Part shown: in pieces, positions 1-64,000 of the stretch | Numbering within the stretch: the first letter of the stretch is position 1 | Layout of the letters: each line of letters begins with the position of its first letter | Source of the DNA: a virus | Strand: one strand, 5' to 3' | IMG/VR virus record: IMGVR_UViG_3300022225_001767 | DNA: 64,000 nt | The notes under the pieces: model-generated | The model's database searches: none | What the model was told of the DNA's origin: nothing | Seen by the model: the letters and a program-made list of their open reading frames with translations, nothing else | Position numbers and translations under genes: made by a program

Positions 1-102
1 CTAAATCCGGAAGTGAAAGATATCTTCAGTTTCACCTATGACGATTTTGAATTGGTTAATTATCAATGCCACCCTGCTATACAAGCGCCTATCGCAGTAT
101 AG
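1..102 (+). CDS. thyA: Thymidylate synthase, 3' end (partial)
   Basis: Frame 1 reads [33 protein letters not shown], the typical ThyA C-terminus. Confidence 0.9.
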
Positions 103-121
103 AAACTGACATAACTAAGTA

Positions 122-150
122 AAAAGCAGAGCGCTTGGCGCTCTGCTTTT
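122..150. terminator. Bidirectional intrinsic terminator
   Basis: AAAAGCAGAGCGC-TTG-GCGCTCTGCTTTT between convergent genes. Confidence 0.85.
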
Positions 151-153
151 CTT

Positions 154-780
154 TTACGCGGCTTTTTGAAGCTCAGCAAGACGCTGTTTAAGGTGATGGA
201 CCTGACCCTCCGCATTCCCGAAAATGCGCATTCCCATATGTTCTTTTAACACTGTACGATACGCTTGTATCTGCGCTTCAGTCATCACGGTAGACAAGAA
301 ATCTATTTTGACATGGGCGTGATTTCTCTCTCTATAACCACTGCAAACGGCCTCTGCATGGCAAATGAAGGTTGCTTCAGAGCATGTTACAAACTTACTA
401 TCACCGCTCTCCATCTTCTCAATAAATGCCATATACGCAGCGCTCGCTTGTGTTTCATCTCGCATCAGCACAACCCGCTCTGCTTGCTCATGCTGACCTA
501 GGTCAAACAATGCATTTGCTGCAAACATTAACGTTGATTCGTACTGAACTCTGTTGTCACGAAACCATCCACCTTTATGGCTGTTTGACGTGAGCGCATC
601 TGGATTTAAATTGAGTTCTTTTTCTGTTCGCATGTTGAGAGATTGGACTAACATGTTATATTGATTAAATAAGCGGCTAAATCTATTCACGGCCACCAGC
701 GAAAATAAATCTCTATAATGAAGTTCCATATTACACCTTTTGCATTGCGGTGCCCTATCGGCACTTCTTGATGTTATCAC
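154..780 (-). CDS. Hypothetical protein (N-terminal CxxC)
   Basis: 208-aa ORF ending at the terminator; start uncertain. Confidence 0.6.
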   Translation of the reverse strand: MITSRSADRAPQCKRCNMELHYRDLFSLVAVNRFSRLFNQYNMLVQSLNMRTEKELNLNPDALTSNSHKGGWFRDNRVQYESTLMFAANALFDLGQHEQAERVVLMRDETQASAAYMAFIEKMESGDSKFVTCSEATFICHAEAVCSGYRERNHAHVKIDFLSTVMTEAQIQAYRTVLKEHMGMRIFGNAEGQVHHLKQRLAELQKAA

Positions 781-812
781 AAAAAAACACCTTGGTTTAA
801 CCTCTTTTTTGG

Positions 813-855
813 TTGCCTTGAGTTGTTCATGATGTTAATATAACTTCGTCAACAC
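813..855 (+). promoter_or_regulatory. sigma70 promoter with GTCAACAC leader motif
   Basis: TTGCCT-17-TAATAT-6-GTCAACAC(848-855), then AGAGG RBS and ATG 868. Confidence 0.75.
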
Positions 856-867
856 AGAGGAATTTAT

Positions 868-1347
868 ATGTCATCTTTTATCTATAATGCATTTACATCT
901 AAAGCACTTATTGATATTGCCAATCGCGAGCTTAAAGCAATAGGCGCACGTACTCGTGTAAGCCGTGTGGTTAAATCTCATAGCGACGTGCTACCTGGCC
1001 TTATTCAAGTTAAAACGAACCGTGGTGCGGACGCGTTGTTACACGTATGGAACTATGGAAATCGCCTTGAAACATTGTGTGTACGAGGCATACATCGTAT
1101 CACAGACAAGTACGGCAAGTTCGGTTTGTTACCTAACGGACAGCCTACCAGAGGACTTCGCACTTACATCTTCAACGGCGAAATGGGCGACGCTTACGTT
1201 GCCAGCGAGGAAGACATCGCTCAGTTTGTCACGCTTACCTTTGACGGCGTTGATACTGACGTTGTAAATAAGCGCATTGCTGATTCCATTGATTTTGCAA
1301 ACCGCGCGCTAAATGGCCCTCTTGAAGCCATTCGCATTGCTGCATAA
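868..1347 (+). CDS. Hypothetical protein
   Basis: 159-aa ORF with good RBS; first gene of an apparent operon with the methyltransferase. Confidence 0.75.
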   Translation: MSSFIYNAFTSKALIDIANRELKAIGARTRVSRVVKSHSDVLPGLIQVKTNRGADALLHVWNYGNRLETLCVRGIHRITDKYGKFGLLPNGQPTRGLRTYIFNGEMGDAYVASEEDIAQFVTLTFDGVDTDVVNKRIADSIDFANRALNGPLEAIRIAA

Positions 1348-1358
1348 GGGGATATTTT

Positions 1359-2753
1359 ATGCTTAACCGCTTCATTACGCGCATTCAGAACTACGCCGTC
1401 AAGCATCTTAAAAATGGTGCAGCTCGCGTATACATCAAAAACACCGAAGCGCTGCAAGCAGCAGGGTTTTTGAAAAACACCAACATCCGCATTACATACC
1501 TTAAAAATGGCATCGACATTCATGTTGATCAGAACGGTAGCAATAAGGTGATGGACACCGGGCGCGGTGAACTGGTTGAGCTTAAAAATAAAGACACAGG
1601 CAAAGCACTGGCTAACACAGCAAAAGTGTCGGTTACTTTCCGAAAGGGCGTTTTACGTATACGTGTGCATGGCCTCGACGCCGCACAGCAATCGCGTGTA
1701 TCTCGCGTCATTAACACCCTGAAACAAGGCAAACCGCTGCGTACCGCGTGCTTTTTCTCAGGTTTAGGCATGCTTAGCTACCATGTAAAAGAAGGGCTTA
1801 AACGTGCAGGTGTGGCTACTGAAATTACGTTTGCCAATGATGTTGATGAACTGGCCATGAGTTGCAACCTTGAAGGCAACCCTATGTGGTTAAACGCCAG
1901 TGAAGATGCATTGGCTGTCACCGACTCATTGGATGCACTTCATTTATATGATCTTCCACAGGTTGACGTGGCGACTATTGGCTATCCTTGTGTTGGTCAA
2001 TCCATCTTAGCGGATAAAGAAAAGCGTGATCTAATGCACCCCTTAGTAGGCACGCTATTCATGCCACTTTTCACTGCACTGCGAAAAATGAATCCCGCGA
2101 TAATCGTCATTGAAAACACGCCACGTTTTGCGGCATCGCAAACCCTTGACTTGTTAATGCGCGCACTTCCTGATTATCAATTTGAGCAACGTGTTATGGA
2201 CGGTCACGATTACAATGAGATTGAATCGCGCAAACGCGTAGCGATTGTTGCCACTACAAAGGGCTTGCCTGCATTGAAACTAGACAATGTTCCGTCGTTA
2301 TTTAATGACGCTCCTGTGCGCACGCTTCGCGATATTCAGGACGACATCCCTTTGGATGCACCTTGTTGGCGTGAAATGCAGCACGTCAAAGCCCGTGACA
2401 ATATGGCACATTTAGGTTATCGAAATGCGCTGTATTTTGGTGATGAAACCACAATGACTACGTTGCCAGCCTCTTATGGGCCACCTAAAGCAGGCGTACC
2501 TATGTTTGCTCACCCTGTCAACGACAAGCTTCAGCGACAGGTCATGCCAAATGAGCATGCAGTACTACGAGAACTACCAGATAGCTTAAAGAAATGCATT
2601 GATGATGTGTGGAATGGCATTCACGCATTGGTTAGTAAGCGAGGCTCATTCAGTGCTGCACACCGTTTATGTGGCAATGGCGTATCTAAACGTATATGGC
2701 AAAGCGTAGGCGCATCATTAGGCCAACAAATGAAAGCTTGGCGTTACGCATAA
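1359..2753 (+). CDS. C5 cytosine DNA methyltransferase with N-terminal extension (IncC Dcm-like)
   Basis: Motifs FFSGLG (I), GYPC (IV), ENT (VI), RKRV (VIII), GNGV (X); about 120-aa N-terminal extra domain. Confidence 0.85.
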   Translation: MLNRFITRIQNYAVKHLKNGAARVYIKNTEALQAAGFLKNTNIRITYLKNGIDIHVDQNGSNKVMDTGRGELVELKNKDTGKALANTAKVSVTFRKGVLRIRVHGLDAAQQSRVSRVINTLKQGKPLRTACFFSGLGMLSYHVKEGLKRAGVATEITFANDVDELAMSCNLEGNPMWLNASEDALAVTDSLDALHLYDLPQVDVATIGYPCVGQSILADKEKRDLMHPLVGTLFMPLFTALRKMNPAIIVIENTPRFAASQTLDLLMRALPDYQFEQRVMDGHDYNEIESRKRVAIVATTKGLPALKLDNVPSLFNDAPVRTLRDIQDDIPLDAPCWREMQHVKARDNMAHLGYRNALYFGDETTMTTLPASYGPPKAGVPMFAHPVNDKLQRQVMPNEHAVLRELPDSLKKCIDDVWNGIHALVSKRGSFSAAHRLCGNGVSKRIWQSVGASLGQQMKAWRYA

Positions 2754-2773
2754 TTATTAACGAGGATAAGTAC

Positions 2774-2995
2774 ATGCAAACAATTATATGCAAACACGAT
2801 GATCGAGGTGGATTCGAAGTGCTTGGCACCGATGGGCAACCTGTTAGGATCATTCTTGTCGAAGATGATCACATGGATGCTGCCAACATTACGGTCAATG
2901 GCGACAGACACCTAATTGCCAACGAATTTGTTGCAGAAAGCAAACCTGACATGGTGGCGAACGCTATGCTCACCTACACGCCATTCGAAGGCTAA
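2774..2995 (+). CDS. Hypothetical protein
   Basis: GAGGA RBS before ATG 2774. Confidence 0.55.
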   Translation: MQTIICKHDDRGGFEVLGTDGQPVRIILVEDDHMDAANITVNGDRHLIANEFVAESKPDMVANAMLTYTPFEG

Positions 2996-3160
2996 AAAAT
3001 GGCATCAACATGAAAGTCGACTTTTTTGCATAGCAATTACGAAACACCACCAAAGATGAAGATGTGTGTCGTTGCCCCAAGTCAATCTTGGTGATAGAAT
3101 GTTGTAAGCGAACTGTCATAATACGTGGCAGCAATACTTATGGTGAAAACAGTCACTTTT

Positions 3161-3583
3161 ATGTTGAATATTACTTTTTACGCTTTACTTTCAATCGGGA
3201 TGTTGTTTTATAGTACAAGTGTGTACTGCTTGACGCTCATAGCACACCCCGACACCCCCAGCACGCTAAATGCGCAACAAGTTAAGCGCATCTTCACGGG
3301 CAAGCAGCGTCAATTCGATGATGGCAGCAGCGTCACCCCTGTCAACCAACCGGAAGGCTCTGTTGCAAGGGCACAATTTGACTCATCAGTACTCGGTCGC
3401 TCAACCTCTCAAATTACAGCGTATTGGTCTAAGCGTGTATTTACGGGCAAAGGCAAACCACCTATCGTCGTTGCTTCTGATGCTGAAATGCTGTCCTATG
3501 TGCAATCAACCCCAGGTGCAGTCGGCTATGTTTCTGACAATGAGGAGCCCAAAAAGGTCAGAGTAATAACGTTAACAAACTAG
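3161..3583 (+). CDS. Stand-alone small periplasmic-binding-fold protein (short 'phosphate ABC substrate-binding-like' family)
   Basis: Signal peptide; VKRIFTGK...YWSKRVFTGKGKPP...PGAVGYV family pattern; start uncertain. Confidence 0.7.
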   Translation: MLNITFYALLSIGMLFYSTSVYCLTLIAHPDTPSTLNAQQVKRIFTGKQRQFDDGSSVTPVNQPEGSVARAQFDSSVLGRSTSQITAYWSKRVFTGKGKPPIVVASDAEMLSYVQSTPGAVGYVSDNEEPKKVRVITLTN

Positions 3584-3652
3584 TTTTTTGTTGCATTTTC
3601 CCTCTACCGTGGTATTATTAACCTATCGAGTTAACCTACTTATTGGCCGAGA

Positions 3653-4915
3653 ATGAACACCCCAATCCAGCGATCTCTTTTATTAGACACCGTGCTTGAT
3701 GCTTATCATGAGGTAGGTGTCGCGGCTGACAACCTGACAATATACGCAAAGGTTGCCCGTGTTATTGGCATCAACACGCAAGACTATGTCGCTAAGATTG
3801 GACGAGCTAAATCCAGCCGAAACACTTACCATCGCGCCATACGCTACGCGCAACAAACACTAAAAGAAAAAGGGCTTGTTGAGCGTTTGGAGCGAGGGCT
3901 TTGGGGCATTACAAAAAAAGGTAAGCAGACACTCACCGAAATAGACGCAGAACGCCACATGATTGCTTTTTCTAGTGACTTAGGTGTTGCGGTATGGGGA
4001 AATGCATTGCACGTATTCGGCGATACCAAAGCGCAGAAAGATGATATCCATTTATGTCTGACCTCCCCACCTTATCTTGGAATAACCAGAAGCTATGGCA
4101 CTCATCACGATGAGCAAGCATATATTGACTTTTTGCTTTCTGTGCTATTGCCTATTAGAGAGAGAATGGCACCGGGCGCAAACCTTGTGCTTAACATGAG
4201 CAATGACAGCGTATTGAAAGAGCAGTTTGGTGAGCGCTCGCTTTATCTTGAAAAGCTGATTTTGGCGGTTGGCGAAAAACTCGATCTCGCGCTTATGGAC
4301 AGACTTGTTTGGCATGCGCCAGACAAGCCGCCTAAAGGCTACCAAGTGACACACAAAAGAACGCATCTAACCAGTCGATATGAACCCGTATTATGGTTTT
4401 GCAATGATCCTAAACGGTGTCTTGCCGATAACCGCAGAGTTTTATCGTCGTACTCGCCGCAGATGCAAAGACTCGTCAATAACAATGGCGAGTCTACTAT
4501 GCGTAGAGAAAGTGACTATCAGAGCAATACGCGAAAAGGTGGCTTTGGGCGTGACAATGGGGGCAGCATACCCAGTAACGTGCTCACGTTCCCCACACGA
4601 TGCAACAGCAATCGCCTTGTTATAAATGCAGCGCGCGCTCAACAGCTTCCTGTTCACGGTGCACTATACCCTGTAGCACTTGCAGAACACATCATCTCAT
4701 GGCAATGCCCAGAAGGCGGTCTTGTTGTGGACCCTTTTGGAGGCTATGCAACGACAGCATGGGCCGCAGAAAAGTTGGAAAGACGATGGTTAACGTGCGA
4801 GCTCCATTGGGAATACCTGCGCCCCGCTTTATCCAGATTCATCCATCAAGATGGTTTTTTAGTTAACCCTGCTTTCACACAGTTGGACAACTCCGTGCTT
4901 AGAGATTGCGCGTAA
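3653..4915 (+). CDS. Beta-class N4-C/N6-A DNA methyltransferase with N-terminal Mrr_N-like winged helix
   Basis: TSPPY (motif IV) precedes DPFGG (motif I); N-terminus has AQQTLKEKGLVERLERGLWGITKKG. Confidence 0.85.
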   Translation: MNTPIQRSLLLDTVLDAYHEVGVAADNLTIYAKVARVIGINTQDYVAKIGRAKSSRNTYHRAIRYAQQTLKEKGLVERLERGLWGITKKGKQTLTEIDAERHMIAFSSDLGVAVWGNALHVFGDTKAQKDDIHLCLTSPPYLGITRSYGTHHDEQAYIDFLLSVLLPIRERMAPGANLVLNMSNDSVLKEQFGERSLYLEKLILAVGEKLDLALMDRLVWHAPDKPPKGYQVTHKRTHLTSRYEPVLWFCNDPKRCLADNRRVLSSYSPQMQRLVNNNGESTMRRESDYQSNTRKGGFGRDNGGSIPSNVLTFPTRCNSNRLVINAARAQQLPVHGALYPVALAEHIISWQCPEGGLVVDPFGGYATTAWAAEKLERRWLTCELHWEYLRPALSRFIHQDGFLVNPAFTQLDNSVLRDCA

Positions 4916-4950
4916 ACGTAAAATACACAAATAGAAATAAGGAATGTAAA

Positions 4951-5439
4951 ATGCCTGTTATCAAAACACAAAACAAGATCTTTATGCTGTATCGTGGCGT
5001 CACTATTTTTCATAGCTACAAAGAAGATGACTATGATGTTGACTCGCCTATGACGTACTTTTACTCACTCAATGAGTTTGGTGAAGGCGATTTTGATGTT
5101 CGAGATTTAACTTGTCCGGAATCCATAAATGAAAAAGACCATAAGGCCATCATTGCCGCCGCTATCGACAGTGGTGAGCTTAAGGTCGACTACTTCCAGG
5201 TGCTGGACGAAGAGAGCGAGAACGCATTATCACAAGGCCAAATCTGGCTGCTCACGCACCTCCACAATGTCACTGAGCCAACACACATTGGTGACGTCCC
5301 GAACCTTAGCAACATTGACATGGCCATCTTTGTCGCAGCAAAAGATTGCGATACACCGGAAGAGGTGCTAAATAAAAAATCGGATATTTTAGCATCTGTT
5401 GATAACGCATTTGATGCTATAAACAAAGCATCTCTATAA
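4951..5439 (+). CDS. Hypothetical acidic protein
   Basis: AAGGA RBS before ATG 4951. Confidence 0.65.
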   Translation: MPVIKTQNKIFMLYRGVTIFHSYKEDDYDVDSPMTYFYSLNEFGEGDFDVRDLTCPESINEKDHKAIIAAAIDSGELKVDYFQVLDEESENALSQGQIWLLTHLHNVTEPTHIGDVPNLSNIDMAIFVAAKDCDTPEEVLNKKSDILASVDNAFDAINKASL

Positions 5440-5522
5440 TATATTGATACTGGCTGCTGGTTGCTTTTTGTTCTGATTTTAATAATATTAAATTCAATCG
5501 ACCAAAAAGCAACAAAAAAACA

Positions 5523-5552
5523 TTGACTATCAAATATAACTGTTCTATGATG
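5523..5552 (+). promoter_or_regulatory. sigma70 promoter of csrA
   Basis: TTGACT-17-TATGAT; the leader has two AAGGA sites and no GTCAACAC. Confidence 0.6.
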
Positions 5553-5581
5553 AAACTACATCAAGGATAAGGAATAAGATT

Positions 5582-5767
5582 ATGTTAATTTTAACTCGAC
5601 GTGTAGGTGAAACTTTAATGGTTGGTGATGACGTTACCATTTCCGTATTGGGCGTCAAAGGCAATCAGGTTCGCATTGGCGTTAACGCGCCAAAAGAAGT
5701 CAGTGTGCACCGTGAAGAAATTTACATGCGCATTCAAAATGAAAAATCCAATCAAAAAGTGTCATAA
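5582..5767 (+). CDS. csrA: Carbon storage regulator (RNA-binding translational regulator)
   Basis: [48 protein letters not shown], near-canonical CsrA/RsmA. Confidence 0.97.
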
Positions 5768-5779
5768 GGTACTTTTTGG

Positions 5780-5823
5780 TTGAACCACCACTCTCCTTGT
5801 GTTATCATTAAAAGTGTCAACAC
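5780..5823 (+). promoter_or_regulatory. sigma70 promoter with GTCAACAC leader motif
   Basis: TTGAAC-17-TATCAT-7-GTCAACAC(5816-5823), AAGGAG, ATG 5835. Confidence 0.7.
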
Positions 5824-5834
5824 AAGGAGTAATT

Positions 5835-6371
5835 ATGTCCCTCAAAATATCTACACCTTTCACAGTTATCTCTGGCGGTCAGACTGGCGCTGATGTCGCG
5901 GGGCTTGCTGCTGCACATAAACTAGGTATCCCTACCACAGGTTGGGCCCCAAAAGGCTTTAAAACCGAAAAAGGCCCCAAGAAAATATTGCAGTCGCGTT
6001 ATGGCTTAATTGAAGATGAGAGTAGAGACTACGGCCCTCGAACCGTAAAAAATGCACACGCAGCAGACATTACATTTATCTTTTCCCCTCAGCAAAAGTC
6101 CAGCGGAACGGTAAAAACAATAAACGCCTGCATTGAGTCAGGGTGCGCTTACGTGGTTTACACTGAATGTAATGATGCAACGACGCGGTCTATCTTAAAT
6201 TACTTGATGCTTATGAAACCTATGGTTGTGAATATTGCAGGTAATCGTGAGTCAAAATGTCGTGGGTTGTCAAAGCAGGTTGTTGGGTGTTTAACACCTG
6301 CACTAAAAAGCTACCTAAACGACGTTACGCGGAACGGAATAATCCCCGTTTACCGCCACGCTAAAAAATAA
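5835..6371 (+). CDS. SLOG-superfamily protein (putative molybdenum-carrier-like family)
   Basis: ISGGQTGADVAGL...GWAPKG...RTVKN...NIAGNRES. Confidence 0.8.
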   Translation: MSLKISTPFTVISGGQTGADVAGLAAAHKLGIPTTGWAPKGFKTEKGPKKILQSRYGLIEDESRDYGPRTVKNAHAADITFIFSPQQKSSGTVKTINACIESGCAYVVYTECNDATTRSILNYLMLMKPMVVNIAGNRESKCRGLSKQVVGCLTPALKSYLNDVTRNGIIPVYRHAKK

Positions 6372-6432
6372 CAACTAATTTAGGATATTCGGAATAACGT
6401 GTGGAAATTAGATATACGGTAAGGGTGAATTC

Positions 6433-7704
6433 ATGAACGTACAAGACAAAATCAAATTCACATCTGAACTCGCAAACCCTGAAGGTTTTTGCATTTCACT
6501 GCGAGAAACCAATGCAAATAAGCATTTTGGTTACGCTTTAGAGGACGTGATTTTGAATGAGACGCCTCTTGCAAAAGTGCACTACGCTGATTTGTTTACA
6601 TATATGCACAGAAGGTTCGGACTGCCGAATATGCCAGGTAATCCGTACAAAGATTTGTCCGCACCTTGGTTTTTAACCACACCACATGATGACGTTTTCT
6701 TAAAAGTTTCGCCAAGCGTTAGTGGTGTTGGATACTGCTTTAATCCTTACATTCTTGTTGAAGATGAATTTCTAAGCAGGGACAAAATTGATGAAAGCAA
6801 TATCCCTGAATATATCGCGGCTTATAAAGATACGCTGAATGATTTGCTCAGACCCGTTTGCGTTCGTGATAGTTATATCAATGCTTTGGGTAAGCTGGAT
6901 TATGACAGCCCATACATGGAATATATAGAAGAGTCCGACGAACATGAAGGCGGTCATGTTTACGTTGTTAAACATGCTGAATCTTCGGGTTGTTGCGACC
7001 CGTTTAGATTATTTGGAAGCGATGATTATTTTGATCTAAACATCATTTTTGATGCATTGGGTGCTGGTGATGCCAAAACAGGTATAAAGCAAGGAGTTAA
7101 AGCCTTACAAGAGAAAATCATAATACGTATTTCAGCCGAGAGTGAAGATGTGGTTGTAACCATATTGGCGTGGCTACTTTTCTTATCTGATGAGAAAGCA
7201 ACACTTGTAGCAAGTCAGATCTTAGGTCTATTCGACAAAAAAACTTCAGAAGCGTTGCACAATAAGGCGACGTTGCTTGCAGAATCTCTAAAAGGAGGGT
7301 CGGAGTTCGACTTTTATCGTTTACGAGAAGAATCAGTAACCAAAGCTGCTAGGTTGCTATCAATAATTGGTTTTGAAAACAACCTCAAGGACACGCTTGA
7401 AAATGCGCATCAAAACCAGCGCTACAAACATTATTCAGCTGAATTGAACTTGATTCTTGGCAATTTGGAAGATTCAGAAGAAAACCAAAAAATCATTCCT
7501 ACAGTTGATGAAGATGACATGTTTTTCCAGAACGTCAATAAAGATTGGTTGGCAGCACTTGACCCAACTAACCATGCTGCTCTTATTGATTGGTATAATA
7601 AAGTAGCTAGCACTCCTAATGGTGTTGAGTATGTACTGCACATTCTTCTGGATTGGCATGAAAGAAACAAAAAAGGCGTGTGCAACGATGCTGTGATATC
7701 GTGA
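6433..7704 (+). CDS. Hypothetical protein
   Basis: 423-aa ORF, no motif recognised. Confidence 0.75.
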   Translation: MNVQDKIKFTSELANPEGFCISLRETNANKHFGYALEDVILNETPLAKVHYADLFTYMHRRFGLPNMPGNPYKDLSAPWFLTTPHDDVFLKVSPSVSGVGYCFNPYILVEDEFLSRDKIDESNIPEYIAAYKDTLNDLLRPVCVRDSYINALGKLDYDSPYMEYIEESDEHEGGHVYVVKHAESSGCCDPFRLFGSDDYFDLNIIFDALGAGDAKTGIKQGVKALQEKIIIRISAESEDVVVTILAWLLFLSDEKATLVASQILGLFDKKTSEALHNKATLLAESLKGGSEFDFYRLREESVTKAARLLSIIGFENNLKDTLENAHQNQRYKHYSAELNLILGNLEDSEENQKIIPTVDEDDMFFQNVNKDWLAALDPTNHAALIDWYNKVASTPNGVEYVLHILLDWHERNKKGVCNDAVIS

Positions 7705-7738
7705 TTCCACACACTATTCCGAATACCCCTAATTTATT

Positions 7739-7987
7739 TTGGAGAAAAAAGTGAACAGGACCACTCCCAGTTTTTTCGACTTTCTTTTAGATGTCGGTAT
7801 CAGCGCACGCATCCGATACATTGATGCCGCTACACTGACGGTCGGCTTTTTGTGTGCATGGGGAGCGATCCAGTTTGACGCTAGCCCGCTTCTTGTTGCC
7901 GCGTCATTTGTCGTCCCTTACGTGACAACGTGGCTCTCACTATTCACCTACTTTAGCCTTCATTGGCGCCGCACGTTTGCGTCGTAG
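7739..7987 (+). CDS. Small membrane protein
   Basis: 82 aa, two hydrophobic segments. Confidence 0.45.
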   Translation: MEKKVNRTTPSFFDFLLDVGISARIRYIDAATLTVGFLCAWGAIQFDASPLLVAASFVVPYVTTWLSLFTYFSLHWRRTFAS

Positions 7988-8474
7988 CGTCATCATCATT
8001 ACTTAACAAGTCATCTAGCACCATAAGGGCACCTGCTCTCAGCAAATCAAGCTCCCTTACACGTTGCGCAATCTGGTCGGCCAGGACTTCAATCATGAGT
8101 GTTGTTAGAGCGTCTTCACGTGAAGGCAGCGCACACCCCTTAACCTCAAGCACATCGACCGGGGTAATTCCGTCTTGCTCTCGCTGCCAAACTACGGAAA
8201 TGGTCTCTTCGTCAAACTCTCGTAATCCTGCCACCTGCTCAAAGTAAAAAAACAAGCCGCCAGCACACACGCCTTTTGAAATCATCACATTACTCTCTTC
8301 AGAACCAGGTATAACCCCCATACTAGACGGCATTCCAATAGGTAGCGTTTTAACAGTATGCTTCAGTCGGCTTTCAAAATCGCCGTCGCTTCGGTAGCAA
8401 AGCGACACCTCTGATAATGTATTGCACTCGATACCATCGACGGTAAGTGTGCTTCTATGCGAGTTACTTTCCAT
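7953..8474 (-). CDS. Hypothetical protein
   Basis: 173-aa ORF with RBS. Confidence 0.65.
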   Translation of the reverse strand: MESNSHRSTLTVDGIECNTLSEVSLCYRSDGDFESRLKHTVKTLPIGMPSSMGVIPGSEESNVMISKGVCAGGLFFYFEQVAGLREFDEETISVVWQREQDGITPVDVLEVKGCALPSREDALTTLMIEVLADQIAQRVRELDLLRAGALMVLDDLLSNDDDATTQTCGANEG

Positions 8475-8600
8475 ATATATATCCCTATTTTGCCCTTGCC
8501 AGAAAGTTATGCTATATTTATTCCAATTGTGGCAGATGCGCCCAATGAAATAAGGAGCCTGACGCTTGTTTTACAGTGGGTTGAAATTTAACCTTTGTTG

Positions 8601-8750
8601 TGTAAAATAAGCTGACATGTTGTTTTGTGATGCATTTATGCTGAATAAATTTACAGTTAAATCACCTTGAATAAGCTTCCTTATAGGGGGAGTTTTAAAT
8701 GTAAGCCGATGATGACATTATACTTTTGTCGTAACTGGCCTACACCTTGC
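8601..8750 (+). promoter_or_regulatory. Putative sigma54 promoter with upstream TGT-N11-ACA site
   Basis: TGTAAAATAAGCTGACA (8601-8617) and TGGCCTACACCTTGC (8736-8750; GG-N10-GC). Confidence 0.5.
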
Positions 8751-8809
8751 GATAGTGGACATTGCATAAAATATGCGTTTTTATTCACTCAAATCGGAAG
8801 GTATTTACA

Positions 8810-8998
8810 ATGAAAAAGGTAGCTCTTTTTGCTGTAGCAACAGCATTCGCTCTAGGGACATCAAGCGCAATGGCTAAACCAGTTGACGCAGAAGAACAAA
8901 AATTAGACAACGTTAGCCCAGTGGAAACCGTGGTTTTACTGAAATCAACACCACCGACAAAACCAAAAACTGGTAATGGTGGCACAGTGGTCTTCTAA
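8810..8998 (+). CDS. Small secreted protein (62 aa)
   Basis: GGAAGG RBS, signal peptide MKKVALFAVATAFALGTSSAMA, followed by a terminator. Confidence 0.7.
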   Translation: MKKVALFAVATAFALGTSSAMAKPVDAEEQKLDNVSPVETVVLLKSTPPTKPKTGNGGTVVF

Positions 8999-9012
8999 GC
9001 CACCTCACACAA

Positions 9013-9040
9013 AAAAAAGCCTGTCATGACAGGCTTTTTT
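9013..9040. terminator. Bidirectional intrinsic terminator
   Basis: AAAAAAGCCTGTC-AT-GACAGGCTTTTTT. Confidence 0.85.
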
Positions 9041-9059
9041 GTTTTATGCTAAATGCAAA

Positions 9060-10838
9060 TTACTTCTTTCTACGCCATACGCAGGCGCCCGCTAGCAACA
9101 CAGCCATCCACCCCATGCTACCACCGCCAGAGCTTCCACCGGCATTGCCGGCATTGCCGCCATTGTTGCCGCCGCCATTATTACCACCATCATTTCCACC
9201 ACCGCTATTATCCGTGGTGTCATTGATGTTGATGACCACTTCATCCACATCTACATTAATATTGTCATTAACAATACGTAGCGTAAAGCTTTCATCATCT
9301 TCCGTAGCGTCTGTCATTGTCGCAATCGCAATGCGCTTTGACGTTTCGCCAGGCTCGAAATTCACTGTGGTGTCTATTGCAGTGTAATCCTCTCCCGCTA
9401 CTGCGGTTCCATTAAATGACTTCACATTCACGGCCACAGCACCATCGCTACCGTTTTCACGAATGATGTCTACAAACGACGAGCTGCCCTCATTAACGGT
9501 TTTGCTCGCTTGCGAGAAAGAGAAAGTACCAGCATTACCTACATCATCCGACCCGATCGTGTAAGTTACAGACTTCACATCATTGTTAATCTCTACCCCG
9601 TTCGGGTTCATAACACGCAACACAAGCGTCTCACTCACTTCAAACTCGTCGTCATTAACAAGCTCAATGGAAAAAGTCGTTCGGCCTGTGCCATCATAAG
9701 TTAAAGGGATAATACCATCACCAACAATATCGTCTTTACTGATGGTGCTTGCATCATAGTCCACCACCAATTCAAAAGAACCGTGTGGCACGCCGTCTTG
9801 ACTTGCGTTAGCGGCATCGAATCGAGACCACAGTACGCTACCAGTCAATGCACCTGTACTTTCGTCCACAAATGCGCTGCCGACATCGATAGTGGCCAAG
9901 CCGTTAATATCGTTCATATCAACAATATTTCTCAACGCCCAACTAAAATCGGTTGGCGTCTCCGCGCGTTTTTCTTCAATTTTTGCAACGCCTTCTCGAT
10001 AGGCTGCGGCAGCATCTGCAACTTGCAACTCACCACAGGCTTCTCCAGTGTCTATGTCAGAGTGTGCAGGATCTGAAAAGAAGTGCTCGTCGGTATAGCT
10101 AAAACCGCGACTATCCATAATGGAATAGTTTGTGTCGCAGCGATCGCCTACAGCATAGGTCGCCAACATATAAGGCGTTGTTGTATCAGACTCTCGATTG
10201 TGTCGAAGACCATCATTGTGACCTAACTCGTGAGCCATGATGGTCACAGAGTGTTGTGTATTTTCATAAGGCGTCACTACCGCAGAATCACCACCTAGCG
10301 TGGCCTTCCCGACAAACGCATTAACATCATCAGTGTCGCGTTTAGCAATCATTACATAATAAGATGCGCCATATTGACCAAACGCGTTACTCATTGCCGC
10401 ACTGCCAGGCTCACCAGATGCGATTTCTGTAAAATAGCGAACAACAGATGACTCTGTCGTGTATAGCTCCGCGTCAACAAAATCATCTGAAATTGGCAGT
10501 ACGCCGACTGATGTTCGCGATAGGCCGATGCCTCCGCGTGCCAGTGTTTCATTATTGACGGCGATACTTTCGTCAATGAAGTTGTATAGCGCAATAGGAT
10601 CGCCATCAAAATAATCACGAAGCACGGCCTCAGAATAGAAAAACAGTATACCCGTCTCCGTTACCGTTGAGGGTGCTGGGTAATCGTAAAATGCCACTTG
10701 AGTAGGTTGTTTATTCTGTGATTCACCTACAAGCACTTTAGGTTCAAAGTATGAACTTGTAGCATGGACAGAACCTGCCGCAGTCGCAAACAAGCCCGCG
10801 ATAATCGCTGATGTTATTTTCTTTTGGTGTTGACGCAT
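9060..10838 (-). CDS. Secreted metzincin (reprolysin/M12B-like) protease with Calx-beta domain(s) and GlyGly-CTERM anchor
   Basis: Signal peptide; HELGHNDGLRH zinc motif plus Met-turn (YSIM); NGTAVAGEDY...TVNFEPGETSK Calx-beta; C-terminal GGGSMGWMAVLLAGACVWRRKK. Confidence 0.85.
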   Translation of the reverse strand: MRQHQKKITSAIIAGLFATAAGSVHATSSYFEPKVLVGESQNKQPTQVAFYDYPAPSTVTETGILFFYSEAVLRDYFDGDPIALYNFIDESIAVNNETLARGGIGLSRTSVGVLPISDDFVDAELYTTESSVVRYFTEIASGEPGSAAMSNAFGQYGASYYVMIAKRDTDDVNAFVGKATLGGDSAVVTPYENTQHSVTIMAHELGHNDGLRHNRESDTTTPYMLATYAVGDRCDTNYSIMDSRGFSYTDEHFFSDPAHSDIDTGEACGELQVADAAAAYREGVAKIEEKRAETPTDFSWALRNIVDMNDINGLATIDVGSAFVDESTGALTGSVLWSRFDAANASQDGVPHGSFELVVDYDASTISKDDIVGDGIIPLTYDGTGRTTFSIELVNDDEFEVSETLVLRVMNPNGVEINNDVKSVTYTIGSDDVGNAGTFSFSQASKTVNEGSSSFVDIIRENGSDGAVAVNVKSFNGTAVAGEDYTAIDTTVNFEPGETSKRIAIATMTDATEDDESFTLRIVNDNINVDVDEVVININDTTDNSGGGNDGGNNGGGNNGGNAGNAGGSSGGGSMGWMAVLLAGACVWRRKK

Positions 10839-10974
10839 TGTGATATCCTCATCTTCAATCCCGTATTACACGGTATGGCTCCCACGCACGCTGCATGGAT
10901 TTACCTTACAATATCAAACTTTAAATATTTTTTCAACTTTTATTCAGATTTTTGGCATGCTGTTCAGCCGCCAT

Positions 10975-11946
10975 TCATTTTCCAATGGCAGGTAAACGTA
11001 ACACCTCTCCCACCCTGATTATCCCTGACTCTCCAATCCCATTCACGTTCGCAACTTGTTCGACAGGGATGCCCGTTCGATGAGAAATTTGATACAAACT
11101 CATTCCCCGTTTTACAACCATCCTTGTCATCCCTGCTGCATCCGGTAAAGACAGAACGGTATCTGCACGCAAATCTTGGTCACTGGTCACGCCAAGGTTT
11201 CCTCTTAAGATCGCGCTCACAGGAACATTCGTCCTCTTGCTTATCGATGCCAAAGAGTCTCCTCTTTTCACCCACACCGCTTTTCTTTTCACCAAGTTCT
11301 CTATTGTGATAACGTAGCGAATGGTTTCGTAAAAAGTGGGAATGCGAATACCGCGCCTACCCTTCACCCTTGTGTGACCGGCGTTATAGGCCGCCAACAC
11401 ATGGCGAAGTTGCTCCCAGTCAGAAGGTTCAGATGCGTCACCATAAAGCAAATAAGACAACCACAGCATATATCTTGCAGCTGCATCTGCTGACGCGTAA
11501 AGGTTTGTGCGGTAGTCCTCGTTTTCTTTAATTAGACTAAAATCTTGTGCAGTTGCGGCCATAAATTGAAAACATCCTACTGCCCCGGCGTGACTGATAC
11601 TGCCCTCACACCGCCCACTCGACTCGACTTTGCTTTGGTAAAATAGCAAGTCATCGGGCAATCCATAGTAACGACTTATCGTATTTAACTTAACTCTGCT
11701 CAATTCGCCATGGCTAATGGACTGATAATATTGACGATGTTCCGCAGGTGGTATCTTTAAAAGAGAAGGGTTAGACTGGTATGCTTTCAGTCTTGGGTTC
11801 ACATAATGCTGATAGGGTATCGCAGACATGGTCGCCCCCGTTTTAGCATCGATAAATAAAGTAAGACCTTGATTGCTGTGTTCCTCATACCAAAAGAACA
11901 CGCCTAACGCGCTGCATAGCAGAACCCCGATTATTCTCTGTATCAC
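10975..11946 (-). CDS. Lytic transglycosylase (SLT) with two LysM domains
   Basis: VESSG catalytic Glu, GAVGCFQFM, LAAYNAG; two C-terminal LysM repeats; N-terminal TM segment; GTG start after GGGGAG. Confidence 0.88.
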   Translation of the reverse strand: MIQRIIGVLLCSALGVFFWYEEHSNQGLTLFIDAKTGATMSAIPYQHYVNPRLKAYQSNPSLLKIPPAEHRQYYQSISHGELSRVKLNTISRYYGLPDDLLFYQSKVESSGRCEGSISHAGAVGCFQFMAATAQDFSLIKENEDYRTNLYASADAAARYMLWLSYLLYGDASEPSDWEQLRHVLAAYNAGHTRVKGRRGIRIPTFYETIRYVITIENLVKRKAVWVKRGDSLASISKRTNVPVSAILRGNLGVTSDQDLRADTVLSLPDAAGMTRMVVKRGMSLYQISHRTGIPVEQVANVNGIGESGIIRVGEVLRLPAIGK

Positions 11947-12075
11947 TCTATCTCCCCGCTTTTTATTTTTTGTTATTATACCACTCAACACCCACAAGTT
12001 CAATAAAATAACAGGCCGTCAGTTTTAGTGCTAATGTGATAACATCAATACACAATCTATCATCTGGGATGAAAT

Positions 12076-12540
12076 ATGTCTAACCTCAAACTTTGCTTAT
12101 CATGCGGCAAGCCTCTCACCGAAAAATCATCTAGGGCCGCAGGTATGGGGCCGGTGTGTCGAGCTGAATCTTACGCTATGGCAAGGCAATCTCACGCAAA
12201 AATGGACGACCTTTTCTCATCGCCCCGGGCTGACTTTGATGTTACTAAAATTAAACGTTACTTGCTGATTGAAGATAAAGTTAAGGGTAATGCCACCGTT
12301 GAGCAAGACATTGATCATGTGCTTGATGCCTGTTTTAAAACGCACAGTATTTCCTCATGCTCCGGCGTACTGATACTCTCTCATTCAGGTGTTATCGATG
12401 CCGTTGAAATCGACAATTTAGGGAAATTCGTTGCTTTTATCCCTCTCTCTGCGCTCTCTGTTGATAGCGCTATACAGACAGCCAGCGCCATATCACTAAA
12501 ACAAACCGGCGAGCATTCAGGCTATCTCTCCATGCCTTGA
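12076..12540 (+). CDS. DUF6011-like zinc-binding domain protein
   Basis: CLSCGKPLTEKSSRAAGMGPVC. Confidence 0.7.
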   Translation: MSNLKLCLSCGKPLTEKSSRAAGMGPVCRAESYAMARQSHAKMDDLFSSPRADFDVTKIKRYLLIEDKVKGNATVEQDIDHVLDACFKTHSISSCSGVLILSHSGVIDAVEIDNLGKFVAFIPLSALSVDSAIQTASAISLKQTGEHSGYLSMP

Positions 12541-12547
12541 TGCTTAA

Positions 12548-12919
12548 TCATCGCAACGAGGCCTCATCAATGATCCCTTGCTTAATCAATCTCGGGCCAG
12601 TGATATTCTCCCAACTTTTCATTAACGCCAAAAGTCCATTGTTGCCGCCGCTATACTCAACTCGTGAAAATAGCGCAAGCAGCGATTTGACATGATACGC
12701 ATCCTGTTGGCAGGCGGCCTTTTCAGAGAACATGAGCGCTGCCCCCTTGAAGCATCTTTTTTCCATATCGATAATGGTTTTTTGAAGATGCCTAAACACC
12801 TGAGTCTCCACGAGCGTAGCTGATCGTTTTGGCACCGGGGGCTTTGTTGCCTCAGCAGAAGCGCCAAATGCCGCTGCATAAATTATTATGGCTATCAGTG
12901 ATTTCATAACAGTCCTCAT
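12548..12919 (-). CDS. Secreted hypothetical protein
   Basis: Signal peptide, paired Cys. Confidence 0.6.
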   Translation of the reverse strand: MRTVMKSLIAIIIYAAAFGASAEATKPPVPKRSATLVETQVFRHLQKTIIDMEKRCFKGAALMFSEKAACQQDAYHVKSLLALFSRVEYSGGNNGLLALMKSWENITGPRLIKQGIIDEASLR

Positions 12920-12966
12920 TTACGAGGTTTACAATATCACTACAGCAACATTTAAGCAACTATAAT

Positions 12967-13272
12967 CTACTCTCTGAATTGCGGTGGGATGACAAAAGGC
13001 AACGCCGGTGCCTCTATGTTTTCACCTTCGACACATAACTTTCCTTTGTACCGATAACGCACCACACCGTCCCCAGGCATTTTTTTCCCTACAACAACAC
13101 AACCATCATTAAGAAACACCGAAGCGTAGCCCTGATAATGCGTGACTTTCTTTATGTCACTTGCCACGATTTGTTGCACTGGCCCCGTGCTGGCTAGTGC
13201 GCCTTGACTAAAAAGCCCTGCAAAAATAAAACCTAAGATTGCTTTCATTGGATTTGGATTCCCTGCCATCAC
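12967..13272 (-). CDS. Secreted hypothetical protein
   Basis: Signal peptide, paired Cys. Confidence 0.6.
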   Translation of the reverse strand: MMAGNPNPMKAILGFIFAGLFSQGALASTGPVQQIVASDIKKVTHYQGYASVFLNDGCVVVGKKMPGDGVVRYRYKGKLCVEGENIEAPALPFVIPPQFRE

Positions 13273-13384
13273 ACACCTGCATCCTTAAATGCAATGCATG
13301 TGCCATCGAAATGATGGAATATTAATTGCATTGCTCTATTTCATATACACACTTTGCAAATTCATTTTTATTAGGGGTTTTACA

Positions 13385-14062
13385 ATGAATGTAAAAGCGG
13401 CTTTTTTTGCACTATTTGCCTTTTCCGGCATGGCGCAAGCAGACCTCGTAGCAACGGACTGGAAAACAAGCGGTGACGCTCTTGCCACACTGCATGAAGA
13501 AACGGGCATTGAGTGGCTCGACCTGACTCAAACCGACGGCATGTCTATTCAGGAAGTCATCAACCAAACTGCCCAGGGCGGTACATTCGAAGGGTGGCGC
13601 TTGCCAACTTTTGATGAAATCGACACGTTTGCTCGCTATGCGTTCAACGGAAAGCTTCCGGCCAACTCAACGCAAATACAAGGCGGAAATATTAACGAAC
13701 CTGTTTACCGTAAATTTACGGACATAATGGGCCTGACACATACGGCAAACAATAGGCGCCACGCATTCGGCTTAGGCGCAGACGATAATGGTGACATTTA
13801 TTCCTTTGGTGTATTGGGCTATACCTCAGGCGGGACATCCACGTTTTTTCGAAGTGGGTACAGTGAGGGATCTTATACCCTTGACACGGCAAGACCAGAG
13901 GCGGGCATTTATCTCGTTTCTGACGGCGGGGTGACGTACTCTTCAATCAACGATCCTACACTCAATGCGAGAAACCCAAATGCACCAATTAACAACGTGC
14001 CAGCGATGGGTTTAGCAGGCCTTGCTCTTGCAGGACTGGCGTTTAGGCGAAAAAAACAGTAG
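13385..14062 (+). CDS. PEP-CTERM-like surface protein
   Basis: Signal peptide; TGIEWLDLT motif; C-terminal NNVPAMGLAGLALAGLAFRRKKQ; sigma54-like TGGAATATTAATTGC at 13315-13329. Confidence 0.75.
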   Translation: MNVKAAFFALFAFSGMAQADLVATDWKTSGDALATLHEETGIEWLDLTQTDGMSIQEVINQTAQGGTFEGWRLPTFDEIDTFARYAFNGKLPANSTQIQGGNINEPVYRKFTDIMGLTHTANNRRHAFGLGADDNGDIYSFGVLGYTSGGTSTFFRSGYSEGSYTLDTARPEAGIYLVSDGGVTYSSINDPTLNARNPNAPINNVPAMGLAGLALAGLAFRRKKQ

Positions 14063-14078
14063 ACACACCACCAGAACT

Positions 14079-14106
14079 AAAAAGCCTTGCATTAGCAAGG
14101 CTTTTT
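14079..14106. terminator. Bidirectional intrinsic terminator
   Basis: AAAAAGCCTTGC-ATTA-GCAAGGCTTTTT. Confidence 0.85.
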
Positions 14107-14355
14107 GCTTTCTTTACTTAGTATCGCGCTAGCCTTCAGCACATCATTGTGTAATTTCTCAAAACGCTTTACCGCTCTGAATATAGAGTCTCTATTCACA
14201 CGCGTTGTCGCGTAGCTGGCCATGGAACCTCCATTAATGAGATAATTTTCAAGGCATGTCGCCACATCTTTGCTTTTACACCCAACGTGGGGAAGAACGC
14301 ACCTGATATAAGCAGGGTCAAACATTCCCTTTAGCACCTTTTTTCCATTTACCAT
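14092..14355 (-). CDS. Small HTH protein, PapB/FocB-like
   Basis: KSKDVATCLENYLINGGS...VNRDSIFRAVKRF resembles the PapB pattern; overlaps the dndC-like stop. Confidence 0.5.
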   Translation of the reverse strand: MVNGKKVLKGMFDPAYIRCVLPHVGCKSKDVATCLENYLINGGSMASYATTRVNRDSIFRAVKRFEKLHNDVLKASAILSKESKKPC

Positions 14356-17300
14356 TGCACACCCCCTTGTGCCACACTGACATCATTTAGTTTAAACGTG
14401 TTGCGGATCACACATGCTGCATTATCTTTTTTCTCCCATAATGCAGCACGAGCATCCAACGCCTCAAGCATCGCTTCTCTTGTGCCATCATTTTGATGCT
14501 TAGCCCAGCACATAAGCGTATTTAAGAACGCACCTTCGTTAAGCGCATCTTTCACATACGACACGGCACTTCGTTGCATGTCGGCCATTTTTTCGTGCAT
14601 CATTAGCGCGTGGTTGTTTACCGTTAGACGCGCCAGAGGGTTCTCCTCAAAATACTTCACCGCATCACGGTCGAGTAGCTTATACCAACCTTCAGGAGAA
14701 GAAAAATAGTCCATAAAGTGTGTCATTGCACCGTGGTATAGTAGCCAGTCACGAGGCACATTGATGTGGTCAAAATGCTTAAGCTCACCTTTCACGGCAT
14801 CCAGCATCACGAAGTAATTAGTGATTTCCTTAAAGCCTTCAATGTGATTGTTGTACAAACGCGTCAACTGCTGGCATACACCGTCAGAAAGATCTGACCA
14901 ATACTGATTGTAACGCTCTTTAAGCGCACGTCGCATTTCGTTGCGTGGTGCTCTTACGTTATCAAGTAAATATCTCGCTTTGTAGCTTCGATACGCTTTC
15001 ATATCCATCACGTCATCAATAGCAAGACCGATAGTGGCTTTTATTTCAGGTCGATATGTGCTCAGTTTAATCGGAATTCCAGCAGCACCGTCAAGCGCCA
15101 TTTGACGTAGCATGTCATCATCCAACATATACAGCCCCATCGACGCAAAATATTCCGTGCGCTTGATGATCCTTGCAGCATGACGCTTACTGTCTTGTGT
15201 TAGGTCAAAAATACCAAATCGCATCATCTGTTCAAAGGCGCGGGTACCGCTGTACTGATAAATACTTTCGCCTCGGCTTTCGCGGCGTTCCACAGTCTCG
15301 TCGTGTAACTGTAGCGCGCGCTCTATCCCATCCACCTCCATCCAATCTGCGGTACGAATATGGTCAAGCTGGTATCCACCCGTTACCGTTGACTCGAAGT
15401 AGTCCATTGTCCAATGTTGATAATTCAACTCAGGAACATATACAGGCACTGACTGCGTCACAGCCTCTTTATAAAGTGGAACCGGAGAACGCTCTTTAAA
15501 AGAGTATGTATTAAGGCTGGTGCGACCACGCTCGGTGATACGCATAACTCCACCTTTACGGCTCACTTTCTTCTTGGCACGGCGTGATGCCTGTATTTTC
15601 CTTTCCACATTTCGAGGTGATGACAAAAAGCGCTCAACCCCTTCAATGGCTGAAATAAAGTTAATATCCAGCGTTTCAGATGGGCGAAGGTGCGCATACT
15701 TTTCTCTGTCTTTAGGACTAAGAAAGTAATTGGCGTCACGCATTGGCATACGTGAGCTCATTGGCACTGGCTGCCACTCACAGTTTTCTGCTTTTTCATT
15801 GCCTAGGGTTAAAGGCATTGTGGCTGTTGGTCGCTGTGACACCGCGCCCGCCGTTGGCACCACCATAATGGCATCAGGGATATCATCAACCGTCGCACCT
15901 ACCGGGTCAACATCAGGGTAAGGGATGCGTTCACCGTTATATGTTTTGTCCCACACCGCCATCGCACGGTAGTGAGGCAGACGAACACCATCACGTGAGT
16001 GTATAAGGCTTAAAAACAACGAAATATCGGCTGACATCGGTTTTATCAAGTGACGCTGCGCATATTGCTTGTATACCGCTGCAAACTCTTCGCGATCTTC
16101 TTCACTGAGCAAAGGATCATTAATAATGTCGGCATAACCTTCATCGTCCATTTCTCGCCCATCAGCCACTAGCTGCTTAAAGCGTTCTGCACGGATGCGG
16201 TCGTCGTGTGTCGCCTGGCAAAGCAACCAGATGATTTTATCAATCGTTTTGGCGTTTAATACATTTGGCTGTAATGCCACTGCACCTGTTGTTTCATCAA
16301 CCGCTCTTGCATGCCATGTACGATTATTAATATCTTGGGCAACGTGCATGATGTAGTTTCTAACTTTAAGAATGTTGCCGCTGATAGCACGGTGACGTTT
16401 TTGCATCGCTTGCGCTTCACCAGACTTATCGGTAATACTTTTTGCACACAGGTAGCAACCAGTTCGCGCACTACCGCCACAACCACCCGCTTTTTGAGAG
16501 TCGCCTTTTAGGCGTTTTGATGATGTTGGGCAAGTGCCATCTTTTGAGTCGCTGTAAATCATATGAAGCAAACGATGGTTCTTCGCAAATGATGGAATGG
16601 GGGCGTTGCCCGAGTAGCTGTCAACCAGTGGCTTAGTGCCGGCTCGACGTAGAATAATCCACACTTCATCTGTGGTCATGCTAACAATAGGCGCAAATAC
16701 ACGTTCGTTATTTTGGTCGCACTCCACCAAGTCATCTGCTGTTAGGGTATCTTGCCCACGTTTTTTCAAAGAGGCGGCACGTTTAGCAGACTCTTCTGAG
16801 CGAGAACCAAGCAGGGTAACAACACGGTTACCATAATCTTTTGCCACTTGACGCTCAATGATCTCAGCATTGTCCACTTTCATGATTTGACTACAGTCAT
16901 TGTTAACGCGTGCCGTAGAGATTATTTTAAGACCACTAAGGAAAAGAGACGCCCACTGCTTAGCAAGAGGAGGTAGACCCACTCGCATATCGATGTTAAG
17001 CCCTTGCTTTTTACCAAAAGCGACAAGGCGATCTCGTTCATAAAGCGACAAAATTTGAACCAAGTGATTCTCTACGCCGGTATCAATGTTCGTGAACACT
17101 AAAGGGTGGTCCGCAGGCACTTTCCCTTCTTCAATGAGTTCTCTTAGCGCCTGAATAGCTGCCAGCATAACAACGGTACTGTCTTTACCAAAACTCGTCG
17201 CACACACGCACACATAGGATGTCATGATGACCTTAATGCTGTCTACGGCCTCTCTGAATAGCGCATAAGCTCTATTTTCAGCCGCAGCCGCCTCGACGCG

Positions 17301-17369
17301 ACCTGATGTTGCAGAACCTAAATCTATTCCCGCGATAAGATCTTGTGGTCGAATTGTGTTTACTGACAT
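14349..17369 (-). CDS. DndC-like PAPS-reductase-family Fe-S protein with long C-terminal extension
   Basis: PP-loop SFGKDS, CSQIMK, LLGSRSEESAKR, APIVSMTTDEVW, CP...CGGSARTGCYLC...DKS; total length 1006 aa. Confidence 0.82.
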   Translation of the reverse strand: MSVNTIRPQDLIAGIDLGSATSGRVEAAAAENRAYALFREAVDSIKVIMTSYVCVCATSFGKDSTVVMLAAIQALRELIEEGKVPADHPLVFTNIDTGVENHLVQILSLYERDRLVAFGKKQGLNIDMRVGLPPLAKQWASLFLSGLKIISTARVNNDCSQIMKVDNAEIIERQVAKDYGNRVVTLLGSRSEESAKRAASLKKRGQDTLTADDLVECDQNNERVFAPIVSMTTDEVWIILRRAGTKPLVDSYSGNAPIPSFAKNHRLLHMIYSDSKDGTCPTSSKRLKGDSQKAGGCGGSARTGCYLCAKSITDKSGEAQAMQKRHRAISGNILKVRNYIMHVAQDINNRTWHARAVDETTGAVALQPNVLNAKTIDKIIWLLCQATHDDRIRAERFKQLVADGREMDDEGYADIINDPLLSEEDREEFAAVYKQYAQRHLIKPMSADISLFLSLIHSRDGVRLPHYRAMAVWDKTYNGERIPYPDVDPVGATVDDIPDAIMVVPTAGAVSQRPTATMPLTLGNEKAENCEWQPVPMSSRMPMRDANYFLSPKDREKYAHLRPSETLDINFISAIEGVERFLSSPRNVERKIQASRRAKKKVSRKGGVMRITERGRTSLNTYSFKERSPVPLYKEAVTQSVPVYVPELNYQHWTMDYFESTVTGGYQLDHIRTADWMEVDGIERALQLHDETVERRESRGESIYQYSGTRAFEQMMRFGIFDLTQDSKRHAARIIKRTEYFASMGLYMLDDDMLRQMALDGAAGIPIKLSTYRPEIKATIGLAIDDVMDMKAYRSYKARYLLDNVRAPRNEMRRALKERYNQYWSDLSDGVCQQLTRLYNNHIEGFKEITNYFVMLDAVKGELKHFDHINVPRDWLLYHGAMTHFMDYFSSPEGWYKLLDRDAVKYFEENPLARLTVNNHALMMHEKMADMQRSAVSYVKDALNEGAFLNTLMCWAKHQNDGTREAMLEALDARAALWEKKDNAACVIRNTFKLNDVSVAQGGVQW

Positions 17370-17382
17370 GGGTATTCCTAGC

Positions 17383-17431
17383 GTGTTGACGTATTAAGCA
17401 TATCATAACAAACGTTGACCCTAGAGTCAAC
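17383..17431 (-). promoter_or_regulatory. sigma70 promoter with GTCAACAC motif and GTTGAC-N6-GTCAAC palindrome
   Basis: TTGACT-17-TATGAT-11-GTCAACAC(17390-17383); palindrome 17414-17431 over the -35. Confidence 0.75.
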
Positions 17432-17492
17432 GCCTGTATTCCATTCTATTGATGTTATCGACATCACGCCAAAGTGAACGACGGGTTTAGAG

Positions 17493-17792
17493 CTAGGCTG
17501 AACAGAGTGCGTTTTCTTTCGCAAAAGCAATAGCCTCTTTCGAATGGTAGATGATCAGCGAATGAACACCTGCCTGCAAAGGCCCGTCGCTTCCCACCTC
17601 CCACTCACGCGCGCTGGCACTTGCGGTTAGTCTGGTTACAGCCTCTTTTCGTTCACTATCAGGGAACAGCACAACCGTATAATCATGCTCACTTTTCCCA
17701 ATAATACTCATAACGGGCATGGTCAATCCGGGGCACCGTAATTCCATGGCATTGACCACGCCTCGGGACAAGTCGGATAATGCAATCGCCAT
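17493..17792 (-). CDS. Hypothetical protein
   Basis: 99 aa, starts 3 nt after the dndB-like stop. Confidence 0.6.
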   Translation of the reverse strand: MAIALSDLSRGVVNAMELRCPGLTMPVMSIIGKSEHDYTVVLFPDSERKEAVTRLTASASAREWEVGSDGPLQAGVHSLIIYHSKEAIAFAKENALCSA

Positions 17793-17795
17793 AGC

Positions 17796-19013
17796 TTAGC
17801 CCTCCTTCGCTTCTTGCTTCCACTGCTCACGGAACATCTTCACTTCACGCTCGATGTCATCAAGCTCCGGTGGCGCAGGAATGTTCATTTCTTTTAACAG
17901 ATAAGACGCGACCGCTTTATGGTTCCAAGGACGGTCTTCGTAACCACCACGGAAGTTCTTACAACGCCCCACCCACTCTTTGTTGTTATGAGTAAGGTCG
18001 ATAGTCGACCACTTGTCTAAAAGCCCCCAGTCTGCTTTACCGGGACCTTTCGCCTCCAAGTTCATCTTCACAACCTTGGCAACAATGGCCAGCGACTTGA
18101 AGAATGTGGCGGTACCAATGACCGTCTTCTCTCTTACATCAGGCGCTGACATGTCTTTGTTCATTGCGCGACCAAAGGTAGGATTTCGGCATAGTTCAGA
18201 AAAGAACTTGCTTGTAAACCCTGCGATATAAGCACGATCCTCTGGCTTTTCCAATAGGTTCTGAGCGGTGGCTTTCGTGGTGCCCGTCAGCTTCAGGATG
18301 AATGCCCCTATTTGATTGAGTGTCCATAAATACGGCGACTCTGAGCTTGATGTAACGGATGCCTTTGTGTAGCTCACATTGCCCATGAGGGGGTATTGCT
18401 GAGATAGTTCTCGGCTAAACACAGACACTACCTTTCGCGAATCCATGGCCGCTTTTTGGCTCTGATTAAAGGCCTTCGAGCTTGTGTTGATGTCCACGCA
18501 GATTTGGTTGTCTTTTGTGGCACCCATTGAGCGAATAAACTTAACGTCAAAGTGCTGTTCCGACAAATCAATGCCATCAAATTTCGATTGCATTAAGATT
18601 TCAATGCCACCACGTCGACCTTGCCCATCTACTAAATAGCGAAAGCTTTCAGCAGGTATTGTTAGGGCATACACATTCCCGACGACCGGCGTTAATGTGA
18701 AATCCTCTACAATAGCCATCAGTCCCGGAAAAATAAACACGGCGGTATTATCTTTCACATAATTTGCCACGCCATTTGCGCGTGAATGGTCTAAGTCTCG
18801 CTGGATCATGATGTGAGACGGCATATCAATATCCTGAGGCACCCGAGGGAATCCCTCAATCAAGGTGTCCATTGGCACCTTACCCACATAAGTAAGTCGC
18901 TCCCCTTCACGCCCTTCTGTGACGTAGAAAGTTAAATCTTTCTTTACACGAAGCGCATTGTAAAGCGCATTCAGTTTTTCGTTATCTTCGAATGTAAGTT
19001 GTACTGGTAGCAT
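17796..19013 (-). CDS. DndB-like (DGQHR-family) protein
   Basis: IQRDLDHSRANGVANYV...FPGL...YLVDGQGRRGGIE...DINTSSK...LWTLNQI matches the DndB layout; DGQHR reads DGQGR. Confidence 0.82.
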   Translation of the reverse strand: MLPVQLTFEDNEKLNALYNALRVKKDLTFYVTEGREGERLTYVGKVPMDTLIEGFPRVPQDIDMPSHIMIQRDLDHSRANGVANYVKDNTAVFIFPGLMAIVEDFTLTPVVGNVYALTIPAESFRYLVDGQGRRGGIEILMQSKFDGIDLSEQHFDVKFIRSMGATKDNQICVDINTSSKAFNQSQKAAMDSRKVVSVFSRELSQQYPLMGNVSYTKASVTSSSESPYLWTLNQIGAFILKLTGTTKATAQNLLEKPEDRAYIAGFTSKFFSELCRNPTFGRAMNKDMSAPDVREKTVIGTATFFKSLAIVAKVVKMNLEAKGPGKADWGLLDKWSTIDLTHNNKEWVGRCKNFRGGYEDRPWNHKAVASYLLKEMNIPAPPELDDIEREVKMFREQWKQEAKEG

Positions 19014-19032
19014 AAGTGCCTCTAAACTGGTT

Positions 19033-19081
19033 GTGTTGACTGCATAATCAACAATCTACCTGAGAGTGTTGCCATTGTCAA
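19033..19081 (-). promoter_or_regulatory. sigma70 promoter with GTCAACAC leader motif
   Basis: TTGACA-17-TAGATT-12-GTCAACAC(19040-19033); imperfect palindrome GTTGAC-N6-ATCAAC at 19035-19052. Confidence 0.7.
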
Positions 19082-19139
19082 TGTTTTTATTAATCTAAGT
19101 TTCGGTTAAGGCCTGCAACGCACGCAGGCCTCATAGAGG

Positions 19140-19850
19140 TTAATCTAATAGCGTTGGTAGATAGCTATCTTTGAGAGCCTTGATGCTTTCATTGCTTCCA
19201 TTAATCCACAAATCTGCACTCGTTTTACCTTGACGCATCTTGTCGATGACTTTTCTCGATGCGGTATCAGAACCATCTGCATCTAAAAGGCGGAGATATA
19301 CGCTCCATTCCTCAAAATTATTGACTCTTTGGGCCACTTCAGAAAAAGGGATGCAAAGCAATGTCAGGTAATGTCCCAGGCCTTCATCTTCGTCATCATA
19401 TTCGGGTTCATCAGAGTAAGCAATGAATCCGCCTAGGTTTTCGGACATCGCCTGTAAGGCGAGGGCCTCTTCTTTGTGTAACGCCAGCGCTTGCGGTTTT
19501 TGTGGCAAAAACGCATAGCCTTCTTCATAGTACACTTCATGCGCCAACGCAATAAACTTCTTGTTGTCGATCAATACACTATAACCTGTCATTACGTTAA
19601 GCTTATCACTTGCCGTACCGATAAGGACATTATCCTCTGCAATGTAAGAGGATTCCTCTTCACTTAAAGGATAAAAGACATAATGACCGTCTTCAATTGT
19701 ATTTGAAAAATCGAGATTGTTGGCTTCCATATAATACTGACTGACGTTTTCAGCATTTTCACAGCAGCTGCTAGTAAGATACACCACCTGCTTTAACGGC
19801 AATCGCCCTCCAGGTTTAATGTCAAAAGGCAACACGTTTGCTGTCTTCAT
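19140..19850 (-). CDS. Hypothetical acidic protein
   Basis: 236-aa ORF. Confidence 0.7.
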   Translation of the reverse strand: MKTANVLPFDIKPGGRLPLKQVVYLTSSCCENAENVSQYYMEANNLDFSNTIEDGHYVFYPLSEEESSYIAEDNVLIGTASDKLNVMTGYSVLIDNKKFIALAHEVYYEEGYAFLPQKPQALALHKEEALALQAMSENLGGFIAYSDEPEYDDEDEGLGHYLTLLCIPFSEVAQRVNNFEEWSVYLRLLDADGSDTASRKVIDKMRQGKTSADLWINGSNESIKALKDSYLPTLLD

Positions 19851-19863
19851 GTGGCCTACACGA

Positions 19864-19884
19864 GTGTTGACCTCATGAATATTA
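19864..19884 (-). promoter_or_regulatory. -10 box plus GTCAACAC motif (no clear -35)
   Basis: TAATAT-7-GTCAACAC(19871-19864); TnpB-associated hairpin lies about 20 nt upstream. Confidence 0.55.
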
Positions 19885-19905
19885 TTAAACCGCTCAAATT
19901 AATGC

Positions 19906-20041
19906 GTTCAAACCTGATCATCAGTTTTGAACCAACGCTTTCGCGCCTGACGTGAGCAGCTACGCCAGTGAAACACACTGCAATTTATGTTCGTTCACCG
20001 TGAGAATAACCGGTGGACCGGTTTTCTCGGGCTGTTTGAAC
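19906..20041 (-). ncRNA. Candidate omegaRNA/right-end structure of the TnpB element
   Basis: Hairpin GTTCAAAC-CTGA-TCA-TCAG-TTTTGAAC (19906-19932) and hairpin GAGAAT-AACCGG-TGGA-CCGGTT-TTCTC (20002-20028) overlapping the ORF 3' end. Confidence 0.5.
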
Positions 20042-21621
20042 AAAGCAGTGTGTTTCTTCACAATTGCTTTCACTTTCCCCCAACGTTGCAGCGGGCCGCC
20101 GTCAATACTCACGGTCTTTGAGCGGGCACTGCAAAGTTGTGTACCAACATTATGTGGCACGGAAAAACGAATGCGATCATGTTTGAGTCCCAGCGTCCGG
20201 CGCGCAATGACTTGCGCGGCGGCCTGATGGGTCGTATTTTGGGTGGAATGGTATTTAAACATTCCGATAATCGATGTCATGGCCGGGTTGACGGCTTTGC
20301 AGGGTAAGCCCTCGCGGTAGCACCGGCGTTCAATCAGCGACAGCGCCATATCGTACGCAAAGGCGGACAGCATCGCTCTGTGATGCTTATTTGCGGTTTC
20401 CTTCATGGCTTGCTTCTTCCTGCTGAAGTCTAGTTTTTCAATCCCGACGCCGACATGGTGTTGCTTGGCAACCTCCACGACACGTTTCACGGCATCGCCG
20501 ATCATCGCCATGCGTTGCCCAGTTGTCAGTCCTTTGGCGGATGCCGGGCAGGGGATATCTTCGACATGTTTTTTGTTACCATCCTGAGTGACGACGCACA
20601 CGGCTAGGTGGTCAGCATTAACATCGACGCCTAAGCAGCCATTTTCGTAGCTTCCTGCTATCTCTTCAGGGGCCGGCTCTTCGACGGTCATCGCCAGTGT
20701 CCAGCCGAATTTATGGCGCATGAAGCGCATGGTTAAGGGTTGACCATACGAAGACAACACTTCATTTTTGGTTTGCGGACGCAACTCACCGGTTTTCCGA
20801 TCTTTCACCCAAGGTGACGAACGGGTCAGCGCTTTCACGTTAGCTGCCCGACGACGCTCATTCTCCGCACAGGCCGCTAATATATTGGACTTTCCGTAGT
20901 TAAAATCGAAACCTGACAGCTCAACTTTACCGCCACCCAGAGCATCTGGTAGGCGCAAAGACAACCTGAACTCACCGTCGTTATCAACGTACAGTTGCGC
21001 GCCCTGATTGCCGCAGGTTTCATCCTTCGAGCCCAGCACCATGAACTGTGATGAACGGGAGCTTTGCCACTCGTCAAGCCATTCAGCATGGTTGTTCAGG
21101 TTATTTTCTTTGAGAAAAAATTGCTTGTTAAACAACTTTTTCGATCCAAAACACATGGCGGGGATCTTGCCGATGTTATCCGCAATTTTCTCAATTTGAG
21201 TAGATAGCCGGGCCCGATACCGGGGTTTTTGGTGCGCTTTGAAACGGACTTTTTGAATTTCAGACGGTACGCCGCCTGTTTTTGACAGCATATTCGCTTG
21301 GTCACGAAGCCGCTCAATGGTTTTTGAGACCGCTTCGATACGCTCTTTTTTATCAACCTGATAAAGCTTATCTAGTTCGCGTTTTGAATCCAGCTTGCCG
21401 GTTAACGTGCGCAGCACCGCATTATATTGCCTAGCGCTGATCTGATATGTGCTGATAAAGTGACGTTTTCGCTCATTGGCCGTCATTTTATCCGCGCAAA
21501 GGCTTGCGTAAAGCTTGCGTTCCACACGCCCGAACAACGCCGCATACGCAGAAAGTGAACTCTCTGTTTCGGCATCAATATCGGCTGACTTGATCAGCGT
21601 GGTGTATGTGGACGTCTGCAT
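19960..21621 (-). mobile_element. tnpB: Solo TnpB-related RuvC protein (IS200/IS605 or IS607 accessory type), no TnpA adjacent
   Basis: RuvC-I GVDVNADH, RuvC-II IEKLDF, VNPAMTS...HQAAAQVIARR; no zinc finger; sequence appears GC-richer than its flanks. Confidence 0.78.
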
Positions 21622-21865
21622 AGTTCAGACTATACACCACAACGTTTTTGATGTGAACGTCTACCGTATAATTTCGCAGAAAAAACCGCCATCAATGTCA
21701 TCACATCACGGCACAGTGTCTGTTCAAAAGTGGTTTCATCGTCGCCATCAAGACGATATCGCCGGTGACCACCGAGCGTCTACGAAAAGATTACCAAAAG
21801 TTCACATTAAAGTTAATTTTTTTTGTTGATTTCTCACACCTACAGTGTCTTATTTTATATTTTTG

Positions 21866-21908
21866 TTGACCGCACCGTCACCACTTGATATTCTGTACAC
21901 GTCAACAC
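21866..21908 (+). promoter_or_regulatory. sigma70 promoter with GTCAACAC leader motif
   Basis: TTGACC-17-TATTCT-6-GTCAACAC(21901-21908), GAGGA, ATG 21924. Confidence 0.75.
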
Positions 21909-21923
21909 GATGAGGATAACAGC

Positions 21924-23345
21924 ATGTACTTCGGCAACAACGTTAGCTACCACAACTTAGGCAAAAAAGACGGTAATCGCCGCATCTGGCTTGAAGGAAT
22001 GGCCTTGCTTCGTGCCGGATTTGCGCCTGGCTCATTTTATGAGGTGTCGCTTGACCCTAGCACTCTTAACGTAGACATGCGCCTCGTTGAAGACAACGAA
22101 GAGAATCGTAAACGTTACGCCAATAAAGAGCTAAGAAAAGTGTCTCGCCGTCAAATGAGCGGGTGGGTAAAACCTATCGTTGACGTATGTAATGCCAGCA
22201 TTACAGCATTATTTGGAGAGCACAGTCGATTTCGTGCATTAAGCTCACCTGGTCTGGTTTCATTTGGCATTCACCCTGACGATTTAAAGAAAGCGCAGCG
22301 CGAAGCACGCCTGATGAAACACCTTAAAGAAAATCGCGTAACGAAAGGTGATGCATTCCTAGGATTTGGCATTTCTCGCCACAGCAACACCGAGGGATTT
22401 CTTCAAGAAGGGGTTAAAACCGAGCAAAAGTGGGCCATTGAAATGGAAGCGCGCTATTTGGATATCGCCACATTGAACGATCCTGCTGCTTATAATGGGA
22501 CGACGCTGTTTTGCGGTACCGTAGAAGAAGTTGAAAAGACGTTACTTGACCCTGTAGATGTGTTTTCATTCTCTATAGCATGCACCAATCACTCCGCACA
22601 AGGCAAAGCAAAAAAACAGATTAAAACCGCTGAGCAAGCGGATGAAGTCACCTCTTTATTCGGCGTAGTATCCATCATTGAGGCTACCAATCCCGCTATA
22701 CTGATCAGCGAAAATGTACCTGATGCGCAGCACTCCGCTACGTATGAACTACTACGAAAAGAGCTTAAGCGTCGAGGCTACCTGTTTAAAGAATACCAAC
22801 TTGCCCAAGCGCAAAGTGGTGCCATTGATATGCGAAAGCGTTACTGGATGGTCGCGTACAGCGAAGGTCTCGCTGTCGACCCCGACGAATTGGTTCCTAT
22901 GGACACGCCACGTATCCATAATACACTTGGTGACATTATGGAACCGGCTGACGATTCAGCGTGGTTTGACAAAGCGCCACTGCTTAAGCGTGACCAACTC
23001 AACAAAGAAAATGGCCGTAACTTTTCGGTGTATTGGGTGGACGAAAATACTGAAAACATGCGCTCTATACTTCGCAATTACACGAAGCATCAGACGTCGC
23101 AACCTCACATTGAAGGCGCACCGAGCGACAAAGAAGGAAAAGGGTATTACCGCCGCTTATCAAAGAGCGAGCATGCGAAAAGCAAGCGTATTCCATCACA
23201 CTTAGCAGATCACTGCTCTGAAACAGTGGCACATGAAGGAATGGGTCAATCCATTGTTTATTTTCATGGTGTTAATGTGGCCAGAATGATGATTCGAAGT
23301 GTCAAGCACGCCATGAACGCGCAGATATCTATGGCATTTAGTTAA
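21924..23345 (+). CDS. C5 cytosine DNA methyltransferase (IncC Dcm-like), atypical motif IV
   Basis: N-terminal GNRRIWLEG domain; FLGFG, IACT (PC reads AC), ENVP, RKRYW, GQS. Confidence 0.8.
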   Translation: MYFGNNVSYHNLGKKDGNRRIWLEGMALLRAGFAPGSFYEVSLDPSTLNVDMRLVEDNEENRKRYANKELRKVSRRQMSGWVKPIVDVCNASITALFGEHSRFRALSSPGLVSFGIHPDDLKKAQREARLMKHLKENRVTKGDAFLGFGISRHSNTEGFLQEGVKTEQKWAIEMEARYLDIATLNDPAAYNGTTLFCGTVEEVEKTLLDPVDVFSFSIACTNHSAQGKAKKQIKTAEQADEVTSLFGVVSIIEATNPAILISENVPDAQHSATYELLRKELKRRGYLFKEYQLAQAQSGAIDMRKRYWMVAYSEGLAVDPDELVPMDTPRIHNTLGDIMEPADDSAWFDKAPLLKRDQLNKENGRNFSVYWVDENTENMRSILRNYTKHQTSQPHIEGAPSDKEGKGYYRRLSKSEHAKSKRIPSHLADHCSETVAHEGMGQSIVYFHGVNVARMMIRSVKHAMNAQISMAFS

Positions 23346-23359
23346 CAAAGAGGTGCACC

Positions 23360-23653
23360 ATGAGATTTATCCTTGCAGGCTTTTTCATTACTTCGCTACT
23401 TTCGCCATCGTTGGTGTCCAGTGAGGCAATTAAACCTATCTCTACTGCATCATTAACCAACATTAAGAAAGAAAGACGCTGTGGGGGGCATGTTGCACAA
23501 AACAAGCTGTTGTGCCTCCATCGTCACGGCAAGCTGGATGCCGTCATCGCACCCACTGATAAAGGCAAACGAGCAATGGTGCTCTATAAAACGGCAACAG
23601 TGCATCTACTTCATGGGGCGTCACTGCCTTCGCCTTATCACGACGACAAATAA
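23360..23653 (+). CDS. Secreted hypothetical protein
   Basis: GAGG RBS, signal-peptide-like N-terminus. Confidence 0.55.
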   Translation: MRFILAGFFITSLLSPSLVSSEAIKPISTASLTNIKKERRCGGHVAQNKLLCLHRHGKLDAVIAPTDKGKRAMVLYKTATVHLLHGASLPSPYHDDK

Positions 23654-23656
23654 ATG

Positions 23657-23700
23657 TTGTTTTTATAGGTTAAGTCTGAGATAATAATTCCCGTCAACAC
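23657..23700 (+). promoter_or_regulatory. sigma70 promoter with GTCAACAC leader motif
   Basis: TTGTTT-17-GATAAT-7-GTCAACAC(23693-23700). Confidence 0.7.
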
Positions 23701-23710
23701 AACTTGGGGA

Positions 23711-24901
23711 ATGATTATGAATATGCTTTCACATCGGCCGATGAACCGTCACCTTGAATTTTTCGCAGGCCATGGCGGTACAGGGTTTGGTCTTTCAGGA
23801 AACTGGCAAACCATTTGGGCCAATGATATCGATCCTGTTAAGGCTGAAGCGTTCTCGTTAAATCACCGTGTAAGCATGCTGTGCAAGTCTATCAGCGACG
23901 TTAGCGCAAACGACATCCCTGATGGCGATCTCATGTCAGCGACGTTTCCATGCACTAACACATCCGCTGCTGGCGATAGAACTGGATTGCTTGGCATCAA
24001 GTCTGGTGTGGTTTATCAGTGGCTGCAACGTCTCACTGAGCGAGGTGGTGCGGCACACTACCCAATGGCAATGCTTGAGAATCCAATGGGGCTCGTGTCT
24101 CGAAATCAGGGCAATGATCTTGCTGATCTTATTCAACGTTTAAATGCACTAGGGTACGCGGTAAACCTTTCTGTCGTTGACGGCAAACATTTTGTCCCAC
24201 AATCTCGACCGCGCATTTTCATTAGTGCTATCGCACATGATGCCGCAGAGAATGTGTACAATCGCATAACAAGCGCGTCTCTACCCTTACATAACAAAGA
24301 ATTGTACCCTAACCCTTTACAGAACTGGATGGCACGTTTCGCTAATGCGCTTTTGCTCGTTGCACCAAGCGACACACCATCGCTTCCTGAACGTCACCTA
24401 CAGTTGGTTGACTGTCTCTCGTTGGATGATAAAAATGATGGCTCGTGGGCGAGTGAAGAAGAAACCAAGAACATCATAGACAACCTTGTTGGGCCTCATC
24501 TGGAGCGCTTTAATAAGATGCTCTGTAGCCCTCATACCATGGTTGCCACTATTGCAAGGCGAGGACGCCAAAAAGCAGATGGGACGCGATTTAACGCGGC
24601 GGAAATTTCTCTCAGTGGGTTATGCCCCGCGCTTCGTCCTTACAAAGGTGGTTCGAGTCGCACATGGGTGCTTGTGGCAGGTCAAGGCCAGTATGCTGTT
24701 AAAGTTATCACGCCTCGTGAAACCGCGAGAATAATGGGGTACCCTGACAGTTACCAATTACCTAAAGATAAAAAAGCCGCCTATCAGTGCACGGGTGATT
24801 CGGTAGTGCCTCAGGCTGTGGCATGGGTTGACGCCAATATACTGCAACCTGTCATCAAGGCGCATTGCAGTCATGGTGATCAGCTTGGCATGCCATTATA
24901 A
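23711..24901 (+). CDS. C5 cytosine DNA methyltransferase
   Basis: FFAGHGG, TFPC, ENP, QSRPRIF, TGDSV. Confidence 0.9.
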   Translation: MIMNMLSHRPMNRHLEFFAGHGGTGFGLSGNWQTIWANDIDPVKAEAFSLNHRVSMLCKSISDVSANDIPDGDLMSATFPCTNTSAAGDRTGLLGIKSGVVYQWLQRLTERGGAAHYPMAMLENPMGLVSRNQGNDLADLIQRLNALGYAVNLSVVDGKHFVPQSRPRIFISAIAHDAAENVYNRITSASLPLHNKELYPNPLQNWMARFANALLLVAPSDTPSLPERHLQLVDCLSLDDKNDGSWASEEETKNIIDNLVGPHLERFNKMLCSPHTMVATIARRGRQKADGTRFNAAEISLSGLCPALRPYKGGSSRTWVLVAGQGQYAVKVITPRETARIMGYPDSYQLPKDKKAAYQCTGDSVVPQAVAWVDANILQPVIKAHCSHGDQLGMPL

Positions 24902-24908
24902 CTTGGCC

Positions 24909-25547
24909 TTACCGGTAACTTTCAACATCGCGTTTTGCTATCATGCGAAACGCGGTTCTCCCCCATAAGGAAAACCATCTTAAACTAATAAAAATGGACA
25001 GCGTTGATAATGCTATCAATGTAAGCCTAACATTACCCTCGTGAACTAAAACTTCATGTGATATAGCCCCCATGCCGCTCAACATATTGGTCGTACTCAA
25101 TAGAATCAACACAAATCTTCCTCTTGCTCTACGTGAAAGAGCAACACATCCTGAACGATATGATTTCTCAGAAAGCGTATTGTTTACCGTGTCCTCGTTG
25201 CCGCCTGTTGAACGGAATGCTTCAAGTACAGATACCCATCGATTCTTCATGGCACGCTCTCCTTTCGACCATCGAAAAGTGTCTGCTAAAGCGGGTGCAA
25301 TAAGTGCGGCGATCATCCAAGAGAAAGTATTGCCCAGGTCTGGCCATTGCGTTAATTCATGATCTAATAAATGAAGGGAAAGCATGGTCGCCGTCATGAT
25401 TAGTATCACGGACATGCCGACACATCTTCGCTCCAGAGACATTCGCTGGTGAAGACGGTTAACTAAACTTGACGGAGAAACTTCAAAGTGTGATTCGTAA
25501 TGTGTCATCGGGCTGTCATCCTTTACAGCATTTCTATGGAGCATCAT
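24909..25547 (-). CDS. Membrane hypothetical protein
   Basis: About four hydrophobic segments. Confidence 0.6.
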   Translation of the reverse strand: MMLHRNAVKDDSPMTHYESHFEVSPSSLVNRLHQRMSLERRCVGMSVILIMTATMLSLHLLDHELTQWPDLGNTFSWMIAALIAPALADTFRWSKGERAMKNRWVSVLEAFRSTGGNEDTVNNTLSEKSYRSGCVALSRRARGRFVLILLSTTNMLSGMGAISHEVLVHEGNVRLTLIALSTLSIFISLRWFSLWGRTAFRMIAKRDVESYR

Positions 25548-25612
25548 GCTCCTGTTATGCTAACAATATAAGCGTAGGTCTTTATACTACTGTTTGCAAT
25601 AGGTGTTCCAAT

Positions 25613-26971
25613 TTAGGCTGCTCTTGCTAGCGGATCAACCAAACTAAATCGTCGCTTATCACTATCACGACGTGACAAGGCTTTCATTGATTCTTGATAC
25701 GTGAAATCCGTTGCTTTTTTGCAGGTTTGTATATCTTTCACTTTCAACGGGGTTGTCAGCTTTAATTTATCTAACGTTTTTATGCGACTCAAGGTTACAT
25801 AAGACAGGCCGGCTTCGTTATAATTCCCACTCAGATCGATTTCAGCTTCATTTAAAGTCATGCCTTGGCTTTTATGCGCAGTGATGGCGTAGCCTAACCT
25901 AACAGGTAATTGCTTAAAGGTTCCTACGGCTTGTTTGGCTAATCCATCGCCATTCGTATTGTATGCAAAATTCTCCCACGTATGGGGAGTAACATGCACC
26001 ACACCACCCCTATCCAACCTAACGTTAATTCCTTTAGGTGTGACACCGACAAGGACACCCAAGTCGCCGTTCTGGAATCGGCGATCGGGGTCGTTCACCA
26101 TCAATAACAAGCGACAGCCACGCTTCAGCACAATGTTATCTTCAACCATTTTTAATTTATTCGGGAAACGCCCTTTTACTTTTCCATGCGCAGTGAAGGC
26201 AGGTGCTTTAACTTTAGCCATAGCACTCGCGTTAATCGCGGACACTTTCTTGTTTGTTTTACATATTTTCAAGGCATCTTCAGACACGAGCCCCAATGCG
26301 CGCGTATTGAAGAAACGAACCACTTTATCTAAATTGTGCCCCATTCTCAGAGACCGCATTACGCGTCGGGTCAGCGGATCGGATTGGCGCACGTATTCAT
26401 TTAGTACATAGGACGTAAAACCGCCCCTTGTATAGGACGATGACTCAAACAAATAGCGTCTATTTTCGTACTGTCGTTTAAACCATCCCTGTTGAGTATC
26501 GCCAGCCAGAACAGGCGGTAATTGGCAAAAATCACCAACTAAGATAACTTGCACACCACCGAAGTATCGACTATTTCCTTTAGCCGCCCGAAACCGTGCT
26601 TCCATTTGCTCAAAAAGATCTATGCGGACCATGCTATCTTCATCAATGAGAATGGCCTTACAGGCAGCCAACCTTTCTCTTGTTGCACGGTTCATGTTGC
26701 GCGCATCTTCAAGGTTTTTTACATCCTTCCCAAACCCCATAAAGCTGGCAAGTGTTTGGCCTTGAATAGGTATGCTGGCAATACCTGTGCTCGCCGTTAT
26801 AACCAGTTCAGGTAAGATTTTTGATAGGAAGTTAATCATGTGCGATTTGCCTACACCACCACCTCCCATGATCAACATGTTTTCACCCGTTAAAGCAGCA
26901 AGCGCGCAAATCTTTTGACCTTCATTTAAGGTCTTGAATTCAGGCAGTCTTTTTACTTCAAATGGCGTCAT
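25613..26971 (-). CDS. PIF1/RecD-like SF1B DNA helicase
   Basis: GGGGVGKS, DEDSM, GDFCQLPPV, VRQ, AITAHKSQGMTL, YVTLSR. Confidence 0.9.
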   Translation of the reverse strand: MTPFEVKRLPEFKTLNEGQKICALAALTGENMLIMGGGGVGKSHMINFLSKILPELVITASTGIASIPIQGQTLASFMGFGKDVKNLEDARNMNRATRERLAACKAILIDEDSMVRIDLFEQMEARFRAAKGNSRYFGGVQVILVGDFCQLPPVLAGDTQQGWFKRQYENRRYLFESSSYTRGGFTSYVLNEYVRQSDPLTRRVMRSLRMGHNLDKVVRFFNTRALGLVSEDALKICKTNKKVSAINASAMAKVKAPAFTAHGKVKGRFPNKLKMVEDNIVLKRGCRLLLMVNDPDRRFQNGDLGVLVGVTPKGINVRLDRGGVVHVTPHTWENFAYNTNGDGLAKQAVGTFKQLPVRLGYAITAHKSQGMTLNEAEIDLSGNYNEAGLSYVTLSRIKTLDKLKLTTPLKVKDIQTCKKATDFTYQESMKALSRRDSDKRRFSLVDPLARAA

Positions 26972-26985
26972 GGTGGTCTCTTGCT

Positions 26986-27028
26986 GTGTTGACCACACAA
27001 CTATACCAAAAAACGCGAGATTTTGAAA
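26986..27028 (-). promoter_or_regulatory. Promoter with GTCAACAC leader motif
   Basis: TTTCAA-17-TATAGT-6-GTCAACAC(26993-26986), ATG 26971. Confidence 0.65.
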
Positions 27029-27034
27029 CAAAAA

Positions 27035-27056
27035 AAGCACCGAAGGTGCTTCTTTT
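27035..27056. terminator. Intrinsic terminator
   Basis: AAGCACC-GAA-GGTGCTT with A/T flanks. Confidence 0.7.
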
Positions 27057-27081
27057 ATTTTATTTCATTTTGTTTTATTGT

Positions 27082-27831
27082 TTAGCACTTTTTGCGACGA
27101 AAAGCGCCTGCCATCATCATCAGTAACCCTGCCGCACCTAATGTTGCCGGAGAAGAAACGTCTGTTGTCGCATCGCTAGGATCATCAATTACATCGTCTG
27201 GCTGATAGGTGTAATACAATGACATCTCGATATTTAAATCTGGCGACTCAAAAAAACCACGTGCACCCGGCGCATTAACTTCCAAAATAGAATATGAACT
27301 GAAATCAATATCAAATGAGCCTGAGTCGATAAAATTATTGTTAAGCGCTGTATTTACCTGAACGTTACTTACGCCACCTGAGAAACGATCCCCGTTCATT
27401 ACATAAGTGTCTGGGCCGTTTCCCCCTACAGACAATGTGGGATCTGCCGCAAGTGTAAAGCTCTCTTGCTTTTCACCCGATACGGTATTAAATATATCGT
27501 TAAAGTTTTCGTCCAAAAAAGGCATATCTGCATCAAGAAATGCGCCGCCACCCAAACGCATAGTGCCTTGCACCTCTTTGTTCGTTTGATTATCGGCACC
27601 GATAAAGCCACCTAAAATTTCAATATTGTAACTAACAAAAACACCTGTCAGTGTACCTAGGTTGATATCAAAGTAGTCAAACGTGAATGGGTCTATGCTG
27701 GCTGACGCTGAGTTGTTACCCGCAGAGCCACTGTAGTTATGCGATTGTACGCCAGTTTGCTCGTCTGCATATGCAGTGCTCGCCAAAAGGGCTGTCGCTA
27801 AAATAAGAGGACGTACTTTACTGTTACGCAT
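27082..27831 (-). CDS. PEP-CTERM-like surface protein (choice-of-anchor-E-like N-terminus)
   Basis: Signal peptide; FDINLGTLTGV; C-terminal DVSSPATLGAAGLLMMMAGAFRRKKC. Confidence 0.75.
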   Translation of the reverse strand: MRNSKVRPLILATALLASTAYADEQTGVQSHNYSGSAGNNSASASIDPFTFDYFDINLGTLTGVFVSYNIEILGGFIGADNQTNKEVQGTMRLGGGAFLDADMPFLDENFNDIFNTVSGEKQESFTLAADPTLSVGGNGPDTYVMNGDRFSGGVSNVQVNTALNNNFIDSGSFDIDFSSYSILEVNAPGARGFFESPDLNIEMSLYYTYQPDDVIDDPSDATTDVSSPATLGAAGLLMMMAGAFRRKKC

Positions 27832-27881
27832 TTTTTATCCTTGGGTTAATTTGTTAATTATCTTGCTATAGGAAGATTTAT

Positions 27882-27951
27882 CCAATAGTCGTGCCAAAAT
27901 TAAACCCCTTCATTTCGTTAACTTACCCAAATAGTGTCAGGTTTTTTTACA
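27882..27951 (-). promoter_or_regulatory. Putative sigma54 promoter with upstream TGT-N11-ACA site
   Basis: Minus-strand TGGCACGACTATTGG (27896-27882) and TGTAAAAAAACCTGACA (27951-27935). Confidence 0.5.
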
Positions 27952-28175
27952 CACACTCACTCACACTACAAAAAAGTGTAAAAACTTATCTTGCTATTGA
28001 AACTTCTATTTTTCAGTGTTATTGTTTCTACAGTGCACCTTTTATCATTCCTCTGATTTTTTGGGTGCACCCCAACGTATTGTGCTTGGACACGCAATAC
28101 TCTCGCCTCTCTTTTTAGGGAGGCTTTTTTTTATCTTCCTATTGCTTTTATATCAATATACCCTATTATTACTAT

Positions 28176-28282
28176 AAGGTAGCCATCCACGGTTACCCAG
28201 CTCCCTCACCAACGTTTCCCCTCGGTGTTCTCTGGTATGTGTTGACAGCTATCATAAAGCATAAGGAAACGGAGGGAGCGCA
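28176..28282 (+). ncRNA. Candidate structured sRNA or leader RNA 1 carrying the anti-GTCAACAC seed
   Basis: TTGCTT-16-TATTAT promoter; 5' hairpin 28178-28197; long stem 28200-28219/28265-28279; loop holds ATGTGTTGAC 28237-28246. Confidence 0.55.
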
Positions 28283-28391
28283 CCTCTTCTATTGAAATCT
28301 CTTCCTATTTATGCCATAATTCATCTTGTCATCACATTGCATCAAGTAGCCCCCTTTATAACAATGAAAGCTGCTTGCCACAGGAGAATTC

Positions 28392-28796
28392 ATGCAGGAC
28401 TGTTTTTCTTTTCTGTCTCATCGTGTAGCGTTGAGGTCAGACGGTACTATATTATTAGAAAATCAATTAACGGGATCGACAATACCTCTGACTCAAGAGT
28501 CGATTGCGACGTGGACCTGCCCCCTTTACCCTGCTCAACGTGAGCGAAAAATCGGGGGGAATATTACGGTAACACATGAGAGCGATAATTATTGCACCCT
28601 GCGAATTGGCGCGCGTTACTATGTTATGCCTTATACACTATTTTGCATACTCAACAAGGCGCTTCTTATTATAAAAGTTTACCCGCTGAGTACACTCAAC
28701 CTAACGTTAAGTAACTTGTTGTATCGACTATCAAAAGGCGCATCGACGTCATCGTTGATACAGACCTCTTCACACGCGCTACCGATAGCCGTATAA
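28392..28796 (+). CDS. Hypothetical protein
   Basis: CAGGAG RBS, 134 aa. Confidence 0.55.
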   Translation: MQDCFSFLSHRVALRSDGTILLENQLTGSTIPLTQESIATWTCPLYPAQRERKIGGNITVTHESDNYCTLRIGARYYVMPYTLFCILNKALLIIKVYPLSTLNLTLSNLLYRLSKGASTSSLIQTSSHALPIAV

Positions 28797-28810
28797 TTTA
28801 AGGAAAATCC

Positions 28811-29089
28811 ATGAGACGTCTACATCACACGCTATTTATATCTTTATCAATGCTCGCATTGTCAGCCTGTCAATCTGTAGCCGATGACGTGAGAAACGAA
28901 GAGCCTACATGCAATAACATCCAGGCTCAATGCCTGATTGCTTGGGACCGTTACTTAAACCTAACTGAGTCAGCATATCAAACATGCATGTCCCACAGCG
29001 GTCGCTGCGAAGAGCTTGAAACATTATTAAGCCAAGGGCGAGAAAACATGGTGTCGCTGGTAGAAAGACGTACGCGTTCTGAGCAGTAA
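28811..29089 (+). CDS. Small lipoprotein
   Basis: Lipobox LSAC; paired Cys. Confidence 0.7.
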   Translation: MRRLHHTLFISLSMLALSACQSVADDVRNEEPTCNNIQAQCLIAWDRYLNLTESAYQTCMSHSGRCEELETLLSQGRENMVSLVERRTRSEQ

Positions 29090-29186
29090 CGTCGCGCTAG
29101 GCATAATCTTTAACAAAAACATTGCGGAATTCCGCGACTCTATTCTTCGAATGAGTCGTCGGAGGTTTAAATTAACTAGCATCAAT

Positions 29187-29214
29187 AAAAAAGGCCACCT
29201 GTGTGACCTTTTTT
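29187..29214. terminator. Bidirectional terminator
   Basis: AAAAAAGG-CCAC...GTGA-CCTTTTTT between convergent genes. Confidence 0.65.
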
Positions 29215-29234
29215 TATTTAGCCTTGGAGTAGCA

Positions 29235-32200
29235 TTAGAAGCTGCTACCACCACTTCCGCCACACACTCCAGTGCGGTTCGTATTAGGCACTAATGCCTT
29301 GAACACCCCATTAAAGCTACTTGACGTTGTGGTTTTATACGGCGTTGAGCTACGTTGTAGCACACGACCTGACTGGTACGTATCCCAATAGTAGTACTTC
29401 GTCACAATCGTCGTCTCGCTCCATGTGTATTCGTCAGAGCGATAGAAGCCAATCGGGTTACGCGCACAGAACTCAGCTTCCGTATATTTCGCTTCAGGTG
29501 ACACTAAGCGTCGTCTTACGTTAGCGCTAGATTGAGACTGTGTTGTTCTCGTTTCCGTACTCACAACACTATCCTGCTTTGTCCCCGAACGGCGTCGCGT
29601 TGGGTTCGTGACCACAGTGTCATACTGGTAAGTGACGTTCGTTGTCGGAGCACTGCCATCACTGTAGTTCGTCGTAGTGGTAATCGCACGCTTCCTATTC
29701 TCTGTACAGCGCTGCGTCTGCGTTTTCGTTTCAAACGTGTAATATGAAGACTGCGCAGGTGTCCATGATGTACATGAATAACCTGTACGCTGCCATGCAC
29801 CGGTTGACTGCTGCGTCGTTAGTGTACGACTTTGGGTGTAGCTTCGCGAACCATTCTTAGTTTGCGTATGCACCGTATTTCCGTTTATCTTATGCACATA
29901 CGTAACTTGTTGCGGTTGCGTACAAGAACGAGTCTGCGTACTACCTCCCGTCCAGCTTCCACAGGTTGGACTGCCAACATCCTGCCACCCATTGTGAGTT
30001 ACAGCAACCGTACGGCTTTGCGTCTGATCCCATGTCGTGTTCTCAGGGCGCGTTGTTAACGTGTTAGAACCGGCTTTATACGTCCACGTTCTTGTCACAT
30101 CACGCTTGTAAGGACGTGTCTGGGTGTAGTTTGCTGTCTGGTTACCGTACGCTGGCGTAAACGTTCCATGGCTGTGTGTTCTTACCGTTGACCAACCACT
30201 GACTGATACCGATATTGTTCGAGATTGCGTACTACCCACATTCTGCGTATCTGTTTCTGTGTTTCGATACGTGTTGCTGCTGTAATCCCACGTGTAGTAG
30301 GTCGCACGGGTGCGCTTCTGAGGTTGATTACAGCTACGCGTTTGCGTGAAGTTAGACGTTTGCGTGCTTGGCGCTGGTGAATAGCCGCCACAGCTGAGCG
30401 AACCGTTATTGCTCCATCCAGACCAGCTACCGTACGCAATACCTTTCATGCGATTGGTTCGGCTCTGGCTCTGGTTTGTGGTACGCGTGTCATCACGCGT
30501 ACTTAACGTGGTCGAGCCCACTTTGTATGTCCACGTACGCTTCTGATCTTGTTTGTAGGTGCGCGTCTGGGTGTAGCTTGATGTGCGCGTACCAGGCTCA
30601 GGTGTCCAACTTGAGAATGAGTGGTTTCTAACATAGGTCCACCCCCCTCCCGTTACATCAACCGTTCGCGACTGCGTACTGCTTACATTCTGCGTGCCTG
30701 TTTCCGTGTTACGGTACGTGTTGCTGCTGTAATCCCATGTGTAATAGGTCGCACGCGTACGCTTCTGTGGCTGACTACAGCTGCGTGTTTGTGTGAAGTC
30801 AGACGTTTGCGTGCTTGGCGCTGGTGAATAGCCACCACAGCTGAGTGAACCGTTATTACTCCAACCTGACCAACCACCGTAAGCAATGCCTTTCATGCTG
30901 TTAGTACGGCTTTGGTTCATATCTACAGTGCGAGTTTCATCGCGTGTATCAAGTGTCGTCGTGCCAGCTTTATATGTCCACGTACGCTTTTGATCTTGCT
31001 TATAGGTGCGAGATTGCGTGTAATTTGATGTGCGCGAACCAGGCTCAGGTGTCCAACCAGTAAAGGTATGATTTCTTACATAGCTCCAGCCGCCTACTGA
31101 CACAGCCACTGTTCGAGACTGCGTGCTGCCTACCGTTTGCGTGTCTGTTTCTGTGTTGCGATATGTGTTGTCGCTATAAGCCCAACCATAATACGTTGCT
31201 CGCGTGCGTTTTTGCGGTTGACCACAACTTCTTGTTTGGGTGAAGTTGGATGTTTGCGTGCTTGGTGCTGGTGAGTAATTTCCACAACTCAAAGAACCAT
31301 TGTTGCTCCAACCAGACCAATTGCCATAAACGATGCCTGTCATAGAGTTGGTTCTGTTTTGGCTTTTGTTGACAGTGCGCGTTTCATCACGGGTATCTAG
31401 CGTAGTTGACCCCACCTTATACGCCCAAGTGCGCTTCTGGTCTTGCTTGTAGGTGCGAGATTGCGTGTAATTTGATGTGCGCGTGCCAGGCTCCGGCGTG
31501 TACGCTGAGTACGTATGATTTCTTACAGCACTCCAACCACCTACTGTTACATCAACCGTTCGCGACTGCGTGCTGCTTACATTCTGCGTGTCTGTTTCCG
31601 TGTTACGATACGTGTTGCTGCTGTAATCCCATGTGTAATAGGTCGCGCGCGTACGTTTCTGCGGCTGACTACAGCTGCGTGTTTGTGTGAAGTCAGACGT
31701 TTGCGTGCTTGGCGCTGGTGAATAACCACCACAATCTAATGAGCCGTTGTTACTCCAACCTGACCAACCACCGTAAGCAATGCCTTTCATGCTGTTAGTA
31801 CGGTTTTGGCTTTGGTCTACAGTGCGCGTTTCATCACGTGTATCAATCGTGGTTGTTCCCACCTTATATGTCCACGTACGCTTTTGATCTTGCTTGTAGG
31901 TGCGAGATTGCGTGTAATTTGATGTGCGCGAACCAGGCTCTGGCGTCCATCCCGAGTACGTGTGGTCTTTCACAGCACTCCAACCACCGACTGATACGTC
32001 AACGGTGCGAGATTGCGTCGAACCATTAGTGCGTGTTTCAGCATCCTTTTCTTTGAAAGTATCGCTGCTGTGCGCCCACGTGTAAAAAATGTCTCTTTCG
32101 CGTTTTTGTGGTGTGCCGCAGCTTCGCGTTTGAGAAAAGTCAGCCGTTTGCGTCGATGGTGTTGGCCCCCAGTTTCCACATGAAATGGAACCGGTGTTAG

Positions 32201-35180
32201 TCCATCCACCCCATGAGCCTTCTTTCAGACCATTCATGGTGTTGGTGCGATTTTGCGTCCGATCAATCGTTCTAGACTCACTTCGCGTACTCAATGTTTC
32301 AGCGCCCGCTTTGTATGTCCATGTACGAGTCTGATCTGTCTTATACGTGCGAGATTGCGTATAGCTCGACGTGCGCGTGCCAGGCTCTGGCGTATAGGCT
32401 GAATACGTATGGTTACGCACATTTGACCAGTTGCCTGCTGCAACATCAACCGTGCGAGATTGTGTGCTTGGTACGCTTTGCGTACCTGTCTCGTTACTTC
32501 TAAATGTATTACTGCTATATGTCCACTTATAATACGTTGCGCGTGTGCGCTTTTGTGGCTGCTGGCAGCTTCGTGTTTGCGTGAAGTCCGCTGTTTGTGT
32601 ACTTGGCGCAGGTGAGTAACCGCCGCAATTTAATGCGCCGTCATTGCTCCATGAAGACCAGCTTCCGTAAGCAATGCCTTCCATCTTATTAGTTCGCGTC
32701 TGCGTCACAGGAACACGTTTCGTCTCTTCAAAAGAGGCAATCTCTGTCCCGCCTACACTGTAAACACGCTCACGCTTTTGAGGCTGCTGACAATCTCTTG
32801 ACTGCGTGTAATCAGCCGTTTTAGTGCCAGGTTCACCACCCCAAGCGTCACAGCTTTCAACTGAACCATAATTTACCCAGTTAGTATAGCTTACTTTAAC
32901 AGCACGTGACTGCGTTGAACCGTCAGTGCGCGTTTCCGTTTCAGTCTCTTTAAACGTATCTGAGCTGTGCGCCCATGTGTAAAAAGTGTCACGCTCACGC
33001 TTCTGAGGTGTACCACAATCTCTTGATTGCTGGTAGTTTGCTGTTTGCGAAGCAGGCTCAGGCCCCCATGCGCCGCAGCTAATAGGACCTGTGTTTGTCC
33101 AGCCACTCCACGCATCATTTTTAACGCCATTCATCGAATTGGTACGTGTTTCACTCTTGTCGAGTGTTCGCGTTTCTTGTCGAGTGCTTAGCGTTGTTGT
33201 ACCGTCAGCATAGCTCCATGTTCTTACCTCGTCTTGCTTGAATGTGCGCGACTGCGTGTAGCTTGATGTACGTGCACCGGGTGCTGGCGTCCATCCGCTG
33301 TACGTATTTTTATCCACTAGCGACCACGACGATGGTGTAACAGTTACCGTACGAGAATCCGTTCTTGATGCCGTACCCGTATCAGTCTGCGTTTCTTTAA
33401 AGGTGTTGTCACCGTAAGTCCAGCTGTAGTGGACGTCTCTGGTTCGCTCTTGTGGACGGGTGCATGTTCTTGATTGGCTAAAGTTGGCTGTTTGCGCGCC
33501 TACTGCTGGTGAGAATGTGCCGCAGGTTTCTGCACCACTGTCAGCAAAAGGTGACCATGCGCCATAAACAAGGCCATCCATCTTATTAAGACGAGATTGT
33601 GATACGCGAACCGTTTGCGATTCTTCTACGCGTTTCAGCTCACTGCCTGATGCAGCATAAATGCGTTCTCTTACTTGAAGTTGATCGCACTCTCTTGATT
33701 GTGTGTAGTCAGAGGTATTGCTGCCAGGCTCTGGCGACCATGCAGAACAATTTTGCACACCGTTCTTGTTTGTCCACGATGTCCAGTCTACGGTTACTGT
33801 ACGCGATTCCGTTGTCGGATCGGTTCGCGTTTCCGTTTCTTCAGCTTTAAACGTATTGTCACTGTGCGTCCACGTATAGAAAGTGTCACGCTTTCGCTCT
33901 TGAGCCGTGCCGCAGTCGCGCGTTTGTGTAAATGCGCTGGTTTGCGCATCAGGCGCAGCGCCCCATGCGCCACACACAGTGGCCGCAGTGTCAGTCCATG
34001 AAGACCAACTATCAGCTACGACACCTTCCATGACGTTTTTACGCGTCTGCGTTACATCAATATTTTTACTTTCTTTAACCGTGCTTAATGTCTCTCCACC
34101 CGCGGTGTAAATACGATCTCGCGTTTGAGGCTGTTCACAGCTTCGTGTCTGGTCATAACTGGCAACTCTTCCCTGAGGCTCTGTTCCCCACACACTACAA
34201 CTAACTACATCACCCTCGTTAGTCCATGGTGTAAATGTCACGCCTACCGTTCTGTTTTCCGTACGCGTCACTGTTTGCTCATGGGTTTCAGTTCGGTTGA
34301 GCGTTTCTTTACCTGACACCCATACATCGAAGAAGTCCTGTGTTCTCTCCTGATCGCGCGAACAATCTCTCTCCTGACCAAAATCAGCCAATTGCCCGCC
34401 GACAGACGGAGACCAAACGGCACAGTCATAATTTCCGGTTACATCTACCCATGGAGATGGCGTGTCTGGACGAATTCCGTCAATCTCATCACGCTGCCCA
34501 ATCTCTGGTCGCGTTTGCTCAACCGTTATGGTTTGTTCCTCACTGTCAATGCGCTTTGGTGTCTCAGCACCCGATGCCCATACATTGTAAACGTTTCTGC
34601 TTCGAGTCTGATCTTGCGAGCAATCGCGCGCTTGCGTGAAGGGTTCATAAAGTCTTACGTCTGATGTCGATGGATCCCACACAGAGCAGTCGTAAGGGGC
34701 ACCGCTATTAGACCACTCAGGCCATGCATCTGCACGCTCACCATCAATGAAGTCACGCGTACCAATATTATTTTGATAATCGCCAACAGAGATGGAACGG
34801 GTATCTTCGAAAGTGTCACCTAATTTTGTGCGTTGTGAAACAGGGTTGAAGAGAATAGGTGTCGCATTTCTTACTTGTGGCTGCTGGCACACACGCGACT
34901 GTTGAAAAGATTCACCCCAATCCTTTGTGTTTGGATCAGGTTGCCAACCCGAACAAGAGCTAAACCCACCTGAATTCACCCAAGGTGTGTAGTTGTAATT
35001 GATGACAATCCACTCAGGAACGTTCACTTTGTTTTCTATGTTCATTTTGAAGCGATAAATAGGTTTGTCATTACTCGCTTCTTGAGCAAAGGCATCTGCT
35101 GATAATGCCAGCCCCCCCGTAAGGGCGGAAAGTAACATAATCGCCGTATTCTTTTTCCTGACCGTGAATTGACTTTTCAT
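29235..35180 (-). CDS. Giant secreted repeat protein with thrombospondin-type-1-like repeats (putative adhesin)
   Basis: Signal peptide; about 149-aa units with WSGWS..C..TQTRSC..PQKRTR; Thr/Ser/Trp/Arg-rich. Confidence 0.85.
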   Translation of the reverse strand: MKSQFTVRKKNTAIMLLSALTGGLALSADAFAQEASNDKPIYRFKMNIENKVNVPEWIVINYNYTPWVNSGGFSSCSGWQPDPNTKDWGESFQQSRVCQQPQVRNATPILFNPVSQRTKLGDTFEDTRSISVGDYQNNIGTRDFIDGERADAWPEWSNSGAPYDCSVWDPSTSDVRLYEPFTQARDCSQDQTRSRNVYNVWASGAETPKRIDSEEQTITVEQTRPEIGQRDEIDGIRPDTPSPWVDVTGNYDCAVWSPSVGGQLADFGQERDCSRDQERTQDFFDVWVSGKETLNRTETHEQTVTRTENRTVGVTFTPWTNEGDVVSCSVWGTEPQGRVASYDQTRSCEQPQTRDRIYTAGGETLSTVKESKNIDVTQTRKNVMEGVVADSWSSWTDTAATVCGAWGAAPDAQTSAFTQTRDCGTAQERKRDTFYTWTHSDNTFKAEETETRTDPTTESRTVTVDWTSWTNKNGVQNCSAWSPEPGSNTSDYTQSRECDQLQVRERIYAASGSELKRVEESQTVRVSQSRLNKMDGLVYGAWSPFADSGAETCGTFSPAVGAQTANFSQSRTCTRPQERTRDVHYSWTYGDNTFKETQTDTGTASRTDSRTVTVTPSSWSLVDKNTYSGWTPAPGARTSSYTQSRTFKQDEVRTWSYADGTTTLSTRQETRTLDKSETRTNSMNGVKNDAWSGWTNTGPISCGAWGPEPASQTANYQQSRDCGTPQKRERDTFYTWAHSSDTFKETETETRTDGSTQSRAVKVSYTNWVNYGSVESCDAWGGEPGTKTADYTQSRDCQQPQKRERVYSVGGTEIASFEETKRVPVTQTRTNKMEGIAYGSWSSWSNDGALNCGGYSPAPSTQTADFTQTRSCQQPQKRTRATYYKWTYSSNTFRSNETGTQSVPSTQSRTVDVAAGNWSNVRNHTYSAYTPEPGTRTSSYTQSRTYKTDQTRTWTYKAGAETLSTRSESRTIDRTQNRTNTMNGLKEGSWGGWTNTGSISCGNWGPTPSTQTADFSQTRSCGTPQKRERDIFYTWAHSSDTFKEKDAETRTNGSTQSRTVDVSVGGWSAVKDHTYSGWTPEPGSRTSNYTQSRTYKQDQKRTWTYKVGTTTIDTRDETRTVDQSQNRTNSMKGIAYGGWSGWSNNGSLDCGGYSPAPSTQTSDFTQTRSCSQPQKRTRATYYTWDYSSNTYRNTETDTQNVSSTQSRTVDVTVGGWSAVRNHTYSAYTPEPGTRTSNYTQSRTYKQDQKRTWAYKVGSTTLDTRDETRTVNKSQNRTNSMTGIVYGNWSGWSNNGSLSCGNYSPAPSTQTSNFTQTRSCGQPQKRTRATYYGWAYSDNTYRNTETDTQTVGSTQSRTVAVSVGGWSYVRNHTFTGWTPEPGSRTSNYTQSRTYKQDQKRTWTYKAGTTTLDTRDETRTVDMNQSRTNSMKGIAYGGWSGWSNNGSLSCGGYSPAPSTQTSDFTQTRSCSQPQKRTRATYYTWDYSSNTYRNTETGTQNVSSTQSRTVDVTGGGWTYVRNHSFSSWTPEPGTRTSSYTQTRTYKQDQKRTWTYKVGSTTLSTRDDTRTTNQSQSRTNRMKGIAYGSWSGWSNNGSLSCGGYSPAPSTQTSNFTQTRSCNQPQKRTRATYYTWDYSSNTYRNTETDTQNVGSTQSRTISVSVSGWSTVRTHSHGTFTPAYGNQTANYTQTRPYKRDVTRTWTYKAGSNTLTTRPENTTWDQTQSRTVAVTHNGWQDVGSPTCGSWTGGSTQTRSCTQPQQVTYVHKINGNTVHTQTKNGSRSYTQSRTLTTQQSTGAWQRTGYSCTSWTPAQSSYYTFETKTQTQRCTENRKRAITTTTNYSDGSAPTTNVTYQYDTVVTNPTRRRSGTKQDSVVSTETRTTQSQSSANVRRRLVSPEAKYTEAEFCARNPIGFYRSDEYTWSETTIVTKYYYWDTYQSGRVLQRSSTPYKTTTSSSFNGVFKALVPNTNRTGVCGGSGGSSF
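30000..34800 (-). repeat. In-frame tandem repeats, period about 447-450 bp
   Basis: M[KTNED]G[IVL] unit starts recur at about 30450, 30895, 31340, 31790, 32235, 32680, 33135, 33580 and 34030. Confidence 0.85.
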
Positions 35181-35399
35181 AATTTTCTCTCTCTTGTTTA
35201 TTCGCCGCAGCAGCGCAACATAAGCAAACAGTTCAAAGTGTGTCTCTTTTTATCCACAGTAAGGTATCACTTTTCTGAAAAAACGACGGGATAAATGTGT
35301 TTTTTTTAAATATTTATACCTTTTTGTCGCTAATTCACCCATATAACAAATTGCTGTAAAAAATCTTGACACCTAAAGCGAAGTGTGAGAATCTTCTAA

Positions 35400-35546
35400 G
35401 CATAGATTTTATGAGCAGGTGCAACAGTGCCTGCCACAGCTCCGCCACCCCGACCTCTGTGATGTGTTGACGCTATTCACGCTAAAAAAATGGGGTGGCA
35501 CCCTCTCACTAGTGGTGGTGAACTGGCCGGCGAAAGCCGGCCTTTT
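35400..35546 (+). ncRNA. Candidate sRNA 2 carrying the anti-GTCAACAC seed
   Basis: TTGACA at 35366; 5' hairpin 35415-35434; stem GCCACCCC/GGGGTGGC 35444-35451/35492-35499; seed ATGTGTTGAC 35462-35471; terminator 35525-35546; no ORF. Confidence 0.65.
35525..35546 (+). terminator. Intrinsic terminator
   Basis: GGCCGGC-GAAA-GCCGGCC-TTTT; T-tract only on the + side. Confidence 0.8.
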
Positions 35547-35777
35547 ACTATCCAAATCAATACCAATCTAATTTCTTGCCCTCTCTAACGTTAACCTCAA
35601 CTTAACCACTTCAATCACACTTGTTGCATTTTTGTTTAATTTTATGTGTTATCTAAATTTTACTGTTGACTTTGTGTTCAGTTCTGGTATTATTTAAACC
35701 GTCAAACAAACAGCAAGCCAATAACGCTTGTTAAACATGAATATATTATTCACATCAACCACCACAGGATATACATT

Positions 35778-36818
35778 ATGAAGAAAACATCTCTATTTGC
35801 ATCTGTTGCCCTAGCTTGCGCGATGCCATTTGCAGCATCAGCTGAACTCTCACTAATGGGTTATAATGTTGCGGATGTACCAAGCAACACAACACTAAGT
35901 GAAGTCAATGAAACAACAAGTTACATCGGAGACGTCACTTACCTCACCGCCATTCAAAAAACTGACGACAATAGCACTTACAGCGTGTCTTTGTCTGTTG
36001 ATTTTGACGGTGCTTATAATGCCGCTGCACGATGTACCACACTATCTAACTCTCTGTTTGAAAGCTACGCTGAAGAATATTCTGCAACGCAAGGCGACGA
36101 CAGTTCGGCTCTTACTTTCACTGATGAATATGGCGCAACGTTACGCCTAGAAGACGGCTGTTATACCAGCAACACGCTCTCTTTGACACTAAGCTCTCCG
36201 ACTGAAATCAGTGCGCCTTTAGGCGATACAGAAGAAGCGCTGCTTTACATCATCACCACCGATGCCCCACTGTCTTCAGACGGCGACGTTGAGCAAGGTG
36301 AGCCTGAAGATGGCGACCATAAATATTACGGCCCCGGCCCAACGCCGGTTGACGTTGAAGCGACTGGATCGATTCGTCCTATTGGCAAGGTAACCCAAAA
36401 ACCTGCCAAAGAAGGCAACCACAAGTTCTACGGCCCGGGCCCTGTACAGCCTATCTACAAGACCGCTGAAGCAGGCATTAGTAAACTTCGTCCTGTTGGC
36501 AAGGTAACCCAAAAACCTGCTAAAGAAGGCAACCACAAGTTTTACGGCCCAGGTCCTGTACAACCTATCTACAAGACCGCTGAAGCAGGCATTAGTAAAC
36601 TTCGTCCTGTTGGCAAGGTAACCCAAAAACCTGCTAAAGAAGGCAATCATAAGCGCTTCGGTCCGGGCCCTGTACAGCCCATCTACAAGACCGCTGAAGC
36701 AGGTGTTAGCAGCTTGCGCCCTGTTGGCAAGGTAACCCAAAAACCTGCCAAAGAAGGCAACCACAAGTTCTACGGCCCGGGCCCTGTAAAACCAGTTAAC
36801 CCCTTTGGACTTCGCTAA
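35778..36818 (+). CDS. Secreted protein with acidic N-domain and basic 38-aa tandem repeats
   Basis: Signal peptide; unit RPVGKVTQKPAKEGNHKFYGPGPVQPIYKTAEAGISKL. Confidence 0.85.
   Translation: MKKTSLFASVALACAMPFAASAELSLMGYNVADVPSNTTLSEVNETTSYIGDVTYLTAIQKTDDNSTYSVSLSVDFDGAYNAAARCTTLSNSLFESYAEEYSATQGDDSSALTFTDEYGATLRLEDGCYTSNTLSLTLSSPTEISAPLGDTEEALLYIITTDAPLSSDGDVEQGEPEDGDHKYYGPGPTPVDVEATGSIRPIGKVTQKPAKEGNHKFYGPGPVQPIYKTAEAGISKLRPVGKVTQKPAKEGNHKFYGPGPVQPIYKTAEAGISKLRPVGKVTQKPAKEGNHKRFGPGPVQPIYKTAEAGVSSLRPVGKVTQKPAKEGNHKFYGPGPVKPVNPFGLR
36370..36790 (+). repeat. 114-bp in-frame tandem repeat (about 3.7 copies)
   Basis: GGCAAGGTAACCCAAAAACCTG recurs every 114 bp. Confidence 0.9.
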
Positions 36819-36838
36819 TATTTAGTTAATCCAACACA

Positions 36839-36866
36839 AAAAAAAGGCGCGCTTCGCGCCTTTTTT
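36839..36866. terminator. Intrinsic terminator
   Basis: AAAAAAAGGCGCG-CTT-CGCGCCTTTTTT. Confidence 0.85.
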
Positions 36867-36867
36867 A

Positions 36868-36910
36868 TTGATTTCTCACCCCTGTTTTGAGATAATAACC
36901 ATGTCAACAC
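36868..36910 (+). promoter_or_regulatory. sigma70 promoter with GTCAACAC leader motif
   Basis: TTGATT-17-GATAAT-6-GTCAACAC(36903-36910). Confidence 0.7.
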
Positions 36911-36927
36911 AACAGGGTAAAACCACA

Positions 36928-38769
36928 ATGCATAACACACCATTAGCTTCTTTTAGCTCTATCGATGATCCTCAACTTCCAGTCGAGGTTATCCGTGTAA
37001 TCAAAGATCGTTTAGGTGACATACCATCATCAGGCATTGCCGCAGGCCAAGCGGTTGCCAGTGCCATCTTTTATCTTCTAGGTCTCCATGATGGCGTTTT
37101 CAACGACATTGACGTATTTCTCCCCAAATCAAGCGATATCGCTAAGCTCATGGGTGAGTCTTGGAACCCCAAACTTCGCGCAGACAATGACCTTGTTACA
37201 CTCACACACGGTTATCGAGAGACGGGTTTTTCTTCACCCGTTTTCAAAAAAGGTCATTATTACATCATTGGCTCATGCTATTTAGGCAACGTCAATATTG
37301 TTGTTGTCGACAATTTTAATCACTCCCAAATTGGCGCTCAGGATATCATTGGCGGTTTCGACATCAACGCATGTGAAGCAGCGATTGATCTTGAGTCTAT
37401 GACGCTTACGGTATCAGATGCCTTTCGAGACTTCATTAAACACTGGGTACTTGATATCACCACCTATCACACACCAGCACACACCGCGCTTCGCATTGCA
37501 AGAAAGTCACGAGCATTGAACGCTCGCGTCAACAGCACCGCCATGCTTCGTTTGCAAACCATGCTCGCCATCGCAGAAGCCGAAGAGCGACATTATTCGC
37601 TCAATTACACGCGCGGCATGCTAATGGCAGAAAATAACGCGGAAAAAGCAGCTAATGAGCCTCTGGTATGCGAGCACTTCACTTTCCGTGATGTAACCAT
37701 TCAAATTCCGATGGAAGAGGAAGAGGAAGCGTTCATGACGCTAATGCAGCTTTCACCAAAAGCCTGTCACGATGGCGTGGTGGACGCTTACATGTCAGTC
37801 ATTTCCTTTTTAGGGGCACCCGACTTTAGTGTTGCCGCCGCGATTTTTCCTTATCTATGGGATCGTGTCGCCAATAAAGGTGATGATAGCGCCGTGAAGT
37901 GGTTAATAGAAGAAGCGACCGCGCGCGACGCGATGAAACGGGATTGGTTGAGTCGCCCTCAGAGTGAAGAAGAAGAAGCGCTTTATGCAGAAGCATGCGA
38001 AAGGGGCGAGCGTCGTGATGCGCTACTGATGATCTTTATTTGCGCCTTAAGACACCATAACCCTCGTGTATTCAAGTCTCAATCAACATGCATTAACCGC
38101 GCGCTAAAAATGGCAGAGAAACACCCTTTAGCGTTCAGTAAAAATGAAAAGCACCTGACATCTCTAGATGATGCTATCTTGTTTGGGAAAAACCTAAACT
38201 GGTTAGAGAAAAAGCGACTTCATTTAGTGATAGGGATGTATGAAGATAACACGACCTTACTTCCCGCGCTGTCCAACAGACAGTATAAAGCAGCGTTAAT
38301 GCCAATTCTTGACGCCATTTTCTCTAGGATGGAGAACGAACGCGTGACGCCCATTGGAGAAAAGCTAGTCAATGCTCTTAACGCAACAGGCAAAATAAAA
38401 GTGACAGAGTTGACCTCAGAGCTAGAAATGCTTGAGCAAGGTTATGCACAAAAGCATTGTGTTGGTGGTTATTTTCATCAGGTAAAATCAAGGCAGTGTA
38501 TTATTCTTGATGTAGTAACACCTGAAGAGAAAAAATACACCGTGGAATACCGTGTAGTCACACGCGACGGCGAATTTGGTTTTACCAAAAACCAATGCAA
38601 AGGCGTCAACAACCGCCCCATGCCACAAGAGATTAAAAAGCTACTTCCTGAATTCTTCAGCGACAATGGGCACGAGAAAGAGTGGTTCCTAAAAAACACT
38701 TACGCTTCACAGCGAGGTCTACAAGGGAACGAGATAGATTTTGATTATGACGATGATATACCTTTTTAG
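36928..38769 (+). CDS. Class-II nucleotidyltransferase-like / PcfJ-domain fusion with SSB-like acidic tail
   Basis: AGQAVAS...NDIDVF, FDINACEAA, TPAHTALR; LTSELEMLEQGYAQKHCVGGY (PcfJ); ends DFDYDDDIPF. Confidence 0.7.
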   Translation: MHNTPLASFSSIDDPQLPVEVIRVIKDRLGDIPSSGIAAGQAVASAIFYLLGLHDGVFNDIDVFLPKSSDIAKLMGESWNPKLRADNDLVTLTHGYRETGFSSPVFKKGHYYIIGSCYLGNVNIVVVDNFNHSQIGAQDIIGGFDINACEAAIDLESMTLTVSDAFRDFIKHWVLDITTYHTPAHTALRIARKSRALNARVNSTAMLRLQTMLAIAEAEERHYSLNYTRGMLMAENNAEKAANEPLVCEHFTFRDVTIQIPMEEEEEAFMTLMQLSPKACHDGVVDAYMSVISFLGAPDFSVAAAIFPYLWDRVANKGDDSAVKWLIEEATARDAMKRDWLSRPQSEEEEALYAEACERGERRDALLMIFICALRHHNPRVFKSQSTCINRALKMAEKHPLAFSKNEKHLTSLDDAILFGKNLNWLEKKRLHLVIGMYEDNTTLLPALSNRQYKAALMPILDAIFSRMENERVTPIGEKLVNALNATGKIKVTELTSELEMLEQGYAQKHCVGGYFHQVKSRQCIILDVVTPEEKKYTVEYRVVTRDGEFGFTKNQCKGVNNRPMPQEIKKLLPEFFSDNGHEKEWFLKNTYASQRGLQGNEIDFDYDDDIPF

Positions 38770-38868
38770 AAAACGTAAGCTGCTGTTTTAAATGGTTTTT
38801 TATCTTAAGCGTATCATTTTTCAGCAGCGCCATCATTCTGAAACCCTGCATTAATCTCATGAAAAAAC

Positions 38869-38898
38869 GTTGACTTTGAGGTCAACATTTGAGATTAT
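38869..38898 (+). promoter_or_regulatory. sigma70 promoter with GTTGAC-N6-GTCAAC palindrome
   Basis: Palindrome 38869-38886; TTGACT-17-GATTAT. Confidence 0.65.
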
Positions 38899-38925
38899 GC
38901 TATTGTTAAACAAAGAGAGGAAACT

Positions 38926-39285
38926 ATGTCATTATCTGTTGTCGTGTCTCGAAACTCAATGAGCGAAAGCACCTATGCCAAAATTGAATTTGAACCACAA
39001 GGACACGTTTGTGATGCTGAAAGCCTAAAGGCGGGTATTACACGGGCTGTATCTCGCTGGATCAGTGAAACGGATATTGGCATGCAGGTTTGGTCAGCCA
39101 ATTGCCAAGACTTCAATATTGGCGACCTAGCTCTTCAAGACATTTCCGAAAACAGCGATTTAGGTCGACGGTTACGAGAGGAAGACGTGGTTATTGTCAA
39201 TCTTGAAGTAGACTCATGCGACAATACCTCATGGGCATTTGACGCGCCTCTTTTTGATGATGATGACATAAGCGAGCGTGTTTAA
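38926..39285 (+). CDS. Hypothetical acidic protein
   Basis: GAGAGG RBS. Confidence 0.7.
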   Translation: MSLSVVVSRNSMSESTYAKIEFEPQGHVCDAESLKAGITRAVSRWISETDIGMQVWSANCQDFNIGDLALQDISENSDLGRRLREEDVVIVNLEVDSCDNTSWAFDAPLFDDDDISERV

Positions 39286-39553
39286 TATGCCGAGTCAGGA
39301 TCCCCTTACCACCATTTTTGCAGAACAAGTTAAATCAGGCATGATGCTGGATTTGGAAAATGACGCTTATGCCGACCCCAAGGGCGACAATAATGCCTTT
39401 AAGGATAGCTATGTGACTGTAGATAGCGTTGAAATCGAAACTGAAGGGTGTGTTCGGATTGATTTCATTGATGCGGACAGCGTAGGCTTTCCGTTAAAAC
39501 ACAAACTCTATTTACATAACAATAGTGAGCTGGAACTCAGTGAAAGCCTGTAA
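39278..39553 (+). CDS. Hypothetical acidic protein
   Basis: Overlaps the previous stop (coupled). Confidence 0.6.
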   Translation: MFNMPSQDPLTTIFAEQVKSGMMLDLENDAYADPKGDNNAFKDSYVTVDSVEIETEGCVRIDFIDADSVGFPLKHKLYLHNNSELELSESL

Positions 39554-39868
39554 CCCTGTTGGGCATTTCATAGAGGGAGGTAACGCTTTTTTGTTACCAC
39601 AAACGCTGTCTTTTCACCATGAAAAGTGCGACTTTGACATCAATACATCAACAGGGGTGCTCTACACAAGCATCCCCTTGACACAAGAGAAGCAAAGGGT
39701 AGCATTAACACGCATCTTGTCTCACTTAAGGGCGTCGCGCAGCACTGTTCCTAAGTGTCACCACCGCACGTTACTCCAACTTAACCTTCGTATCATGAAG
39801 GCTAATCGACATGCTTGGCTCAATAAAAACAACACTTTTGCAAACAATATAACCAATTCGGTTAACTT

Positions 39869-40177
39869 ATGATTATCAACGAAATATCTGAACGGAAAAT
39901 AAGTGTCACTTGCGATGATGGCACTGAAATGGCGCTTCGCACAACACCTCAGCTAGGACACATTGCGTTTCCTAGTGAGCTATCGCATCATGCAAAAAGA
40001 CGGATAGCAAGCGCGGTAATCTCTCATTGGCGAAAAGCATCTCAAAAAACACTGAAGCGTATCACGCCATCAACCTCTCGAACATTGCGCAAGCGCTACA
40101 GTCAAAAACATCGCCACCAGCAAAATATAGCGAACGCTTTCCTTGATACCTATTCTCGCTACTGGTTAGGCCCGTAG
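39869..40177 (+). CDS. Hypothetical basic protein
   Basis: 102 aa, adjacent to the next gene. Confidence 0.5.
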   Translation: MIINEISERKISVTCDDGTEMALRTTPQLGHIAFPSELSHHAKRRIASAVISHWRKASQKTLKRITPSTSRTLRKRYSQKHRHQQNIANAFLDTYSRYWLGP

Positions 40178-40179
40178 CG

Positions 40180-40938
40180 ATGTTGCGCCTCTTACTATGC
40201 CTGTTTTCTTCACTTGTTGTAGTGGGTTGCACAACCACGCCAGTGAATGTAAACGAAGAGACAACGCCAGAACGTTGCACTGCATCCCCCCTTACCAATA
40301 CAGCACCCCAAAAAGGATGGTACCGTAACCCCTTTGTGCCAGATGCCTGTTTCTACTTATATCGTCAAGCAGAAGATTTTTTTGCGATAACTAAAACCAA
40401 GCTCTTCAACGACGCTCATGTCCACGAGGTTTTTGTTGACAAAATTGTCACCTCTCGTAACAGCCAGCCTCAAGCATGGCTTTTATACTACCCTAAACGC
40501 AATCGTTATCACGGTATTGTACTGGTAGACACAAAATCATCCGCGTTTACAACGTACCGAGACTTGACCAAAAAATTTCCATTGCTGCTTCAGCATCATC
40601 AGCTATTCGCCTATCTTCATGAACTCACACACCTTTCACCGCTCCTAACGTACAGTAAAACACCTGATTCAACGCAAGAGAGCATCGCCGATATTGTTGC
40701 GATAACAATGCTGTCGAATGTTATGCGCTTTAATGAAGTTCAACGCGAGCAACTAGCGAACGAAGTGCTTGCATTTCGCACGCTGTCTGTTGAGCTAGGT
40801 TACGCCATGCCCGAGCGAATAAATGTTGAGACGTTAAAATCATTCACGCTGACACTTCCCGTTATAAAGGGAAATGTAGACTACAACGGACTCATTGACG
40901 TTATGCTTGAGAGTGCTATAAATGTTGACTTAAAATGA
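40180..40938 (+). CDS. Lipoprotein with HExxH metallopeptidase-like motif
   Basis: Lipobox VVGC; LHELTH...QESIAD. Confidence 0.65.
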   Translation: MLRLLLCLFSSLVVVGCTTTPVNVNEETTPERCTASPLTNTAPQKGWYRNPFVPDACFYLYRQAEDFFAITKTKLFNDAHVHEVFVDKIVTSRNSQPQAWLLYYPKRNRYHGIVLVDTKSSAFTTYRDLTKKFPLLLQHHQLFAYLHELTHLSPLLTYSKTPDSTQESIADIVAITMLSNVMRFNEVQREQLANEVLAFRTLSVELGYAMPERINVETLKSFTLTLPVIKGNVDYNGLIDVMLESAINVDLK

Positions 40939-40967
40939 TTTTTTTGAGATAATTTATACGTCAACAC
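40925..40967 (+). promoter_or_regulatory. sigma70 promoter with GTCAACAC leader motif
   Basis: TTGACT-17-GATAAT-6-GTCAACAC(40960-40967), GAGGA, ATG 40982. Confidence 0.8.
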
Positions 40968-40981
40968 AATGAGGATTTAAC

Positions 40982-41992
40982 ATGCAATACGGCACCATCA
41001 CATCGCTTATTATTCAGCAATTCAACACGACTCACCCTGATGCAGAAAATCTGAATGACGAAGAGAGAGACGGCGTTCGTTTGATCATGAATCTCATTAA
41101 AGAAAGACAGGGATTTGATGCCGTGTTTTCTTTTTTTCCTAATTCACAGCTCTCGCGCGCTATCACCTATATCGATATGCTCAAAGAGCACCGTCAGAAA
41201 ATTGGACGTGTACGTATCTTCGGTGTGTTCGGCACAGACTACCGCTCTCAATGGTTTACCGACCGTAAAGAAGCCAATGATGCTTTTTTAGCAGAGGCGA
41301 AAAAGTCCGTGGAAGGCGATACGTTCACCTCAGGCCGAGACATTTCACTGTCACCCTCAATGGTAGATATCAGTGACCTGCATGAATATTTCGATGAAAA
41401 GGCAGTCGCTTCGTTTAAGCCAAATGAAGTCACACCTTTGACGTACCCAACCGACGATAGTGGCGAAGAAGACGCCCCTGTCTTATGGGAGCTTTTCACA
41501 GAAGAAGAGCGCGGCGAAATTTCAGAACAGATTGAATACATCAAGCGACGCACAAACAATACCACTGGCGAAGAACGCGCGCGCTTCGAAGCGCTACTCA
41601 ACGGTCATAATGCCGTGGTCAATTTCCTTAAGTCGCATTCAATAAATGATGACGTCATTAGGCTTTACCTTGATGAACTGACTGAAGATCAAATCCCCAA
41701 TGCACAAAGATGCGCACGGGAAGCGCTTAAAGTAAAGACATCACGAGGCATGATGACGCTCTACGTCGTTAAAGACGACTGCAAAAACTACTACATTAAG
41801 AAAGAAGATGCGATGCAAGATTACCTTGCCAGCGCAGCTAAACTTGCTAAAGCCGCGTCAGGAAGCCTCTATCTTGAAGCCTATGAAGAGGATTTTTTCA
41901 TCGAAGATGTTGGCGCACTTACTGGTCATGACAGCAGTTTGATTAACGACCACCTCGACGCCAACCCCGAACTCATCAAACCGGCCAGATAG
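40982..41992 (+). CDS. Hypothetical protein
   Basis: 336-aa ORF, good RBS. Confidence 0.75.
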   Translation: MQYGTITSLIIQQFNTTHPDAENLNDEERDGVRLIMNLIKERQGFDAVFSFFPNSQLSRAITYIDMLKEHRQKIGRVRIFGVFGTDYRSQWFTDRKEANDAFLAEAKKSVEGDTFTSGRDISLSPSMVDISDLHEYFDEKAVASFKPNEVTPLTYPTDDSGEEDAPVLWELFTEEERGEISEQIEYIKRRTNNTTGEERARFEALLNGHNAVVNFLKSHSINDDVIRLYLDELTEDQIPNAQRCAREALKVKTSRGMMTLYVVKDDCKNYYIKKEDAMQDYLASAAKLAKAASGSLYLEAYEEDFFIEDVGALTGHDSSLINDHLDANPELIKPAR

Positions 41993-42008
41993 CATCACGA
42001 TGCGCATA

Positions 42009-42347
42009 TCATCGGAATACCTTAAGAGGTATCAGTGTTATGCGCTCTTGCGTCTTCTTCAATATCGCTGGAGATGCTTCTATGGCGGCACTTAAGAACA
42101 AGTTGAGGTTCTTCTCATCTACCACGCAAGGCGAAGAAACCTTGTCTACAGGGGTAAGCAGCGTGACTTTATGAGGTGTCATGAAAGCATAGGTGTCAAT
42201 AAGCCTCATCATGGCATGATGACCTATTTCGTTCTCAACGGCGTCCACTATGCGAGAGAGCACGTGTTTGTCGGCCATAGCAAAAAACTCCGCGTCATCC
42301 TCTGTTATTGTCATGGCAGGATGAAACCGCACAACAACCTTGCTCAT
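42009..42347 (-). CDS. Hypothetical protein
   Basis: 112-aa ORF with RBS. Confidence 0.55.
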   Translation of the reverse strand: MSKVVVRFHPAMTITEDDAEFFAMADKHVLSRIVDAVENEIGHHAMMRLIDTYAFMTPHKVTLLTPVDKVSSPCVVDEKNLNLFLSAAIEASPAILKKTQERITLIPLKVFR

Positions 42348-42417
42348 ACACTTTTCCTCACTCGTTTCCGTCTTAACTATTATTTTAACACATAAGACAA
42401 TAATGCTATCAACAAAA

Positions 42418-42460
42418 TTGACACCCCAAGCTATTTTTGAGATAATAAGATGGTCAACAC
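42418..42460 (+). promoter_or_regulatory. sigma70 promoter with GTCAACAC leader motif
   Basis: TTGACA-17-GATAAT-6-GTCAACAC(42453-42460), AGAGG, ATG 42474. Confidence 0.8.
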
Positions 42461-42473
42461 AAGAGGATTCAAC

Positions 42474-43217
42474 ATGTCACGCTCTGAACGAAACAGAAAA
42501 AAACAAAACACGCAATCCACCATCAACACATTTATTCTTGCAGTGCAGGAAATTGAAACACGCTTTTACGTCTATTCCGATGTTACACTTTCTGCCCCTG
42601 TTCAAAAGCACAATCATTATAGCGTGACATTTTCACACGATGCGGATGCGTGCACCATTACCGTCACTGCAACAATTAACAATAACGCACCTGCAATCAA
42701 AATTCATGTCAGTGACGCCCCCGTAGATAAGATTGAAACCATCACGGGCCTACTGGTCGACTTAGCAAAAAAATATGGTGGTACGTGCGAAGCCGAAGAA
42801 GAGCAAAACGCGATAACACTCACCGCACCAGCGCTTTTTCCTGAATTATACATTACAGTCTGCCTTTGCTTAACCGGAAAACTCAACTTTGAGCCGCCAG
42901 CGATTGACGGCCCGGTCGTTAAATTGTCTACTCTTAATCGCCCCTCTTGGTTTAAAGACCCACGCTTCGTCGCGTGGTTAGATGACAGTCGTGGCATTAT
43001 GACGTTCCACAACAAGGGCGAAACGCTAGGCGAATGGTCAGACATCGTAGTATGGGTGGATTCAGACTTGACAGGCGAAGGTGACGCTAGCGATATGCCC
43101 GAGCCATTCTGGCGCGAGGTTGTTCGCACTGCGGCCGCTGCTAATAGCGGTGTGACTTCATCGGAAACCGGGCATTTTCCTGTTCGTATCACCAACATTG
43201 ACAGTGGAGCACAGTAA
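42474..43217 (+). CDS. Hypothetical protein
   Basis: First gene of a three-gene operon. Confidence 0.7.
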   Translation: MSRSERNRKKQNTQSTINTFILAVQEIETRFYVYSDVTLSAPVQKHNHYSVTFSHDADACTITVTATINNNAPAIKIHVSDAPVDKIETITGLLVDLAKKYGGTCEAEEEQNAITLTAPALFPELYITVCLCLTGKLNFEPPAIDGPVVKLSTLNRPSWFKDPRFVAWLDDSRGIMTFHNKGETLGEWSDIVVWVDSDLTGEGDASDMPEPFWREVVRTAAAANSGVTSSETGHFPVRITNIDSGAQ

Positions 43218-43753
43218 TGACGCAAACCAACTCACTTACGCATGGTGTTTTTGTCGCTTACTATCATAAGTCTATTATCCTTGTTGCAGAAGGTAAGCTT
43301 CACACCGCGCTCACCACTCCGTCTAATGAAAAGCTAACAGAAATGCTTGTTAATGCGACTAAAATCGCAGCTGAGAAAAACACGTTTGTTGATACAGTTA
43401 TTTTGCCTCACGTTGCTCAAAGCGATGAACCTGAGGACATACTCGCTCTCTTCCTCATGTTAATGCCACAAGGCGATAAGAGCTTTTGGTATATTATGAG
43501 CAAGCACCCTGATGATGTTTGGATTAATGATGAACCCGTATCGTCACACATGACAGTGACATCGAAATACCACGTTGATACGATGCCAGAGGCGCCTTTA
43601 TGGGACTTTGTTGTCGATGACCGTGTAACTGAAATAACGGTAAATGACTTTAATAAGGCAACCTTCGATAGCGAGTTCAACACGTGGGTATGCAACAGCT
43701 CTCGCGGCACGCTTCATATTGAAATGGAAGAGCCTCGCTTTGAAGACTGGTAA
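43217..43753 (+). CDS. Hypothetical protein
   Basis: TAATG stop/start overlap. Confidence 0.7.
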   Translation: MTQTNSLTHGVFVAYYHKSIILVAEGKLHTALTTPSNEKLTEMLVNATKIAAEKNTFVDTVILPHVAQSDEPEDILALFLMLMPQGDKSFWYIMSKHPDDVWINDEPVSSHMTVTSKYHVDTMPEAPLWDFVVDDRVTEITVNDFNKATFDSEFNTWVCNSSRGTLHIEMEEPRFEDW

Positions 43754-43779
43754 GCCACACTAATACACAATAAGGTTAC

Positions 43780-45054
43780 ATGATGAGCCGAACAGAGCCG
43801 CTTGATTACATGGGTGTACTATCCCTTAAGCATATCTCACCACCTTCTCCGATGGCATGCTTTGGCTCGCCTGAGCCTGCGCATCACTTGGTGGAACTTA
43901 CTTTCCATGAAGCCACATGGAAAGCCGAAACACGCCAGTCTATTGCGGGAAAACCAATAGCGCGGGTGGTGATGAGTAGCGCTCAGTTTGGTCACTTCAT
44001 CATGTTCCCGAGTGAACATGAGGGTTCGCCTGTTACATTAACGCACCGGGAAGGATTCTCATTAAGGGATTACGACCCTCAAGACGATGCAATCAAACAG
44101 ACGCTCAAAGATACCATCAATGCCGCCATTGGCGATTCTCCACAAGCCATAGAGTTTTTTGAACGCATCAACATCACACTTATCCAAGCGTTGGAAAATG
44201 GTCGCCTGAAAAAGCAAGAACAAGATGATGTCGCTCAAACGCTATCGCTAATAGCGTCTTATTTAAAGAGCAGTGAAGATTACTATATGCAGCAGGCTGA
44301 AGCTGCAATGAAACTACGCGCACAACGACTCTTTGCTGATTTATGTGGGATGATTAACGGCAGTCATGCATCAGTTCCATCACTGCCACTAGACAACAGC
44401 GCAGGCGAGACGTGCGACCCAGGTGCGCTTCTTTATGGCTGTGTTACCCATGGAGAAACACGACTTTTTGGCGACACGATGAGTAATGGTCGCTACTTCA
44501 ACTTGACGCTCTCTACAGCAACGGCCTCCTTGCTTACTGATCGCACCCGTTATCGCTATACCGCAGACAGAGAATTTTTGTCTGTCGGCGTAAGCCTTGA
44601 CTCGTATGCGCTTCTTATACAAGGTAGAATTAAACATATACCGGCGACTATCATGCGTCGAGAGAAAAAAGTTATCGAACGTGTTGATGTATCGCACACT
44701 CAAGAGCCAAGAGCGCGCGTTTCCGACGCAACAGGTAGCAGTAAACGCGATGAACTCATAGTGGCCTTAACTCAGTTTAGCGAGAGCATTCAACATCGTG
44801 GTGGCGGCAAAAAAGCAATAGCAGCATTAAAGGCGGACGTCGACGATATCTTCCAGCTATTTAAGCAGTACGGTGAGTTTGCCAACCCTATAAAACACAG
44901 GACTCTTGAAAAGGCCCTTCGAGATATCGAAGTGGAGACGGCGGCACAGCTTGATGATGAGATTGACGCGCTACCTGAGCAGGTTCGAGAACAGAAGGCG
45001 AACCAGGTGAAAGCGATTCTTTTAAGCGTCAAGCAAATTACAGACTCGCGGTAA
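43780..45054 (+). CDS. Hypothetical protein with internal two-fold duplication
   Basis: Two similar LT..A...R....MS/VS...P.T..R.E segments, each followed by a helical region. Confidence 0.7.
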   Translation: MMSRTEPLDYMGVLSLKHISPPSPMACFGSPEPAHHLVELTFHEATWKAETRQSIAGKPIARVVMSSAQFGHFIMFPSEHEGSPVTLTHREGFSLRDYDPQDDAIKQTLKDTINAAIGDSPQAIEFFERINITLIQALENGRLKKQEQDDVAQTLSLIASYLKSSEDYYMQQAEAAMKLRAQRLFADLCGMINGSHASVPSLPLDNSAGETCDPGALLYGCVTHGETRLFGDTMSNGRYFNLTLSTATASLLTDRTRYRYTADREFLSVGVSLDSYALLIQGRIKHIPATIMRREKKVIERVDVSHTQEPRARVSDATGSSKRDELIVALTQFSESIQHRGGGKKAIAALKADVDDIFQLFKQYGEFANPIKHRTLEKALRDIEVETAAQLDDEIDALPEQVREQKANQVKAILLSVKQITDSR

Positions 45055-45153
45055 ATTGTGAATATTTAGTTACAAAAGATGCATACCTATTGACAAAACG
45101 CTGTGTTTGTTGCTAATATAGCACTCGTTAACCACCACAAAAGGAATAACGCG

Positions 45154-45345
45154 ATGTCTATGACCCATACAATGAAACGCAAATGGCGATCAGCGGTTTT
45201 AAACACCTTGCGTAAGAAAAAGCAATTGACAGACACCTGTAAGGTGACGGCAATTAAAGGCTGCGGTACCGTTAAAACAGCATGCGGTAAAACACTGTCT
45301 TCCGGCATTACAGCGACGCAATTTGAAGCTATTCATAGTTTCTAA
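45154..45345 (+). CDS. Small basic hypothetical protein
   Basis: Own promoter TTGACA..TAATAT with variant motif GTTAACCAC, AGGA RBS, downstream hairpin 45363-45386. Confidence 0.55.
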   Translation: MSMTHTMKRKWRSAVLNTLRKKKQLTDTCKVTAIKGCGTVKTACGKTLSSGITATQFEAIHSF

Positions 45346-45532
45346 CACAACACCCACACCTCAATGCGCTTCAATAGGAGCGCATTCGCAATCCCCTAAA
45401 CTGCAAATAAACCTCCCTATAGCGACATTTTCACCAATTAAGGCTTTACAGCTGCCTCATCTCAAGCTACCCTGAACAAATAATAGGCGGATTAACCTCT
45501 CGCAGCACCATTAACCAAATTGAGTTCACATT

Positions 45533-46168
45533 ATGATAAAGCACGCAGTGACATTTTTTACAGCAGCACTTCTTTCCTTGCCAGTGGCCGCAGATCTACT
45601 CGTCAACGGGAGCTTTGAGGATGAGAATGTCGCTAATAACAGCTGGAAAGCATTTTCTCCTGATCAGGTTGATGGCTGGGATGGCTCTTGGATAGAAGTG
45701 TGGGATGGGCTTTTCGGTCGCGTGGCCGCCGATGGTGAACAGTTTGCCGAATTAAACTCAGTCAATAAAGGAAATTATTCGCCTTTTACACTGTATCAAA
45801 GTGTTGGTGTTGAAGCCGGTGGCCTATACAACGTTAACTTTGCTTACCAGGCTCGACAAAACACCGAAGAAGCATTTACTTTTTCTCTTCTCGACAGCAC
45901 GGGCAATGCTTTTTTCTCGCAAGATATCATTCATAACGACACCTCAACATGGACACGTTTTGATTACAATTTTGCCGCGCCGGATGAAATGGTCACCGTG
46001 TCATTCTCCAGTATCACGACAGGTACATTAGGCAACCTTATTGATGATGTCTCGCTTTCTCAATCTAACGACAATATCAGTACGGATGTTACTTGGTCAG
46101 GCAGTGCCGTCATCGCCCTATTACCGATTGCCTTTATCGCATTACGACGAAGAACACATCGACGTTAA
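45533..46168 (+). CDS. Secreted DUF642/CBM-like protein with PEP-CTERM-like tail
   Basis: LLVNGSFED; C-terminal TM segment plus RRRTHRR. Confidence 0.7.
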   Translation: MIKHAVTFFTAALLSLPVAADLLVNGSFEDENVANNSWKAFSPDQVDGWDGSWIEVWDGLFGRVAADGEQFAELNSVNKGNYSPFTLYQSVGVEAGGLYNVNFAYQARQNTEEAFTFSLLDSTGNAFFSQDIIHNDTSTWTRFDYNFAAPDEMVTVSFSSITTGTLGNLIDDVSLSQSNDNISTDVTWSGSAVIALLPIAFIALRRRTHRR

Positions 46169-46172
46169 GAAC

Positions 46173-46199
46173 AAAAAAACCAGCATAAGCTGGTTTTTT
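46173..46199. terminator. Bidirectional terminator
   Basis: AAAAAAACCAGC-ATAA-GCTGGTTTTTT. Confidence 0.85.
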
Positions 46200-46227
46200 A
46201 TGATTTTTCATCTTACAAAATGGCGCA

Positions 46228-46377
46228 CTAGTCGGCTTCGTAATCGTCACCGGGGAATTGCGCCAGGTTACGCCAACCTCTATACTTTTTCATGTAAATT
46301 GGATCATCTGGCATCGTTGGTTCTTTGCAATCCAGGCAATCTTGATAGGCCTGTGAGTTCTTCTGATCGTCTGTCAT
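46228..46377 (-). CDS. Small protein (49 aa), not in the ORF track
   Basis: GGGGAG RBS; MTDDQKNSQAYQDCLDCKEP...DDYEAD*. Confidence 0.45.
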   Translation of the reverse strand: MTDDQKNSQAYQDCLDCKEPTMPDDPIYMKKYRGWRNLAQFPGDDYEAD

Positions 46378-46401
46378 TGGCGTTATTCTCCCCGTGTGCT
46401 T

Positions 46402-46554
46402 TTACACTGCATTGCGCTTTGTAGACAGCTTTACAGCCTGACGAAGGCTGGTTTTGGTTCCTTTGCGGCTTTTAGCACGTTTAGGCACCTTGCTGTCTTT
46501 TGAGCGGTTAAAACAGTGATTTCTACCATGGGTGTCTGATGTGTATGGCTTCAT
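46402..46554 (-). CDS. Small basic protein (50 aa), not in the ORF track
   Basis: AGAGG RBS; MKPYTSDTHGRNHCFNRSKDSKVPKRAKSRK... Confidence 0.5.
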   Translation of the reverse strand: MKPYTSDTHGRNHCFNRSKDSKVPKRAKSRKGTKTSLRQAVKLSTKRNAV

Positions 46555-46620
46555 AACTTCCTCTTTATTTTTTTCTGCTTTGTTTTTGTTTTAATTATAA
46601 TACCACAAGCTCAACCTAAA

Positions 46621-47082
46621 TCAACTTATTTTCTTTCTTGCTAAAGCATAAAGTAAAGCGTGTTCTGATTTCTCGCAAGGGCGATGTGCGAATTCTCTCC
46701 ACTCATTGTCTTGTGCTGCATGAAAGTTTGGCCACCAATTTCCTAATGGCCCATGACGCATGGTGATACTTCTCCCTTTATACTCAAGTAACCCCCACCC
46801 CTTAGGCAGGTCTTCCTCTTGCAACAACCCTTCAGGCGCCAAATAAAAACGGTAGGTACCAACGCCCCCCTCTGCCCTTTCTGGTTTGCGCTGGTCTGCC
46901 ATAAAGTCAGCGCGACTCACTTTGACCTCAACAAGCACTGCGCACTGCTGTCTGAAGCCAATTGCATCAACACGCTCTCGACACCCTGCACCGGAGACAT
47001 TTTTGTCGGAGACCGGGAACCCATTTCGCTTTAGCCAGGCTACGGCCTTCGCGCATAACTTCTCGTGTAATTCGCTTGGCAT
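46621..47082 (-). CDS. PD-(D/E)xK (MmcB-like) nuclease-fold protein
   Basis: VDAIGF...LVEVKVSRADFMAD..K...G..RFYLAPEGLL..EDLPKGWGLL. Confidence 0.7.
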   Translation of the reverse strand: MPSELHEKLCAKAVAWLKRNGFPVSDKNVSGAGCRERVDAIGFRQQCAVLVEVKVSRADFMADQRKPERAEGGVGTYRFYLAPEGLLQEEDLPKGWGLLEYKGRSITMRHGPLGNWWPNFHAAQDNEWREFAHRPCEKSEHALLYALARKKIS

Positions 47083-47100
47083 AACACTTCCCAATAAACG

Positions 47101-47460
47101 TTAAATGAATTCAAATACATCAGTGAAAGGAACAACGTGACGTATTCTCCGCCAAGGCTTTAATGTCCTTGTCGCGTTATCTATAGGTTTACAATGAAGG
47201 CTCAGGTCCGTTCGTATTACGTTTCGCTTCAGATTGAAGGTGGGTGTTGAACTTTTGGCTTTCACTTCAATAAAGAGGCGGTCACTGAAAGCCTTAATAG
47301 AGCACCGCAAATCTTTATTGCTCTGACTGACAATGTGAACTCGTTTGAATTTTAGGTTCGTGGTGTCCAACTTAGCCCAGTATGCCATTGATACATTGGG
47401 TGAAGCTGCGCAGAGCATGAATGCGACAAGCCGAAGGGTAATGCTAATGCTAATGCTCAT
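47101..47460 (-). CDS. Secreted hypothetical protein
   Basis: Signal-like N-terminus; ATGA overlap. Confidence 0.5.
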   Translation of the reverse strand: MSISISITLRLVAFMLCAASPNVSMAYWAKLDTTNLKFKRVHIVSQSNKDLRCSIKAFSDRLFIEVKAKSSTPTFNLKRNVIRTDLSLHCKPIDNATRTLKPWRRIRHVVPFTDVFEFI

Positions 47461-47786
47461 GCATTACCTTCCGCTGTTGATTTTCCGCCTTTCTCACCCA
47501 ACATGCTATTCACATTGTTGAGAAATCCAGTTAAATCTTTCGTCAATATGTCGCTACCAATGGTAGGCGATAGCGCTTTTCTAATGTTCACGTATTGCGT
47601 CAGCATACCTTTCAGTTCATAAAGACACTCACGGTTCACCGGCTCGTTGTCAATCGCTTTCACTTTCACCATGACCGCGTGGTAATATTTCGCCAAAGAT
47701 TTACCTTCGACAAATAGCTTTTGGCGAAGCATTTGATTCGATTTAGTCACTTCCTGACGGGCTGTTTTTCTTAGATAAGGGTCCAT
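47457..47786 (-). CDS. Hypothetical protein
   Basis: First gene after a motif promoter. Confidence 0.6.
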   Translation of the reverse strand: MDPYLRKTARQEVTKSNQMLRQKLFVEGKSLAKYYHAVMVKVKAIDNEPVNRECLYELKGMLTQYVNIRKALSPTIGSDILTKDLTGFLNNVNSMLGEKGGKSTAEGNA

Positions 47787-47806
47787 TTTCAAACTCTTTC
47801 CCACTT

Positions 47807-47851
47807 GTGTTGACGTGTATTAATAATAGCAAAAATACGCACGAGAATCAA
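47807..47851 (-). promoter_or_regulatory. sigma70 promoter with GTCAACAC leader motif
   Basis: TTGATT-17-TATTAT-8-GTCAACAC(47814-47807). Confidence 0.7.
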
Positions 47852-47863
47852 CTTTTTATGGTT

Positions 47864-47890
47864 AGGCAGCCAACTAAGGCTGCCTTTTTT
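47864..47890. terminator. Intrinsic terminator
   Basis: AGGCAGCC-AACTAA-GGCTGCCT-TTTTT. Confidence 0.75.
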
Positions 47891-47893
47891 TTG

Positions 47894-48979
47894 CTATATG
47901 TTAGGTACGCTATGTTCCTGTGCCCACTCTATTGCACGATGGCAAATCCAATCTGCGTAGCTTAATTTTGTGTCACCATTAGCCACTTCGGTTGACCAAT
48001 CCGAACGAGACCAATACAAGTGCTCAGCAGGGCTTTCTCCCTTCCCGAGCGCATGAACCATATCCGACACTTTAACTTCTACCTGCGCGGCGGTTAATGA
48101 TGACGCCAACATGGACAGTATACGGTAAAGTCCTGGGGACACGTCTTTAAGCGACTTGATTTCAACATCATCTAACGCTGGCAGATCACGCACACCTATA
48201 AGTCTAGGCAACCCTTTTTGTTCCGCTACCGCGTATGCATCCTGTCGGCGCAAGGTCAATGCTTCATGAATATGGTTTTCCCAATGCTCGGGACCATAAG
48301 GCGAACCCGAATAAAACGCGCCACCACGATGTTTTACGATAAACATGGCGTCAAGATATTGCTCAGTAGCATGCGGCACGTGAAATCCATATTGATTCAC
48401 GTCACACCATGACTCTGAGACCTCATCAAACACACTGCTTTTCTTGTTATCCTTAGGCGGCTCATTTATTGAAAACGTACTGTTTTTCTCAATATCAAAT
48501 AACGTCGCGGTAAACACATTGTCTTCGACATTCAAGGTCAACGCATAACCACCGTAGTAAAGAGAAACGTTGCTTGGTGAACGGTATTGAACAGAAGGTG
48601 GCGACATGTGACTAGGATCTACATCGCAAATCATCAATGTCGGTTCATTCTCCCGCATAACACGCAACTGGTAACGTGCTTCTTCAAACTCATCTTCAAG
48701 ATAAATCTCAACATGAACATTTTGGCTTACGCCACTATCGGTCAGCGATAACGTAGAACTTGTCATCTTGTACCACGCATCATCTAAACGATTCGCTAAC
48801 TGCTCCGAACCTGACAACATAAATACATCAGCTAAACGGTGTTCGGCTTTTCTGCCCTTCAATGGCGGGAAATTGTAATTCGCGTGTAAGTTTTTGTGGT
48901 GGGCGTGTAGCGCTGCTGTTAGCCCGCTCGGGGTGAAAATTTGATAAATATTCATCATTGCTCCAATCTGTGAGATCAT
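47894..48979 (-). CDS. Hypothetical protein
   Basis: 361-aa ORF; start uncertain. Confidence 0.7.
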   Translation of the reverse strand: MISQIGAMMNIYQIFTPSGLTAALHAHHKNLHANYNFPPLKGRKAEHRLADVFMLSGSEQLANRLDDAWYKMTSSTLSLTDSGVSQNVHVEIYLEDEFEEARYQLRVMRENEPTLMICDVDPSHMSPPSVQYRSPSNVSLYYGGYALTLNVEDNVFTATLFDIEKNSTFSINEPPKDNKKSSVFDEVSESWCDVNQYGFHVPHATEQYLDAMFIVKHRGGAFYSGSPYGPEHWENHIHEALTLRRQDAYAVAEQKGLPRLIGVRDLPALDDVEIKSLKDVSPGLYRILSMLASSLTAAQVEVKVSDMVHALGKGESPAEHLYWSRSDWSTEVANGDTKLSYADWICHRAIEWAQEHSVPNI

Positions 48980-49190
48980 AACATTGTGTGTGCTGGTTCA
49001 CATTCGATCCCACTAATCAGTTAATGATGTTTGGAATGTTCAGTGTTTTTGTATTACTCGGCTATGACCGCAAAATATCTGCGCAGCACCATGGGTAGCC
49101 ACCCCCCTCGCGTTGACTGTCTTTCAAATCGAACGCTTTACAGGATGACTACATATTAACACACACTGACAAAAAAACAACTATATTTTA

Positions 49191-50297
49191 TCATTCTGCC
49201 ACAGTGACATTGTCGACATGCCCCATGAAATCACAATTGTAATTAGGCTTGATAATTTTGTTCACATACCCCCCTTTACGATCACTTAATAAGAGATCTT
49301 CATAAACCTCTGTTGGCACATTGTGGTACATATAAACACGATCTTTAAGCAGCAAGTATAAGTTCGCATTGTCATATCGGTACCCATGCACCCAACCCGA
49401 GTCAGTAATTGGCAAGAAGTCTGCTGGCAACTCTGGTTTCTTGACCACCAAGTCTAATAATGCAAGCAGCACTTCTCTTGGTGGGCGATTTTGGGGAAGG
49501 TTACCAAAACCTTGCGCTTCTAGAATGGTGTATCGGCTAAACTCAATGCCATAGCGCGGTTTCCCGTTTTCAAAAAGCCCTATGACTGAGCTTTCACTGT
49601 TCGCTACTTTTCGTGAGTACGAGCCGTTACCAATACAAAAGCTTAGCGCCTCACCAAGATCAATCATATCATAGTGCGTTTCAGGCACCCTTATGACCAA
49701 GCCCTCAGTGAGTTCTTTTTTATCTAACTGAACAACGTCCTCTCTTTGATTAAGAGGGAAGTTTTCTTGGCTCACCTTAGGCAGGGTCCTCACAGCAGCA
49801 TCATGGACCATGGTTAATGACTTAGGCTTTTTCGGCAAATACTTGATATCAGACCGGCGTTCGTAAATGTTAAACATCATATCCATTGTGTCACGAAGGC
49901 TGACTAACGGTGCCTCTGTAAGCAGTTTGAATATACGATCATCATTGTAATAGCGACGTAAAAGGGTGATGTCTTTTACTCGTAATGACTTTGCTTCATC
50001 CAGGGGTATGTCGCATTTACACAGTGTATGCAGCTGAATGAGTTTATCGATGCTAAACTTTGCTCGGTAAAGCGGTGTCGCTATCAATAGGTGGCTTAGA
50101 GTATGAGGGTTATTTGTTACACTCCGAACAAAACGACGCATGCCTTTCGTGATATTGTCCACACCAGGGAACACCATATCCACGATGCTATCAATTACTT
50201 CTTCTCCTTTTTCATCCAGCAAAGTAAGCTGAGTTATCCATTTGCTAGACAGGTCAAGATAATGTTCCGATATGTAATCACGCAATGCACTTTTCAT
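49191..50297 (-). CDS. PcfJ-domain protein with C-terminal KTSC domain
   Basis: PETHYDMIDLGEALSFCIG..Y (PcfJ); DSGWVHGYRYD...YMYHNVPTEVYEDLLLSDRKGGYVNKIIKPNY (KTSC). Confidence 0.75.
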   Translation of the reverse strand: MKSALRDYISEHYLDLSSKWITQLTLLDEKGEEVIDSIVDMVFPGVDNITKGMRRFVRSVTNNPHTLSHLLIATPLYRAKFSIDKLIQLHTLCKCDIPLDEAKSLRVKDITLLRRYYNDDRIFKLLTEAPLVSLRDTMDMMFNIYERRSDIKYLPKKPKSLTMVHDAAVRTLPKVSQENFPLNQREDVVQLDKKELTEGLVIRVPETHYDMIDLGEALSFCIGNGSYSRKVANSESSVIGLFENGKPRYGIEFSRYTILEAQGFGNLPQNRPPREVLLALLDLVVKKPELPADFLPITDSGWVHGYRYDNANLYLLLKDRVYMYHNVPTEVYEDLLLSDRKGGYVNKIIKPNYNCDFMGHVDNVTVAE

Positions 50298-50453
50298 AAA
50301 ACGACGCCCTCTTTTTGCATGACTTATTTTAACATTGCTAACCCACATTCTCAACAAAATATCACCACTAGTAAGGAATATTTATTCTGTTTTTTTATTG
50401 TATTTTGTGCAGGGTTAGGTATAATGAAACAACTCTAATTTAGGAGATTAAAC

Positions 50454-50996
50454 ATGCACCAACCTAAGCTTCTCATCATAGGTGAGGCACGACATGGCAA
50501 AGACGAATTAATGCAATATCTTGCCAAAAACTACGGCTACCTTGGATGGTCAAGCTCTTATTTTGCAGCCTGCCATTTTATGGTGGAGAGGATGAGAGAA
50601 CGCACTGGCATCATTTATGACAGCGTTGAAGACTGTTATGCTGATCGCCAGTCGCCAGAGCATCGTCAAATATGGTTTGAAGAAATTGAGCGCTTTAATG
50701 ACCCAGACAGAACGAAAATGGCGAATACAATGCTAAGTCAGCGTCCGGTTTACAATGGCATGCGTTCTGACAAAGAGTTTTACGCCAACCAAGCGGCAGG
50801 TACGTTTGATTTTGTCCTTTACATTGATGCAAAAGAGCGACTTATTCGTGAAGGTACATACGTGCCAGATAAAACGCTTAAAATCCCAAAATCAGCAGCG
50901 GATGGTGTTTTGTACAATAATGGCACGCTTGCGGAATTTCACCGCAAAGGGGATGCATTGATGAGAATGATGGGGATACCTCGAATCACGAGCTAG
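50454..50996 (+). CDS. Deoxynucleoside monophosphate kinase-like P-loop protein (phage type)
   Basis: IIGEARHGKD, GMRSDKE, YNNGTLAEF. Confidence 0.6.
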   Translation: MHQPKLLIIGEARHGKDELMQYLAKNYGYLGWSSSYFAACHFMVERMRERTGIIYDSVEDCYADRQSPEHRQIWFEEIERFNDPDRTKMANTMLSQRPVYNGMRSDKEFYANQAAGTFDFVLYIDAKERLIREGTYVPDKTLKIPKSAADGVLYNNGTLAEFHRKGDALMRMMGIPRITS

Positions 50997-51156
50997 CCTC
51001 ACCAACAGGAACATTCATTTTCTTGTTATTAGATGGCGTCACATCGTTTAGCACTATCAGCTCAATGATATCGACGCCATGATCTCGTGCGGCGTCCAGC
51101 AAAGATGCTCCGCCTCTTACGCTGCGCAGAGCTATTTCCAACTGTTCCATAAACAT
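50986..51156 (-). CDS. Small HTH-like protein
   Basis: ALRSVRGGASLLDAARDHGV. Confidence 0.45.
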   Translation of the reverse strand: MFMEQLEIALRSVRGGASLLDAARDHGVDIIELIVLNDVTPSNNKKMNVPVGEASS

Positions 51157-51229
51157 GTCCTTGTAATATGATTTCACTATGTTGCCTAAAATGTTATCAC
51201 ATTTTCACCAACACCCTATAACAAAAATA

Positions 51230-51272
51230 TTGACAACCCTCACAAAAAGCGAGATAATAACATTGTCAACAC
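51230..51272 (+). promoter_or_regulatory. sigma70 promoter with GTCAACAC leader motif
   Basis: TTGACA-17-GATAAT-6-GTCAACAC(51265-51272). Confidence 0.8.
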
Positions 51273-51288
51273 ACACCAAGGTGAAACT

Positions 51289-51540
51289 ATGCCAAACACA
51301 ACACCAAACCAACCTGAAAACGATGGTCAAAACGCATTTATTACTGCAATGGGGCGTGACGTAGAATCAGAAACTGATGTAGGTGAGATAGAAAACCAAA
51401 TGATCAGCGCGGTTCAATCTATTGACCAGCCAACGATTGTTGCTGCTCTGCGAAAGGCTGGGCTCAATCGCGACGCAGAGCTTATCGAGCTTTTGCACTC
51501 ACTGTCGAACGCTCACGACTATGCCGTTTCCAACACGTAA
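51289..51540 (+). CDS. Hypothetical protein
   Basis: 83 aa, RBS. Confidence 0.6.
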   Translation: MPNTTPNQPENDGQNAFITAMGRDVESETDVGEIENQMISAVQSIDQPTIVAALRKAGLNRDAELIELLHSLSNAHDYAVSNT

Positions 51541-51545
51541 CATCT

Positions 51546-51591
51546 TTGACTCCCTGATCACAAATTACTATCATCTCTACAACGTCAACAC
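51546..51591 (+). promoter_or_regulatory. sigma70 promoter with GTCAACAC leader motif
   Basis: TTGACT-17-TATCAT-9-GTCAACAC(51584-51591), AAGGAG. Confidence 0.8.
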
Positions 51592-51605
51592 CAAAGGAGC
51601 TTGAC

Positions 51606-51803
51606 ATGGACAAGAGCAAACACGTAAACATCACCGCCATTGAGCGACGCACCGGTCTAAAATTAGCCTCAACCACCGTATTTCATCCTGATTTTATTGA
51701 ACAAAAGAAAACCTTCTTGATCGAGGAAGTTGCGAATAATTTCCAACTACGCGCGGATCAGATCACACTTAGCACAGATGAAACTATGGATCTTGCTGCA
51801 TAA
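51606..51803 (+). CDS. Hypothetical protein
   Basis: 65 aa, strong RBS. Confidence 0.6.
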   Translation: MDKSKHVNITAIERRTGLKLASTTVFHPDFIEQKKTFLIEEVANNFQLRADQITLSTDETMDLAA

Positions 51804-51892
51804 TCGTTACACGACAGTCACTATACGGTTATTAACGAAAGAAGGAGACTTAAGTTATATAGTCTCCTTCTTTCTGTCACTCTCTATACCGC

Positions 51893-52384
51893 TTACGTTC
51901 GGCGTACGGAGTCGTGCAGCGTGATAAATCCCATCACTTTACAGCCTTCCTTTGCGAGCACCTTAATGTCGAACGTACGTTCAACGCCTGACTCTTCCTC
52001 TCGCACGTCAACGACCCTCTCGTCATCATCATAACTGGACACGCGAAAAGCGTCTCCGTCAACAATGAGAACCGCAGCATCAGGCATAATGTCACCTAAG
52101 TGTTTTTCATTCAACCGTTGTTCTGCAAGCAGCGCCATATCATCAAAACTGACATCGTCGCCAGCGACGCCGATCGCATGCATTATCTCTTCACTGCTTA
52201 ACTCCATCACCACCGGTGACTTTCCACTTGATGATGCAAGTCTATTGACGACCTCATCAAATGCCTCTCTGTCCATCATAGCACCATCATCAGGGTCCGT
52301 GGTCGCAACAATGACGCCATTAATCATCACAACGCTAGCATTGTCATAGTGAACGACGATGGGAGTGTATGTGTTATTTTGCAT
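51893..52384 (-). CDS. Hypothetical acidic protein
   Basis: Leader has variant motif GTCAACAT (52409-52402) then AGAGG. Confidence 0.7.
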   Translation of the reverse strand: MQNNTYTPIVVHYDNASVVMINGVIVATTDPDDGAMMDREAFDEVVNRLASSSGKSPVVMELSSEEIMHAIGVAGDDVSFDDMALLAEQRLNEKHLGDIMPDAAVLIVDGDAFRVSSYDDDERVVDVREEESGVERTFDIKVLAKEGCKVMGFITLHDSVRRT

Positions 52385-52471
52385 TTTCTGTTTCCTCTTT
52401 TATGTTGACGGAAACAATAATACTAAATCACATCATGACAGACTACAGACTATAAGTAGCATTTTACTTTT

Positions 52472-52774
52472 TTACTGATGCTCACCGGCCTGCCATTTGC
52501 CGCCCTCAAAAGTCACGAGGTAACGATAGGCAACATCGTCGATATTATGTGGCAACATCTCGTATTCGTGAAGTCTATCCCCAGGTGTGTACGTTATCCC
52601 TAGAAAACGTGCCACAAAAAGTCCTATCTCAGAGCCAGACCATAAAATATTTGCTTCGCAAACAGCCCTGTCTAAATCTTTCATCACGGTATCGGGATCA
52701 CCATCATGACCACGACGCAAGTAAAACACAACACCGTTCTCATCTTTTATCTCAACAACTGCACTCGTACTCAT
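52472..52774 (-). CDS. Hypothetical protein
   Basis: MST.A......HDGDP pattern, RBS. Confidence 0.65.
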   Translation of the reverse strand: MSTSAVVEIKDENGVVFYLRRGHDGDPDTVMKDLDRAVCEANILWSGSEIGLFVARFLGITYTPGDRLHEYEMLPHNIDDVAYRYLVTFEGGKWQAGEHQ

Positions 52775-52851
52775 AATCCCTCGCTACAAATAGCATTTAC
52801 AAAATGTGATAACATCCATTCGATTCTATCACAATAAATCACGAGCTACCT

Positions 52852-54750
52852 ATGCGCCTTCTAAAAAATGCTCTTTTATCATCAGCGCTCGCGCTATCCA
52901 TGGCTAATGCCGATGGCGCCGAGCTAAACCATGCAGCCATGTCTCTTTCAGAACCTGCTCACGGCATCGTTTTGTCTGGTGGCACCTCACTCCCACCACT
53001 ACCAGACGATGTTACATCCTATGCCAGTATCAACAATCCTGATACACCACTGACATTTGAGCAAATTAAAAACAATCTGCCGGGGGTGTTTTTCAATATG
53101 GCAGATGGTGAACCTCGACCGGAAACGCTGGTTATCATTCACAAACAGGAAGACCTTCCTGTGACGGGAGGCGCGGGAGATGCTGACAAAATACGCGATT
53201 TTCTTTGGGAACAACCAGGGTTAAAAGCGCTGATGGGGTCACGAACTGCATTACGTGATTATATTGACAACACTACGTCAGTTATTAAACCTAAAGGAAG
53301 CTACTCTGAATTCAACCCTATCATCGCCATACCCTACTCCGCAGCTCGTCTAAGAATCCCTGAGACGGGCAATGTTATTAATATGATGAACTTGTCTAAT
53401 GAGTCAGGCCTTCATCATCATGTCGCTGGGGTACCAAGCTATACCTCTTTGTCGTCGCCAGCACAATCATACCACCGACATTTCAGGCACGCTCACGAGT
53501 TTGCACATACGCATCTCAACACAGAAAAAAACCTTACCCGTGGATTTAACCCTCTTGCAAGCCTTGAACTTGAAAACTATGCGGATGGCTATGGCTTATT
53601 AGACACGCTGTGCAAAATGTACAGCAACGGCATATCAAAGAAGGAGAGGGATGACCTCACCACATCCATTATTGAGCTTCGTAATACGGGAGGCTTAATA
53701 ACGTTGCGCAGCGACAGCGAAAACGCATATCATACACACGATGCGGATATCACTATTCTCGCGACCACCACGTTGTTTAATGACAACCCAGATGTATTTG
53801 TTGCAATGAGTGACAAAGCGCGTATGTCAGTGGCTGATGACCTCGCTCAAGAAGTGGTTAACATAGCAAGGCAAGACTACAAAAAAGGCAATCGCACCGC
53901 ATTTTTAAGCCTCACTGCCAGTGAGCGTGAAGACTTGGCTAAACAGGCGGTGGCGACGATAGCGGAAAAATATAACCTTGTCATCACCTCCACACCGACA
54001 ATGCCTGATATTATGCAAGAATCGATTGTCACACTCGACAACCTCGGTTTCACACATTTGACGTCACATAACCCTAACAATCCTGCCGATCCGGGGCGGG
54101 TTCACTATCGAAAAGGCGACCAGGAGCAGCCCTATATGCTGGTGGAAAATCACCTGATTAATGACAGTGGCAACGTTATGACATCATTGGAGATTGCCCA
54201 CGATAGCCAAACCCTGCATAACACTATTGTTGATGCCAATGCGGGCGGTGAGTTACCTAAAGAAAGAAAGGCGTTCGAGAAGCACATTCGAGATGCATTT
54301 GTCGCACAAGGGCTCGCCGCACCCTCAATTATGATTGATAAATCTATTGAAGGTCATGTTCATGCAACGCTCACTATGCCGGCCACATTTGATGACGCTT
54401 CCGCATTACCCCGTATGGCTGAGGCGCTTAAACATATCAGCAAACATCCTGATATCACCCCCTCAATATCCCCCACTGCAAGCCCGTTAACGATGCGCTT
54501 ATTGGATAATGGAAGGCATATTGATAGCAGTATACTTAATGACCCCGAATTGCTATCAGAAGCAGCCCGCGTTCTTTTCCCTGACGATAAACAAATCACC
54601 TTCGTGCAACCCGACAAAGGTGCGCCAGAGCCCGCGTCAAGTCGTATGCCTGGGCCTCCATTGTTTTTGATTAATGAGGCGAAAGAGCTACGCAATGAAT
54701 GGCTTGATGAGAAACGAGAGCTTATTGACAAGATGCGCCCGCGACCCTAG
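52852..54750 (+). CDS. Secreted HExxH metallopeptidase-like protein
   Basis: Signal peptide; HEFAH...ELENYAD; similar to 62183-64000. Confidence 0.7.
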   Translation: MRLLKNALLSSALALSMANADGAELNHAAMSLSEPAHGIVLSGGTSLPPLPDDVTSYASINNPDTPLTFEQIKNNLPGVFFNMADGEPRPETLVIIHKQEDLPVTGGAGDADKIRDFLWEQPGLKALMGSRTALRDYIDNTTSVIKPKGSYSEFNPIIAIPYSAARLRIPETGNVINMMNLSNESGLHHHVAGVPSYTSLSSPAQSYHRHFRHAHEFAHTHLNTEKNLTRGFNPLASLELENYADGYGLLDTLCKMYSNGISKKERDDLTTSIIELRNTGGLITLRSDSENAYHTHDADITILATTTLFNDNPDVFVAMSDKARMSVADDLAQEVVNIARQDYKKGNRTAFLSLTASEREDLAKQAVATIAEKYNLVITSTPTMPDIMQESIVTLDNLGFTHLTSHNPNNPADPGRVHYRKGDQEQPYMLVENHLINDSGNVMTSLEIAHDSQTLHNTIVDANAGGELPKERKAFEKHIRDAFVAQGLAAPSIMIDKSIEGHVHATLTMPATFDDASALPRMAEALKHISKHPDITPSISPTASPLTMRLLDNGRHIDSSILNDPELLSEAARVLFPDDKQITFVQPDKGAPEPASSRMPGPPLFLINEAKELRNEWLDEKRELIDKMRPRP

Positions 54751-54820
54751 TTTAATCATTGTCAACCAAAGCAAATATTGATACAATTTAATCTTGGTTT
54801 AGTGTATTGATTATGAGTAA

Positions 54821-55462
54821 ATGACATTCACCGAAAAGGCCATCTCTGCTTTTGCATCACAACGCTTTCAGTGCTTGTGGTGTGACCAACATACACTCCG
54901 CCTTATCAATGACGATTCAGCGCTGGTGGGAATATTGAGAGTGCACACCTCTACAGAGTACATGGAGGTGGTTAACGCAGCGACGATCGGGGGAAGGGCC
55001 GGACTCGGACACATTCTTTACGCCGCCGCTCTTGTTGTCGCCAAACAACACGGCAAAAAACTTCGCGCAGACAGCGAAACTGTTATTGGCCACAGCGTCT
55101 CATTATGGCGAAAAATATGGGACGATGCAGCCATACCACGACAACCACTGCCGTTTGAAATGCAGCAGCACGAATACAACCTTGAGCTCTATGAGGATTT
55201 ACTGTGGACCAACCCCTCACTGTCTTTGAGTGACGATTGGTTAGATTGGGACAACGATAAGATTAACAATAAAATCTCATCACAACACCTCACGCCTCAC
55301 GTGTTTAACATTGGCTTTGAAGCTTCATCGCAACTTTTAGGCGCCTTTTCAAGTGTTATAGAGGAGAGTGCTATGAGTGCAGAAGATCAAGAGTTGGTGC
55401 GTGCGTTCTGGGAGCATCGGTTTGGCGTGGGAGAGTATCACGAGGAAAGTGTGTCTGAATAA
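54821..55462 (+). CDS. GNAT-fold acetyltransferase-like protein
   Basis: GRAGLGHILYAAAL...LRADSET....VSLWRKI resembles GNAT motif A/B. Confidence 0.5.
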   Translation: MTFTEKAISAFASQRFQCLWCDQHTLRLINDDSALVGILRVHTSTEYMEVVNAATIGGRAGLGHILYAAALVVAKQHGKKLRADSETVIGHSVSLWRKIWDDAAIPRQPLPFEMQQHEYNLELYEDLLWTNPSLSLSDDWLDWDNDKINNKISSQHLTPHVFNIGFEASSQLLGAFSSVIEESAMSAEDQELVRAFWEHRFGVGEYHEESVSE

Positions 55463-55867
55463 GGCAAGCGGCATCAGTATTATAAGAGTAGAAAGCAGAG
55501 TGAACTTTCCTCTGACTAAGTCAGCTCTTTTATCGTAATTGGGATAACCGAATGACTTAACAGCGTGTTGAAACTCACTTTTACCCAACTTTATTTTTTA
55601 CTCGACTTTTTCCTATGTCGACTTACGGCGTTTAGATAAATCGAGATCTGCAACTCTTTCGTACCTAAGTTGCCTCAACTCTACGTGTTCACTACAAATT
55701 TCCTGACATAGTGCATCTGCTAATTCAACGATTGAATTAATATCAACATCTAACCCCTTTTCACCTCTGGATAAAGCGCAAGCATAATCGTCCTGTCAGA
55801 CGAAAAGCCGTTTGGTGTCGCCTTTCAATAGTCGATTATGCGGGTTTTCAAACTCACCTGATTTTTC

Positions 55868-56059
55868 CTATTTAGCGTTTTTACTAGCTTTTAACCTTTT
55901 CGACTCGCATAATTCACCAATAAGTAACCCAGCGAATATCATCATCCCCAAAACCCAATTGTAAAACAGAGATTGGCTTCCCCCATGCGAATATTCAGCT
56001 ACGACTAACGACGCGAAAACACATGTAAACATGCCGTAAACTTCTTTTCTCCCAAACAT
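55868..56059 (-). CDS. Small membrane protein
   Basis: Two TM segments; AT-rich segment. Confidence 0.4.
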   Translation of the reverse strand: MFGRKEVYGMFTCVFASLVVAEYSHGGSQSLFYNWVLGMMIFAGLLIGELCESKRLKASKNAK

Positions 56060-56067
56060 TATATTTC

Positions 56068-56361
56068 CTATACCTCAGAAAAACATTTATCTTCTATCCA
56101 CGCCCAAGCGTATAGGAGGGGGAGAAGAGTAATTATTAAAGCAAAGGACGCAGCTAAAAACACTCGAACTAATGCCACGAAGCGACTGGCTTCTAGTAAT
56201 TCGAATCCTAAGATCTTGTTGGTCGGTTGTAAGGGGAAGTAGTCGTACACTGCTATAAATGTTGATGCCAAAATGTATACTGATACGCTCACTACACATA
56301 ATCTAAGCGCATTTTGATATTTATTTTCTGTAACAATATTTCCCATCATATTTCCATGCAT
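56068..56361 (-). CDS. Small membrane protein
   Basis: Two TM segments; AT-rich segment. Confidence 0.45.
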   Translation of the reverse strand: MHGNMMGNIVTENKYQNALRLCVVSVSVYILASTFIAVYDYFPLQPTNKILGFELLEASRFVALVRVFLAASFALIITLLPLLYAWAWIEDKCFSEV

Positions 56362-56746
56362 GGCTATTATTCACTTCAATACACTTAAGAAATCAGAGAT
56401 TGCCCAATTATATTTTCTGTGTATTCGCCTATCAAATATGCCTGATTGGAATTTAACATATCATGATAGGAAAATCAATTTCCCATGGGGATGGCCAAAA
56501 AACCACCATCGCGTTGGAAACCTTATTTTTCAATCGGTAATAGGAAACGTTTGATGTGAGTGCGAATCTATATTACTCATTATGACACTTTAATACTTAG
56601 TATGAGACTTTATTACTCTCCGACATTTGGACGTTCAGAGTAGATGATGAACTTGCCCCTGCACACCATCTCGTGTAAAATTTAAACTAAGTGATGGTTA
56701 CCAACCCAACAATAGTGTTTATCTAAGCTCAAAAAAGGATTTTTGG

Positions 56747-57238
56747 ATGAAATATGTTATCTGCTCTACTCTCGCAACAATGCTTGCAATCACGCCTATG
56801 CTAACCCATGCAAAGAAACCTCCCGCTGTGCTGCCTATCATCGACACGCTTGGAGGTATAACGTTGGGTAAAGTCAACCCTGATGCGCGAGGATGGGTGA
56901 TGACCCCTGAAAATAACGGCGGCGTCCGTTACCAACAGGTTCCTCAGCGTTTCACTAGTGATGAAGAATATCACATTGTGCTTGCAGAATACCTCACTGA
57001 CGATAGCGATATTGCTGTTGAGTCTAGTATTACTGTGACGTTTTCGTCTACAACATATTGTCAATCTGAATTCTCAGCACTATACCGCCGCTACGCTAAA
57101 GTGCACAACGAGTCGCTCGCCCCAAAAAACTCAGAGACGACTTGGATTACATCTACCGACCATGTGTTGACATGGCGAGAGCATTGCGGCGATGAGACCC
57201 CCACGTTCTCTATGACGCTATCAAAAAACCCGCAATAA
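56747..57238 (+). CDS. Secreted hypothetical protein
   Basis: AAGGA RBS, signal peptide. Confidence 0.7.
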   Translation: MKYVICSTLATMLAITPMLTHAKKPPAVLPIIDTLGGITLGKVNPDARGWVMTPENNGGVRYQQVPQRFTSDEEYHIVLAEYLTDDSDIAVESSITVTFSSTTYCQSEFSALYRRYAKVHNESLAPKNSETTWITSTDHVLTWREHCGDETPTFSMTLSKNPQ

Positions 57239-57247
57239 GCGGGTTTT
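57223..57247. terminator. Bidirectional terminator
   Basis: AAAACCCGC-AATAA-GCGGGTTTT. Confidence 0.8.
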
Positions 57248-57269
57248 GTTTATCACGTAAAGCGCGTTC

Positions 57270-58439
57270 TTAATTTGCGTTGAACAAATCTCGACTATAG
57301 ACCTTATCTAACACATCACTGATTTCGTCCGTTACTCGGTTGGCAACAATCACATCAGATTGCGCCTTAAACACGGCCAGGTCATTTACCACGCGCGAAT
57401 TATAGAAGCTTTCTTCCTCCAACACAGGCTCATAGACAATCACTTCAATGCCTTTAGCCTTTATGCGCTTCATTATCCCCTGGATGGCGCTTGCTCGGAA
57501 ATTGTCCGACCCTGATTTCATGATAAGTCTATACACACCAACTACTCTGGGGGCACGACTTACAATTGAATCTGCAACAAAATCCTTACGGGTCCGATTT
57601 GCCTCCACAATGGCCTGAATCATGTTGTTAGGCACATCGCTGTAATTGGCCAACAGCTGTTTGGTATCTTTAGGCAGGCAATACCCGCCGTAACCGAAAC
57701 TCGGGTTGTTATAATGCTTGCCAATACGCGGGTCAAGCCCCACACCTTCGATGATCTGCTTTGTGTCTAATTGATTGCGTTCTGCGTAGCTGTCTAATTC
57801 ATTGAAGTAGGCTACCCGCATTGCCAAGTAGGTGTTAGCAAAAAGCTTAATAGCCTCTGCCTCTGTATTGTCAGTAAAGAGCACGTCGACATTTTGTTTT
57901 ACAGCACCTTGCTGTAGCAACCCCGCGAACACGGCAGCTCTCTCACTGCGCTCACCGACGATGATCCTACTTGGATGAAGATTGTCATACAGCGCACTCC
58001 CTTCACGTAAAAACTCAGGAGAGAAAATGAGGTTTTGGGTATTAAATCGCTCCCTTGCGTGCCTGGTAAAGCCAACGGGGACCGTTGACTTGATGATCAT
58101 TGTCGCATCAGGGTTAACAGCCATCACATCGTTGATAACGGCATCGACGCTGCTTGTATCAAAGTAATTGGTTGTCGGGTCATAATCCGTTGGCGTCGCA
58201 ATGATAACAAAATCGGCATCTTTGTAAGCGGATTTTGCATCGAGCGTGGCCTCAAAATGCAACGACTCTCTTTTTAGAAACGCACTAATCTCTTTATCTT
58301 CGATAGGCGACGTCTTTTGATTAAGCAATTCAACTTTACTGGCAACAATATCTACTGCTGTTACTACATTGTGCTGCGCGAGCAACATGGCGTTAGACAA
58401 CCCCACATAACCCGTACCTGCAACAGCGATATTAAACAT
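57270..58439 (-). CDS. ugd: UDP-glucose 6-dehydrogenase
   Basis: [57 protein letters not shown]. Confidence 0.95.
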
Positions 58440-58507
58440 ACCATCTTTACCACTCGGTAGGGTTTCAGATACCCTACCACAGCTTACATTTCCTTTTGTA
58501 TTCGTAC

Positions 58508-59005
58508 TCACTCTTCACCCTTTTGTTGATTATCCGCAGACTGCGATTTTTGTTCACACGCGGCATTATATGCCTCATTAATCACGTTTGCTCGCCATTT
58601 CTCGGCTTTTTCTGTTAACGATTGGATATCTTTTGCGTATATCCATGTCGATGTATATCTTCCCCAGGAGTAACCATAGCTGTGTCTATCGAGCTCGTCA
58701 GAGTTTAGCTTGGTCATAAAATCATTTGGCAGCGGCGTTTCCACTTGCGCCAACACACCACACACATTCATTTCGTTGGCAATAAGATAAATCAACTCAC
58801 TAGTGTCATCGTAGTCTTCGACACCTTTCACCCCCATTTGATCTAATGCAGGCTTTATTTCGTCAATGTCATACAACGCGTCTTTTAAAGACTGCGGCGC
58901 CGTTTCTTCGGAGGTCACTAAATCCATAATTATAACGTTACTGAACCGCAATTCACTTTCAAATAACGTTTCTCTGTTAACATTGAAACCTGTTTGTGTT
59001 GACAT
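58508..59005 (-). CDS. Hypothetical acidic protein
   Basis: Promoter TTGATT-17-TAGATT-6-GTCAAAAC; an exact GTCAACAC overlaps its start codon. Confidence 0.7.
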
Positions 59006-59201
59006 TATTCACCTATTTAAGTTTGTTGTTTTGACGTGTCTAATCTACTACAAACATAACCTTTAATCAAATTTAAATTGATATTCACACCTCCTTCTGA
59101 TGTTGTTAAAAAAGAAAAAGCGGCACACAACGGCAGCGTAAAAGAACGTGCCGAATGTCGAACTTACCATACCCAAACTTATCTTGCTTAACTCATGAGT
59201 C

Positions 59202-59245
59202 TTGACAACCCTCTTAACTTTTGGGACAATACTTCATGTCAACAC
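59202..59245 (+). promoter_or_regulatory. sigma70 promoter with GTCAACAC leader motif
   Basis: TTGACA-17-GACAAT-7-GTCAACAC(59238-59245). Confidence 0.75.
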
Positions 59246-59293
59246 AATGCACTTTCGTTATCCACACGAGAGCGCTCGAAAAGAGGAACGCTA

Positions 59294-59650
59294 ATGTCTA
59301 TCGATACTACATACCCTGCTGATGTCCAACGTGATTTGGATGACGGCTTTTTCCTTACTGACCCAGACACCGGCTTTCAGCGTGCAAAGCGGATAGAGGG
59401 CTCGTTGGCGTGGATCTTCAAGACGGGCTACGAGGGATATGGTGCCATTGTTGAGGGGAACGATATAGATGTTGGTGAAACGGTCGCCGAGGTTAACTTT
59501 AGCCACCTAAACGCTGATGAAATCAGCGACACGGCCGAATCATTTTACGAGTCTGAAAAAGCACTGATGGATGAGTGTCGTAATGATATTGAAGAATTTG
59601 CTTTTTTAATCTGCGAGGCTTACTACGAAATTAACTTCGAGGGCCAATAA
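59294..59650 (+). CDS. Hypothetical acidic protein
   Basis: AGAGG RBS. Confidence 0.65.
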   Translation: MSIDTTYPADVQRDLDDGFFLTDPDTGFQRAKRIEGSLAWIFKTGYEGYGAIVEGNDIDVGETVAEVNFSHLNADEISDTAESFYESEKALMDECRNDIEEFAFLICEAYYEINFEGQ

Positions 59651-59907
59651 TGGAATATAACACCTATGATGATTTAGTCACTGCCCTCGCCAGGACTAAT
59701 GATGATATTGAGAAAACGCAAGGTGCATCAAAGCGCACCCACCTCATCGATGAGAAGCGCGCTATTGTCTCCGCTATGGAGACATACCCTCTTGCGGATG
59801 ACGACCTCTTTCGTTGTGAGAGATGTCAACAAGTGTTTGATATTGAAGAGTCAATAAAAGACGACCATCAACTCACTTGTTCGCTCTGTCACTCAGACAA
59901 TCAATAA
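59650..59907 (+). CDS. Small protein with C-terminal CxxC...CxxC
   Basis: CERC...CSLC; TAATG overlap. Confidence 0.6.
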   Translation: MEYNTYDDLVTALARTNDDIEKTQGASKRTHLIDEKRAIVSAMETYPLADDDLFRCERCQQVFDIEESIKDDHQLTCSLCHSDNQ

Positions 59908-59924
59908 TTTATATGAGGTACTTT

Positions 59925-60215
59925 ATGAACACAACCCCAGATAAACTTGACTCAGGCAAAGCGATGGCCGATGCTGCGCGTATCGAAGCAGAAAAGATCA
60001 ATCCTAATCTCAGCGATAGCTGGATGGCGTATGATTTCAGACATGTCGCTAATGGCATCATGGCAATAGGTTCGGATACACGTCCATTAAAGTCAGGCCC
60101 CAATAAAGGTATGCCCACGGCGCTTAACACCAACCGGTTAGAGGTATTTATTAGCCGTGAAATGATTGATGCGCAGCTCGAAAAACAGCAATCAGATGAC
60201 AGCGTGTCAGTGTAA
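59925..60215 (+). CDS. Hypothetical protein
   Basis: GAGG RBS. Confidence 0.6.
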   Translation: MNTTPDKLDSGKAMADAARIEAEKINPNLSDSWMAYDFRHVANGIMAIGSDTRPLKSGPNKGMPTALNTNRLEVFISREMIDAQLEKQQSDDSVSV

Positions 60216-60280
60216 TTGTGATATTATCTGATACGTAGATAAATCAATGCAAAAACATTAAGAAGACACAATTTCGTATT

Positions 60281-60661
60281 ATGATAGGATATACATTTAA
60301 ACTCTGCGCCATCTTACTCTTTGCAGTAGGGTGCACGCGGCTCTTTAAGGGCTTAGTAACATCACCCCCCTTTGGACTTCGCGTTAAATGGAAATGGCTT
60401 TCTCACCTTATTGATGTCGTCTTTTTTGGGAGCGTGCTAGGCGCTGTGCTTCTCGCGTTTAAATGGGAGCCTATTTACTCGGCAATCATCGCTGCCACCG
60501 CCATATTCACCATGCGCGTTGCCTATAAGATGGTCGATCATGACAATGAGGCATCTGGCTTTGTTCGCTGGGGCGCTTTTTCACTGATGACATTTGCGCT
60601 ATCTTTCGTCATCGCACTCATTTTCACCTACGGCATTAGATGGGTAGACTTACCTTACTAA
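60281..60661 (+). CDS. Membrane protein
   Basis: About four TM segments. Confidence 0.6.
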   Translation: MIGYTFKLCAILLFAVGCTRLFKGLVTSPPFGLRVKWKWLSHLIDVVFFGSVLGAVLLAFKWEPIYSAIIAATAIFTMRVAYKMVDHDNEASGFVRWGAFSLMTFALSFVIALIFTYGIRWVDLPY

Positions 60662-60693
60662 TACTCAAAACAAACAACTCAAAGGTAAAAAAT

Positions 60694-61014
60694 ATGCTTC
60701 AACGCGCCATTTACATATACACTAAAGGCAAACGCCCCGAGACGCGCTTATGCCACGCGCCTAACCTTCTGACTAAATCAGCGCTGGATGATACCACATC
60801 TGTCAACTGTAAAGCGGTTGCCGACTTCGAATCTGAAACTTTAATGAGTGACGTTAACTTAACGCTAAACTCAGAGTGGAAGTACATAAATACCGAGTAT
60901 TTCCTGAATCGCTGGGTTCATCACTACTGCAAAGTGCTGGACAACGTACCTGTTGAACACCTATGGGTCGAGGCGCAAGATATTGATAAAATTATCGCTC
61001 GACAGGTCTCATGA
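60694..61014 (+). CDS. Hypothetical protein
   Basis: AAGG RBS. Confidence 0.55.
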   Translation: MLQRAIYIYTKGKRPETRLCHAPNLLTKSALDDTTSVNCKAVADFESETLMSDVNLTLNSEWKYINTEYFLNRWVHHYCKVLDNVPVEHLWVEAQDIDKIIARQVS

Positions 61015-61022
61015 TGTGACAC

Positions 61023-61613
61023 ATGATTACGGACAGCAAGGAAACTATGATGGATGTAATAACAGAAAATGATATTCAGCAATTCCCCCCGCATGCCGCA
61101 GGACGAAATGCGCTTTTTCTCGCATTAGAAAAAGCCGCTTTTTTTCTGCGCGATGCAGAAGGAAGCATCTTGCGGGTCGCACTATCAACCCCCTTTGATG
61201 AAGAAAAGAAAACCCACAGCGTTTACATTATTGATCGCGGGGTTGAATTTCGTCAAGGCGACTTCACTGCCTCCCTCTTTGTCCCGCAAATGGATGTTGA
61301 AACGACGTTACTTCGTGCTTCGATTAATGATGAAGCATTACAAAGCTCACCTTGTCACGCTTACGTCCACAGTTACAACATGGTAATTTGCCAATTTTTA
61401 AACGCAAAATACATGTTTAAGGTGAACTACCAACCTGATATTACGAGCGCGTGGCTGGAATTAACCTTGACGCGTTATTTATGTGAAGGAAGAACATGGG
61501 CGCTTAATGTCGATGATCACACAACTCGGCCTGATGTTCCTCGCGCCGTTAAAGTAATGTGCAAAATGGCCTATCATGAGCACATCAAACGCATGCTGTC
61601 GATGACAAACTAA
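61023..61613 (+). CDS. Hypothetical protein
   Basis: 196-aa ORF. Confidence 0.6.
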   Translation: MITDSKETMMDVITENDIQQFPPHAAGRNALFLALEKAAFFLRDAEGSILRVALSTPFDEEKKTHSVYIIDRGVEFRQGDFTASLFVPQMDVETTLLRASINDEALQSSPCHAYVHSYNMVICQFLNAKYMFKVNYQPDITSAWLELTLTRYLCEGRTWALNVDDHTTRPDVPRAVKVMCKMAYHEHIKRMLSMTN

Positions 61614-61665
61614 GGCATGCTACTTGCTTTTCAGGCTAGAGCAAAACAACAGAAAAAGGAATGTT

Positions 61666-62124
61666 ATGTTTCATTATTATATCGAGGCGCTATCTAAATA
61701 TTTCACTTTCTCTGGGCGTTCCAGGAGAAAAGAATACTGGTCCTTCATGGCCGTAAACTTCATCTTTGGCTTAGTGATTGGTTTCTTAGATGCCCTTACG
61801 GGCGTAACCGCCTTAGGGTATATTGCGGTGGGATATCAGCTGTTGATCTTAATCCCCAGCATCACCCTCTTCGTAAGACGCCTTCACGACACCGGCCGTT
61901 CAGGATGGCATTTTTTCATCCCGCTGGGTTTGTCTGTAATGATGCTAGGCATAACAGGCTTTGCCTACTACGCAAGCACATCCTTTGACCAAGGTGTTTA
62001 CTGGTCCGGACTTTATATCGTGAGTGTCGCACTTTATATTGCCGCCTTGTGTTACCCTATTTACATTGGCGTCATTGACTCCAAGGACACTAATCGGTGG
62101 GGAGCGCCGGCCAACCAATTCTAA
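61666..62124 (+). CDS. DUF805 (YhaH/YhaI-like) membrane protein
   Basis: KYFTFSGRSRRKEYW...VRRLHDTGRSGW...N.WG. Confidence 0.9.
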   Translation: MFHYYIEALSKYFTFSGRSRRKEYWSFMAVNFIFGLVIGFLDALTGVTALGYIAVGYQLLILIPSITLFVRRLHDTGRSGWHFFIPLGLSVMMLGITGFAYYASTSFDQGVYWSGLYIVSVALYIAALCYPIYIGVIDSKDTNRWGAPANQF

Positions 62125-62153
62125 TCCATTAAAATCACATCCATGTGATATCA

Positions 62154-62182
62154 TAAAGCCATGAAAAAAAGGTCATGGCTTT
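62154..62182. terminator. Inverted repeat, terminator-like
   Basis: AAAGCCATGA-N8-TCATGGCTTT. Confidence 0.45.
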
Positions 62183-64000
62183 ATGAAAACCCTCTCCAAC
62201 AAAATCATTACTTCTGCACTCATCGCCAGTATGTTGCTGCCCAATGCAGCTGTCGCCTCCATGCATGAGCCTACAACGATGGACAACCTTGATGAGATTG
62301 TCACGATGGCTCAATCACATAGCGAAGGTGTGCCCACACCTTACGCTGACATTAGCAACCCAGGCAAAAAGCTCACCACCGCTGATATTGAAAAAAACAA
62401 CGGCGGGGTATTTATCGACTCCAGGCTTCCTAAAAACGAGTGGCTCTCTAATGTCATTGTCGTCCACCAAAATGAACACATTGGAAATTTGGACGTAACC
62501 AGCTATAAAGAAAATATCCCCTCCCTATTTTCTGATTACCCAGGATGGGACGTTATGTCAAATGACAAAGTTACTCTGGGTAAAGCCTCTTTGCAGCTAA
62601 GCTCTATGCTAAAAAAATCTCTCGACAACGATATAGACATGTCAGCTGATACAATGAAAAATCACAAGAGCCAGATTGTAAACGCAATGGTATCAAAGTC
62701 TCGCATTACGGCAAAATGGACAGCGGAACAGATATCACAAATGCCAACTAAAGATGGAAACGTGGTTAACATTAATGAGGACAAAAGCATCACCGTTAAT
62801 GAGCTTCTAAATTTCACCTCACCAGAGCACTACGAAGGCGTTGCGCGTTATCTTCGTGCAGGCTGGTTAATCCATGAGATAGGACACAGTGATCCTCACC
62901 AAGATGACATCCATGACGGTCTTGTTCACTCCACTATAGATGGAACGTCCTCCTACCAAGCGATGAGCATGGGTCTCATCAACCAAGAGGTCCATAGTGA
63001 TGCACAAATGCTGCTTGCTGTACAAACAACAATGCTTAAAAATAATGAGCCTAGCACGCTTATTGATGCTTATTTTGATACCATTGTTCGTATGAGAGAG
63101 TCCAATATTGCCAAGTATAACCTTGACCAAATAAAATCAACCTCCTATGCGCTACCCATAGAGGTAGACATATCTACCCATGACATCACATTGGAAGACC
63201 CCTCCATGCGAGGTGCTGATGCAGCCCTGCTCACCAGGCCTAATCATGATACAACACTAGGGCTGTATGCTATCAAAAGTCTACTGGACGCAAATCCAGA
63301 GCAGGCGAAGAAATGGGATGATGCCATGCGGGACAATGTTATGTCTGCGTTCGTACATGCGTTAGACGATTCTGATGTTGTGCAGGACATTATCAAGAGT
63401 GAGCGCGAACTCACGTTTTTCTCGAAAATGAACAATGCTGAGTTTACCGCTACAGCACTTGCTATTTCGAAGTCCATGGCAGCGACGCTGCACTTAAACG
63501 CACCCTCCGATATCTCGCTAACGGCCCCCCTCAAAAATGATGTCGAAATGCATTTAAAAAATGGTTTCAAAGAGGTTGAGGGCAGCTCTTTGTTTCACCC
63601 CCGCGCGCCGGTGAAAAATGCATTGGTTTTTGATGGCGGAGAAGGTCCTATAAAGACAGCAATGATAACGCCAACATCAGCAACAAGAAAACATGAAAGG
63701 CTTCTTATCCCCTTATCTAATAACGACGCTACTTTAGAGGAAGCAACTCGCGTTCGTAGCGCATTAGACACTAAGCTAAAGGAAAACGGCATAACAGCAA
63801 TACACATGTCGACGCCTATGGAATCAGAACATGACCCGTCATCTAGCTTACTATTGATAACACTGAGAACCCCCGAAAAAGCAAGTGTTGCGATGACGGT
63901 TGTTAGCGAATGGTTAAATGACATGTCAACATCACCATCCCCGGCTTATGAAGGGGGGCATTTTGCATTAAATAAAAGAACAGCAAGTGTGTTCGATCAT
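62183..64000 (+). CDS. Secreted HExxH metallopeptidase-like protein, runs off the window (not in the ORF track)
   Basis: Open frame MKTLSNKIITSALIASMLLPNAAVA...LIHEIGHS...NQEVHSD...; paralog of 52852-54750. Confidence 0.75.
   Translation, partial: MKTLSNKIITSALIASMLLPNAAVASMHEPTTMDNLDEIVTMAQSHSEGVPTPYADISNPGKKLTTADIEKNNGGVFIDSRLPKNEWLSNVIVVHQNEHIGNLDVTSYKENIPSLFSDYPGWDVMSNDKVTLGKASLQLSSMLKKSLDNDIDMSADTMKNHKSQIVNAMVSKSRITAKWTAEQISQMPTKDGNVVNINEDKSITVNELLNFTSPEHYEGVARYLRAGWLIHEIGHSDPHQDDIHDGLVHSTIDGTSSYQAMSMGLINQEVHSDAQMLLAVQTTMLKNNEPSTLIDAYFDTIVRMRESNIAKYNLDQIKSTSYALPIEVDISTHDITLEDPSMRGADAALLTRPNHDTTLGLYAIKSLLDANPEQAKKWDDAMRDNVMSAFVHALDDSDVVQDIIKSERELTFFSKMNNAEFTATALAISKSMAATLHLNAPSDISLTAPLKNDVEMHLKNGFKEVEGSSLFHPRAPVKNALVFDGGEGPIKTAMITPTSATRKHERLLIPLSNNDATLEEATRVRSALDTKLKENGITAIHMSTPMESEHDPSSSLLLITLRTPEKASVAMTVVSEWLNDMSTSPSPAYEGGHFALNKRTASVFDH

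Follow-up and report, generated by a model that had tools for sequence, protein, structure and literature searches.

Introduction

Insertion sequences of the IS607 family have a GG core and carry GG at both ends. They lack long terminal inverted repeats and occur in many copies at unrelated sites. Their tnpA encodes a serine recombinase in which a MerR-type HTH at the N-terminus precedes a resolvase domain; tnpB comes directly after tnpA on the same strand, and a structured RNA overlaps the 3' end of tnpB. The TnpBs of this family that were studied with RAGATH-18-derived RNAs comprise about 390 aa (PMC11061315). For comparison, the TnpB of ISDra2, whose omegaRNA complex is deposited as PDB 8exa and 8bf8, stems from an IS200/IS605 element with a Y1 transposase. 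Its active site is D-E-D, its RuvC-II and RuvC-III are separated by a zinc-finger/TNB module, and its guide-RNA scaffold is coded at the gene's 3' end, stopping at the transposon end. For IS605-type TnpB, the cutting of vacant donor sites is established (bioRxiv 10.1101/2023.11.20.567912).

Two further groups are relevant here. In the TnpB clade RIIIr-4, histidine takes the place of the RuvC-III aspartate and the C4 zinc finger is missing, while the aspartate of RuvC-I and the glutamate of RuvC-II persist (Altae-Tran et al., 2023, PNAS, PMC10691335). According to its authors, this clade is probably active and specifically represented in viruses, and its RHH/MazE-linked members were highlighted (PMC10691335). 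In the literature we searched, the name of the clade occurs in only two papers, and we came across no biochemical assay of one of its TnpBs. TldRs, in contrast, have lost nuclease residues relative to their mobile relatives, and their guide targets a conserved host promoter (bioRxiv 10.1101/2023.11.30.569447).

Here we describe a TnpB-like gene in a stretch of 64,000 nucleotides (IMG/VR record IMGVR_UViG_3300022225_001767), which is referred to as the window. A sequence-only reading had proposed either a non-autonomous insertion that cut a promoter or a domesticated RNA-guided DNA binder. We conclude with high confidence that the gene belongs to an immobilised copy of a multi-copy IS607 lineage, stranded in a 323-aa host gene with tnpB, a promoter-like site and the 3' RNA intact, and with putative omegaRNA-guided cleavage by a D-E-H site.

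The element and its lineage

The 553-aa TnpB-like reading frame reported by the sequence-only reading proved to be real, and the features of the locus are compiled in Table 1.

Table 1. Features of the stranded element and its surroundings (positions in the window).
Feature	Position	Strand	Remarks
IS607-family element remnant	19890..21780	-	1,891 bp; intact form ~2,330 bp; right end kept, left end and most of tnpA deleted
tnpB, 553 aa	19960..21621	-	ORF and translation; D333/E395/H465, without zinc finger
Two fused tnpA (serine-recombinase) fragments	21633..21779	-	codons 148-184, plus 44-nt piece ~codon 39-53
Promoter-like site TTCACA-17-TATAGT	21629..21657	-	inside kept tnpA tail, just upstream of tnpB ATG
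Structured omegaRNA-like 3' region, ~205 nt	19890..20096	-	overlaps tnpB 3' end and stop codon; stops exactly at right end
Host flank TTTAATAATATTCATGAGGT	19870..19889	-	directly 3' of element right end
236-aa ORF	19140..19850	-	5'-truncated rest of the 323-aa host gene disrupted by the element
Promoter-like site TTGACC-17-TATTCT of divergent cytosine-methylase gene (ATG 21924)	21866..21894	+	host DNA, outside element

Relatives of tnpB were found at 60 metagenome loci, including about 25 copies of 82-96% identity from marine metagenomes, with at most three per contig. These close copies possess sharp common ends next to about 20 distinct right and 14 left flanks, and the limits of the element were defined by their comparison. 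Intact elements start on the left with GGGTAATCGC and finish on the right with TTTGAGCGG in about 25 copies with differing flanks; as in the IS607 family, there is GG at both ends and long terminal inverted repeats are missing. Of the distant multi-copy lineages that we examined, most show the end pattern GGG... / ...CGG as well. A boundary ...[AG][AG]CGG, followed by unrelated flanks that start with C or T, was observed in Thiomargarita, Dehalococcoidia, Chlamydiae, Verrucomicrobia and other multi-copy relatives. The left flanks of 14 independent insertions revealed no TAM motif beyond a purine before the GG.

In a sister copy with an 86% identical tnpB (locus L001), a MerR plus Resolvase gene (tnpA, 7447-8001) abuts tnpB (8001-9644) on the same strand. 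The TnpA proteins of L001 and a second sister copy (L151) match PF00376 (MerR, aa 10-46) and PF00239 (Resolvase, aa 57-179), both above the cut-offs, and an intact tnpA of 184 aa is present in at least nine close copies. The wider family comprises at least 490 relatives across many phyla, and at E<=1e-30 at least 1,687 clusters are matched. Of 80 genome loci, more than half have a serine-recombinase match upstream, which ends 40-100 nt before tnpB. Since in many copies an intact serine recombinase of MerR-HTH and resolvase domains immediately precedes tnpB, the lineage is, judged by its sequences, an ordinary, multi-copy IS607-type insertion sequence from marine bacteria. It differs in this respect from the Y1-transposase element ISDra2. 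It differs as well from the RHH/MazE-linked members of RIIIr-4, as its partner is the IS607 serine recombinase and no MazE-like gene adjoins. The sequence-only reading had named many identical copies with a tnpA elsewhere and normal cleavage activity as the mark of an ordinary insertion sequence; many copies and tnpA elsewhere were indeed found.

The stranded copy and its insertion site

In contrast to intact IS607 elements, the window copy is devoid of a left end, and its tnpA is no longer functional. Against the intact copy in L001 (7385-9714), blastn aligns window positions 21745-19890 at 84% identity. The sequence-only reading had seen no tnpA in the gap upstream of tnpB, which has to be corrected, as two tnpA fragments are located there. 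The first (window 21743-21633) encodes TnpA residues 148-184 with 94.6% identity in a tblastn search with the L001 protein, while the second, a piece of 44 nt (window 21779-21736), corresponds to L001 7561-7604 in blastn. In decayed copies the last ~27-40 codons of tnpA are repeatedly kept. A search of the window for the left end of the element gave no match. The sequence GGTAATC at 21789-21795 was considered as its remnant and rejected, as it is host sequence that is also present in an insertion-free allele. By its sequence, the window copy is thus not autonomous: it has neither an intact tnpA nor a left end.

The comparison with empty sites, which had been suggested along with the sequence-only reading, both defined the ends and revealed a loss of host DNA. 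Three alleles without the insertion (L143, L144 and L145) could be aligned with window positions 22600-21781 and 19889-19000, while 375 bp between these two blocks are absent from the window. Homology to L143 stops at 21781, where tnpA-internal sequence abuts (21781/21780), and resumes at 19889. All three alleles carry an uninterrupted gene for a 323-aa protein, and a homologue of this length (P0263) is 90% identical over the whole 236-aa query. A single near-identical host lineage (L002, 98.7%) shares the stranded arrangement, whereas other host relatives have the uninterrupted gene. Contigs from RNA libraries depart from the window sequence at 19889, 21780 and 21736/21744 and lead into other copies with other flanks. 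A megablast search with 19000-22500 delivered no near-identical DNA in plasmids and phages, and no relatives of the 236-aa neighbour were found among viral contigs.

The TnpB protein

The active-site description of the sequence-only reading was borne out. The RuvC-I aspartate is D333 (GVDVNADHLA), the RuvC-II glutamate is E395 (IEKLDF), and the usual position of the RuvC-III aspartate is occupied by H465 (HQAAAQVIARR). Residues 395-465, from RuvC-II to RuvC-III, contain no CxxC pair and no conserved cysteine, and zinc-ribbon/TNB families of Pfam gave no match in the protein. All three catalytic positions are invariant across the family alignments. H465 with its motif HQAAAxVIARR is unchanged in 69 aligned relatives, down to ~30% identity and with clearly mobile copies included; over the family as a whole, with at least 1,687 clusters, the D-E-H state without zinc finger appears constant. 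The suspicion that the H..AA motif is a trait of a wider subfamily, which leaves a loss of activity unproven, was therefore justified.

The match of the protein to TIGR01766 reaches 35.5 bits (cut-off 32), Pfam and PHROGs gave no match to the 553-aa protein, and PADLOC delivered only partial Cas12f matches (aa 379-450). In a sequence search against the PDB, likeness, including that to ISDra2 TnpB, is confined to the region around VNPAxTS. The AF2 model (pLDDT 87, pTM 0.78) predicts the WED-REC-RuvC fold of TnpB/Cas12 in a full-length match. Foldseek with this model finds Cas12k and Cas12f with E about 1e-9, while VIA-align of residues 1-481 gives Z 15.2 for Cas12k, 14.9 for Cas12f, and 14.1 for both ISDra2 TnpB (8exa_A, rmsd 4.4 over 290 residues) and RuvC. 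In its overall architecture the window protein agrees with ISDra2 TnpB and Cas12f. However, where ISDra2 TnpB has its zinc-finger/TNB module, the window protein has ~12 residues instead, and it is ~150 aa longer than the IS607 TnpBs of the RAGATH-18 report (PMC11061315).

With histidine at RuvC-III, no C4 zinc finger, and the RuvC-I Asp and RuvC-II Glu kept, the window TnpB matches clade RIIIr-4 by its defining features, as distinct from a tree-based placement. Consequently, the exchange of aspartate for histidine and the missing zinc finger are what is normal for TnpBs of this catalogued clade, and they do not speak for domestication. Nevertheless, with a histidine instead of the third carboxylate and with no zinc-finger/TNB module, DNA cleavage could be altered or absent.

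The dN/dS of tnpB amounts to 0.09-0.19, with 0.19 for the comparison with the L002 sister, where the differences fall in clustered patches.

The 3' RNA and the putative guide position

A structured RNA over the 3' end of tnpB had been noticed before, and the fold stands up to analysis: 240 nt in this region reach an MFE of -94.8 kcal/mol (z -5.7). A consensus fold from four lineages comprises 41 pairs, with 91% of cells paired against 33-40% if the partners are slid. Double, compensatory changes occur in 19 of the 41 pairs, compared to 2-8 with slid partners, and none of 500 shuffles reaches the observed values; the consensus was scored on the same alignment from which it was derived. The closing helix pairs CCGCU (near 20093) with AGCGG (19890-19894). 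Nucleotide identity among copies climbs to 0.9-1.0 from ~20320 to 19890.

The end of this RNA needs revision. The sequence-only reading had placed it at GGTTTGAAC, while the conserved right end continues for another 16 nt to ...GCATTAATTTGAGCGG at 19890, where the homology among ~25 copies drops abruptly. Its candidate guide, GCATTAATTTGAGCGGTTTA, consists to 16 of 20 nt of invariant element sequence that does not vary between copies; it has a single site in the window, inside the element, and was rejected as a guide. Since the scaffold ends with ...GAGCGG at 19890, any guide would be the flank starting TTTAATAATATTC. The right flanks beyond this position differ at every insertion site. The guide-match search that had been proposed for the replicon turned up nothing: the flank-derived guide (19870-19889) has no second match in the 64-kb window with up to three mismatches. 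There is likewise no CRISPR array, as the earlier reading had stated. No repeat array was found within 15-27 kb, and the sole tandem repeat in 15000-27000 is a 22-nt unit in 1.9 copies at 23567.

An Rfam scan of 19600-22000 (E<=1) gave no match; thus, unlike in the RAGATH-18-linked IS607 elements, the 3' RNA is not RAGATH-18 or any other curated family. A covariance model of this RNA found only four weak matches (E 0.04-0.7) over 100 distant family loci. Relatives with a protein identity of 33-38% are thus beyond its reach, and the support for the structure comes from only four lineages. Four metatranscriptome runs, each from a different study, show 10-100x more contig depth at ~19900-20210 than over the remainder of tnpB, which is a weak hint at best: with 96-100% identity among copies in the last ~300 nt, contigs of all copies pile up there, and as assembled contigs from libraries that can contain DNA, these data show neither strand, ends nor level. 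A gap at 21020-21928 in one run (X4) carries no meaning, being an uncovered stretch in a single run. Taken together, the element appears to possess a conserved structured 3' RNA with a scaffold that stops at the transposon end, as in TnpB/OMEGA systems such as that of ISDra2.

Promoter-like sites around the element

The site in front of tnpB shows 10 of 12 matches in the promoter scan, which is a match to the consensus only, and is 0.94 pairwise identical among copies. It is likely the tnpB promoter. At the other side, the promoter-like site of the divergent methylase gene is complete, with TG before the -10. It is also present in the insertion-free allele L143 (5764-5736), and host homology runs through it to 21781. 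A cut of the methylase promoter by the element was consequently rejected, as this site is undamaged and belongs to the host DNA. The 'tagged promoter' at 19864-19889, which the sequence-only reading had seen abutting the element, is located inside the coding region of the 323-aa gene in insertion-free alleles. The tag-like GTCAACAC reads GTCAATGA there, and scanning the insertion-free allele for promoters yielded none at the matching place.

Discussion

The history of the locus can be reconstructed as follows. A copy of the IS607-type element inserted at a GG in codon ~74 of the 323-aa gene, with which a DndB/DndC-like module begins on a large, plasmid-like element. Later, the left end was deleted together with roughly 31 codons at the start of tnpA and 375 bp of the host, among them the start of the 323-aa gene and its upstream region. 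The middle of tnpA was lost in a second deletion, and with left end and tnpA affected, the copy can no longer transpose. The first proposal of the sequence-only reading is thereby half retained: the insertion is non-autonomous and transposon-derived, but it entered a coding region and not a promoter. In analogy to described TnpB systems, the 3' part of the tnpB transcript would most likely be processed into an omegaRNA with a scaffold ending in CGG. Its guide would be the adjoining host flank if the RNA reads through, and the TnpB-RNA complex would recognise element-free insertion sites and cut them with its D-E-H RuvC site.

A broader alternative, which we regard as unlikely, is that TnpB and its RNA are kept for a purpose: as a weapon or drive against sibling plasmids, or as a new promoter of the DndB/TusA/DndC-like module. 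More generally, D-E-H enzymes of RIIIr-4 may differ from canonical TnpB by nicking, by Mn dependence, or by binding only.

In its specific form, a selfish drive or incompatibility weapon would favour the interrupted allele by flank-guided cutting of sibling plasmids that carry the uninterrupted 323-aa gene. The existence of insertion-free alleles (L143, L144 and L145), which agree with the first 14 nt of the right flank and carry GG just upstream, is in line with this idea, and so are the retained tnpB frame, promoter-like site and RNA, as well as the analogy to IS605-type systems that cut vacant donor sites. However, the insertion-free alleles mismatch the guide at positions 15 and 18, a co-occurrence of both alleles is hypothetical, cleavage by the clade is only putative, and no TAM can be derived from the left flanks. 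The retention could simply be due to a recent event, and we consider such a drive very improbable.

The second proposal of the sequence-only reading was a domesticated, TldR-like DNA binder or repressor, for which the plasmid would keep TnpB and RNA to regulate, for example, the DndB/DndC-like module or the divergent methylase. Like a TldR, the window protein is related to TnpB, has no transposase partner, deviates from the canonical residue at RuvC-III and adjoins host genes. In addition, this immobile copy retains an intact tnpB frame, promoter-like site and RNA, its element heads an operon whose own upstream region it replaced, the top fold matches of the model include the naturally nuclease-inactive Cas12k, and the dN/dS against the L002 sister is low. 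However, the last point may reflect recombination with other copies, since the patchy differences to L002 could yield a low ratio without selection on the window copy. Furthermore, the catalytic residues and the whole architecture are those of the mobile sister copies, whereas TldRs have diverged from theirs. The putative guide site is nothing more than the flank of the insertion, without a further match in the 64-kb window, the arrangement is conserved in one host lineage only, and the deletion endpoints look accidental as they destroy a host gene. Domestication is thus very improbable as well and can hardly be maintained.

The insertion and the deletion that followed it cost the DndB/TusA/DndC-like module of the plasmid the start of its first gene along with the region before it, so that work on this module in the window has to reckon with an altered expression context. 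The main value of our analysis is corrective: what seemed to be a nuclease-dead orphan TnpB belongs to a degenerate copy from an IS607 lineage that is active, and the unusual active site characterises the whole clade. This lineage is at the same time a convenient start for a first biochemical test of RIIIr-4, because it offers many natural copies, insertion-free alleles, presence in RNA libraries, and a covariation-backed 3' RNA with a precise scaffold boundary. The question it poses is whether a RuvC domain with histidine as third residue, and without a TNB/zinc-finger module, can cut under RNA guidance.

Identity of the element

Based on its relatives, the 553-aa protein encoded in the window is the TnpB of an IS607-type element. 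An intact sister element on a Tara scaffold (L001) carries a TnpB that is 86% identical to it, directly preceded by a 184-aa gene that combines a MerR-type HTH (aa 10-46) with a resolvase catalytic domain (aa 57-179). Metagenome contigs yielded 60 loci; about 25 of these are copies with 82-96% identity at the protein level, and up to three of them share a contig. Mapped with the L001 element as query, all full copies have identical limits, the left end beginning GGGTAATCGC and the right end terminating TTTGAGCGG at a spacing of ~2,330 bp. Their flanks are unrelated (~14 distinct left and ~20 distinct right ones), and the base directly after the right end is C or T without exception among the ~20 right flanks. 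tnpA is intact in at least nine copies, with frameshifts or internal deletions in others. Among metagenome copies L083-L128, its decay is repeated and varied (frameshifts, internal deletions, 5' truncations) with tnpB remaining open, and decayed copies retain no less than the final ~27-40 codons of tnpA, which is where a promoter-like sequence of tnpB is located.

In a library clustered at 50% identity, the wider family spans 4,972 clusters (E<=1e-3), 1,687 of which match at E<=1e-30. Representative genomes from many phyla contain at least 490 relatives, frequently with several in the same genome. Of 80 genome loci, more than half have a serine-recombinase match upstream of tnpB. In Thiomargarita, Dehalococcoidia, Chlamydiae, Verrucomicrobia, Azohydromonas and Parabeggiatoa, multi-copy relatives all end with ...[AG][AG]CGG followed by divergent flanks, and their left end, where fully captured, is mostly GGG... 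In addition, contig L151 carries a distant relative (5378-5971; 41% TnpB identity, TnpA intact) ~1.9 kb from an IS200/IS605-type pair of Y1 transposase and canonical zinc-ribbon TnpB, so both TnpB types coexist on one contig.

History of the window copy

In the window, 21745-19890 is homologous to the intact element at 84%, and a separate 44-nt tnpA fragment lies at 21779-21736. tblastn of TnpA recovered residues 148-184 only, and no left end of the element is present in the window. The 236-aa ORF downstream of tnpB is 90% identical to a longer homologue of 323 aa. The contigs with this longer homologue (L143, L144 and L145) are the empty-site alleles that the sequence-only reading had suggested for comparison: they represent the same host element free of the insertion. 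Their alignment covers window 22600-21781 and 19889-19000 and defines junctions at 21781 and 19889. The 375 bp between the aligned stretches in L143 (5848-6222), including the start codon and upstream region of the 323-aa gene, are missing from the window.

Given these insertion-free alleles, the missing 375 bp, the residual tnpA pieces and the absent left end, insertion preceded deletion. The element inserted into the 323-aa gene at a GG around codon 74; a deletion then took the left end together with ~31 codons at the start of tnpA and the 375 bp of host DNA, and a second one excised the middle of tnpA. The same junctions are found in a 223-kb sister scaffold (L002), which is 98.7% identical over 4.5 kb. 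The window copy is an ordinary, decayed IS607-family element.

Coordinates of features in the window
Feature	Position	Strand	Remarks
236-aa ORF, truncated rest of 323-aa gene	19140-19850	-	L143 6001-6972
tnpB ORF, 553 aa	19960-21621	-	ORF call and translation
Promoter-like site TTCACA-17-TATAGT	21657-21629		in retained tnpA tail
Methylase promoter TTGACC-17-TATTCT	21866-21894		complete, in host DNA, present in L143 too
ACGTCAACA sites	17384-17392, 21899-21907, 40958-40966, 47808-47816, 51582-51590

The 323-aa gene belongs to no known family and heads a module of DndB-like, 99-aa and 1006-aa DndC-like genes. The window lacks both the start of this gene and 153 bp of the DNA upstream. The module has probably lost its native upstream promoter region and may now be transcribed from the tnpB side. 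A tagged promoter had been proposed at 19864-19889, cut by the insertion. Since this stretch codes for part of the 323-aa protein in the insertion-free alleles and our promoter scan lists no site there, a gene and not a promoter was cut; the tag-like GTCAACAC of the window reads GTCAATGA in those alleles. ACGTCAACA itself occurs five times in the window, a count reached by 0 of 100 shuffles, and four or more of these sites directly precede an ORF start.

The tnpB ORF is intact; its dN/dS is 0.19 when compared with L002, and comparisons with other copies give 0.09-0.14. Window 19960-21621 differs from L002 8001-9662 at 58 positions, which fall in patches around codons 173-200, 240-261 and 311-327, possibly reflecting recombination with other copies rather than proving selection on the window copy. 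The stranded copy might still act, for example on expression of the module downstream or against siblings that lack the insertion.

Besides this insertion, the host element encodes at least five DNA methyltransferases, two PcfJ-like proteins, a PIF1-type helicase and an SLT/LysM transglycosylase (868-7704, 21924-24901, 36868-38769, 49191-50357), a gene content reminiscent of the anti-restriction/leading region in large conjugative plasmids.

The 3' RNA and its putative guide boundary

Nucleotide identity among copies climbs from ~0.8 to 0.9-1.0 across the last ~430 nt (about 20320-19890); the TnpB C-terminus encoded there is, unlike its nucleotides, poorly conserved and poorly modelled. The last 240 nt of the element fold with an MFE of -94.8 kcal/mol (z -5.7). 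The consensus structure comprises 41 pairs; it draws on four lineages with 41-100% protein identity, and the small alignment it was built from also served for its scoring. The share of paired cells is 91%, against 33-40% for slid partners, and double changes occur in 19 of the 41 pairs against 2-8 in slid controls, values reached by 0 of 500 shuffles. In one helix, CCGCU near 20093 pairs with the terminal AGCGG (19890-19894), with C-G to U-A covariation. This RNA matches no Rfam family. No repeat array lies near tnpB, in line with the earlier note of no CRISPR array.

Because homology among all copies stops exactly after ...GCATTAATTTGAGCGG, and such a conservation drop is the standard criterion (PMC10278001), we place the putative scaffold-guide boundary at 19890. 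The 20-nt guide suggested before consists of 16 nt invariant scaffold and 4 nt flank, while the real guide would begin TTTAATAATATTC. This putative guide has no second match within the window; its first 14 nt match the insertion-free allele.

Across four marine metatranscriptome runs, each from a different study, contigs cover about 19900-20210 at 10-100x the depth of the rest of tnpB and of the host flanks. At 19889, 21780 and 21736/21744, contigs diverge from the window, showing other copies of the element. Since all copies are near-identical over this stretch and contigs carry no information on strand or ends, the peak is a weak hint, reflecting either abundant 3' RNA or read pile-up from all copies.

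The TnpB protein and its active site

Pfam recognised no family in the 553-aa protein; NCBIfam TIGR01766 ('TnpB-related') scored 35.5 bits, barely over the cut-off (32 bits), and guided_TnpB matched partially, confined to residues 369-476. AlphaFold2, supplied with an alignment of 69 relatives, gave a confident model (pLDDT 87, pTM 0.78), which Foldseek matched to Cas12k and Cas12f across almost the full length (E about 1e-9). VIA-align yielded Z 15.2 with Cas12k, Z 14.9 with a Cas12f (rmsd 3.8 over 324 residues) and Z 14.1 with ISDra2 TnpB (rmsd 4.4, 290/341 residues), while residues 326-480 alone resemble bacterial RuvC resolvases (Z 13-14). Given these matches, the protein is of the TnpB type and lacks the zinc-finger/TNB insertion between RuvC-II and RuvC-III.

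In alignments with relatives to ~30% identity, D333 (GVDVNADHLA), E395 (IEKLDF) and H465 (HQAAAxVIARR) are invariant, and a conserved cysteine pair is absent between E395 and H465; the sequence-only reading had described the protein correctly in both respects. Such a D-E-H enzyme may or may not cleave DNA, and a literature search on the clade name RIIIr-4 found no biochemical test of that clade. RIIIr-4 is a major TnpB clade defined by the RuvC-III Asp to His change and loss of the C4 zinc finger, and was argued to be probably active from the conservation of this change (Altae-Tran et al., 2023, PMC10691335). Judged by its residues, the window TnpB shares both defining features, His in place of the RuvC-III Asp and no C4 zinc finger, and would be a catalogued variant.

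Follow-up and report, generated by a model that had tools for sequence, protein, structure and literature searches.

A candidate antisense RNA with a loop complementary to a recurrent mRNA leader tag in an uncultured marine mobile element

The locus considered here is intergenic and belongs to an uncultured marine mobile element, present in a window of 64,000 nt (the whole stretch of DNA that was analysed, IMGVR_UViG_3300022225_001767). Its features, collected in Table 1, follow the end of a separate transcription unit and comprise a promoter, a sequence that folds as a long structured RNA, a second promoter and two protein-coding genes. There is no ORF inside the RNA, and the small ORFs at 27891-28118 and 28016-28177 are without family match. 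The plus strand of 28176-28282 encodes a structured RNA of roughly 107 nt in this large element, whose complete scaffold measures roughly 450 kb.

Table 1. Features of the locus and of its counterpart at 35.4 kb (positions in the window)
Feature	Position	Strand	Basis or remark
Intrinsic terminator of a separate upstream plus-strand unit	28105-28132	+	8-bp stem, then T8; left border of the RNA gene
RNA promoter: -35 TTGCTT 28142-28147, 16-nt spacer, -10 TATTAT 28164-28169	28142-28169	+	sequence
RNA gene, 107 nt	28176-28282	+	contig ends, covariance model R1, fold
Helix H1, 5' hairpin GGUAGCC-AUCCAC-GGUUACC	28178-28197	+	both-side changes in 6/7 pairs across lineages
Long arm, helices H2-H5	28200-28279	+	pair counts across lineages
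Helix H2	28200-28207 with 28272-28279	+	both-side changes in 5/8 pairs
Helix H3	28213-28219 with 28265-28271	+	both-side changes in 4/7 pairs
Helix H4	28225-28229 with 28258-28262	+	two G.U pairs, invariant
CUCU	28230-28233	+	first three bases unpaired in internal loop; invariant in all lineages
Helix H5	28233-28237 with 28250-28254	+	one-side changes only: G.U to A-U, G-C to G.U
Apical loop UGUGUUGACAGC, 12 nt	28238-28249	+	invariant in all four lineages
Anti-tag GUGUUGAC	28239-28246	+	exact reverse complement of tag GTCAACAC
Separate ORF promoter TTGAAA-17-CATAAT, preceded by TG, with variant tag	28292-28335	+	promoter scan
Variant tag GTCATCAC, one mismatch	28328-28335	+	contig 15 of X7 begins at 28328, the tag's first G
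Downstream genes, 134 aa and 92 aa	28392-29089	+	some read-through from the RNA promoter
Sibling RNA with its own terminator; anti-tag GUGUUGAC at 35464-35471	35400-35548	+	sequence match, fold

The initial annotation of this DNA had placed a terminator-like hairpin ahead of a TTGCTT-16-TATTAT promoter and had seen no clear terminator after the RNA, and each of these observations is borne out. The upstream hairpin (28105-28124, then T8) is retained in two relatives, L017 and L035, with different stem letters, and the terminator scan finds no intrinsic terminator 3' of the RNA. The -35 box of the RNA promoter is weak, matching the consensus at 3 of 6 positions, which is why the promoter scan missed it. 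A better box, TTGACT, stands at the same place in three diverged lineages, the promoter reading TTGACT-16-TATCAT in L001, TTGACT-17-TAGGAT in L017 and TTGACT-17-TACGCT in L035; it is therefore kept, between diverged flanks, in four lineages including the present one. The RNA is transcribed from this promoter of its own, of the sigma-70 type. The predicted start matches the ends of metatranscriptome contigs to the base, and since 28176 lies 7 nt past a conserved -10 box and contigs stop there, we take it for a primary start. The other end, 28282, lies 3 nt beyond the outer stem; reached without a canonical terminator, it would probably arise when a longer transcript, left by read-through or Rho-dependent termination, is trimmed as far as the stem.

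Four marine metatranscriptome studies contain contigs over the RNA. The left end is at 28176 in two of them, X3 and X7; the right end is at 28282 in X7 and X12, with adapter sequence directly after. These contigs carry no strand, and their ends are weak evidence. Contigs restricted to the RNA reach depths of 528 and 441 in run X12, against 68-72 for the adjoining ones, that is to say about 6-8 times deeper in this one run. Read-through is also visible: a contig of X3 runs from 28176 to 29037, one of X10 from 28186 to 28427, and X12 likewise bridges the RNA and the downstream genes, while in X7 the stretch 28283-28327 is without contig cover (uncovered parts of 27800-29100 were not counted as silent). 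The ORF promoter and its variant tag are conserved in L001, L005 and L035, and L017 has GTCTTCAC. Because the downstream ORF has a promoter of its own, with a start at 28328, the RNA is mainly a separate transcript, with some read-through into the 134-aa and 92-aa genes. Wherever the contig of a relative is long enough, these two genes come after the RNA; in L035 the reading covered no more than the start of the 134-aa orthologue. The 134-aa protein is present in roughly 155 data blocks.

The fold of the RNA is well defined. Its energy is -41.3 kcal/mol; the plus strand folds better than shuffles (z -4.1) and the minus strand does not (z -1.4), and z values of -4.1, -4.3 and -5.5 on the plus strand stand against -1.4, -1.5 and -3.6 on the other. 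A first hairpin with a G.U pair favouring the plus strand, followed by a long stem around a 45-nt loop, had been read in the letters before any search was made. Both are recovered: the wobble pair of H1 is G7.U18, which fits only the plus strand, and the stem GCUCCCUC..CGUUUCC / GGAAACG-GAGGGAGC, at 28200-28219 and 28265-28279, enclosing 45 nt, belongs also to the minimum-free-energy fold. RNAalifold returns the same helices. When the four lineages are compared, both-side changes are seen in 15 of the 32 base pairs and 97.9% of cells are paired, values reached by none of 500 shuffles, with slid controls giving at most 3 both-side pairs. The compensatory changes by which a structured non-coding RNA is recognised are present, then, and the wobble pairs fit only the plus strand. 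R1, the covariance model of the 28176-28282 RNA, matches that RNA and its orthologues.

The apex does not follow the stems in their changes. UCUCUG, GGUGUUCUCUG and the loop UGUGUUGACAGC are the same in the four lineages and the stems around them have been replaced, so that the conserved loop with replaced stems, proposed earlier as the mark of a functional RNA, is indeed what the lineages display. CUC, unpaired with a probability of 0.69-1.0, adjoins the apical stem on its 5' side, and according to the model CUCU could pair with a Shine-Dalgarno GAG, AGAG or GGAG.

This apex is found a second time in the window, at 35.4 kb, where a match of the loop to 35455-35478 had already been noticed. 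CTCTGNNATGTGTTGAC occurs exactly twice, at 28230 and 35455 (0.13 expected by chance with at most 2 mismatches), and CUCUGnnAUGUGUUGAC is found at these two positions only, in stems that are unlike. The differences between the two loops make up a covarying 5-bp stem (UGGUA/UAUCA here; UGUGA/UCACG at 35.4 kb), closing an apical loop of 12-14 nt. Both RNAs have a hairpin at the 5' side, an outer stem rich in G/C, a CUC left unpaired and a stem of 5 bp that closes the anti-tag loop, and at 35.4 kb, too, CUCU lies directly before the apical stem. We are therefore dealing with unlinked genes on one replicon, having the same seed and otherwise different sequence, as is the rule among sibling small RNAs. 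The same fold had been claimed for the two. The general architecture and the apex are shared, but H3 and H4 are missing from the 35.4 kb RNA and the terminator domain is missing from the present one; a search with R1 under default filters misses the 35.4 kb locus, which with filters off scores 10.1 bits in a poor alignment, and homology of the siblings is therefore supported at the apex alone. Nine further contigs carry an identical 35.4 kb locus and add no variation. A candidate for another sibling lies at 57162-57171.

The tag to which these loops are complementary, GTCAACAC, is present in 20 copies in the 64 kb, against about 2 expected. About 16 of these exact copies lie in sense just after a -10 box and ahead of a Shine-Dalgarno sequence and a start codon; about 16 mRNAs have the complementary GUCAACAC at or close to their 5' end, and the Shine-Dalgarno sequence comes 2-10 nt later. 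The genes concerned, scattered from 0.8 to 59 kb, comprise DNA methylases (several of them orphan), DndB/C-like genes, a helicase and a PcfJ fusion, and they look like 'establishment' genes. At most tagged promoters 6-7 nt separate the -10 box from the tag. Only two intergenic copies are antisense to the local transcript, and both are RNA apices. The minus strand of each apex reads as a full leader cassette (a -10-like box, the tag, a 5-nt spacer, then AGAG(G)), which makes the RNA the antisense of a generic tagged leader. None of the relatives found differs in tag or anti-tag. The helicase leader keeps its tag in L017 and L035 despite different flanks, the tag of L017 being about 15 nt past the -10 box, not 6-7 nt. 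Further away, L019 and L020 (both 53% helicase identity), L021 (51%) and L025 (54%) have neither enrichment in GTCAACAC nor a match to R1. The leaders of these four are CA-rich, or have other palindromes.

We propose that the RNA is a stable small RNA, one of two sibling 'anti-leader' RNAs which silence the tagged mRNAs by pairing, a reading to which we attach a probability of about 0.55 and in which we infer the pairing itself. The free 5' tag of the mRNAs would pair with the loop of the RNA; pairing would then spread into CUCU and the Shine-Dalgarno sequence, and would either block ribosome binding or expose the mRNA to decay. The RNA and its 35.4 kb sibling would in this way turn down the tagged set, DNA methylases, Dnd-like modification genes, helicase and PcfJ proteins, and part of the transcription starting at the RNA promoter would run on into the 134-aa and 92-aa genes. 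As computed, the core duplex formed with the tag is worth -10 to -12.7 kcal/mol, and the loop takes about 3.5-4.7 kcal/mol to open. Most targets offer a short complementarity of 8-10 nt, with another 3-4 nt across the internal loop, and cofolding of whole molecules gives little net gain for the present RNA, -0.2 to -2.7 kcal/mol, less than the -4 to -13 kcal/mol for its sibling. A ranking of all gene starts with RNAduplex is inflated by long loops and merely confirms what the motif implies.

The main rival, which we consider unlikely, is that the tag is a DNA site. The element's repressor would bind the asymmetric GTCAAC(AC) at about +1, in the manner of a stoperator; the two copies in the RNA genes, equally doubtfully, would be protein sites or relics of inverted promoters, and the RNA would have another role. 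Cluster A mycobacteriophages (L5 gp71) have, as operators and stoperators, 20-30 asymmetric sites that are scattered along the genome, oriented with transcription, and provide genome-wide control; the tag fits this type of site in its number of copies, in being strictly oriented with transcription and in lying between genes (PMC6550527). The likeness extends to the approximately 16 of 20 copies standing in sense just upstream of genes, but in stoperators a repressor protein recognises the DNA, and the present element has an RNA loop complementary to the tag. Palindromes GTTGAC-N6-GTCAAC at 17414-17431 and 38869-38886, with a partial one at 21865-21882, hint that at a few promoters a DNA-binding protein may also read the motif, and the distant relative L019 has inverted repeats around its -10 boxes. 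A DNA site nevertheless leaves unexplained the presence of the motif in the apical loops of two different, expressed and covarying RNAs, beside an unpaired CUC, and the invariance of a 45-nt apex whose stems change. The two copies in the RNA genes are, moreover, oriented opposite to their transcripts, and the helicase leader of L017 indicates that the promoter geometry is not fixed. No candidate repressor for the tag was found, most of the neighbouring proteins being without family match. Control at the DNA level and control at the RNA level could coexist.

It had also been suggested that the RNA might be the 5' leader of the gene at 28392-28796. In its full form, a cis-acting leader or a stable processing remnant of the 28392-29089 operon would set read-through or stability without acting in trans, which strikes us as quite improbable. 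The link to the operon itself holds: no terminator follows the RNA, the X3, X10 and X12 contigs bridge it with the downstream genes, and in each of the four lineages the 134/137-aa gene comes directly after it. Against a mere leader, however, stand the conserved promoter of the ORF, the contig starting at 28328 and the gap in X7 cover after 28282, and a role in cis only needs no invariant anti-tag loop common to the unlinked 35.4 kb RNA.

A tagged promoter on the minus strand (TATGAT, 4 nt, GTCAACAC), with the structure incidental, is most improbable: TATGAT does stand 4 nt ahead of the minus-strand tag and the contigs are strandless, but this spacing departs from the usual 6-7 nt, no Shine-Dalgarno sequence or ORF lies downstream on that strand, contigs cover 28247-28282, upstream of such a start, and stop at the plus-strand start, and wobble pairs and fold energies favour the plus strand in all lineages, with a conserved plus-strand promoter. 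A minus-strand start (28246), earlier held up as what would reduce the locus to another tagged promoter, thus fails as a full account on the RNA cover and the wobble pairs; an additional start there is possible. Equally improbable is that the RNA, in place of being a base-pairing regulator, binds or titrates a protein, CsrA for instance or one recognising the tag duplex: it is abundant and highly structured and relatives of the element encode CsrA, but it matches none of the Rfam families for RNAs of this sort, and the conserved part is the exact complement of the tag. A CsrA sponge was rejected for want of an array of GGA loops, a riboswitch for want of an Rfam match, and a single-strand DNA promoter of the Frpo type because TTGACA is in the loop, not in the stem, and the RNA exists.

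Searches of the whole 64-kb window with cmscan gave no Rfam match at gathering score. At E up to 10, the region 27800-28500 gave noise only, with no C4, the rseX hit (23.9 bits against a cut-off of 50) falling on the upstream unit. Megablast of 27000-37000 found no match in phage or plasmid collections, and the helicase protein has no relative in genome_contigs or viral_contigs. A pattern scan recovered a single identical Tara contig, L024, from metagenome_contigs and none from viral_contigs; the literature on the tag 8-mer yielded only primers and unrelated -35 boxes.

Several known systems can be set beside the anti-leader pairing that we propose. In IS10, the extreme 5' end of the RNA-IN mRNA pairs first with the loop of the RNA-OUT stem-loop, so covering the ribosome-binding site; RNA-OUT comes from the strand opposite its only target, to which about 35 nt are complementary. 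The proposed pairing is alike in joining a 5' mRNA end to the loop of a stable stem-loop RNA, but the present RNA is encoded in trans, with 8-10 nt of complementarity and many targets, and it lacks the Shine-Dalgarno sequence or ORF on the opposite strand that cis-encoded antisense RNAs of the RNA-OUT, CopA or Sok type would have. RegA and RegB of T4 are proteins that shut off a class of early mRNAs post-transcriptionally by way of the regions where translation starts. The control proposed here would resemble theirs, with an RNA acting where T4 uses proteins. The Qrr RNAs of Vibrio are paralogous small RNAs with one seed. Like them, and like the sibling small RNAs of Neisseria (PMC5362039), the two RNAs are unlinked genes of one replicon with the same seed on different scaffolds. 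Those siblings serve chromosomal regulons via Hfq and have terminators, whereas one sibling here is without; the Rho-independent terminator and U-tail of Hfq-type small RNAs are absent at 28282, the 35.4 kb RNA having a terminator. Unlike theirs, the targets here share an engineered-looking 5'-terminal tag.

A further functional precedent is that of the c4 antisense RNA of P1 and P7 and of the P4 CI RNA, whose exposed loops act on non-overlapping target sites, one contact giving specificity and the other occluding the ribosome-binding site (PMC5320573, PMC8201110); the mature 5' end of c4-type RNAs results from RNase P processing of a longer transcript (PMC5320573). The present RNA, too, belongs to a mobile element, is small and stable with several hairpins, and precedes genes transcribed in its own direction. 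It differs from the C4 family in having no match to the Rfam model, and its 5' end is indicated to be a promoter start rather than an RNase P cut. Where C4 uses two loops, it has one loop and the internal-loop CUC, which in the model could contact tag and Shine-Dalgarno sequence, and where C4 has one operon as its target, the tag is common to about 16 scattered mRNAs.

A wider reading, to which we give slightly less than even odds, is that of an RNA master switch, establishment and anti-restriction genes sharing a 5'-terminal mRNA tag and being silenced together by two sibling anti-leader RNAs. The apex of each RNA would then, as a tentative part of this switch, be an inverted copy of the complete '-10 / tag / spacer / SD' cassette. 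With no greater assurance, the element would be plasmid-like or huge-phage-like and the 35.4 kb sibling a free-standing small RNA with a terminator, and the terminator-less 28176-28282 RNA might be coupled to a downstream operon whose tag has an escape mismatch. Should the pairing prove real, a short 5' mRNA tag and small RNAs would control more than a dozen scattered genes post-transcriptionally. This would be an RNA counterpart of genome-wide repressor/stoperator systems and a wider version of the RNA immunity of P1 and P4, and it would offer a simple rule, open to test, by which early or establishment genes under common control could be recognised in uncultured elements. Both the RNA and the element are present in many marine metagenomes and metatranscriptomes, and the system is therefore ecologically widespread and active.

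Between two divergent genes, 27082-27831 (-) and 28392-28796 (+), lies a gap of 560 nt that encodes a 107-nt RNA (28176-28282, +). This RNA has its own promoter, defined ends, a stable fold and an exposed apical loop, the anti-tag, complementary to a short tag that about 16 of the element's own mRNAs carry at the 5' end. The coordinates and motifs given by the initial annotation were all found correct on re-reading of the sequence, as was its remark that no clear terminator follows, no intrinsic terminator having been found 3' of the RNA. Folding of 28176-28282 gives -41.3 kcal/mol on the plus strand (z -4.1, with none of 200 shuffles as good) and -34.2 kcal/mol on the minus strand (z -1.4). 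The window contains exactly two copies of the 17-mer pattern CTCTGNNATGTGTTGAC, one at 28230 and one at 35455, and 0.13 matches with up to two mismatches would be expected there by chance.

Features of the 28.2 kb locus, of its relatives (L) and of metatranscriptome contigs (X), in window coordinates unless a relative is named
Feature	Coordinates	Strand	Remark
Terminator hairpin	28105-28124	+	T8 after stem
RNA promoter, window	28142-28147; 28164-28169	+	TTGCTT-16-TATTAT
RNA promoter, L001			TTGACT-16-TATCAT
RNA promoter, L017			TTGACT-17-TAGGAT
RNA promoter, L035			TTGACT-17-TACGCT
5' hairpin (H1)	28178-28197	+	GGUAGCC-AUCCAC-GGUUACC, 3' of promoter
Long arm (H2-H5)	28200-28279	+	GCUCCCUC..CGUUUCC / GGAAACG-GAGGGAGC around 45 nt, 3' of H1
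X3 contig	28176-29037		joins RNA and downstream genes
X7 contig	28176-28282		then loose run of 11 A
X7 contig	28328-28603		separate; 28283-28327 without cover
X12 contig	28185-28274		depth 528; adapter ahead of 28185
X12 contig	28245-28282		depth 441; adapter immediately past 28282
X12 flanking contigs			depth 68-72
X10 contig	28186-28427		joins RNA and ORF start
Mismatched leader tag, window	28328-28335		GTCATCAC
Mismatched leader tag, L035	~422-415	-	GTCATCAC
Mismatched leader tag, L017	~6165	-	GTCTTCAC

Many marine metatranscriptomes contain this stretch, 16 runs being recorded as RNA and 14 studies being represented among the holders. Four runs, each from a different study, supplied contigs that were compared with window 27800-29100; these contigs are strandless, their ends are a weak hint only and their depth reflects expression poorly. 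RNA contigs end at 28176 and at 28282, in two studies each, and at 28328 in X7; these ends match to the base features predicted from the DNA alone, and DNA contigs continue through the same positions. An A placed 7 nt downstream of TATTAT stands at 28176, 28282 lies 3 nt past the last pair of the outer stem, and at 28328 the first G of the one-mismatch tag GTCATCACAT follows TTGAAA-17-(TGc)CATAAT by 7 nt. We read this as a discrete 107-nt RNA and a separately started mRNA of the 134-aa gene, linked by some read-through (X3, X10, X12). As there is no U-tract at 28282 and the tract that follows is C-rich and G-poor (CACCUCUUCUAUU..., likewise in L017 and L035), the 3' end would result from Rho-dependent termination, or from cleavage, then from trimming back to the stem. 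Past 28282 the X7 contig continues with 11 A and then with unrelated letters, which may reflect polyadenylation at the 3' end of the RNA or a mis-join during assembly.

In the assembly collection, 155 blocks contain the 134-aa protein without any change of sequence, and the contigs concerned reach 447 kb. Variant loci resolved four lineages of the RNA, namely the window, L001 with L005, L017 with L018 (both reached via helicase homologues of 85% identity) and L035 (helicase identity 86%), and the position of the RNA promoter is kept among them though the flanks diverge. The letters of H1 are replaced in each lineage (GGUAGCC/GGUUACC, CAGCC/GGCUG, AGUGGCGU/ACGCUACU, GUGGC/GCCAC), H2 switches from GCUCCCUC/GAGGGAGC to GCUCCCC/GGGGAGC, and in H3 a C-G pair becomes U-A and a U-A pair becomes U.G. 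A covariance model of the RNA (R1), built from the four closest sequences, recovered L017 with 73.7 bits and L035 with 39.2 bits (E 2e-6). When six distinct sequences are aligned under guidance of the model, 97.9% of cells are paired and 15 of 32 pairs have changed on both sides, a count that leans towards structure because the alignment was fitted to the model and covers four lineages only; neither value was matched in any of 500 shuffles, and slid-partner controls gave at most three both-side-changed pairs. Despite this bias, H1 to H3 appear well supported, and RNAalifold predicts the same helices. The strand is indicated by G.U pairs in H1, H3, H4 (where two are invariant) and H5, the helix that closes the apical loop, which become A.C mismatches on the opposite strand; the apical stem of L035 has three of them, and the plus strand is the stabler by 5-11 kcal/mol in every lineage. 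GGUGUUCUCUG and the loop UGUGUUGACAGC do not change across all lineages.

Leaving aside one A-rich word, no 8-mer of the window is more over-represented than the tag itself, GTCAACAC (20 copies in 64 kb against about 2 expected), and the 10-mer form of the tag, with up to one mismatch, has 23 matches against 6.3 ± 2.7. When all copies were listed with their flanks, about 16 were seen to stand in one arrangement, always sense to the gene: a -10-like box, often preceded by TG (for example TGAGATAAT), the tag usually 6-7 nt further on, a Shine-Dalgarno sequence 2-10 nt after it and a start codon. The genes so marked comprise three C-5 DNA methylases or operons of these, DndB-like and DndC-like genes, a PIF1/Dda-like helicase, a PcfJ fusion, a cpYpsA SLOG protein and several small ORFs; the tag is absent from the genes of a 1981-aa repeat protein, a Calx-beta metalloprotease and a UDP-glucose dehydrogenase. 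Only two intergenic copies are antisense to the local transcript, and these lie in the apices of the 28.2 kb and 35.4 kb RNAs. ATGTGTTGAC has a third exact copy at 57162-57171 (+), within the 3' end of ORF 56747-57238 (context 57090-57260), where a small hairpin, CCAUGU-GUUG-ACAUGG, holds it and precedes the terminator of that ORF by about 60 nt; this copy could be due to chance (about 0.1 expected) or belong to a third anti-tag RNA derived from a 3' end.

The sibling RNA at 35.4 kb (35400-35548, +) has a TTGACA with an extended -10 box, a 5' hairpin, an outer stem GCCACCCCG/UGGGGUGGC, an unpaired ACCUC, a 5-bp stem UGUGA/UCACG around the loop UGUGUUGACGCUAU and, in its 3' domain, a good terminator. 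The differences within the 24 nt previously aligned as loop are therefore those of a covarying apical stem, UGGUA/UAUCA in the 28.2 kb RNA and UGUGA/UCACG in its sibling; the anti-tag starts at nt 64-65 in both, when the sibling is taken to start at 35400. The fold had been described as the same in the two RNAs, and this holds for architecture and apex; R1 scores the 35.4 kb locus at 10.1 bits, only with filters off, so that the likeness stops there and common descent of the whole molecules is unsupported. The minus strand of both apices reads as a complete leader cassette, TATGAT-AGCT-GTCAACAC-ATACC-AGAG at 28.2 kb and GTCAACAC-ATCAC-AGAGG at 35.4 kb, which suggests that the apices derive from a tagged promoter and leader copied in inverted orientation, and would explain the TATGAT noticed in the initial annotation. 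Likewise, L017 has a 674-aa gene inserted beside the RNA gene, and the promoter and leader of this insertion (6555-6620, -) resemble the minus strand of the apex (TTTTATGATATTATCAACGCATACCAACAATG vs CTTTATGATAGCTGTCAACACATACCAGAGAAC), a hint that RNA apex and tagged leaders may be copies of one another.

We can picture the action of the RNA as follows. The free 5' tag of an mRNA would contact the loop, the eight anti-tag bases being computed to be 59% unpaired on average (about 99% for the central UUGA) with an opening cost of about 3.5 kcal/mol, and the core duplex of 8-10 bp being worth -10 to -12.7 kcal/mol. Antisense RNAs often display a YUNR motif in their loops, which we take this UUGA to fit, although the fit is weak, as the motif is short. 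The apical stem would then open and pairing extend to the Shine-Dalgarno sequence; an unpaired CUC immediately 5' of that stem is computed to be able to pair with GAG, AGAG or GGAG of these sequences. Translation would be blocked or decay triggered, while activation through protection of the 5' end is conceivable as the other sign of regulation. Whole-molecule cofolding gains only -0.2 to -2.7 kcal/mol for the 28.2 kb RNA as against -4 to -13 for its sibling, so that the former may be a weaker or more conditional partner, or depend on a chaperone. The adjoining 134/137-aa gene has a leader that mismatches the loop centrally, reading GUCAUCAC in the window as in L035 and GUCUUCAC in L017, possibly an escape from, or an attenuation of, control by the adjoining RNA; it would weaken control of the very operon reached by read-through from the RNA promoter.

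The tag might instead be read as DNA, in the manner of the operators and stoperators of Cluster A mycobacteriophages, which are asymmetric and oriented with transcription (PMC6550527). GTTGAC-N6-GTCAAC(-like) palindromes, whose half-site is the first six bases of the tag, do overlap a few promoters (17414-17431, 21865-21882, 38869-38886), and a DNA-binding protein may, to judge from that half-site, read the motif too; yet this reading, which we consider rather unlikely, does not account for a motif present in the loops of two expressed, covarying RNAs, in both of them opposite to the orientation of transcription. Control at the DNA and RNA levels may coexist. Less probable still is a purely cis-acting leader: the 5' leader of 28392-28796 that had been envisaged at the outset is in keeping with the read-through contigs, but the internal promoter, the X7 contig start at 28328 and an apex shared with an unlinked locus argue against it. 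A tagged promoter on the minus strand, the case named beforehand as refuting the RNA, has the TATGAT in its favour and is contradicted by a box-to-tag spacing of 4 nt, the absence of an ORF, RNA cover over 28247-28282 and the strand asymmetry, which leaves it very improbable; a protein sponge, with no supporting features, is just as hard to credit.

The proposed pairing of the RNA with tagged mRNAs finds its most similar logics in IS10 RNA-OUT, where the mRNA 5' end pairs with a loop, and in sibling sRNAs, where one seed is common to several genes. To these belong P1/P7 c4 and P4 CI RNA, small element-encoded RNAs whose loops pair with non-overlapping sites, one contact covering the ribosome-binding site (PMC5320573). 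Unlike in all of these, the target here is a short 5' tag on about 16 scattered mRNAs of the same element, and a narrow literature search found no description of such a tag together with an anti-tag RNA. The RNA has no family match in Rfam, so that membership of the C4 family is ruled out.

Directly upstream of the RNA, at 27997-28132 (+), lies a second conserved small transcription unit, without family match, composed of TTGAAA-17-(TG)TATTGT, about 100 nt and a terminator. In L001, L017 and L035 the place of its promoter and the motifs CCUCUGAU and CCCAACGU are kept, as is the terminator with other stem letters, and an internal hairpin shows compensatory changes (GUAUUGUG/CGCAAUAC, GUGUUACG/CGUGACAC, GUACUUUG/CAAAGUAC).

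The element has no match in collections of phages, plasmids, viral contigs and species genomes. Orphan methylases, Dnd-like genes and PcfJ proteins abound in the window, which also encodes a lytic transglycosylase. Homologues of its PIF1/Dda-like helicase (51-55% identity) are found on other contigs of 49-595 kb, L019 and L020 being among the loci, next to genes for DnaE-type pol III alpha, ribonucleotide reductase, a sigma-70-family factor, thymidylate kinase, CsrA, PcfJ and TnpB-like proteins; these contigs look like a family of very large elements or huge phages, and the element itself is a huge phage or else plasmid-like and very large. In the distant relatives L019 (9574-9640) and L020 (1-60) a tandem array of the 9-mer GATACAGTA, with at least 7 copies, lies inside a 212-aa gene (L019:9267-9905, minus) adjoining the helicase gene. 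In another, L021, the motif AATCATTATGATTA is repeated at several promoters (for example 3590-3650, 6500-6560 and 14450-14510) and probably marks a different, operator-type regulon.

Follow-up and report, generated by a model that had tools for sequence, protein, structure and literature searches.

A conserved and expressed small RNA with a paralogue in an uncharacterised marine mobile element, and a repeated mRNA 5' tag as its putative target

Near position 35,400 of the virus record IMGVR_UViG_3300022225_001767, the stretch between two divergent genes raises the question whether it encodes an RNA of its own and, if so, what such an RNA would recognise. All positions given here refer to the window, that is, the whole 64,000-nucleotide stretch of DNA that was analysed. 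A preliminary description made from the letters had proposed a stand-alone small RNA (sRNA) which represses translation in trans. That the + strand carries a stand-alone gene for a non-coding RNA of about 145-150 nt is now backed by the 5' boundary of RNA contigs, by conservation and by covariation of the stems, and the region 35399-35547 is very probably a genuine RNA gene. The reading as a trans-repressor is plausible, with a predicted pairing in its support. The coordinates of the features are collected in Table 1.

Table 1. Positions of the sRNA, its predicted parts, its paralogue and the neighbouring mRNA end in the window
Feature	Position	Strand	Basis or remark
-35-like hexamer TTGACA of the sRNA promoter	35366-35371	+	kept in L002, L009 and the distant L004
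Extended -10-like element TG-t-GAGAAT	35384-35392	+	spacing from the -35 only 15 nt
Predicted sRNA transcript, about 149 nt	35399-35547	+	5' end from contig starts; 3' end from the terminator only
Hairpin P1, 8 bp, loop AACA	35415-35434	+	two G.U pairs on the + strand
Helix P2, GCCACCCCG / UGGGGUGGC, enclosing the seed domain	35444-35499	+	fold
CCUCU, single-stranded, anti-Shine-Dalgarno-like	35454-35458	+	unpaired probability 0.9-1.0
Apical hairpin P3 (UGUGA-U-GUG-UUGA-CGC-UAU-UCACG), presenting the seed	35458-35481	+	fold
Invariant seed AUGUGUUGAC, complement of the mRNA 5' tag GUCAACACA(U)	35462-35471	+	relatives
Small hairpin UCAC-UAGUGGUG-GUGA, 5' of the terminator	35506-35521	+	predicted from sequence
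Intrinsic terminator GGCCGGC-GAAA-GCCGGCC-UUUU	35525-35546	+	L004 copy identical; U-tract only 4 nt
Divergent giant-gene mRNA 5' end (context, outside the sRNA)	35217-35238	-	contig ends, four RNA runs
Paralogous RNA, same P1/P2/P3 plan and seed (28237-28246)	28172-28290	+	different stems

To place the locus among its relatives, we used metagenome contigs reached through the neighbouring proteins. In direct searches, blastn of the intergenic region found no match in plasmid or phage collections, and pattern scans gave no match in viral contigs, one chance match only in genome contigs (in a Clostridia MAG) and, in metagenome contigs, one true near-identical homologue (L009) together with four chance matches. 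L009 is near-identical to the window over its available part, and L002 shares 96% identity in PcfJ and 95% in the intergenic region. The distant relative L004 has a PcfJ 42% identical and a giant protein 52% identical to those of the window, and its RNA homologue lies upstream of the giant gene in the equivalent divergent position. Between the window and L002 the RNA differs at only 2 of its 149 nt (1.3%), namely in the P1 loop and just 3' of P2, while the flanks differ by 12% (promoter), 30% (downstream spacer), 4% (between the two starts) and 4-12% (elsewhere). The L004 homologue carries an extra 5' hairpin and a second inserted hairpin after P1; GTGATGTGTTGAC and TTCACG are unchanged in it, and over the 36 nt between the start of GGTGGTGAAC and the end of the terminator it matches the window exactly.

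The ORFs that overlap the locus are short (48-50 aa). The L004 insertions between P1 and P2 disrupt both of these frames, and the short minus-strand ORF after AGAGG is not kept in L004, so a small protein gene at the locus was rejected for want of conserved frames. A known RNA family, whose exclusion had been set as a check on the candidate, was also excluded: Rfam returned 0 matches at gathering thresholds across the whole window, and chance-level matches only for 35150-35800 at E <= 10 (best E = 2.3).

For the promoter, the TTGACA claimed at 35366 was read there in the letters. The -10 box had been called weak, and the + strand hexamer is indeed poor; it is better read as an extended -10 element. 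TGnGAGA is common to all relatives, and the last two bases of the -10 differ among them (GAGAAC in L002, GAGAGT in L009 and GAGACT in L004, whose homologue has TTGACA followed by TG-c-GAGACT). These variable bases, with the final T absent from the GAGAAC of L002 and GAGAGT in L009, weaken the promoter assignment, and a consensus promoter scan did not report the extended -10-like element.

Transcription is documented by sequencing runs. Marine DNA runs from many studies, one of them labelled as a single organism, contain this exact stretch, as do six metatranscriptome runs, and the assemblies of four RNA runs (X17-X20), whose contigs carry no strand, level or 3' end, were placed on 34700-36300. 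It turned out that the contigs on the sRNA side start at 35402 (X18), 35417 (X19) and 35419 (X20), with the -35 and the extended -10-like element just upstream, and that 35239-35401 is uncovered in these three runs between flanks with depths of hundreds to thousands; X17 has a low-depth contig beginning at 35320. An uncovered gap between deep flanks argues against DNA carry-over. On the far side of the gap, the giant-gene contigs end at 35217, 35217, 35237 and 35238, and in X19 the sequencing adaptor follows directly after 35238, which places the start of the giant-gene mRNA near 35238, well away from the motif at 35471. The sRNA region is expressed, and its 5' boundary lies near 35400. A start about 7 nt past GAGAAT (35387-35392) predicts 35399-35401, which fits the observed contig starts; we infer the exact start from this agreement and the 3' end from the terminator. 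The + strand is assigned from the promoter position, the terminator and the pair statistics given below.

In all four RNA runs one contig spans the sRNA, the terminator and the gene of a 346-aa protein. This continuity past the terminator requires that some transcripts read through it, or that they overlap the mRNA made from the promoter at 35666-35693, and a long leader may account for part of the transcription. If the contigs, unbroken from about 35402 into the 346-aa ORF, and the U-tract of just 4 nt are taken at their strongest, the locus would be mainly a cis-acting 5' leader of that gene, with the terminator as an attenuator and the short RNA as a by-product. We regard this as quite unlikely, as at depths in the thousands trace read-through suffices for contig continuity, the 346-aa gene has its own promoter (35666-35693, a 10/12 consensus match, kept in L002), and the spacer from the terminator to that promoter is the least conserved part. 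Besides, the L004 homologue is followed by a convergent minus-strand gene end with its terminator and by no + strand gene, so that the RNA stands alone in the L004 lineage and lacks the feature expected of a riboswitch or attenuator leader, namely the same downstream gene in all homologues.

The predicted fold agrees largely with what had been proposed. The + strand has a minimum free energy of -58.2 kcal/mol, versus -45.6 +/- 4.1 for shuffles (z = -3.0, with 0 of 200 as good), and the - strand has z = -2.2 against its shuffles. The 5' hairpin GCAGGTGC-AACA-GTGCCTGC, said to favour the + strand by two G.U pairs, is P1. The 8-bp stem, GCCACCCC(G) with (T)GGGGTGGC, is P2, whose arms are GCCACCCCG at 35444-35452 and TGGGGTGGC at 35491-35499. 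The terminator (GGCCGGC-GAAA-GCCGGCC-TTTT in the DNA) is present and was also returned by a terminator search. For a defined 3' end speaks that this terminator is identical in the distant L004, and against it that the contigs pass through the terminator and that its U-tract has 4 nt; the tail, UUUUAC, holds four U, fewer than the about six or more of an Hfq-type tail. The L004 fold holds a helix UUCAC...GUGAA corresponding to the small hairpin 5' of the terminator.

Accessibility was computed for three folded sequences, the window RNA, its L004 homologue and the paralogous RNA at 28.2 kb. All three present the seed at the apex of a small hairpin enclosed by P2, with UUGA unpaired at 0.8-1.0, the CU-rich stretch 5' of the seed mostly unpaired at 0.9-1.0 (0.7-1.0 in the paralogue) and the GUG of the seed mostly paired in a weak stem of 2-3 bp. 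An exposed seed, as described earlier, thus holds for UUGA (0.8-0.9 in the window RNA) but not for GUG, which is unpaired at about 0.1-0.2 only and lies within the weak apical hairpin.

The paralogue has no canonical terminator, and its stretch is found in at least 14 RNA runs. Orthologues of it lie in L020 (about 17335-17450, - strand), which is the other half of the L004 contig, and in L021 (about 470-592, - strand), a third lineage with a PIF1 86% identical. The paralogue and both orthologues retain AUGUGUUGAC and the preceding UCUCUG, and the seed is identical in the window RNA, L002, L009 and L004 as well. The independent lineages number only two for the sRNA and three for the paralogue. 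Since MAFFT alignments with the paralogues were out of register at the stems, the helices were tabulated by hand and checked by script, and the covariation claim refers to these hand-tabulated helices across five independent sequences.

Generally, the helices keep pairing in P1, P2 and P3 while their letters change, and AUGUGUUGAC is invariant in the five independent sequences. P1 reads GCAGGCGC/GCACCUGC in L004, with one C.A mismatch; in the paralogue class its stems are replaced and the loop is kept (AUCCAC, UCCACG, AUCCUC). P2 shows a compensatory change from A-U to G-C in L004 (GCCGCCC/GGGCGGC) and from U-A to C-G in the paralogue class. In P3 a G.U pair becomes A-U in the paralogue class, or there are three wobble pairs, and the two paralogue classes differ in the P3a stem by covarying pairs (U-A / G.U / A-U, and G-C / U-A). 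CUCU is retained at the position of 35454-35458 in all five independent sequences. Over these sequences there are 13 G.U pairs that would mismatch on the other strand, versus one C.A mismatch. In short, the sRNA family is new, conserved and expressed, it has a paralogue, and it resides in an uncharacterised marine element.

What the seed could recognise is suggested by the window itself. The seed claimed as complementary to a motif, TGTGTTGAC at 35463-35471, and CCTCT at 35454-35458 are both found. The motif GTCAACAC occurs in 20 copies in the window, whereas an 8-mer counted over both strands should be met there about 2 times. Some 15 of the copies follow sigma-70-like promoters, which consist of a -35-like hexamer (often TTGAC), a spacer of 16-18 nt and a -10-like hexamer (GATAAT in five), and the copies lie 3-11 nt past the -10, mostly 6-9 nt. 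From this spacing the motif is predicted to form the first 8-9 nt of leaders of 20-30 nt, a 5' tag GTCAACAC(A) that is followed after 0-11 nt by a Shine-Dalgarno sequence and then by the start codon, with 12-25 nt from tag to start. The ORFs of the tagged leaders range from 65 to 1006 aa and lie, as putative targets, 1.4 to 34 kb from the sRNA. Among the tagged genes are three DNA methyltransferases (two of them C5), a DndB-like and a DndC-like gene, a PIF1 helicase, a nucleotidyltransferase-PcfJ protein, a cpYpsA SLOG protein and several of unknown function. The tag is also found at promoters in L002, L003, L004, L020 and L021, and as it is the same in all known lineages, there is no covariation between tag and anti-tag. 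Neither tag enrichment nor an sRNA was found with the distant PcfJ homologues (L011-L013) or in L014-L019, whose giant TSP1_2 proteins are 38-44% identical.

Three copies of GTCAACAC have neither a promoter nor an ORF, at 35471 (-) and 28246 (-), both inside the RNA candidates, and at 57171 (-). The last belongs to a third anti-tag copy, in a hairpin at 57158-57176; as the ORF around it plausibly codes for a secreted protein, this copy was rejected and is probably due to chance. At the sRNA locus, the minus strand reads GTCAACACATCACAGAGG, a tag followed by a Shine-Dalgarno-like AGAGG, and the locus always lies upstream of a minus-strand gene. It might on these grounds be a functionless, decayed tagged promoter-leader cassette in inverted orientation, or a minus-strand leader of the giant gene. 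Such an origin is highly improbable: on the minus strand a -35 and a -10 at a suitable distance are both missing, the stems covary and have 13 G.U pairs speaking for the + strand against one mismatch, the region is better conserved than its flanks, and the frame after AGAGG is absent as a conserved frame in L004. The leader form is excluded by the giant-gene mRNA start near 35238, with 35239-35401 uncovered in three RNA runs.

A more serious question is whether the motif acts as RNA or as DNA. The RNA could be real while GTCAAC(AC) is primarily a double-stranded DNA site, a half-site for a repressor encoded by the element, which recurs at +1 of the tagged promoters and inside both RNA genes; the duplex concerned is GTCAACACA, and the RNA would have its role elsewhere, for example in protein binding or with a different pairing target. 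The distance from tag to -10 is nearly fixed (6-9 nt in most promoters), as an operator would have it. Besides, L022, a related element whose PIF1 is 55% identical, repeats another leader, CTACACACACAGGAG, directly after the -10 of at least 8 promoters, which indicates that repeated promoter-leader cassettes are a habit of the group and need not exist for the sake of sRNA control; within 14 kb of L022 no complement of CTACACACACAGGAG was seen. We nevertheless consider the operator unlikely. The motif lies at the tip of P3 in five of five independent RNAs with a covarying stem, and a DNA site needs neither; the flanking CUCU is conserved and single-stranded, and no repressor gene was recognised within the window.

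For recognition as RNA, we predicted the duplexes between the sRNA and the tagged leaders. As prediction with the full-length sRNA gave sprawling and meaningless structures, a 26-nt core with accessibility terms was used. The pairing with the 42453 leader, described earlier as having one bulge, is reproduced, with 9 bp at the tag and 5 bp of CCUCU:AGAGG around a 4-nt bulge (GUGA) on the sRNA side, a hybrid energy of -20.1 and a net energy of about -10.8 kcal/mol. For the tagged leaders the hybrid energies are -16 to -23 kcal/mol and the net energies, for most of them, -3 to -13 kcal/mol, with the best values (-11 to -13 kcal/mol) in leaders 848, 23693, 36903, 40960, 42453 and 51265. CCUC(U) is also predicted to pair with the Shine-Dalgarno sequence of several targets, leaving a bulge of 4-5 nt in between. 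Random 40-nt windows gave a hybrid mean of -12.9 (sd 3.6, 1% tail at -22.2), and the tagged leaders overlap the upper tail of this background. By energy they are thus not set apart, and what carries the argument is that the exact 9-mer recurs and is conserved. Among the genes of the window, none was recognised as coding for an RNA chaperone.

From the complementarity to the tag and the conservation of the loop we infer the trans action and the direction of its effect: the sRNA probably silences the tagged genes as a group. According to this model, an RNA of about 150 nt would be transcribed on the + strand, starting at about 35399 and stopping with the terminator at 35547, and would fold into the 5' hairpin P1, the GC-rich P2 around P3, a short hairpin and the intrinsic terminator. 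P3 would display the invariant AUGUGUUGAC, with UUGA in the loop and the single-stranded CCUCU just 5' of it. The P3 loop would touch GUCAACACA, the nine nucleotides with which about 15 mRNAs of this mobile element would begin, the duplex would then extend into the weak P3 stem, and CCUCU would additionally pair, in many targets, with the Shine-Dalgarno sequence 0-11 nt beyond the tag. As the leaders have only 20-30 nt, the duplex would cover the landing site of the ribosome and block initiation, and mRNA decay could come afterwards. The paralogue at 28.2 kb, with its identical seed, would act alongside, and the pair would serve as a shared off-switch for the DNA-modification and establishment genes of the element. 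That a trans base-pairing RNA binds the common 5' tag and masks the ribosome-binding site next to it, and that its paralogue does likewise, is in our estimate about evenly balanced between true and false. The same complementarity, with the tag at the predicted first nucleotides of the mRNA, could also act positively or as a buffer, for instance as a shield of the 5' end against decay or through titration of the sRNA by the tagged mRNAs. A positive or buffering effect seems rather improbable, since with leaders of 20-30 nt and a Shine-Dalgarno sequence 0-11 nt from the tag the duplex should hinder ribosome binding, and the Shine-Dalgarno sequence itself can be paired by CCUCU.

A broader form of the repressor model is post-transcriptional addressing, in which the DNA-modification and establishment genes would all be transcribed with one 9-nt 5' tag, and two paralogous kissing-loop sRNAs would read it along with the neighbouring Shine-Dalgarno sequence, so that the whole set of genes is switched off together; we put it forward tentatively, as a possibility with somewhat more against it than for it. 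If true, what defines a bacterial regulon here would be an RNA label on the 5' terminus of the mRNA and not a DNA operator in common, and it might serve as a timer once the element has reached a new cell. The element would then coordinate about 15 scattered operons by one mRNA tag and dedicated reader RNAs. As a design, uniform tagging is simpler and more portable, and builders of synthetic circuits could take an interest in it. The DNA in marine samples of at least 18 studies and the RNA in several metatranscriptomes indicate that the system is active in nature.

The element itself has a GC content of about 45% and carries four DNA methyltransferases, DndB-like and DndC-like genes, two PcfJ genes, PIF1, an SLT-LysM gene and giant secreted TSP1_2-repeat proteins. 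Its nearest plasmid matches are weak and come from Alteromonas and Vibrio; together with the GC content they allow the guess of a host resembling a marine gamma-proteobacterium. Ten proteins searched against PHROGs gave no phage structural signal, and the element may be an island, a plasmid or phage-like. In L004, two tyrosine recombinases and small DUF6262/VPA1267 genes are clustered beside the module.

Finally, we compared the sRNA with known systems; a shallow literature search on the motif and on leading-region sRNAs found no precedent. The c4 antisense RNA of phages P1 and P7 (immI region) is cut from the operon transcript which it controls and has essentially one target region. Like c4, the sRNA is a short structured RNA of a mobile element whose exposed segments could pair with separate sites including the ribosome-binding site, and if the model holds, element genes would be shut off without full-length antisense overlap. 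Unlike c4, it has its own promoter and terminator, the tag is repeated at about 15 unlinked promoters, and there is no sequence or Rfam similarity. CopA/CopT of R1, FinP/traJ of F and RNA I/RNA II of ColE1 are opposite-strand RNAs fully complementary to a single target. With these plasmid kissing-loop antisense RNAs the sRNA shares a recognition sequence at the tip of a stem-loop, suited to loop-first contact, and a short U-tail in place of a typical Hfq module; its loop UUGA also fits the YUNR (Y-U-N-R) pattern described for fast-pairing antisense loops. It differs from them in being unlinked to its putative targets, with which it shares 9-10 nt and a further 4-5 nt at the Shine-Dalgarno sequence, and its opposite strand has neither the gene nor the transcript of a cis-encoded antisense pair of the CopA, FinP or Sok type.

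The Qrr sRNAs of Vibrio comprise several paralogues with one conserved seed; they are chromosomal, depend on sigma-54 and Hfq and bind unrelated target leaders. The likeness lies in two paralogues with an identical seed and diverged stems, proposed to act on several mRNAs near the ribosome-binding site, and in the guessed setting of a marine gamma-proteobacterium, while the targets proposed here share one 5'-end tag, and Qrr is in Rfam, which gave no match here. In anti-Shine-Dalgarno sRNAs with exposed C/U-rich motifs, such as the csRNAs of streptococci, LhrC of Listeria and RsaE/RoxS, the C-rich motif is itself the seed and targeting is broad and of low specificity. The sRNA resembles them in an exposed pyrimidine stretch, CCUCU, that can pair with the Shine-Dalgarno sequence, and in the existence of paralogues, but here CCUCU is accessory to a specific 10-nt seed. 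In conclusion, the sRNA belongs to neither P1 c4, CopA, FinP nor Qrr, as it is not cis-encoded, has no Hfq-type tail and has no Rfam match. The sRNA regulons known to us are built from unrelated leaders, and the unusual part here is the putative target, a single 5' tag on about 15 unlinked mRNAs of a mobile element.

The 5' end of the mRNA of the giant gene, the divergent minus-strand neighbour of the candidate sRNA, lies near 35238 (-), as seen in four assemblies from the marine metatranscriptome runs (window 35217-35300). Just upstream of this end there is a block, GTATCACTTTTCT...GACGG, which is common to the window and the distant relative L004 and is probably the promoter region of the giant gene. 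The encoded protein is a member of an extensive family that shows faint TSP1_2 matches and has numerous marine homologues (38-64% identity), and two genes of this family stand in tandem in L004 (1-6504). Besides, directly after the PcfJ gene L004 carries two Phage_integrase genes, a 689-aa gene and small DUF6262/VPA1267 genes (11959-17639), a cluster that suggests a recombinase-driven genomic island.

On the other side of the sRNA, the adjoining 346-aa gene contains 114-nt tandem repeats (window 36373-36793, +), and its copy in the close relative L002 encodes 306 aa, indicating that the repeat number differs among close relatives. Its promoter is followed by CGTCAAACAAAC (window 35694-35710, +), a degenerate sequence resembling the tag, the 9 bases predicted to begin about 15 mRNAs of the element, and the L002 counterpart, GTTAAACAA, is more degraded still. 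The anti-tag, the complement of the tag, also occurs in a hairpin, CCAUG-UGUUGA-CAUGG, at window 57158-57176 (+), located in the 3' portion of an ORF that probably encodes a secreted protein (56747-57238), where the presence of the anti-tag is likely due to chance.

A related element, L022 (400-12500), encodes a PIF1 helicase with 55% identity, a thymidylate kinase and a ribonucleotide reductase small subunit. The complement of its leader was not found in the 14 kb of L022 examined; this leader, CTACACACACAGGAG(A), is a different shared one, which follows at least eight L022 promoters.

Judging from sequence features, window 28030-28132 (+) looks like a third small RNA, whose terminator and middle hairpin have counterparts in L020, the other half of the L004 contig (~17500-17560), and in L021, a third lineage.

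Features of the giant gene and of the candidate third small RNA in the window
Feature	Position	Strand	Belongs to
Promoter-like site	27997-28025		Candidate third small RNA
Hairpin GUGCACC...GGGUGCAC, loop with CCUCU	within 28030-28132	+	Candidate third small RNA
Second hairpin	within 28030-28132	+	Candidate third small RNA
Strong terminator, then eight U	28105-28124	+	Candidate third small RNA
Gene of 1981-aa secreted protein, made of 447-nt repeats	29235-35180	-	Giant gene

Follow-up and report, generated by a model that had tools for sequence, protein, structure and literature searches.

Gene, promoter and leader tag

In the window (the whole 64-kb stretch of DNA that was analysed), a gene was found whose translation gave a protein of 613 aa with the C-terminus ...QGNEIDFDYDDDIPF, directly followed by the stop codon. 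The protein combined a nucleotidyltransferase (NTase) domain, a helical middle region, a PcfJ domain and a C-terminal tail of the SSB type. The positions of these regions and of the elements upstream of the gene are collected in Table 1.

Table 1. Features of the NTase-PcfJ gene, its upstream region and the encoded protein
Feature	Position	Strand	Basis
Intrinsic terminator hairpin, bidirectional	36840..36866	.	Terminator scan: 12-pair stem, T-runs on both strands
Promoter, sigma-70-type: -35 TTGATT, 17-nt spacer with TG, -10 GATAAT	36868..36896	+	9/12 consensus positions
5' leader tag GTCAACACAA, common to the element's co-regulated genes	36903..36912	+	Recurrence in the window
CDS, 613-aa NTase-PcfJ protein, including stop codon	36928..38769	+	Translation; homologues with 92-96% identity, full length
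Class-II-type NTase head and neck, Gad2-like (predicted), residues 10-257	36955..37698	+	AF2 model, fold matches, invariant columns, hhalign
All-helical middle region, residues 281-470	37768..38337	+	Model secondary structure; conservation
PcfJ domain, residues 471-590	38338..38697	+	Pfam PF14284 match, domain model
Flexible linker, residues 591-603	38698..38736	+	Low pLDDT
SSB C-terminal tip DFDYDDDIPF, residues 604-613	38737..38766	+	Translation; family conservation

The hairpin in front of the promoter serves as terminator for the gene at 35778-36818 upstream and insulates the NTase-PcfJ gene. In the promoter, the -35 element began at 36868 and the -10 element at 36891, and GAGATAATAA was present again at three other tagged promoters of the window. 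The tag GTCAACACA(A) was located downstream of the promoter, at 36903. There were 15 copies of GTCAACACA in the window, eight on the + strand and seven on the - strand (two of the latter at 35471 and 28246), and the tagged promoter of the original prediction was borne out. The search of the window for this tag also found it in front of the genes of an orphan methylase, a PIF1-like helicase and a DndB module. The distance from the tag to the ATG was 25 nt at the NTase-PcfJ gene, compared with 18-22 nt at the other tagged genes. The start codon at 36928 was supported because the promoter and the leader tag precede it.

Domain composition and relation to Gad2

The N-terminal part of the translation contained the motifs GQAVASAIF...NDIDVF, FDINAC and PAHTALR. 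Residues G40, D60, D62, F144, D145, N147, R189 and K193 were invariant in 122 relatives, and G40, D60, D62 and D145 fit the Pol-beta-type G...DxD...D signature. The predicted strands placed them as expected of the Pol-beta superfamily, in which the strand after the glycine turn carries DxD and a further, third residue is acidic. The AF2 model reached a pLDDT of 85.2 and a pTM of 0.83, and the NTase head carried a disordered insert at residues 78-106. The best match by VIA-align was the CCA-adding enzyme of Thermotoga maritima (3h39_A; Z 11.8, rmsd 4.0, 197 residues aligned), and class-II NTases or FAM46 filled all of the first 32 places in the list. The Foldseek matches (probability 0.99) comprised CCA-adding and A-adding enzymes, poly(A) polymerase and FAM46, and the viral fold matches included phage "tRNA nucleotidyltransferase" and "poly A polymerase head domain" proteins. 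This indicated that the N-domain, as modelled, has the fold of a class-II tRNA nucleotidyltransferase head and neck. The original prediction had read class-II NTase-like motifs at the N-terminus and had named the lack of an NTase fold in structure prediction as a reason to abandon this reading; the three motifs were present and the fold was obtained. At the sequence level, the Pfam scan returned no PolyA_pol match at E up to 1, the family sequence profile had no hit among solved NTase chains at E up to 10, and the class-II motifs RRD and EDxxR were not seen among the conserved columns of the family.

In the middle region, H399 and G436 were conserved in at least 90% of the family, and no specific fold match was obtained for residues 281-470. 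The C-terminal PcfJ domain, also part of the original prediction, was confirmed by a Pfam match (PF14284) of residues 486-571, with an E of 1.3e-8 and 35.3 bits against a cut-off of 25. Its residues E494, G505, H510-C511-V512, G514, Y515, T538 and N562 were at least 90% conserved, and a separate model of the domain had a pLDDT of 89.6. Fold searches with Foldseek and VIA-align against 48,161 chains gave GNAT-like matches (Z at most 5.6, Foldseek E at least 0.08), which lay below the noise level stated for the tool. An HC(X)5R phosphatase signature was considered for HCVGGY and ruled out, as there was no Arg at C+6. A word-indexed search for short PcfJ relatives matched fragments only, and no function for any PcfJ protein was found in the literature.

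The cluster-atlas neighbours of the family carried PF26128 (Gad2), and PF26128 was not listed in the precomputed Pfam annotation of the close homologues. BLASTP against Gad2 of SPbetaL7 gave an E of 6e-5 with the motifs in register. The hhalign comparison of the family alignment with 38 Gad2 homologues gave an E of 1.1e-5 and a probability of 81.7% over 200 columns, and the Gad2 HMM detected 1 of 153 family members at E <1e-3. These sequence comparisons indicate that the NTase domain is a remote relative of the phage anti-Gabija protein Gad2. Knock-out of Gad2 made the phage Gabija-sensitive (10.1101/2023.05.01.538930), and no mechanism of Gabija inhibition by Gad2 was found in the literature. 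An acidic VPF or IPF C-terminus was found in 3 of 120 true Gad2 homologues.

The SSB-type tail in the protein and its family

The tip of bacterial SSB is defined by acidic residues at -4 and -5, Ile at -3, Pro at -2 and Phe at -1 of the free carboxyl end, and E. coli SSB terminates in ...MDFDDDIPF. This tail recruits ExoI, RecJ, RecQ, PriA, Pol III chi and others, and over a dozen enzymes of replication, repair and recombination are guided to single-stranded DNA by the tip. The partners of the tip are SSB-binding proteins, not SSB-coated DNA.

The NTase-PcfJ protein was originally described as a non-SSB protein that ends in DFDYDDDIPF, and both parts of this description held: the tip was immediately followed by the stop codon, and no match to an OB-fold or to SSB (PF00436) was found in a Pfam scan that gave PcfJ alone at E up to 1. 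The model consisted of the NTase head, the helices and the PcfJ domain, and contained no SSB OB-fold. The features that make up the SSB-Ct motif, namely an acidic run, hydrophobic-Pro-Phe at the extreme C-terminus and a disordered linker, were all present. The pLDDT was <50 at residues 594-611 of the whole-protein model and at residues 184-196 of the domain model, and the linker and tip were disordered, with no docking on the protein's own body. None of the other ORFs of at least 40 codons in the 64-kb window had an acidic-hydrophobic-Pro-Phe end. Judged by amino-acid frequencies, a random protein would end in DDDIPF with a probability of ~2e-8. In the literature, no description was found of an enzyme family other than SSB that carries an SSB tip.

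The tail was counted in 150 representatives of the family, <50% identical to each other. IPF was C-terminal in 55 of them and [ILVMFC]P[FWL] in 73; acidic residues occupied -4 and -5 in 66-68%, and K or R was rare in the last 12 residues. The family members were only ~20% identical, and the consensus of their tails was [DE][DE]IPF. The tail was DFDFDDDIPF in a homologue with 42% identity (P0004) and IDFDDDIPF in a member from a Chloroflexota MAG, and the host SSBs in two MAGs carrying family members ended in DDDIPF. The corresponding ends were DDDTPF in a near-identical Tara contig and DDNIPF in another contig, and looser variants such as NPPPF, DEFDEVF and DDDFF occurred in part of the family. 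An SSB-type tail was found in 9 of 34 family ORFs versus 1 in ~696 neighbouring non-family ORFs, and in 0 of ~9 PcfJ proteins without the NTase motif. About half of the family had no tip, and the tree required at least 26 gains or losses of the tail among 122 members; the tail was therefore dispensable in many lineages. A tail that was not conserved had been named as the finding that would speak against the original prediction; both the 42%-identical homologue and roughly half of the family retained it. Thus, the SSB-type tail is a trait of the whole family, not of a single protein. This family of mobile-element enzymes is large and previously undescribed.

Possible roles and comparison with known systems

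That roughly half of a large family retains the tail suggests that the NTase-PcfJ enzyme probably attaches to proteins of host replication or repair. The explanation that we favour, and to which we give roughly an even chance, is that an active NTase is steered by its SSB-type tip to SSB-tail-binding proteins and has an anti-defence or establishment role. The catalytic domain would be an active, template-independent-type nucleotidyltransferase related to Gad2 and joined via the helical region to the PcfJ domain, and a flexible linker of ~20 residues would display the SSB tip with its acidic run and Ile-Pro-Phe. The tip would most likely fit the SSB-tail pockets of genome-maintenance and defence proteins of the host, or of the element, and would bring the enzyme to proteins acting on SSB-coated single-stranded DNA. 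At a high dose, the NTase-PcfJ protein might compete with SSB for SSB partners; a decoy role alone does not need a 600-residue enzyme. Transcription from the tagged promoter would take place alongside the orphan methylase, the PIF1-like helicase and the DndB module, and the protein may act early, in establishment or anti-defence, for a large marine plasmid-like element. In this reading, it is inferred that the tail binds the pockets of SSB partners, what the enzyme uses as its substrate and that the protein counteracts defence.

Other explanations were considered for the tail. It could serve the element's own replication as a hub that binds an element-encoded helicase, primase or polymerase, such as the co-tagged PIF1-like helicase, and the protein would then work in replication or end processing of the element DNA and not against host defence. 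The co-regulation of the PIF1-like helicase with the NTase-PcfJ gene is consistent with this, as is the presence of family members on very large contigs and on megaphages with their own replication genes. However, no replication gene was conserved as a neighbour across 31 loci. An all-against-all BLASTP of 730 ORFs from these loci found no conserved partner gene in more than four of them, no conserved neighbour indicated a pathway, and the Pfam scan of 148 flanking proteins found scattered families only (e.g., NUDIX in three and ClpX in two). A scan of viral contigs with the family query gave one locus. In addition, the tip copies the host-type DDDIPF and not a private variant, and we consider a role in the element's own replication unlikely.

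It seems improbable that the protein is an RNA 3'-end enzyme (CCA-adding, poly(A)-polymerase-like, tRNA-repair, or tailing putative antisense small RNAs) whose C-terminal peptide is secondary or irrelevant. The best structural matches, tRNA CCA-/A-adding enzymes and bacterial poly(A) polymerase, point in this direction together with the phage proteins among the viral fold matches, but the sequence searches for PolyA_pol and for solved NTases gave nothing, RRD and EDxxR were not among the conserved columns, and the SSB-type tip in half of a diverse family would be left without explanation. That the acidic IPF end is some other signal (a degron or a beta-clamp-type, secretion or self-binding peptide) with a convergent likeness to SSB would suit the loose tail variants, but it is very unlikely, as the positions conserved in the family coincide with the defining positions of the SSB tip, the clamp motif QL[SD]LF and the ssrA-type LAA end are unlike the tail, and the model shows no tail docking on the protein's own body.

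If the NTase is steered by its tip as we favour, a wider and doubtful extension is that Gad2-type NTases as a class act via the SSB interactome. The tip would target host defence or repair proteins with SSB-tail pockets, or the DNA ends on which they act, and the delivered enzyme would nucleotidylate a protein or tail a DNA or RNA end, which would disarm end- or ssDNA-sensing defences such as Gabija. If true, this would account for the mechanism of Gad2 and would represent a new enzymatic anti-defence strategy via hub-peptide mimicry. The tail provides a concrete lead on the action of Gad2, that is, on which SSB-partner pocket is involved and what gets nucleotidylated. The conservation of an SSB address label on enzymes instead of a DNA-binding protein suggests that plasmids and phages connect an enzyme directly to the SSB hub, and PcfJ-annotated proteins thereby get a first structural and functional context.

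Compared with known systems, the N-domain shares the head-and-neck fold (Z 9-11.8, ~190-200 residues) with class-II NTases (CCA-/A-adding enzymes and bacterial poly(A) polymerase I; PolyA_pol) and with FAM46/TENT5, as well as the glycine turn followed by DxD and the third Asp. It differs from class-II NTases in having no sequence-level family match and in its 29-residue disordered head insert; the downstream domains are also unlike, and no tRNA-binding body and tail were identified here. With Gad2 (PF26128; Bacillus phage SPbetaL7 and the homologue in a Brevibacillus laterosporus prophage), the NTase motifs AGG/AGQ-A-h-x-S, ND-h-D-h-[YF]F, FD-x-x-x-C/Q and P...LR..K are shared in the same order, and both proteins are carried by mobile elements. 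However, Gad2 is ~400 aa long and has another C-terminal half; it lacks a PcfJ domain and, in most cases, an SSB-type tail. The two proteins align only as far as Gad2 residue 215, beyond which the protein described here has its helical region and PcfJ domain, and at an identity of ~20% the two families are barely connected by HMM-to-sequence searches.

The PcfJ domain scores above the Pfam cut-off and has retained the HCVGxY core of PcfJ-like proteins of conjugative plasmids and phages (PF14284). Those without an NTase domain have no SSB-type tail, including the second PcfJ protein of the window (49191-50357).

With the bacterial SSB tip, the protein shares a disordered linker, an acidic run after it and a free C-terminus formed by Ile-Pro-Phe, and it has both DFD and DDDIPF. 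The NTase-PcfJ tip differs in a Tyr inserted in the acidic run, and its linker of ~13-20 residues is short compared with the ~56 residues in E. coli SSB (PMC7145534). Phage and prophage ssDNA-binding proteins, such as DUF669 proteins, also copy the SSB tip (PMC13687109). In contrast to these proteins and to bacterial SSB, the body that carries the tip here is an enzyme, not an OB-fold or ssDNA-binding protein.

The NTase-PcfJ gene and its genomic setting

A long plus-strand ORF extended from a TTG at 36868 to 38769. Translation from the ATG at 36928 gave 613 residues, and the C-terminal end (...GNEIDFDYDDDIPF) was followed directly by the stop codon. The sigma-70-type promoter in front of the gene and the 15 copies of the 9-mer GTCAACACA in the window bore out the original prediction of expression from a tagged promoter. 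This leader tag marks a regulon, which comprises the tagged genes in the table and several unknown genes. The spacing from tag to start codon was 18–25 nt, and therefore the start at 36928, which had been chosen from the sequence alone, was favored.

Coordinates of the regulatory features and tagged genes in the window, and of tandem NTase-PcfJ paralogues on metagenome contigs
Feature	Position	Strand	Remarks
Bidirectional terminator	36840-36866		strong; upstream of the NTase-PcfJ gene
Sigma-70-type promoter	36868-36896		TTGATT, 17 nt including TG, GATAAT; upstream of the NTase-PcfJ gene
Leader tag GTCAACACA(A)	36903		upstream of the NTase-PcfJ gene
Tag copies	848, 5816, 23693, 36903, 40960, 42453, 51265, 59238	+
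Tag copies	59003, 57171, 47814, 35471, 28246, 26993, 19040	-
C5 methylase	23711-24901		tagged; tag at 23693, ATG at 23711
PIF1-like helicase	25613-27040	-	tagged; tag at 26993
DndB	17796-19013	-	tagged; tag at 19040
cpYpsA SLOG protein	5799-6371		tagged
ORF 40982			tagged; tag at 40960
Tandem paralogues, locus L027	8501-10453 and 10614-12575		xPF tails on both copies
Tandem paralogues, locus L018	378-2414 and 2524-4491		tail on one of two copies

The window resembles an accessory region from a large mobile element. Besides many ORFs without a family match, it contained genes for four DNA methyltransferases, a PIF1-like helicase, DndB, a long PAPS-reductase-like protein, an SLT-LysM lytic transglycosylase and a cpYpsA SLOG protein. 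The upstream gene (35778-36818, +) encoded a protein of 346 aa with a start resembling a signal peptide, no Pfam match and four near-identical repeats of ~37 residues (...KVTQKPAKEGNHKFYGPGPVQPIYKTAEAGISKLRPVG...). The downstream gene (38926-39285, +), which had its own promoter-like site at 38870-38898, encoded a 119-aa protein with no family match that ended in ...APLFDDDDISERV; its acidic FDDDDI lay near the C-terminus, not at the very end.

Relatives of the NTase-PcfJ protein were found on Alteromonas, Vibrio, and Aromatoleum megaplasmids and on metagenome contigs, the largest of which was 1.46 Mb long; several of these contigs carried two copies. Relatives of the N-terminal domain (28–29% identity) were located on uncultured phages of 634–642 kb (LR745206.1, 330642-331226; LR756502.1, 365337-365894), and the family is therefore common to megaplasmid-like elements and megaphages. 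No conserved neighbor gene was found among the loci compared, which suggested that the gene acts as a stand-alone unit.

Nucleotidyltransferase and PcfJ domains

The AlphaFold2 model, for which 122 family sequences were used, was confident (pLDDT 85.2, pTM 0.83), with residues 1–3, 78–106, and 594–611 disordered. In the Foldseek search of the PDB with the N-terminal domain, class-II tRNA nucleotidyltransferases ranked on top (3wfq, E 2.3e-4, probability 0.99); next came the CCA-adding enzyme of T. maritima, the A-adding enzyme of Aquifex, 3aqk-3aqm (titled only "bacterial protein," which we take to be bacterial poly(A) polymerase) and FAM46. VIA-align superimposed residues 10–255 on 3h39_A (Z 11.8, rmsd 4.0, 197 residues), and its first 32 entries were class-II NTases or FAM46 throughout (Z 6.6–11.8). 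Membership of the PolyA_pol family by sequence was found neither in the Pfam scan nor in the profile search against solved chains.

The Pol-beta-type nucleotidyltransferase signature consists of a glycine turn, a DxD and a third Asp. The columns invariant in the 122-sequence alignment (G40, D60, D62, F144, D145, N147, R189, and K193) included this signature and, on the first neck helix, a pair of basic residues. The predicted NTase fold was thus supported by both the structural matches and the invariant catalytic columns, and the domain looks catalytically intact, judging by its active-site signature.

The sole Pfam match was PcfJ (PF14284; residues 486–571, E 1.3e-8, over the curated cut-off). 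The NCBIfam scan gave no match, and the PHROGs matches covered the PcfJ part only, all to families of unknown function. The conserved core of this domain comprised E494, G505, HCVGxY at 510–515, T538, and N562. Modelled separately, it reached a pLDDT of 89.6, and no convincing solved relative was found by Foldseek or VIA-align; the best 50 VIA rows were nearly all GNAT acetyltransferases with Z ≤5.6 and Foldseek E ≥0.08, which lies within the tool's stated noise range. A second PcfJ protein was encoded at 49191-50357 (-). It had 388 aa, a PcfJ match (E 5.9e-9) and a C-terminal KTSC domain, without an NTase domain or an SSB-type tail. The element therefore has two PcfJ architectures.

The SSB-type tail across the family

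A word-indexed search recovered few relatives. The 42%-identical homologue P0004 ended in DFDFDDDIPF. When 1.84 billion cluster representatives were searched with a profile, 3641 matched at E ≤1e-3, 300 of them at E ≤1e-30. Almost all of the best 150 were 540–720 residues long and matched in both domains; these representatives were <50% identical to one another and ~20% identical to the NTase-PcfJ protein. The end was IPF in 55 of the 150 and [ILVMFC]-P-[FWL] in 73. Those 73 tails had Ile at -3 in 60, Pro at -2 in all, and Phe at -1 in 68. Among the representatives, Asp/Glu stood at -4 in 68% and at -5 in 66%, with few basic residues in the last 12 positions. Family tails included EEFDDDIPF, DDEFLDDIPF, DDLSDDIPF, and AEDDDDIPF, and 51 metagenome loci displayed the same pattern. 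The tail on which the original prediction turned was kept in P0004 and in these 73 representatives, and by sequence it is a family trait.

Tandem NTase-PcfJ paralogues occurred at two metagenome loci (table), and two distant copies each were present on four large contigs (Ga0265798_10000066, Ga0265798_10000058, Ga0308158_10000004, and OULZ01000012.1). The near-identical marine contigs of loci L005 (269-2170, CETA01061440.1) and L006 (2325-4235) carried the variants DDDTPF and DDNIPF. In P0005, a 340-aa chimeric database entry, the tail read DDDTHF and then continued.

An SSB-like tail was found in 1 of ~696 non-family ORFs in family neighborhoods, compared with 9 of 34 family ORFs. This lone ORF (locus L032, 18248-18715, +; 155 aa) ended in PEEDMLPF and is possibly an SSB encoded by the element; the family protein of the same contig had no tail. 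A survey of 400 genomes yielded ~9 PcfJ proteins lacking the NTase motif, none with an SSB-type tail, and no second such tail was found among the other reading frames of ≥40 codons in the window. In a Chloroflexota MAG, the family member ended in IDFDDDIPF and one of the two SSBs in DDDDDDIPF; in a Piscinibacter MAG, an SSB ended in MDDDIPF.

The tail was present in 68 of the 122 members of a tree constructed with the last 25 residues left out, and at least 26 changes were needed on it. Repeated independent invention of Ile-Pro-Phe was judged far less likely than repeated loss, and we therefore inferred an old trait that was often lost. These losses indicated that the tail is not indispensable.

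Kinship with Gad2 and the proposed role

Gad2 (Gabija anti-defence 2) is a 400-aa predicted nucleotidyltransferase; phage SPbetaL7 lacking it was Gabija-sensitive, and a Brevibacillus homologue blocked Gabija (10.1101/2023.05.01.538930). Its mechanism was still given as unknown in 2026 reviews (PMC12904381, PMC13728456). In the ESM Atlas, the NTase-PcfJ protein adjoined mainly Uroviricota clusters with PF14284 PcfJ (41%) and PF26128 Gad2 members, the latter making up 17, 69, and 24% of the three best clusters. BLASTP against the annotated gad2 product of Bacillus phage SPbetaL7 (OQ921347.1; locus L069, 2501-3700) aligned residues 34–229 with 25–199 (E 6e-5), with the glycine turn, NDxD, FDxxxC motif and P...LR..K helix in register. 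A Gad2 profile of 38 homologues matched the family in hhalign over 200 columns (E 1.1e-5, probability 81.7%; family positions 18–269 against 13–215). The HMM-to-sequence links were weak: at E <1e-3 the Gad2 HMM found 1 of 153 family members, and the family HMM 20 of 120 Gad2 proteins. We conclude from these alignments that the N-terminal domain is remotely related to the Gad2 NTase and lies outside the Gad2 family proper. The C-terminal half of Gad2 is unlike that of the NTase-PcfJ protein and has no PcfJ domain. Acidic VPF/IPF tails were found in 3 of 120 close Gad2 homologues (P0226, P0233, and P0257, ending in DLSGVPF, DQSDVPF, and DVEVIPF), and therefore the SSB-type tip is also present inside the Gad2 family proper. 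Such tips recur across the Gad2-like NTase clade.

At least 17 partner proteins bind the E. coli SSB tip, its last nine residues (...DFDDDIPF; PMC10018359, PMC7145534, PMC5872125). The flexible linker of the NTase-PcfJ protein ends in the residues defining this tip. The tip would dock the protein onto one or more SSB-tip pockets of host or element proteins; docking would bring both its NTase and its PcfJ activity to single-stranded DNA transactions that depend on SSB, and may entail competition with SSB. Because of the Gad2 kinship and the co-regulation with the methylase and the DNA-modification module, a tip-docked NTase with an anti-defence or establishment role was considered the most economical reading, with about an even chance of being correct. 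It is unlikely that the protein serves the element's own replication. An RNA 3′-end enzyme in which the tail is secondary is somewhat less likely still. A C-terminal signal of a different kind is improbable.

The finding offers a tangible lead on how Gad2-like anti-defence enzymes work. No published report of the NTase-PcfJ-SSB-tip combination or of a family-wide tip was found in the literature searched, and the nearest remark concerned DDDIPF on prophage DUF669 ssDNA-binding proteins (PMC13687109). Each of the three parts (Gad2-type NTase, PcfJ domain and SSB tip) was already known; what is new is that they are combined and that the tip is conserved in a family comprising several hundred clusters.
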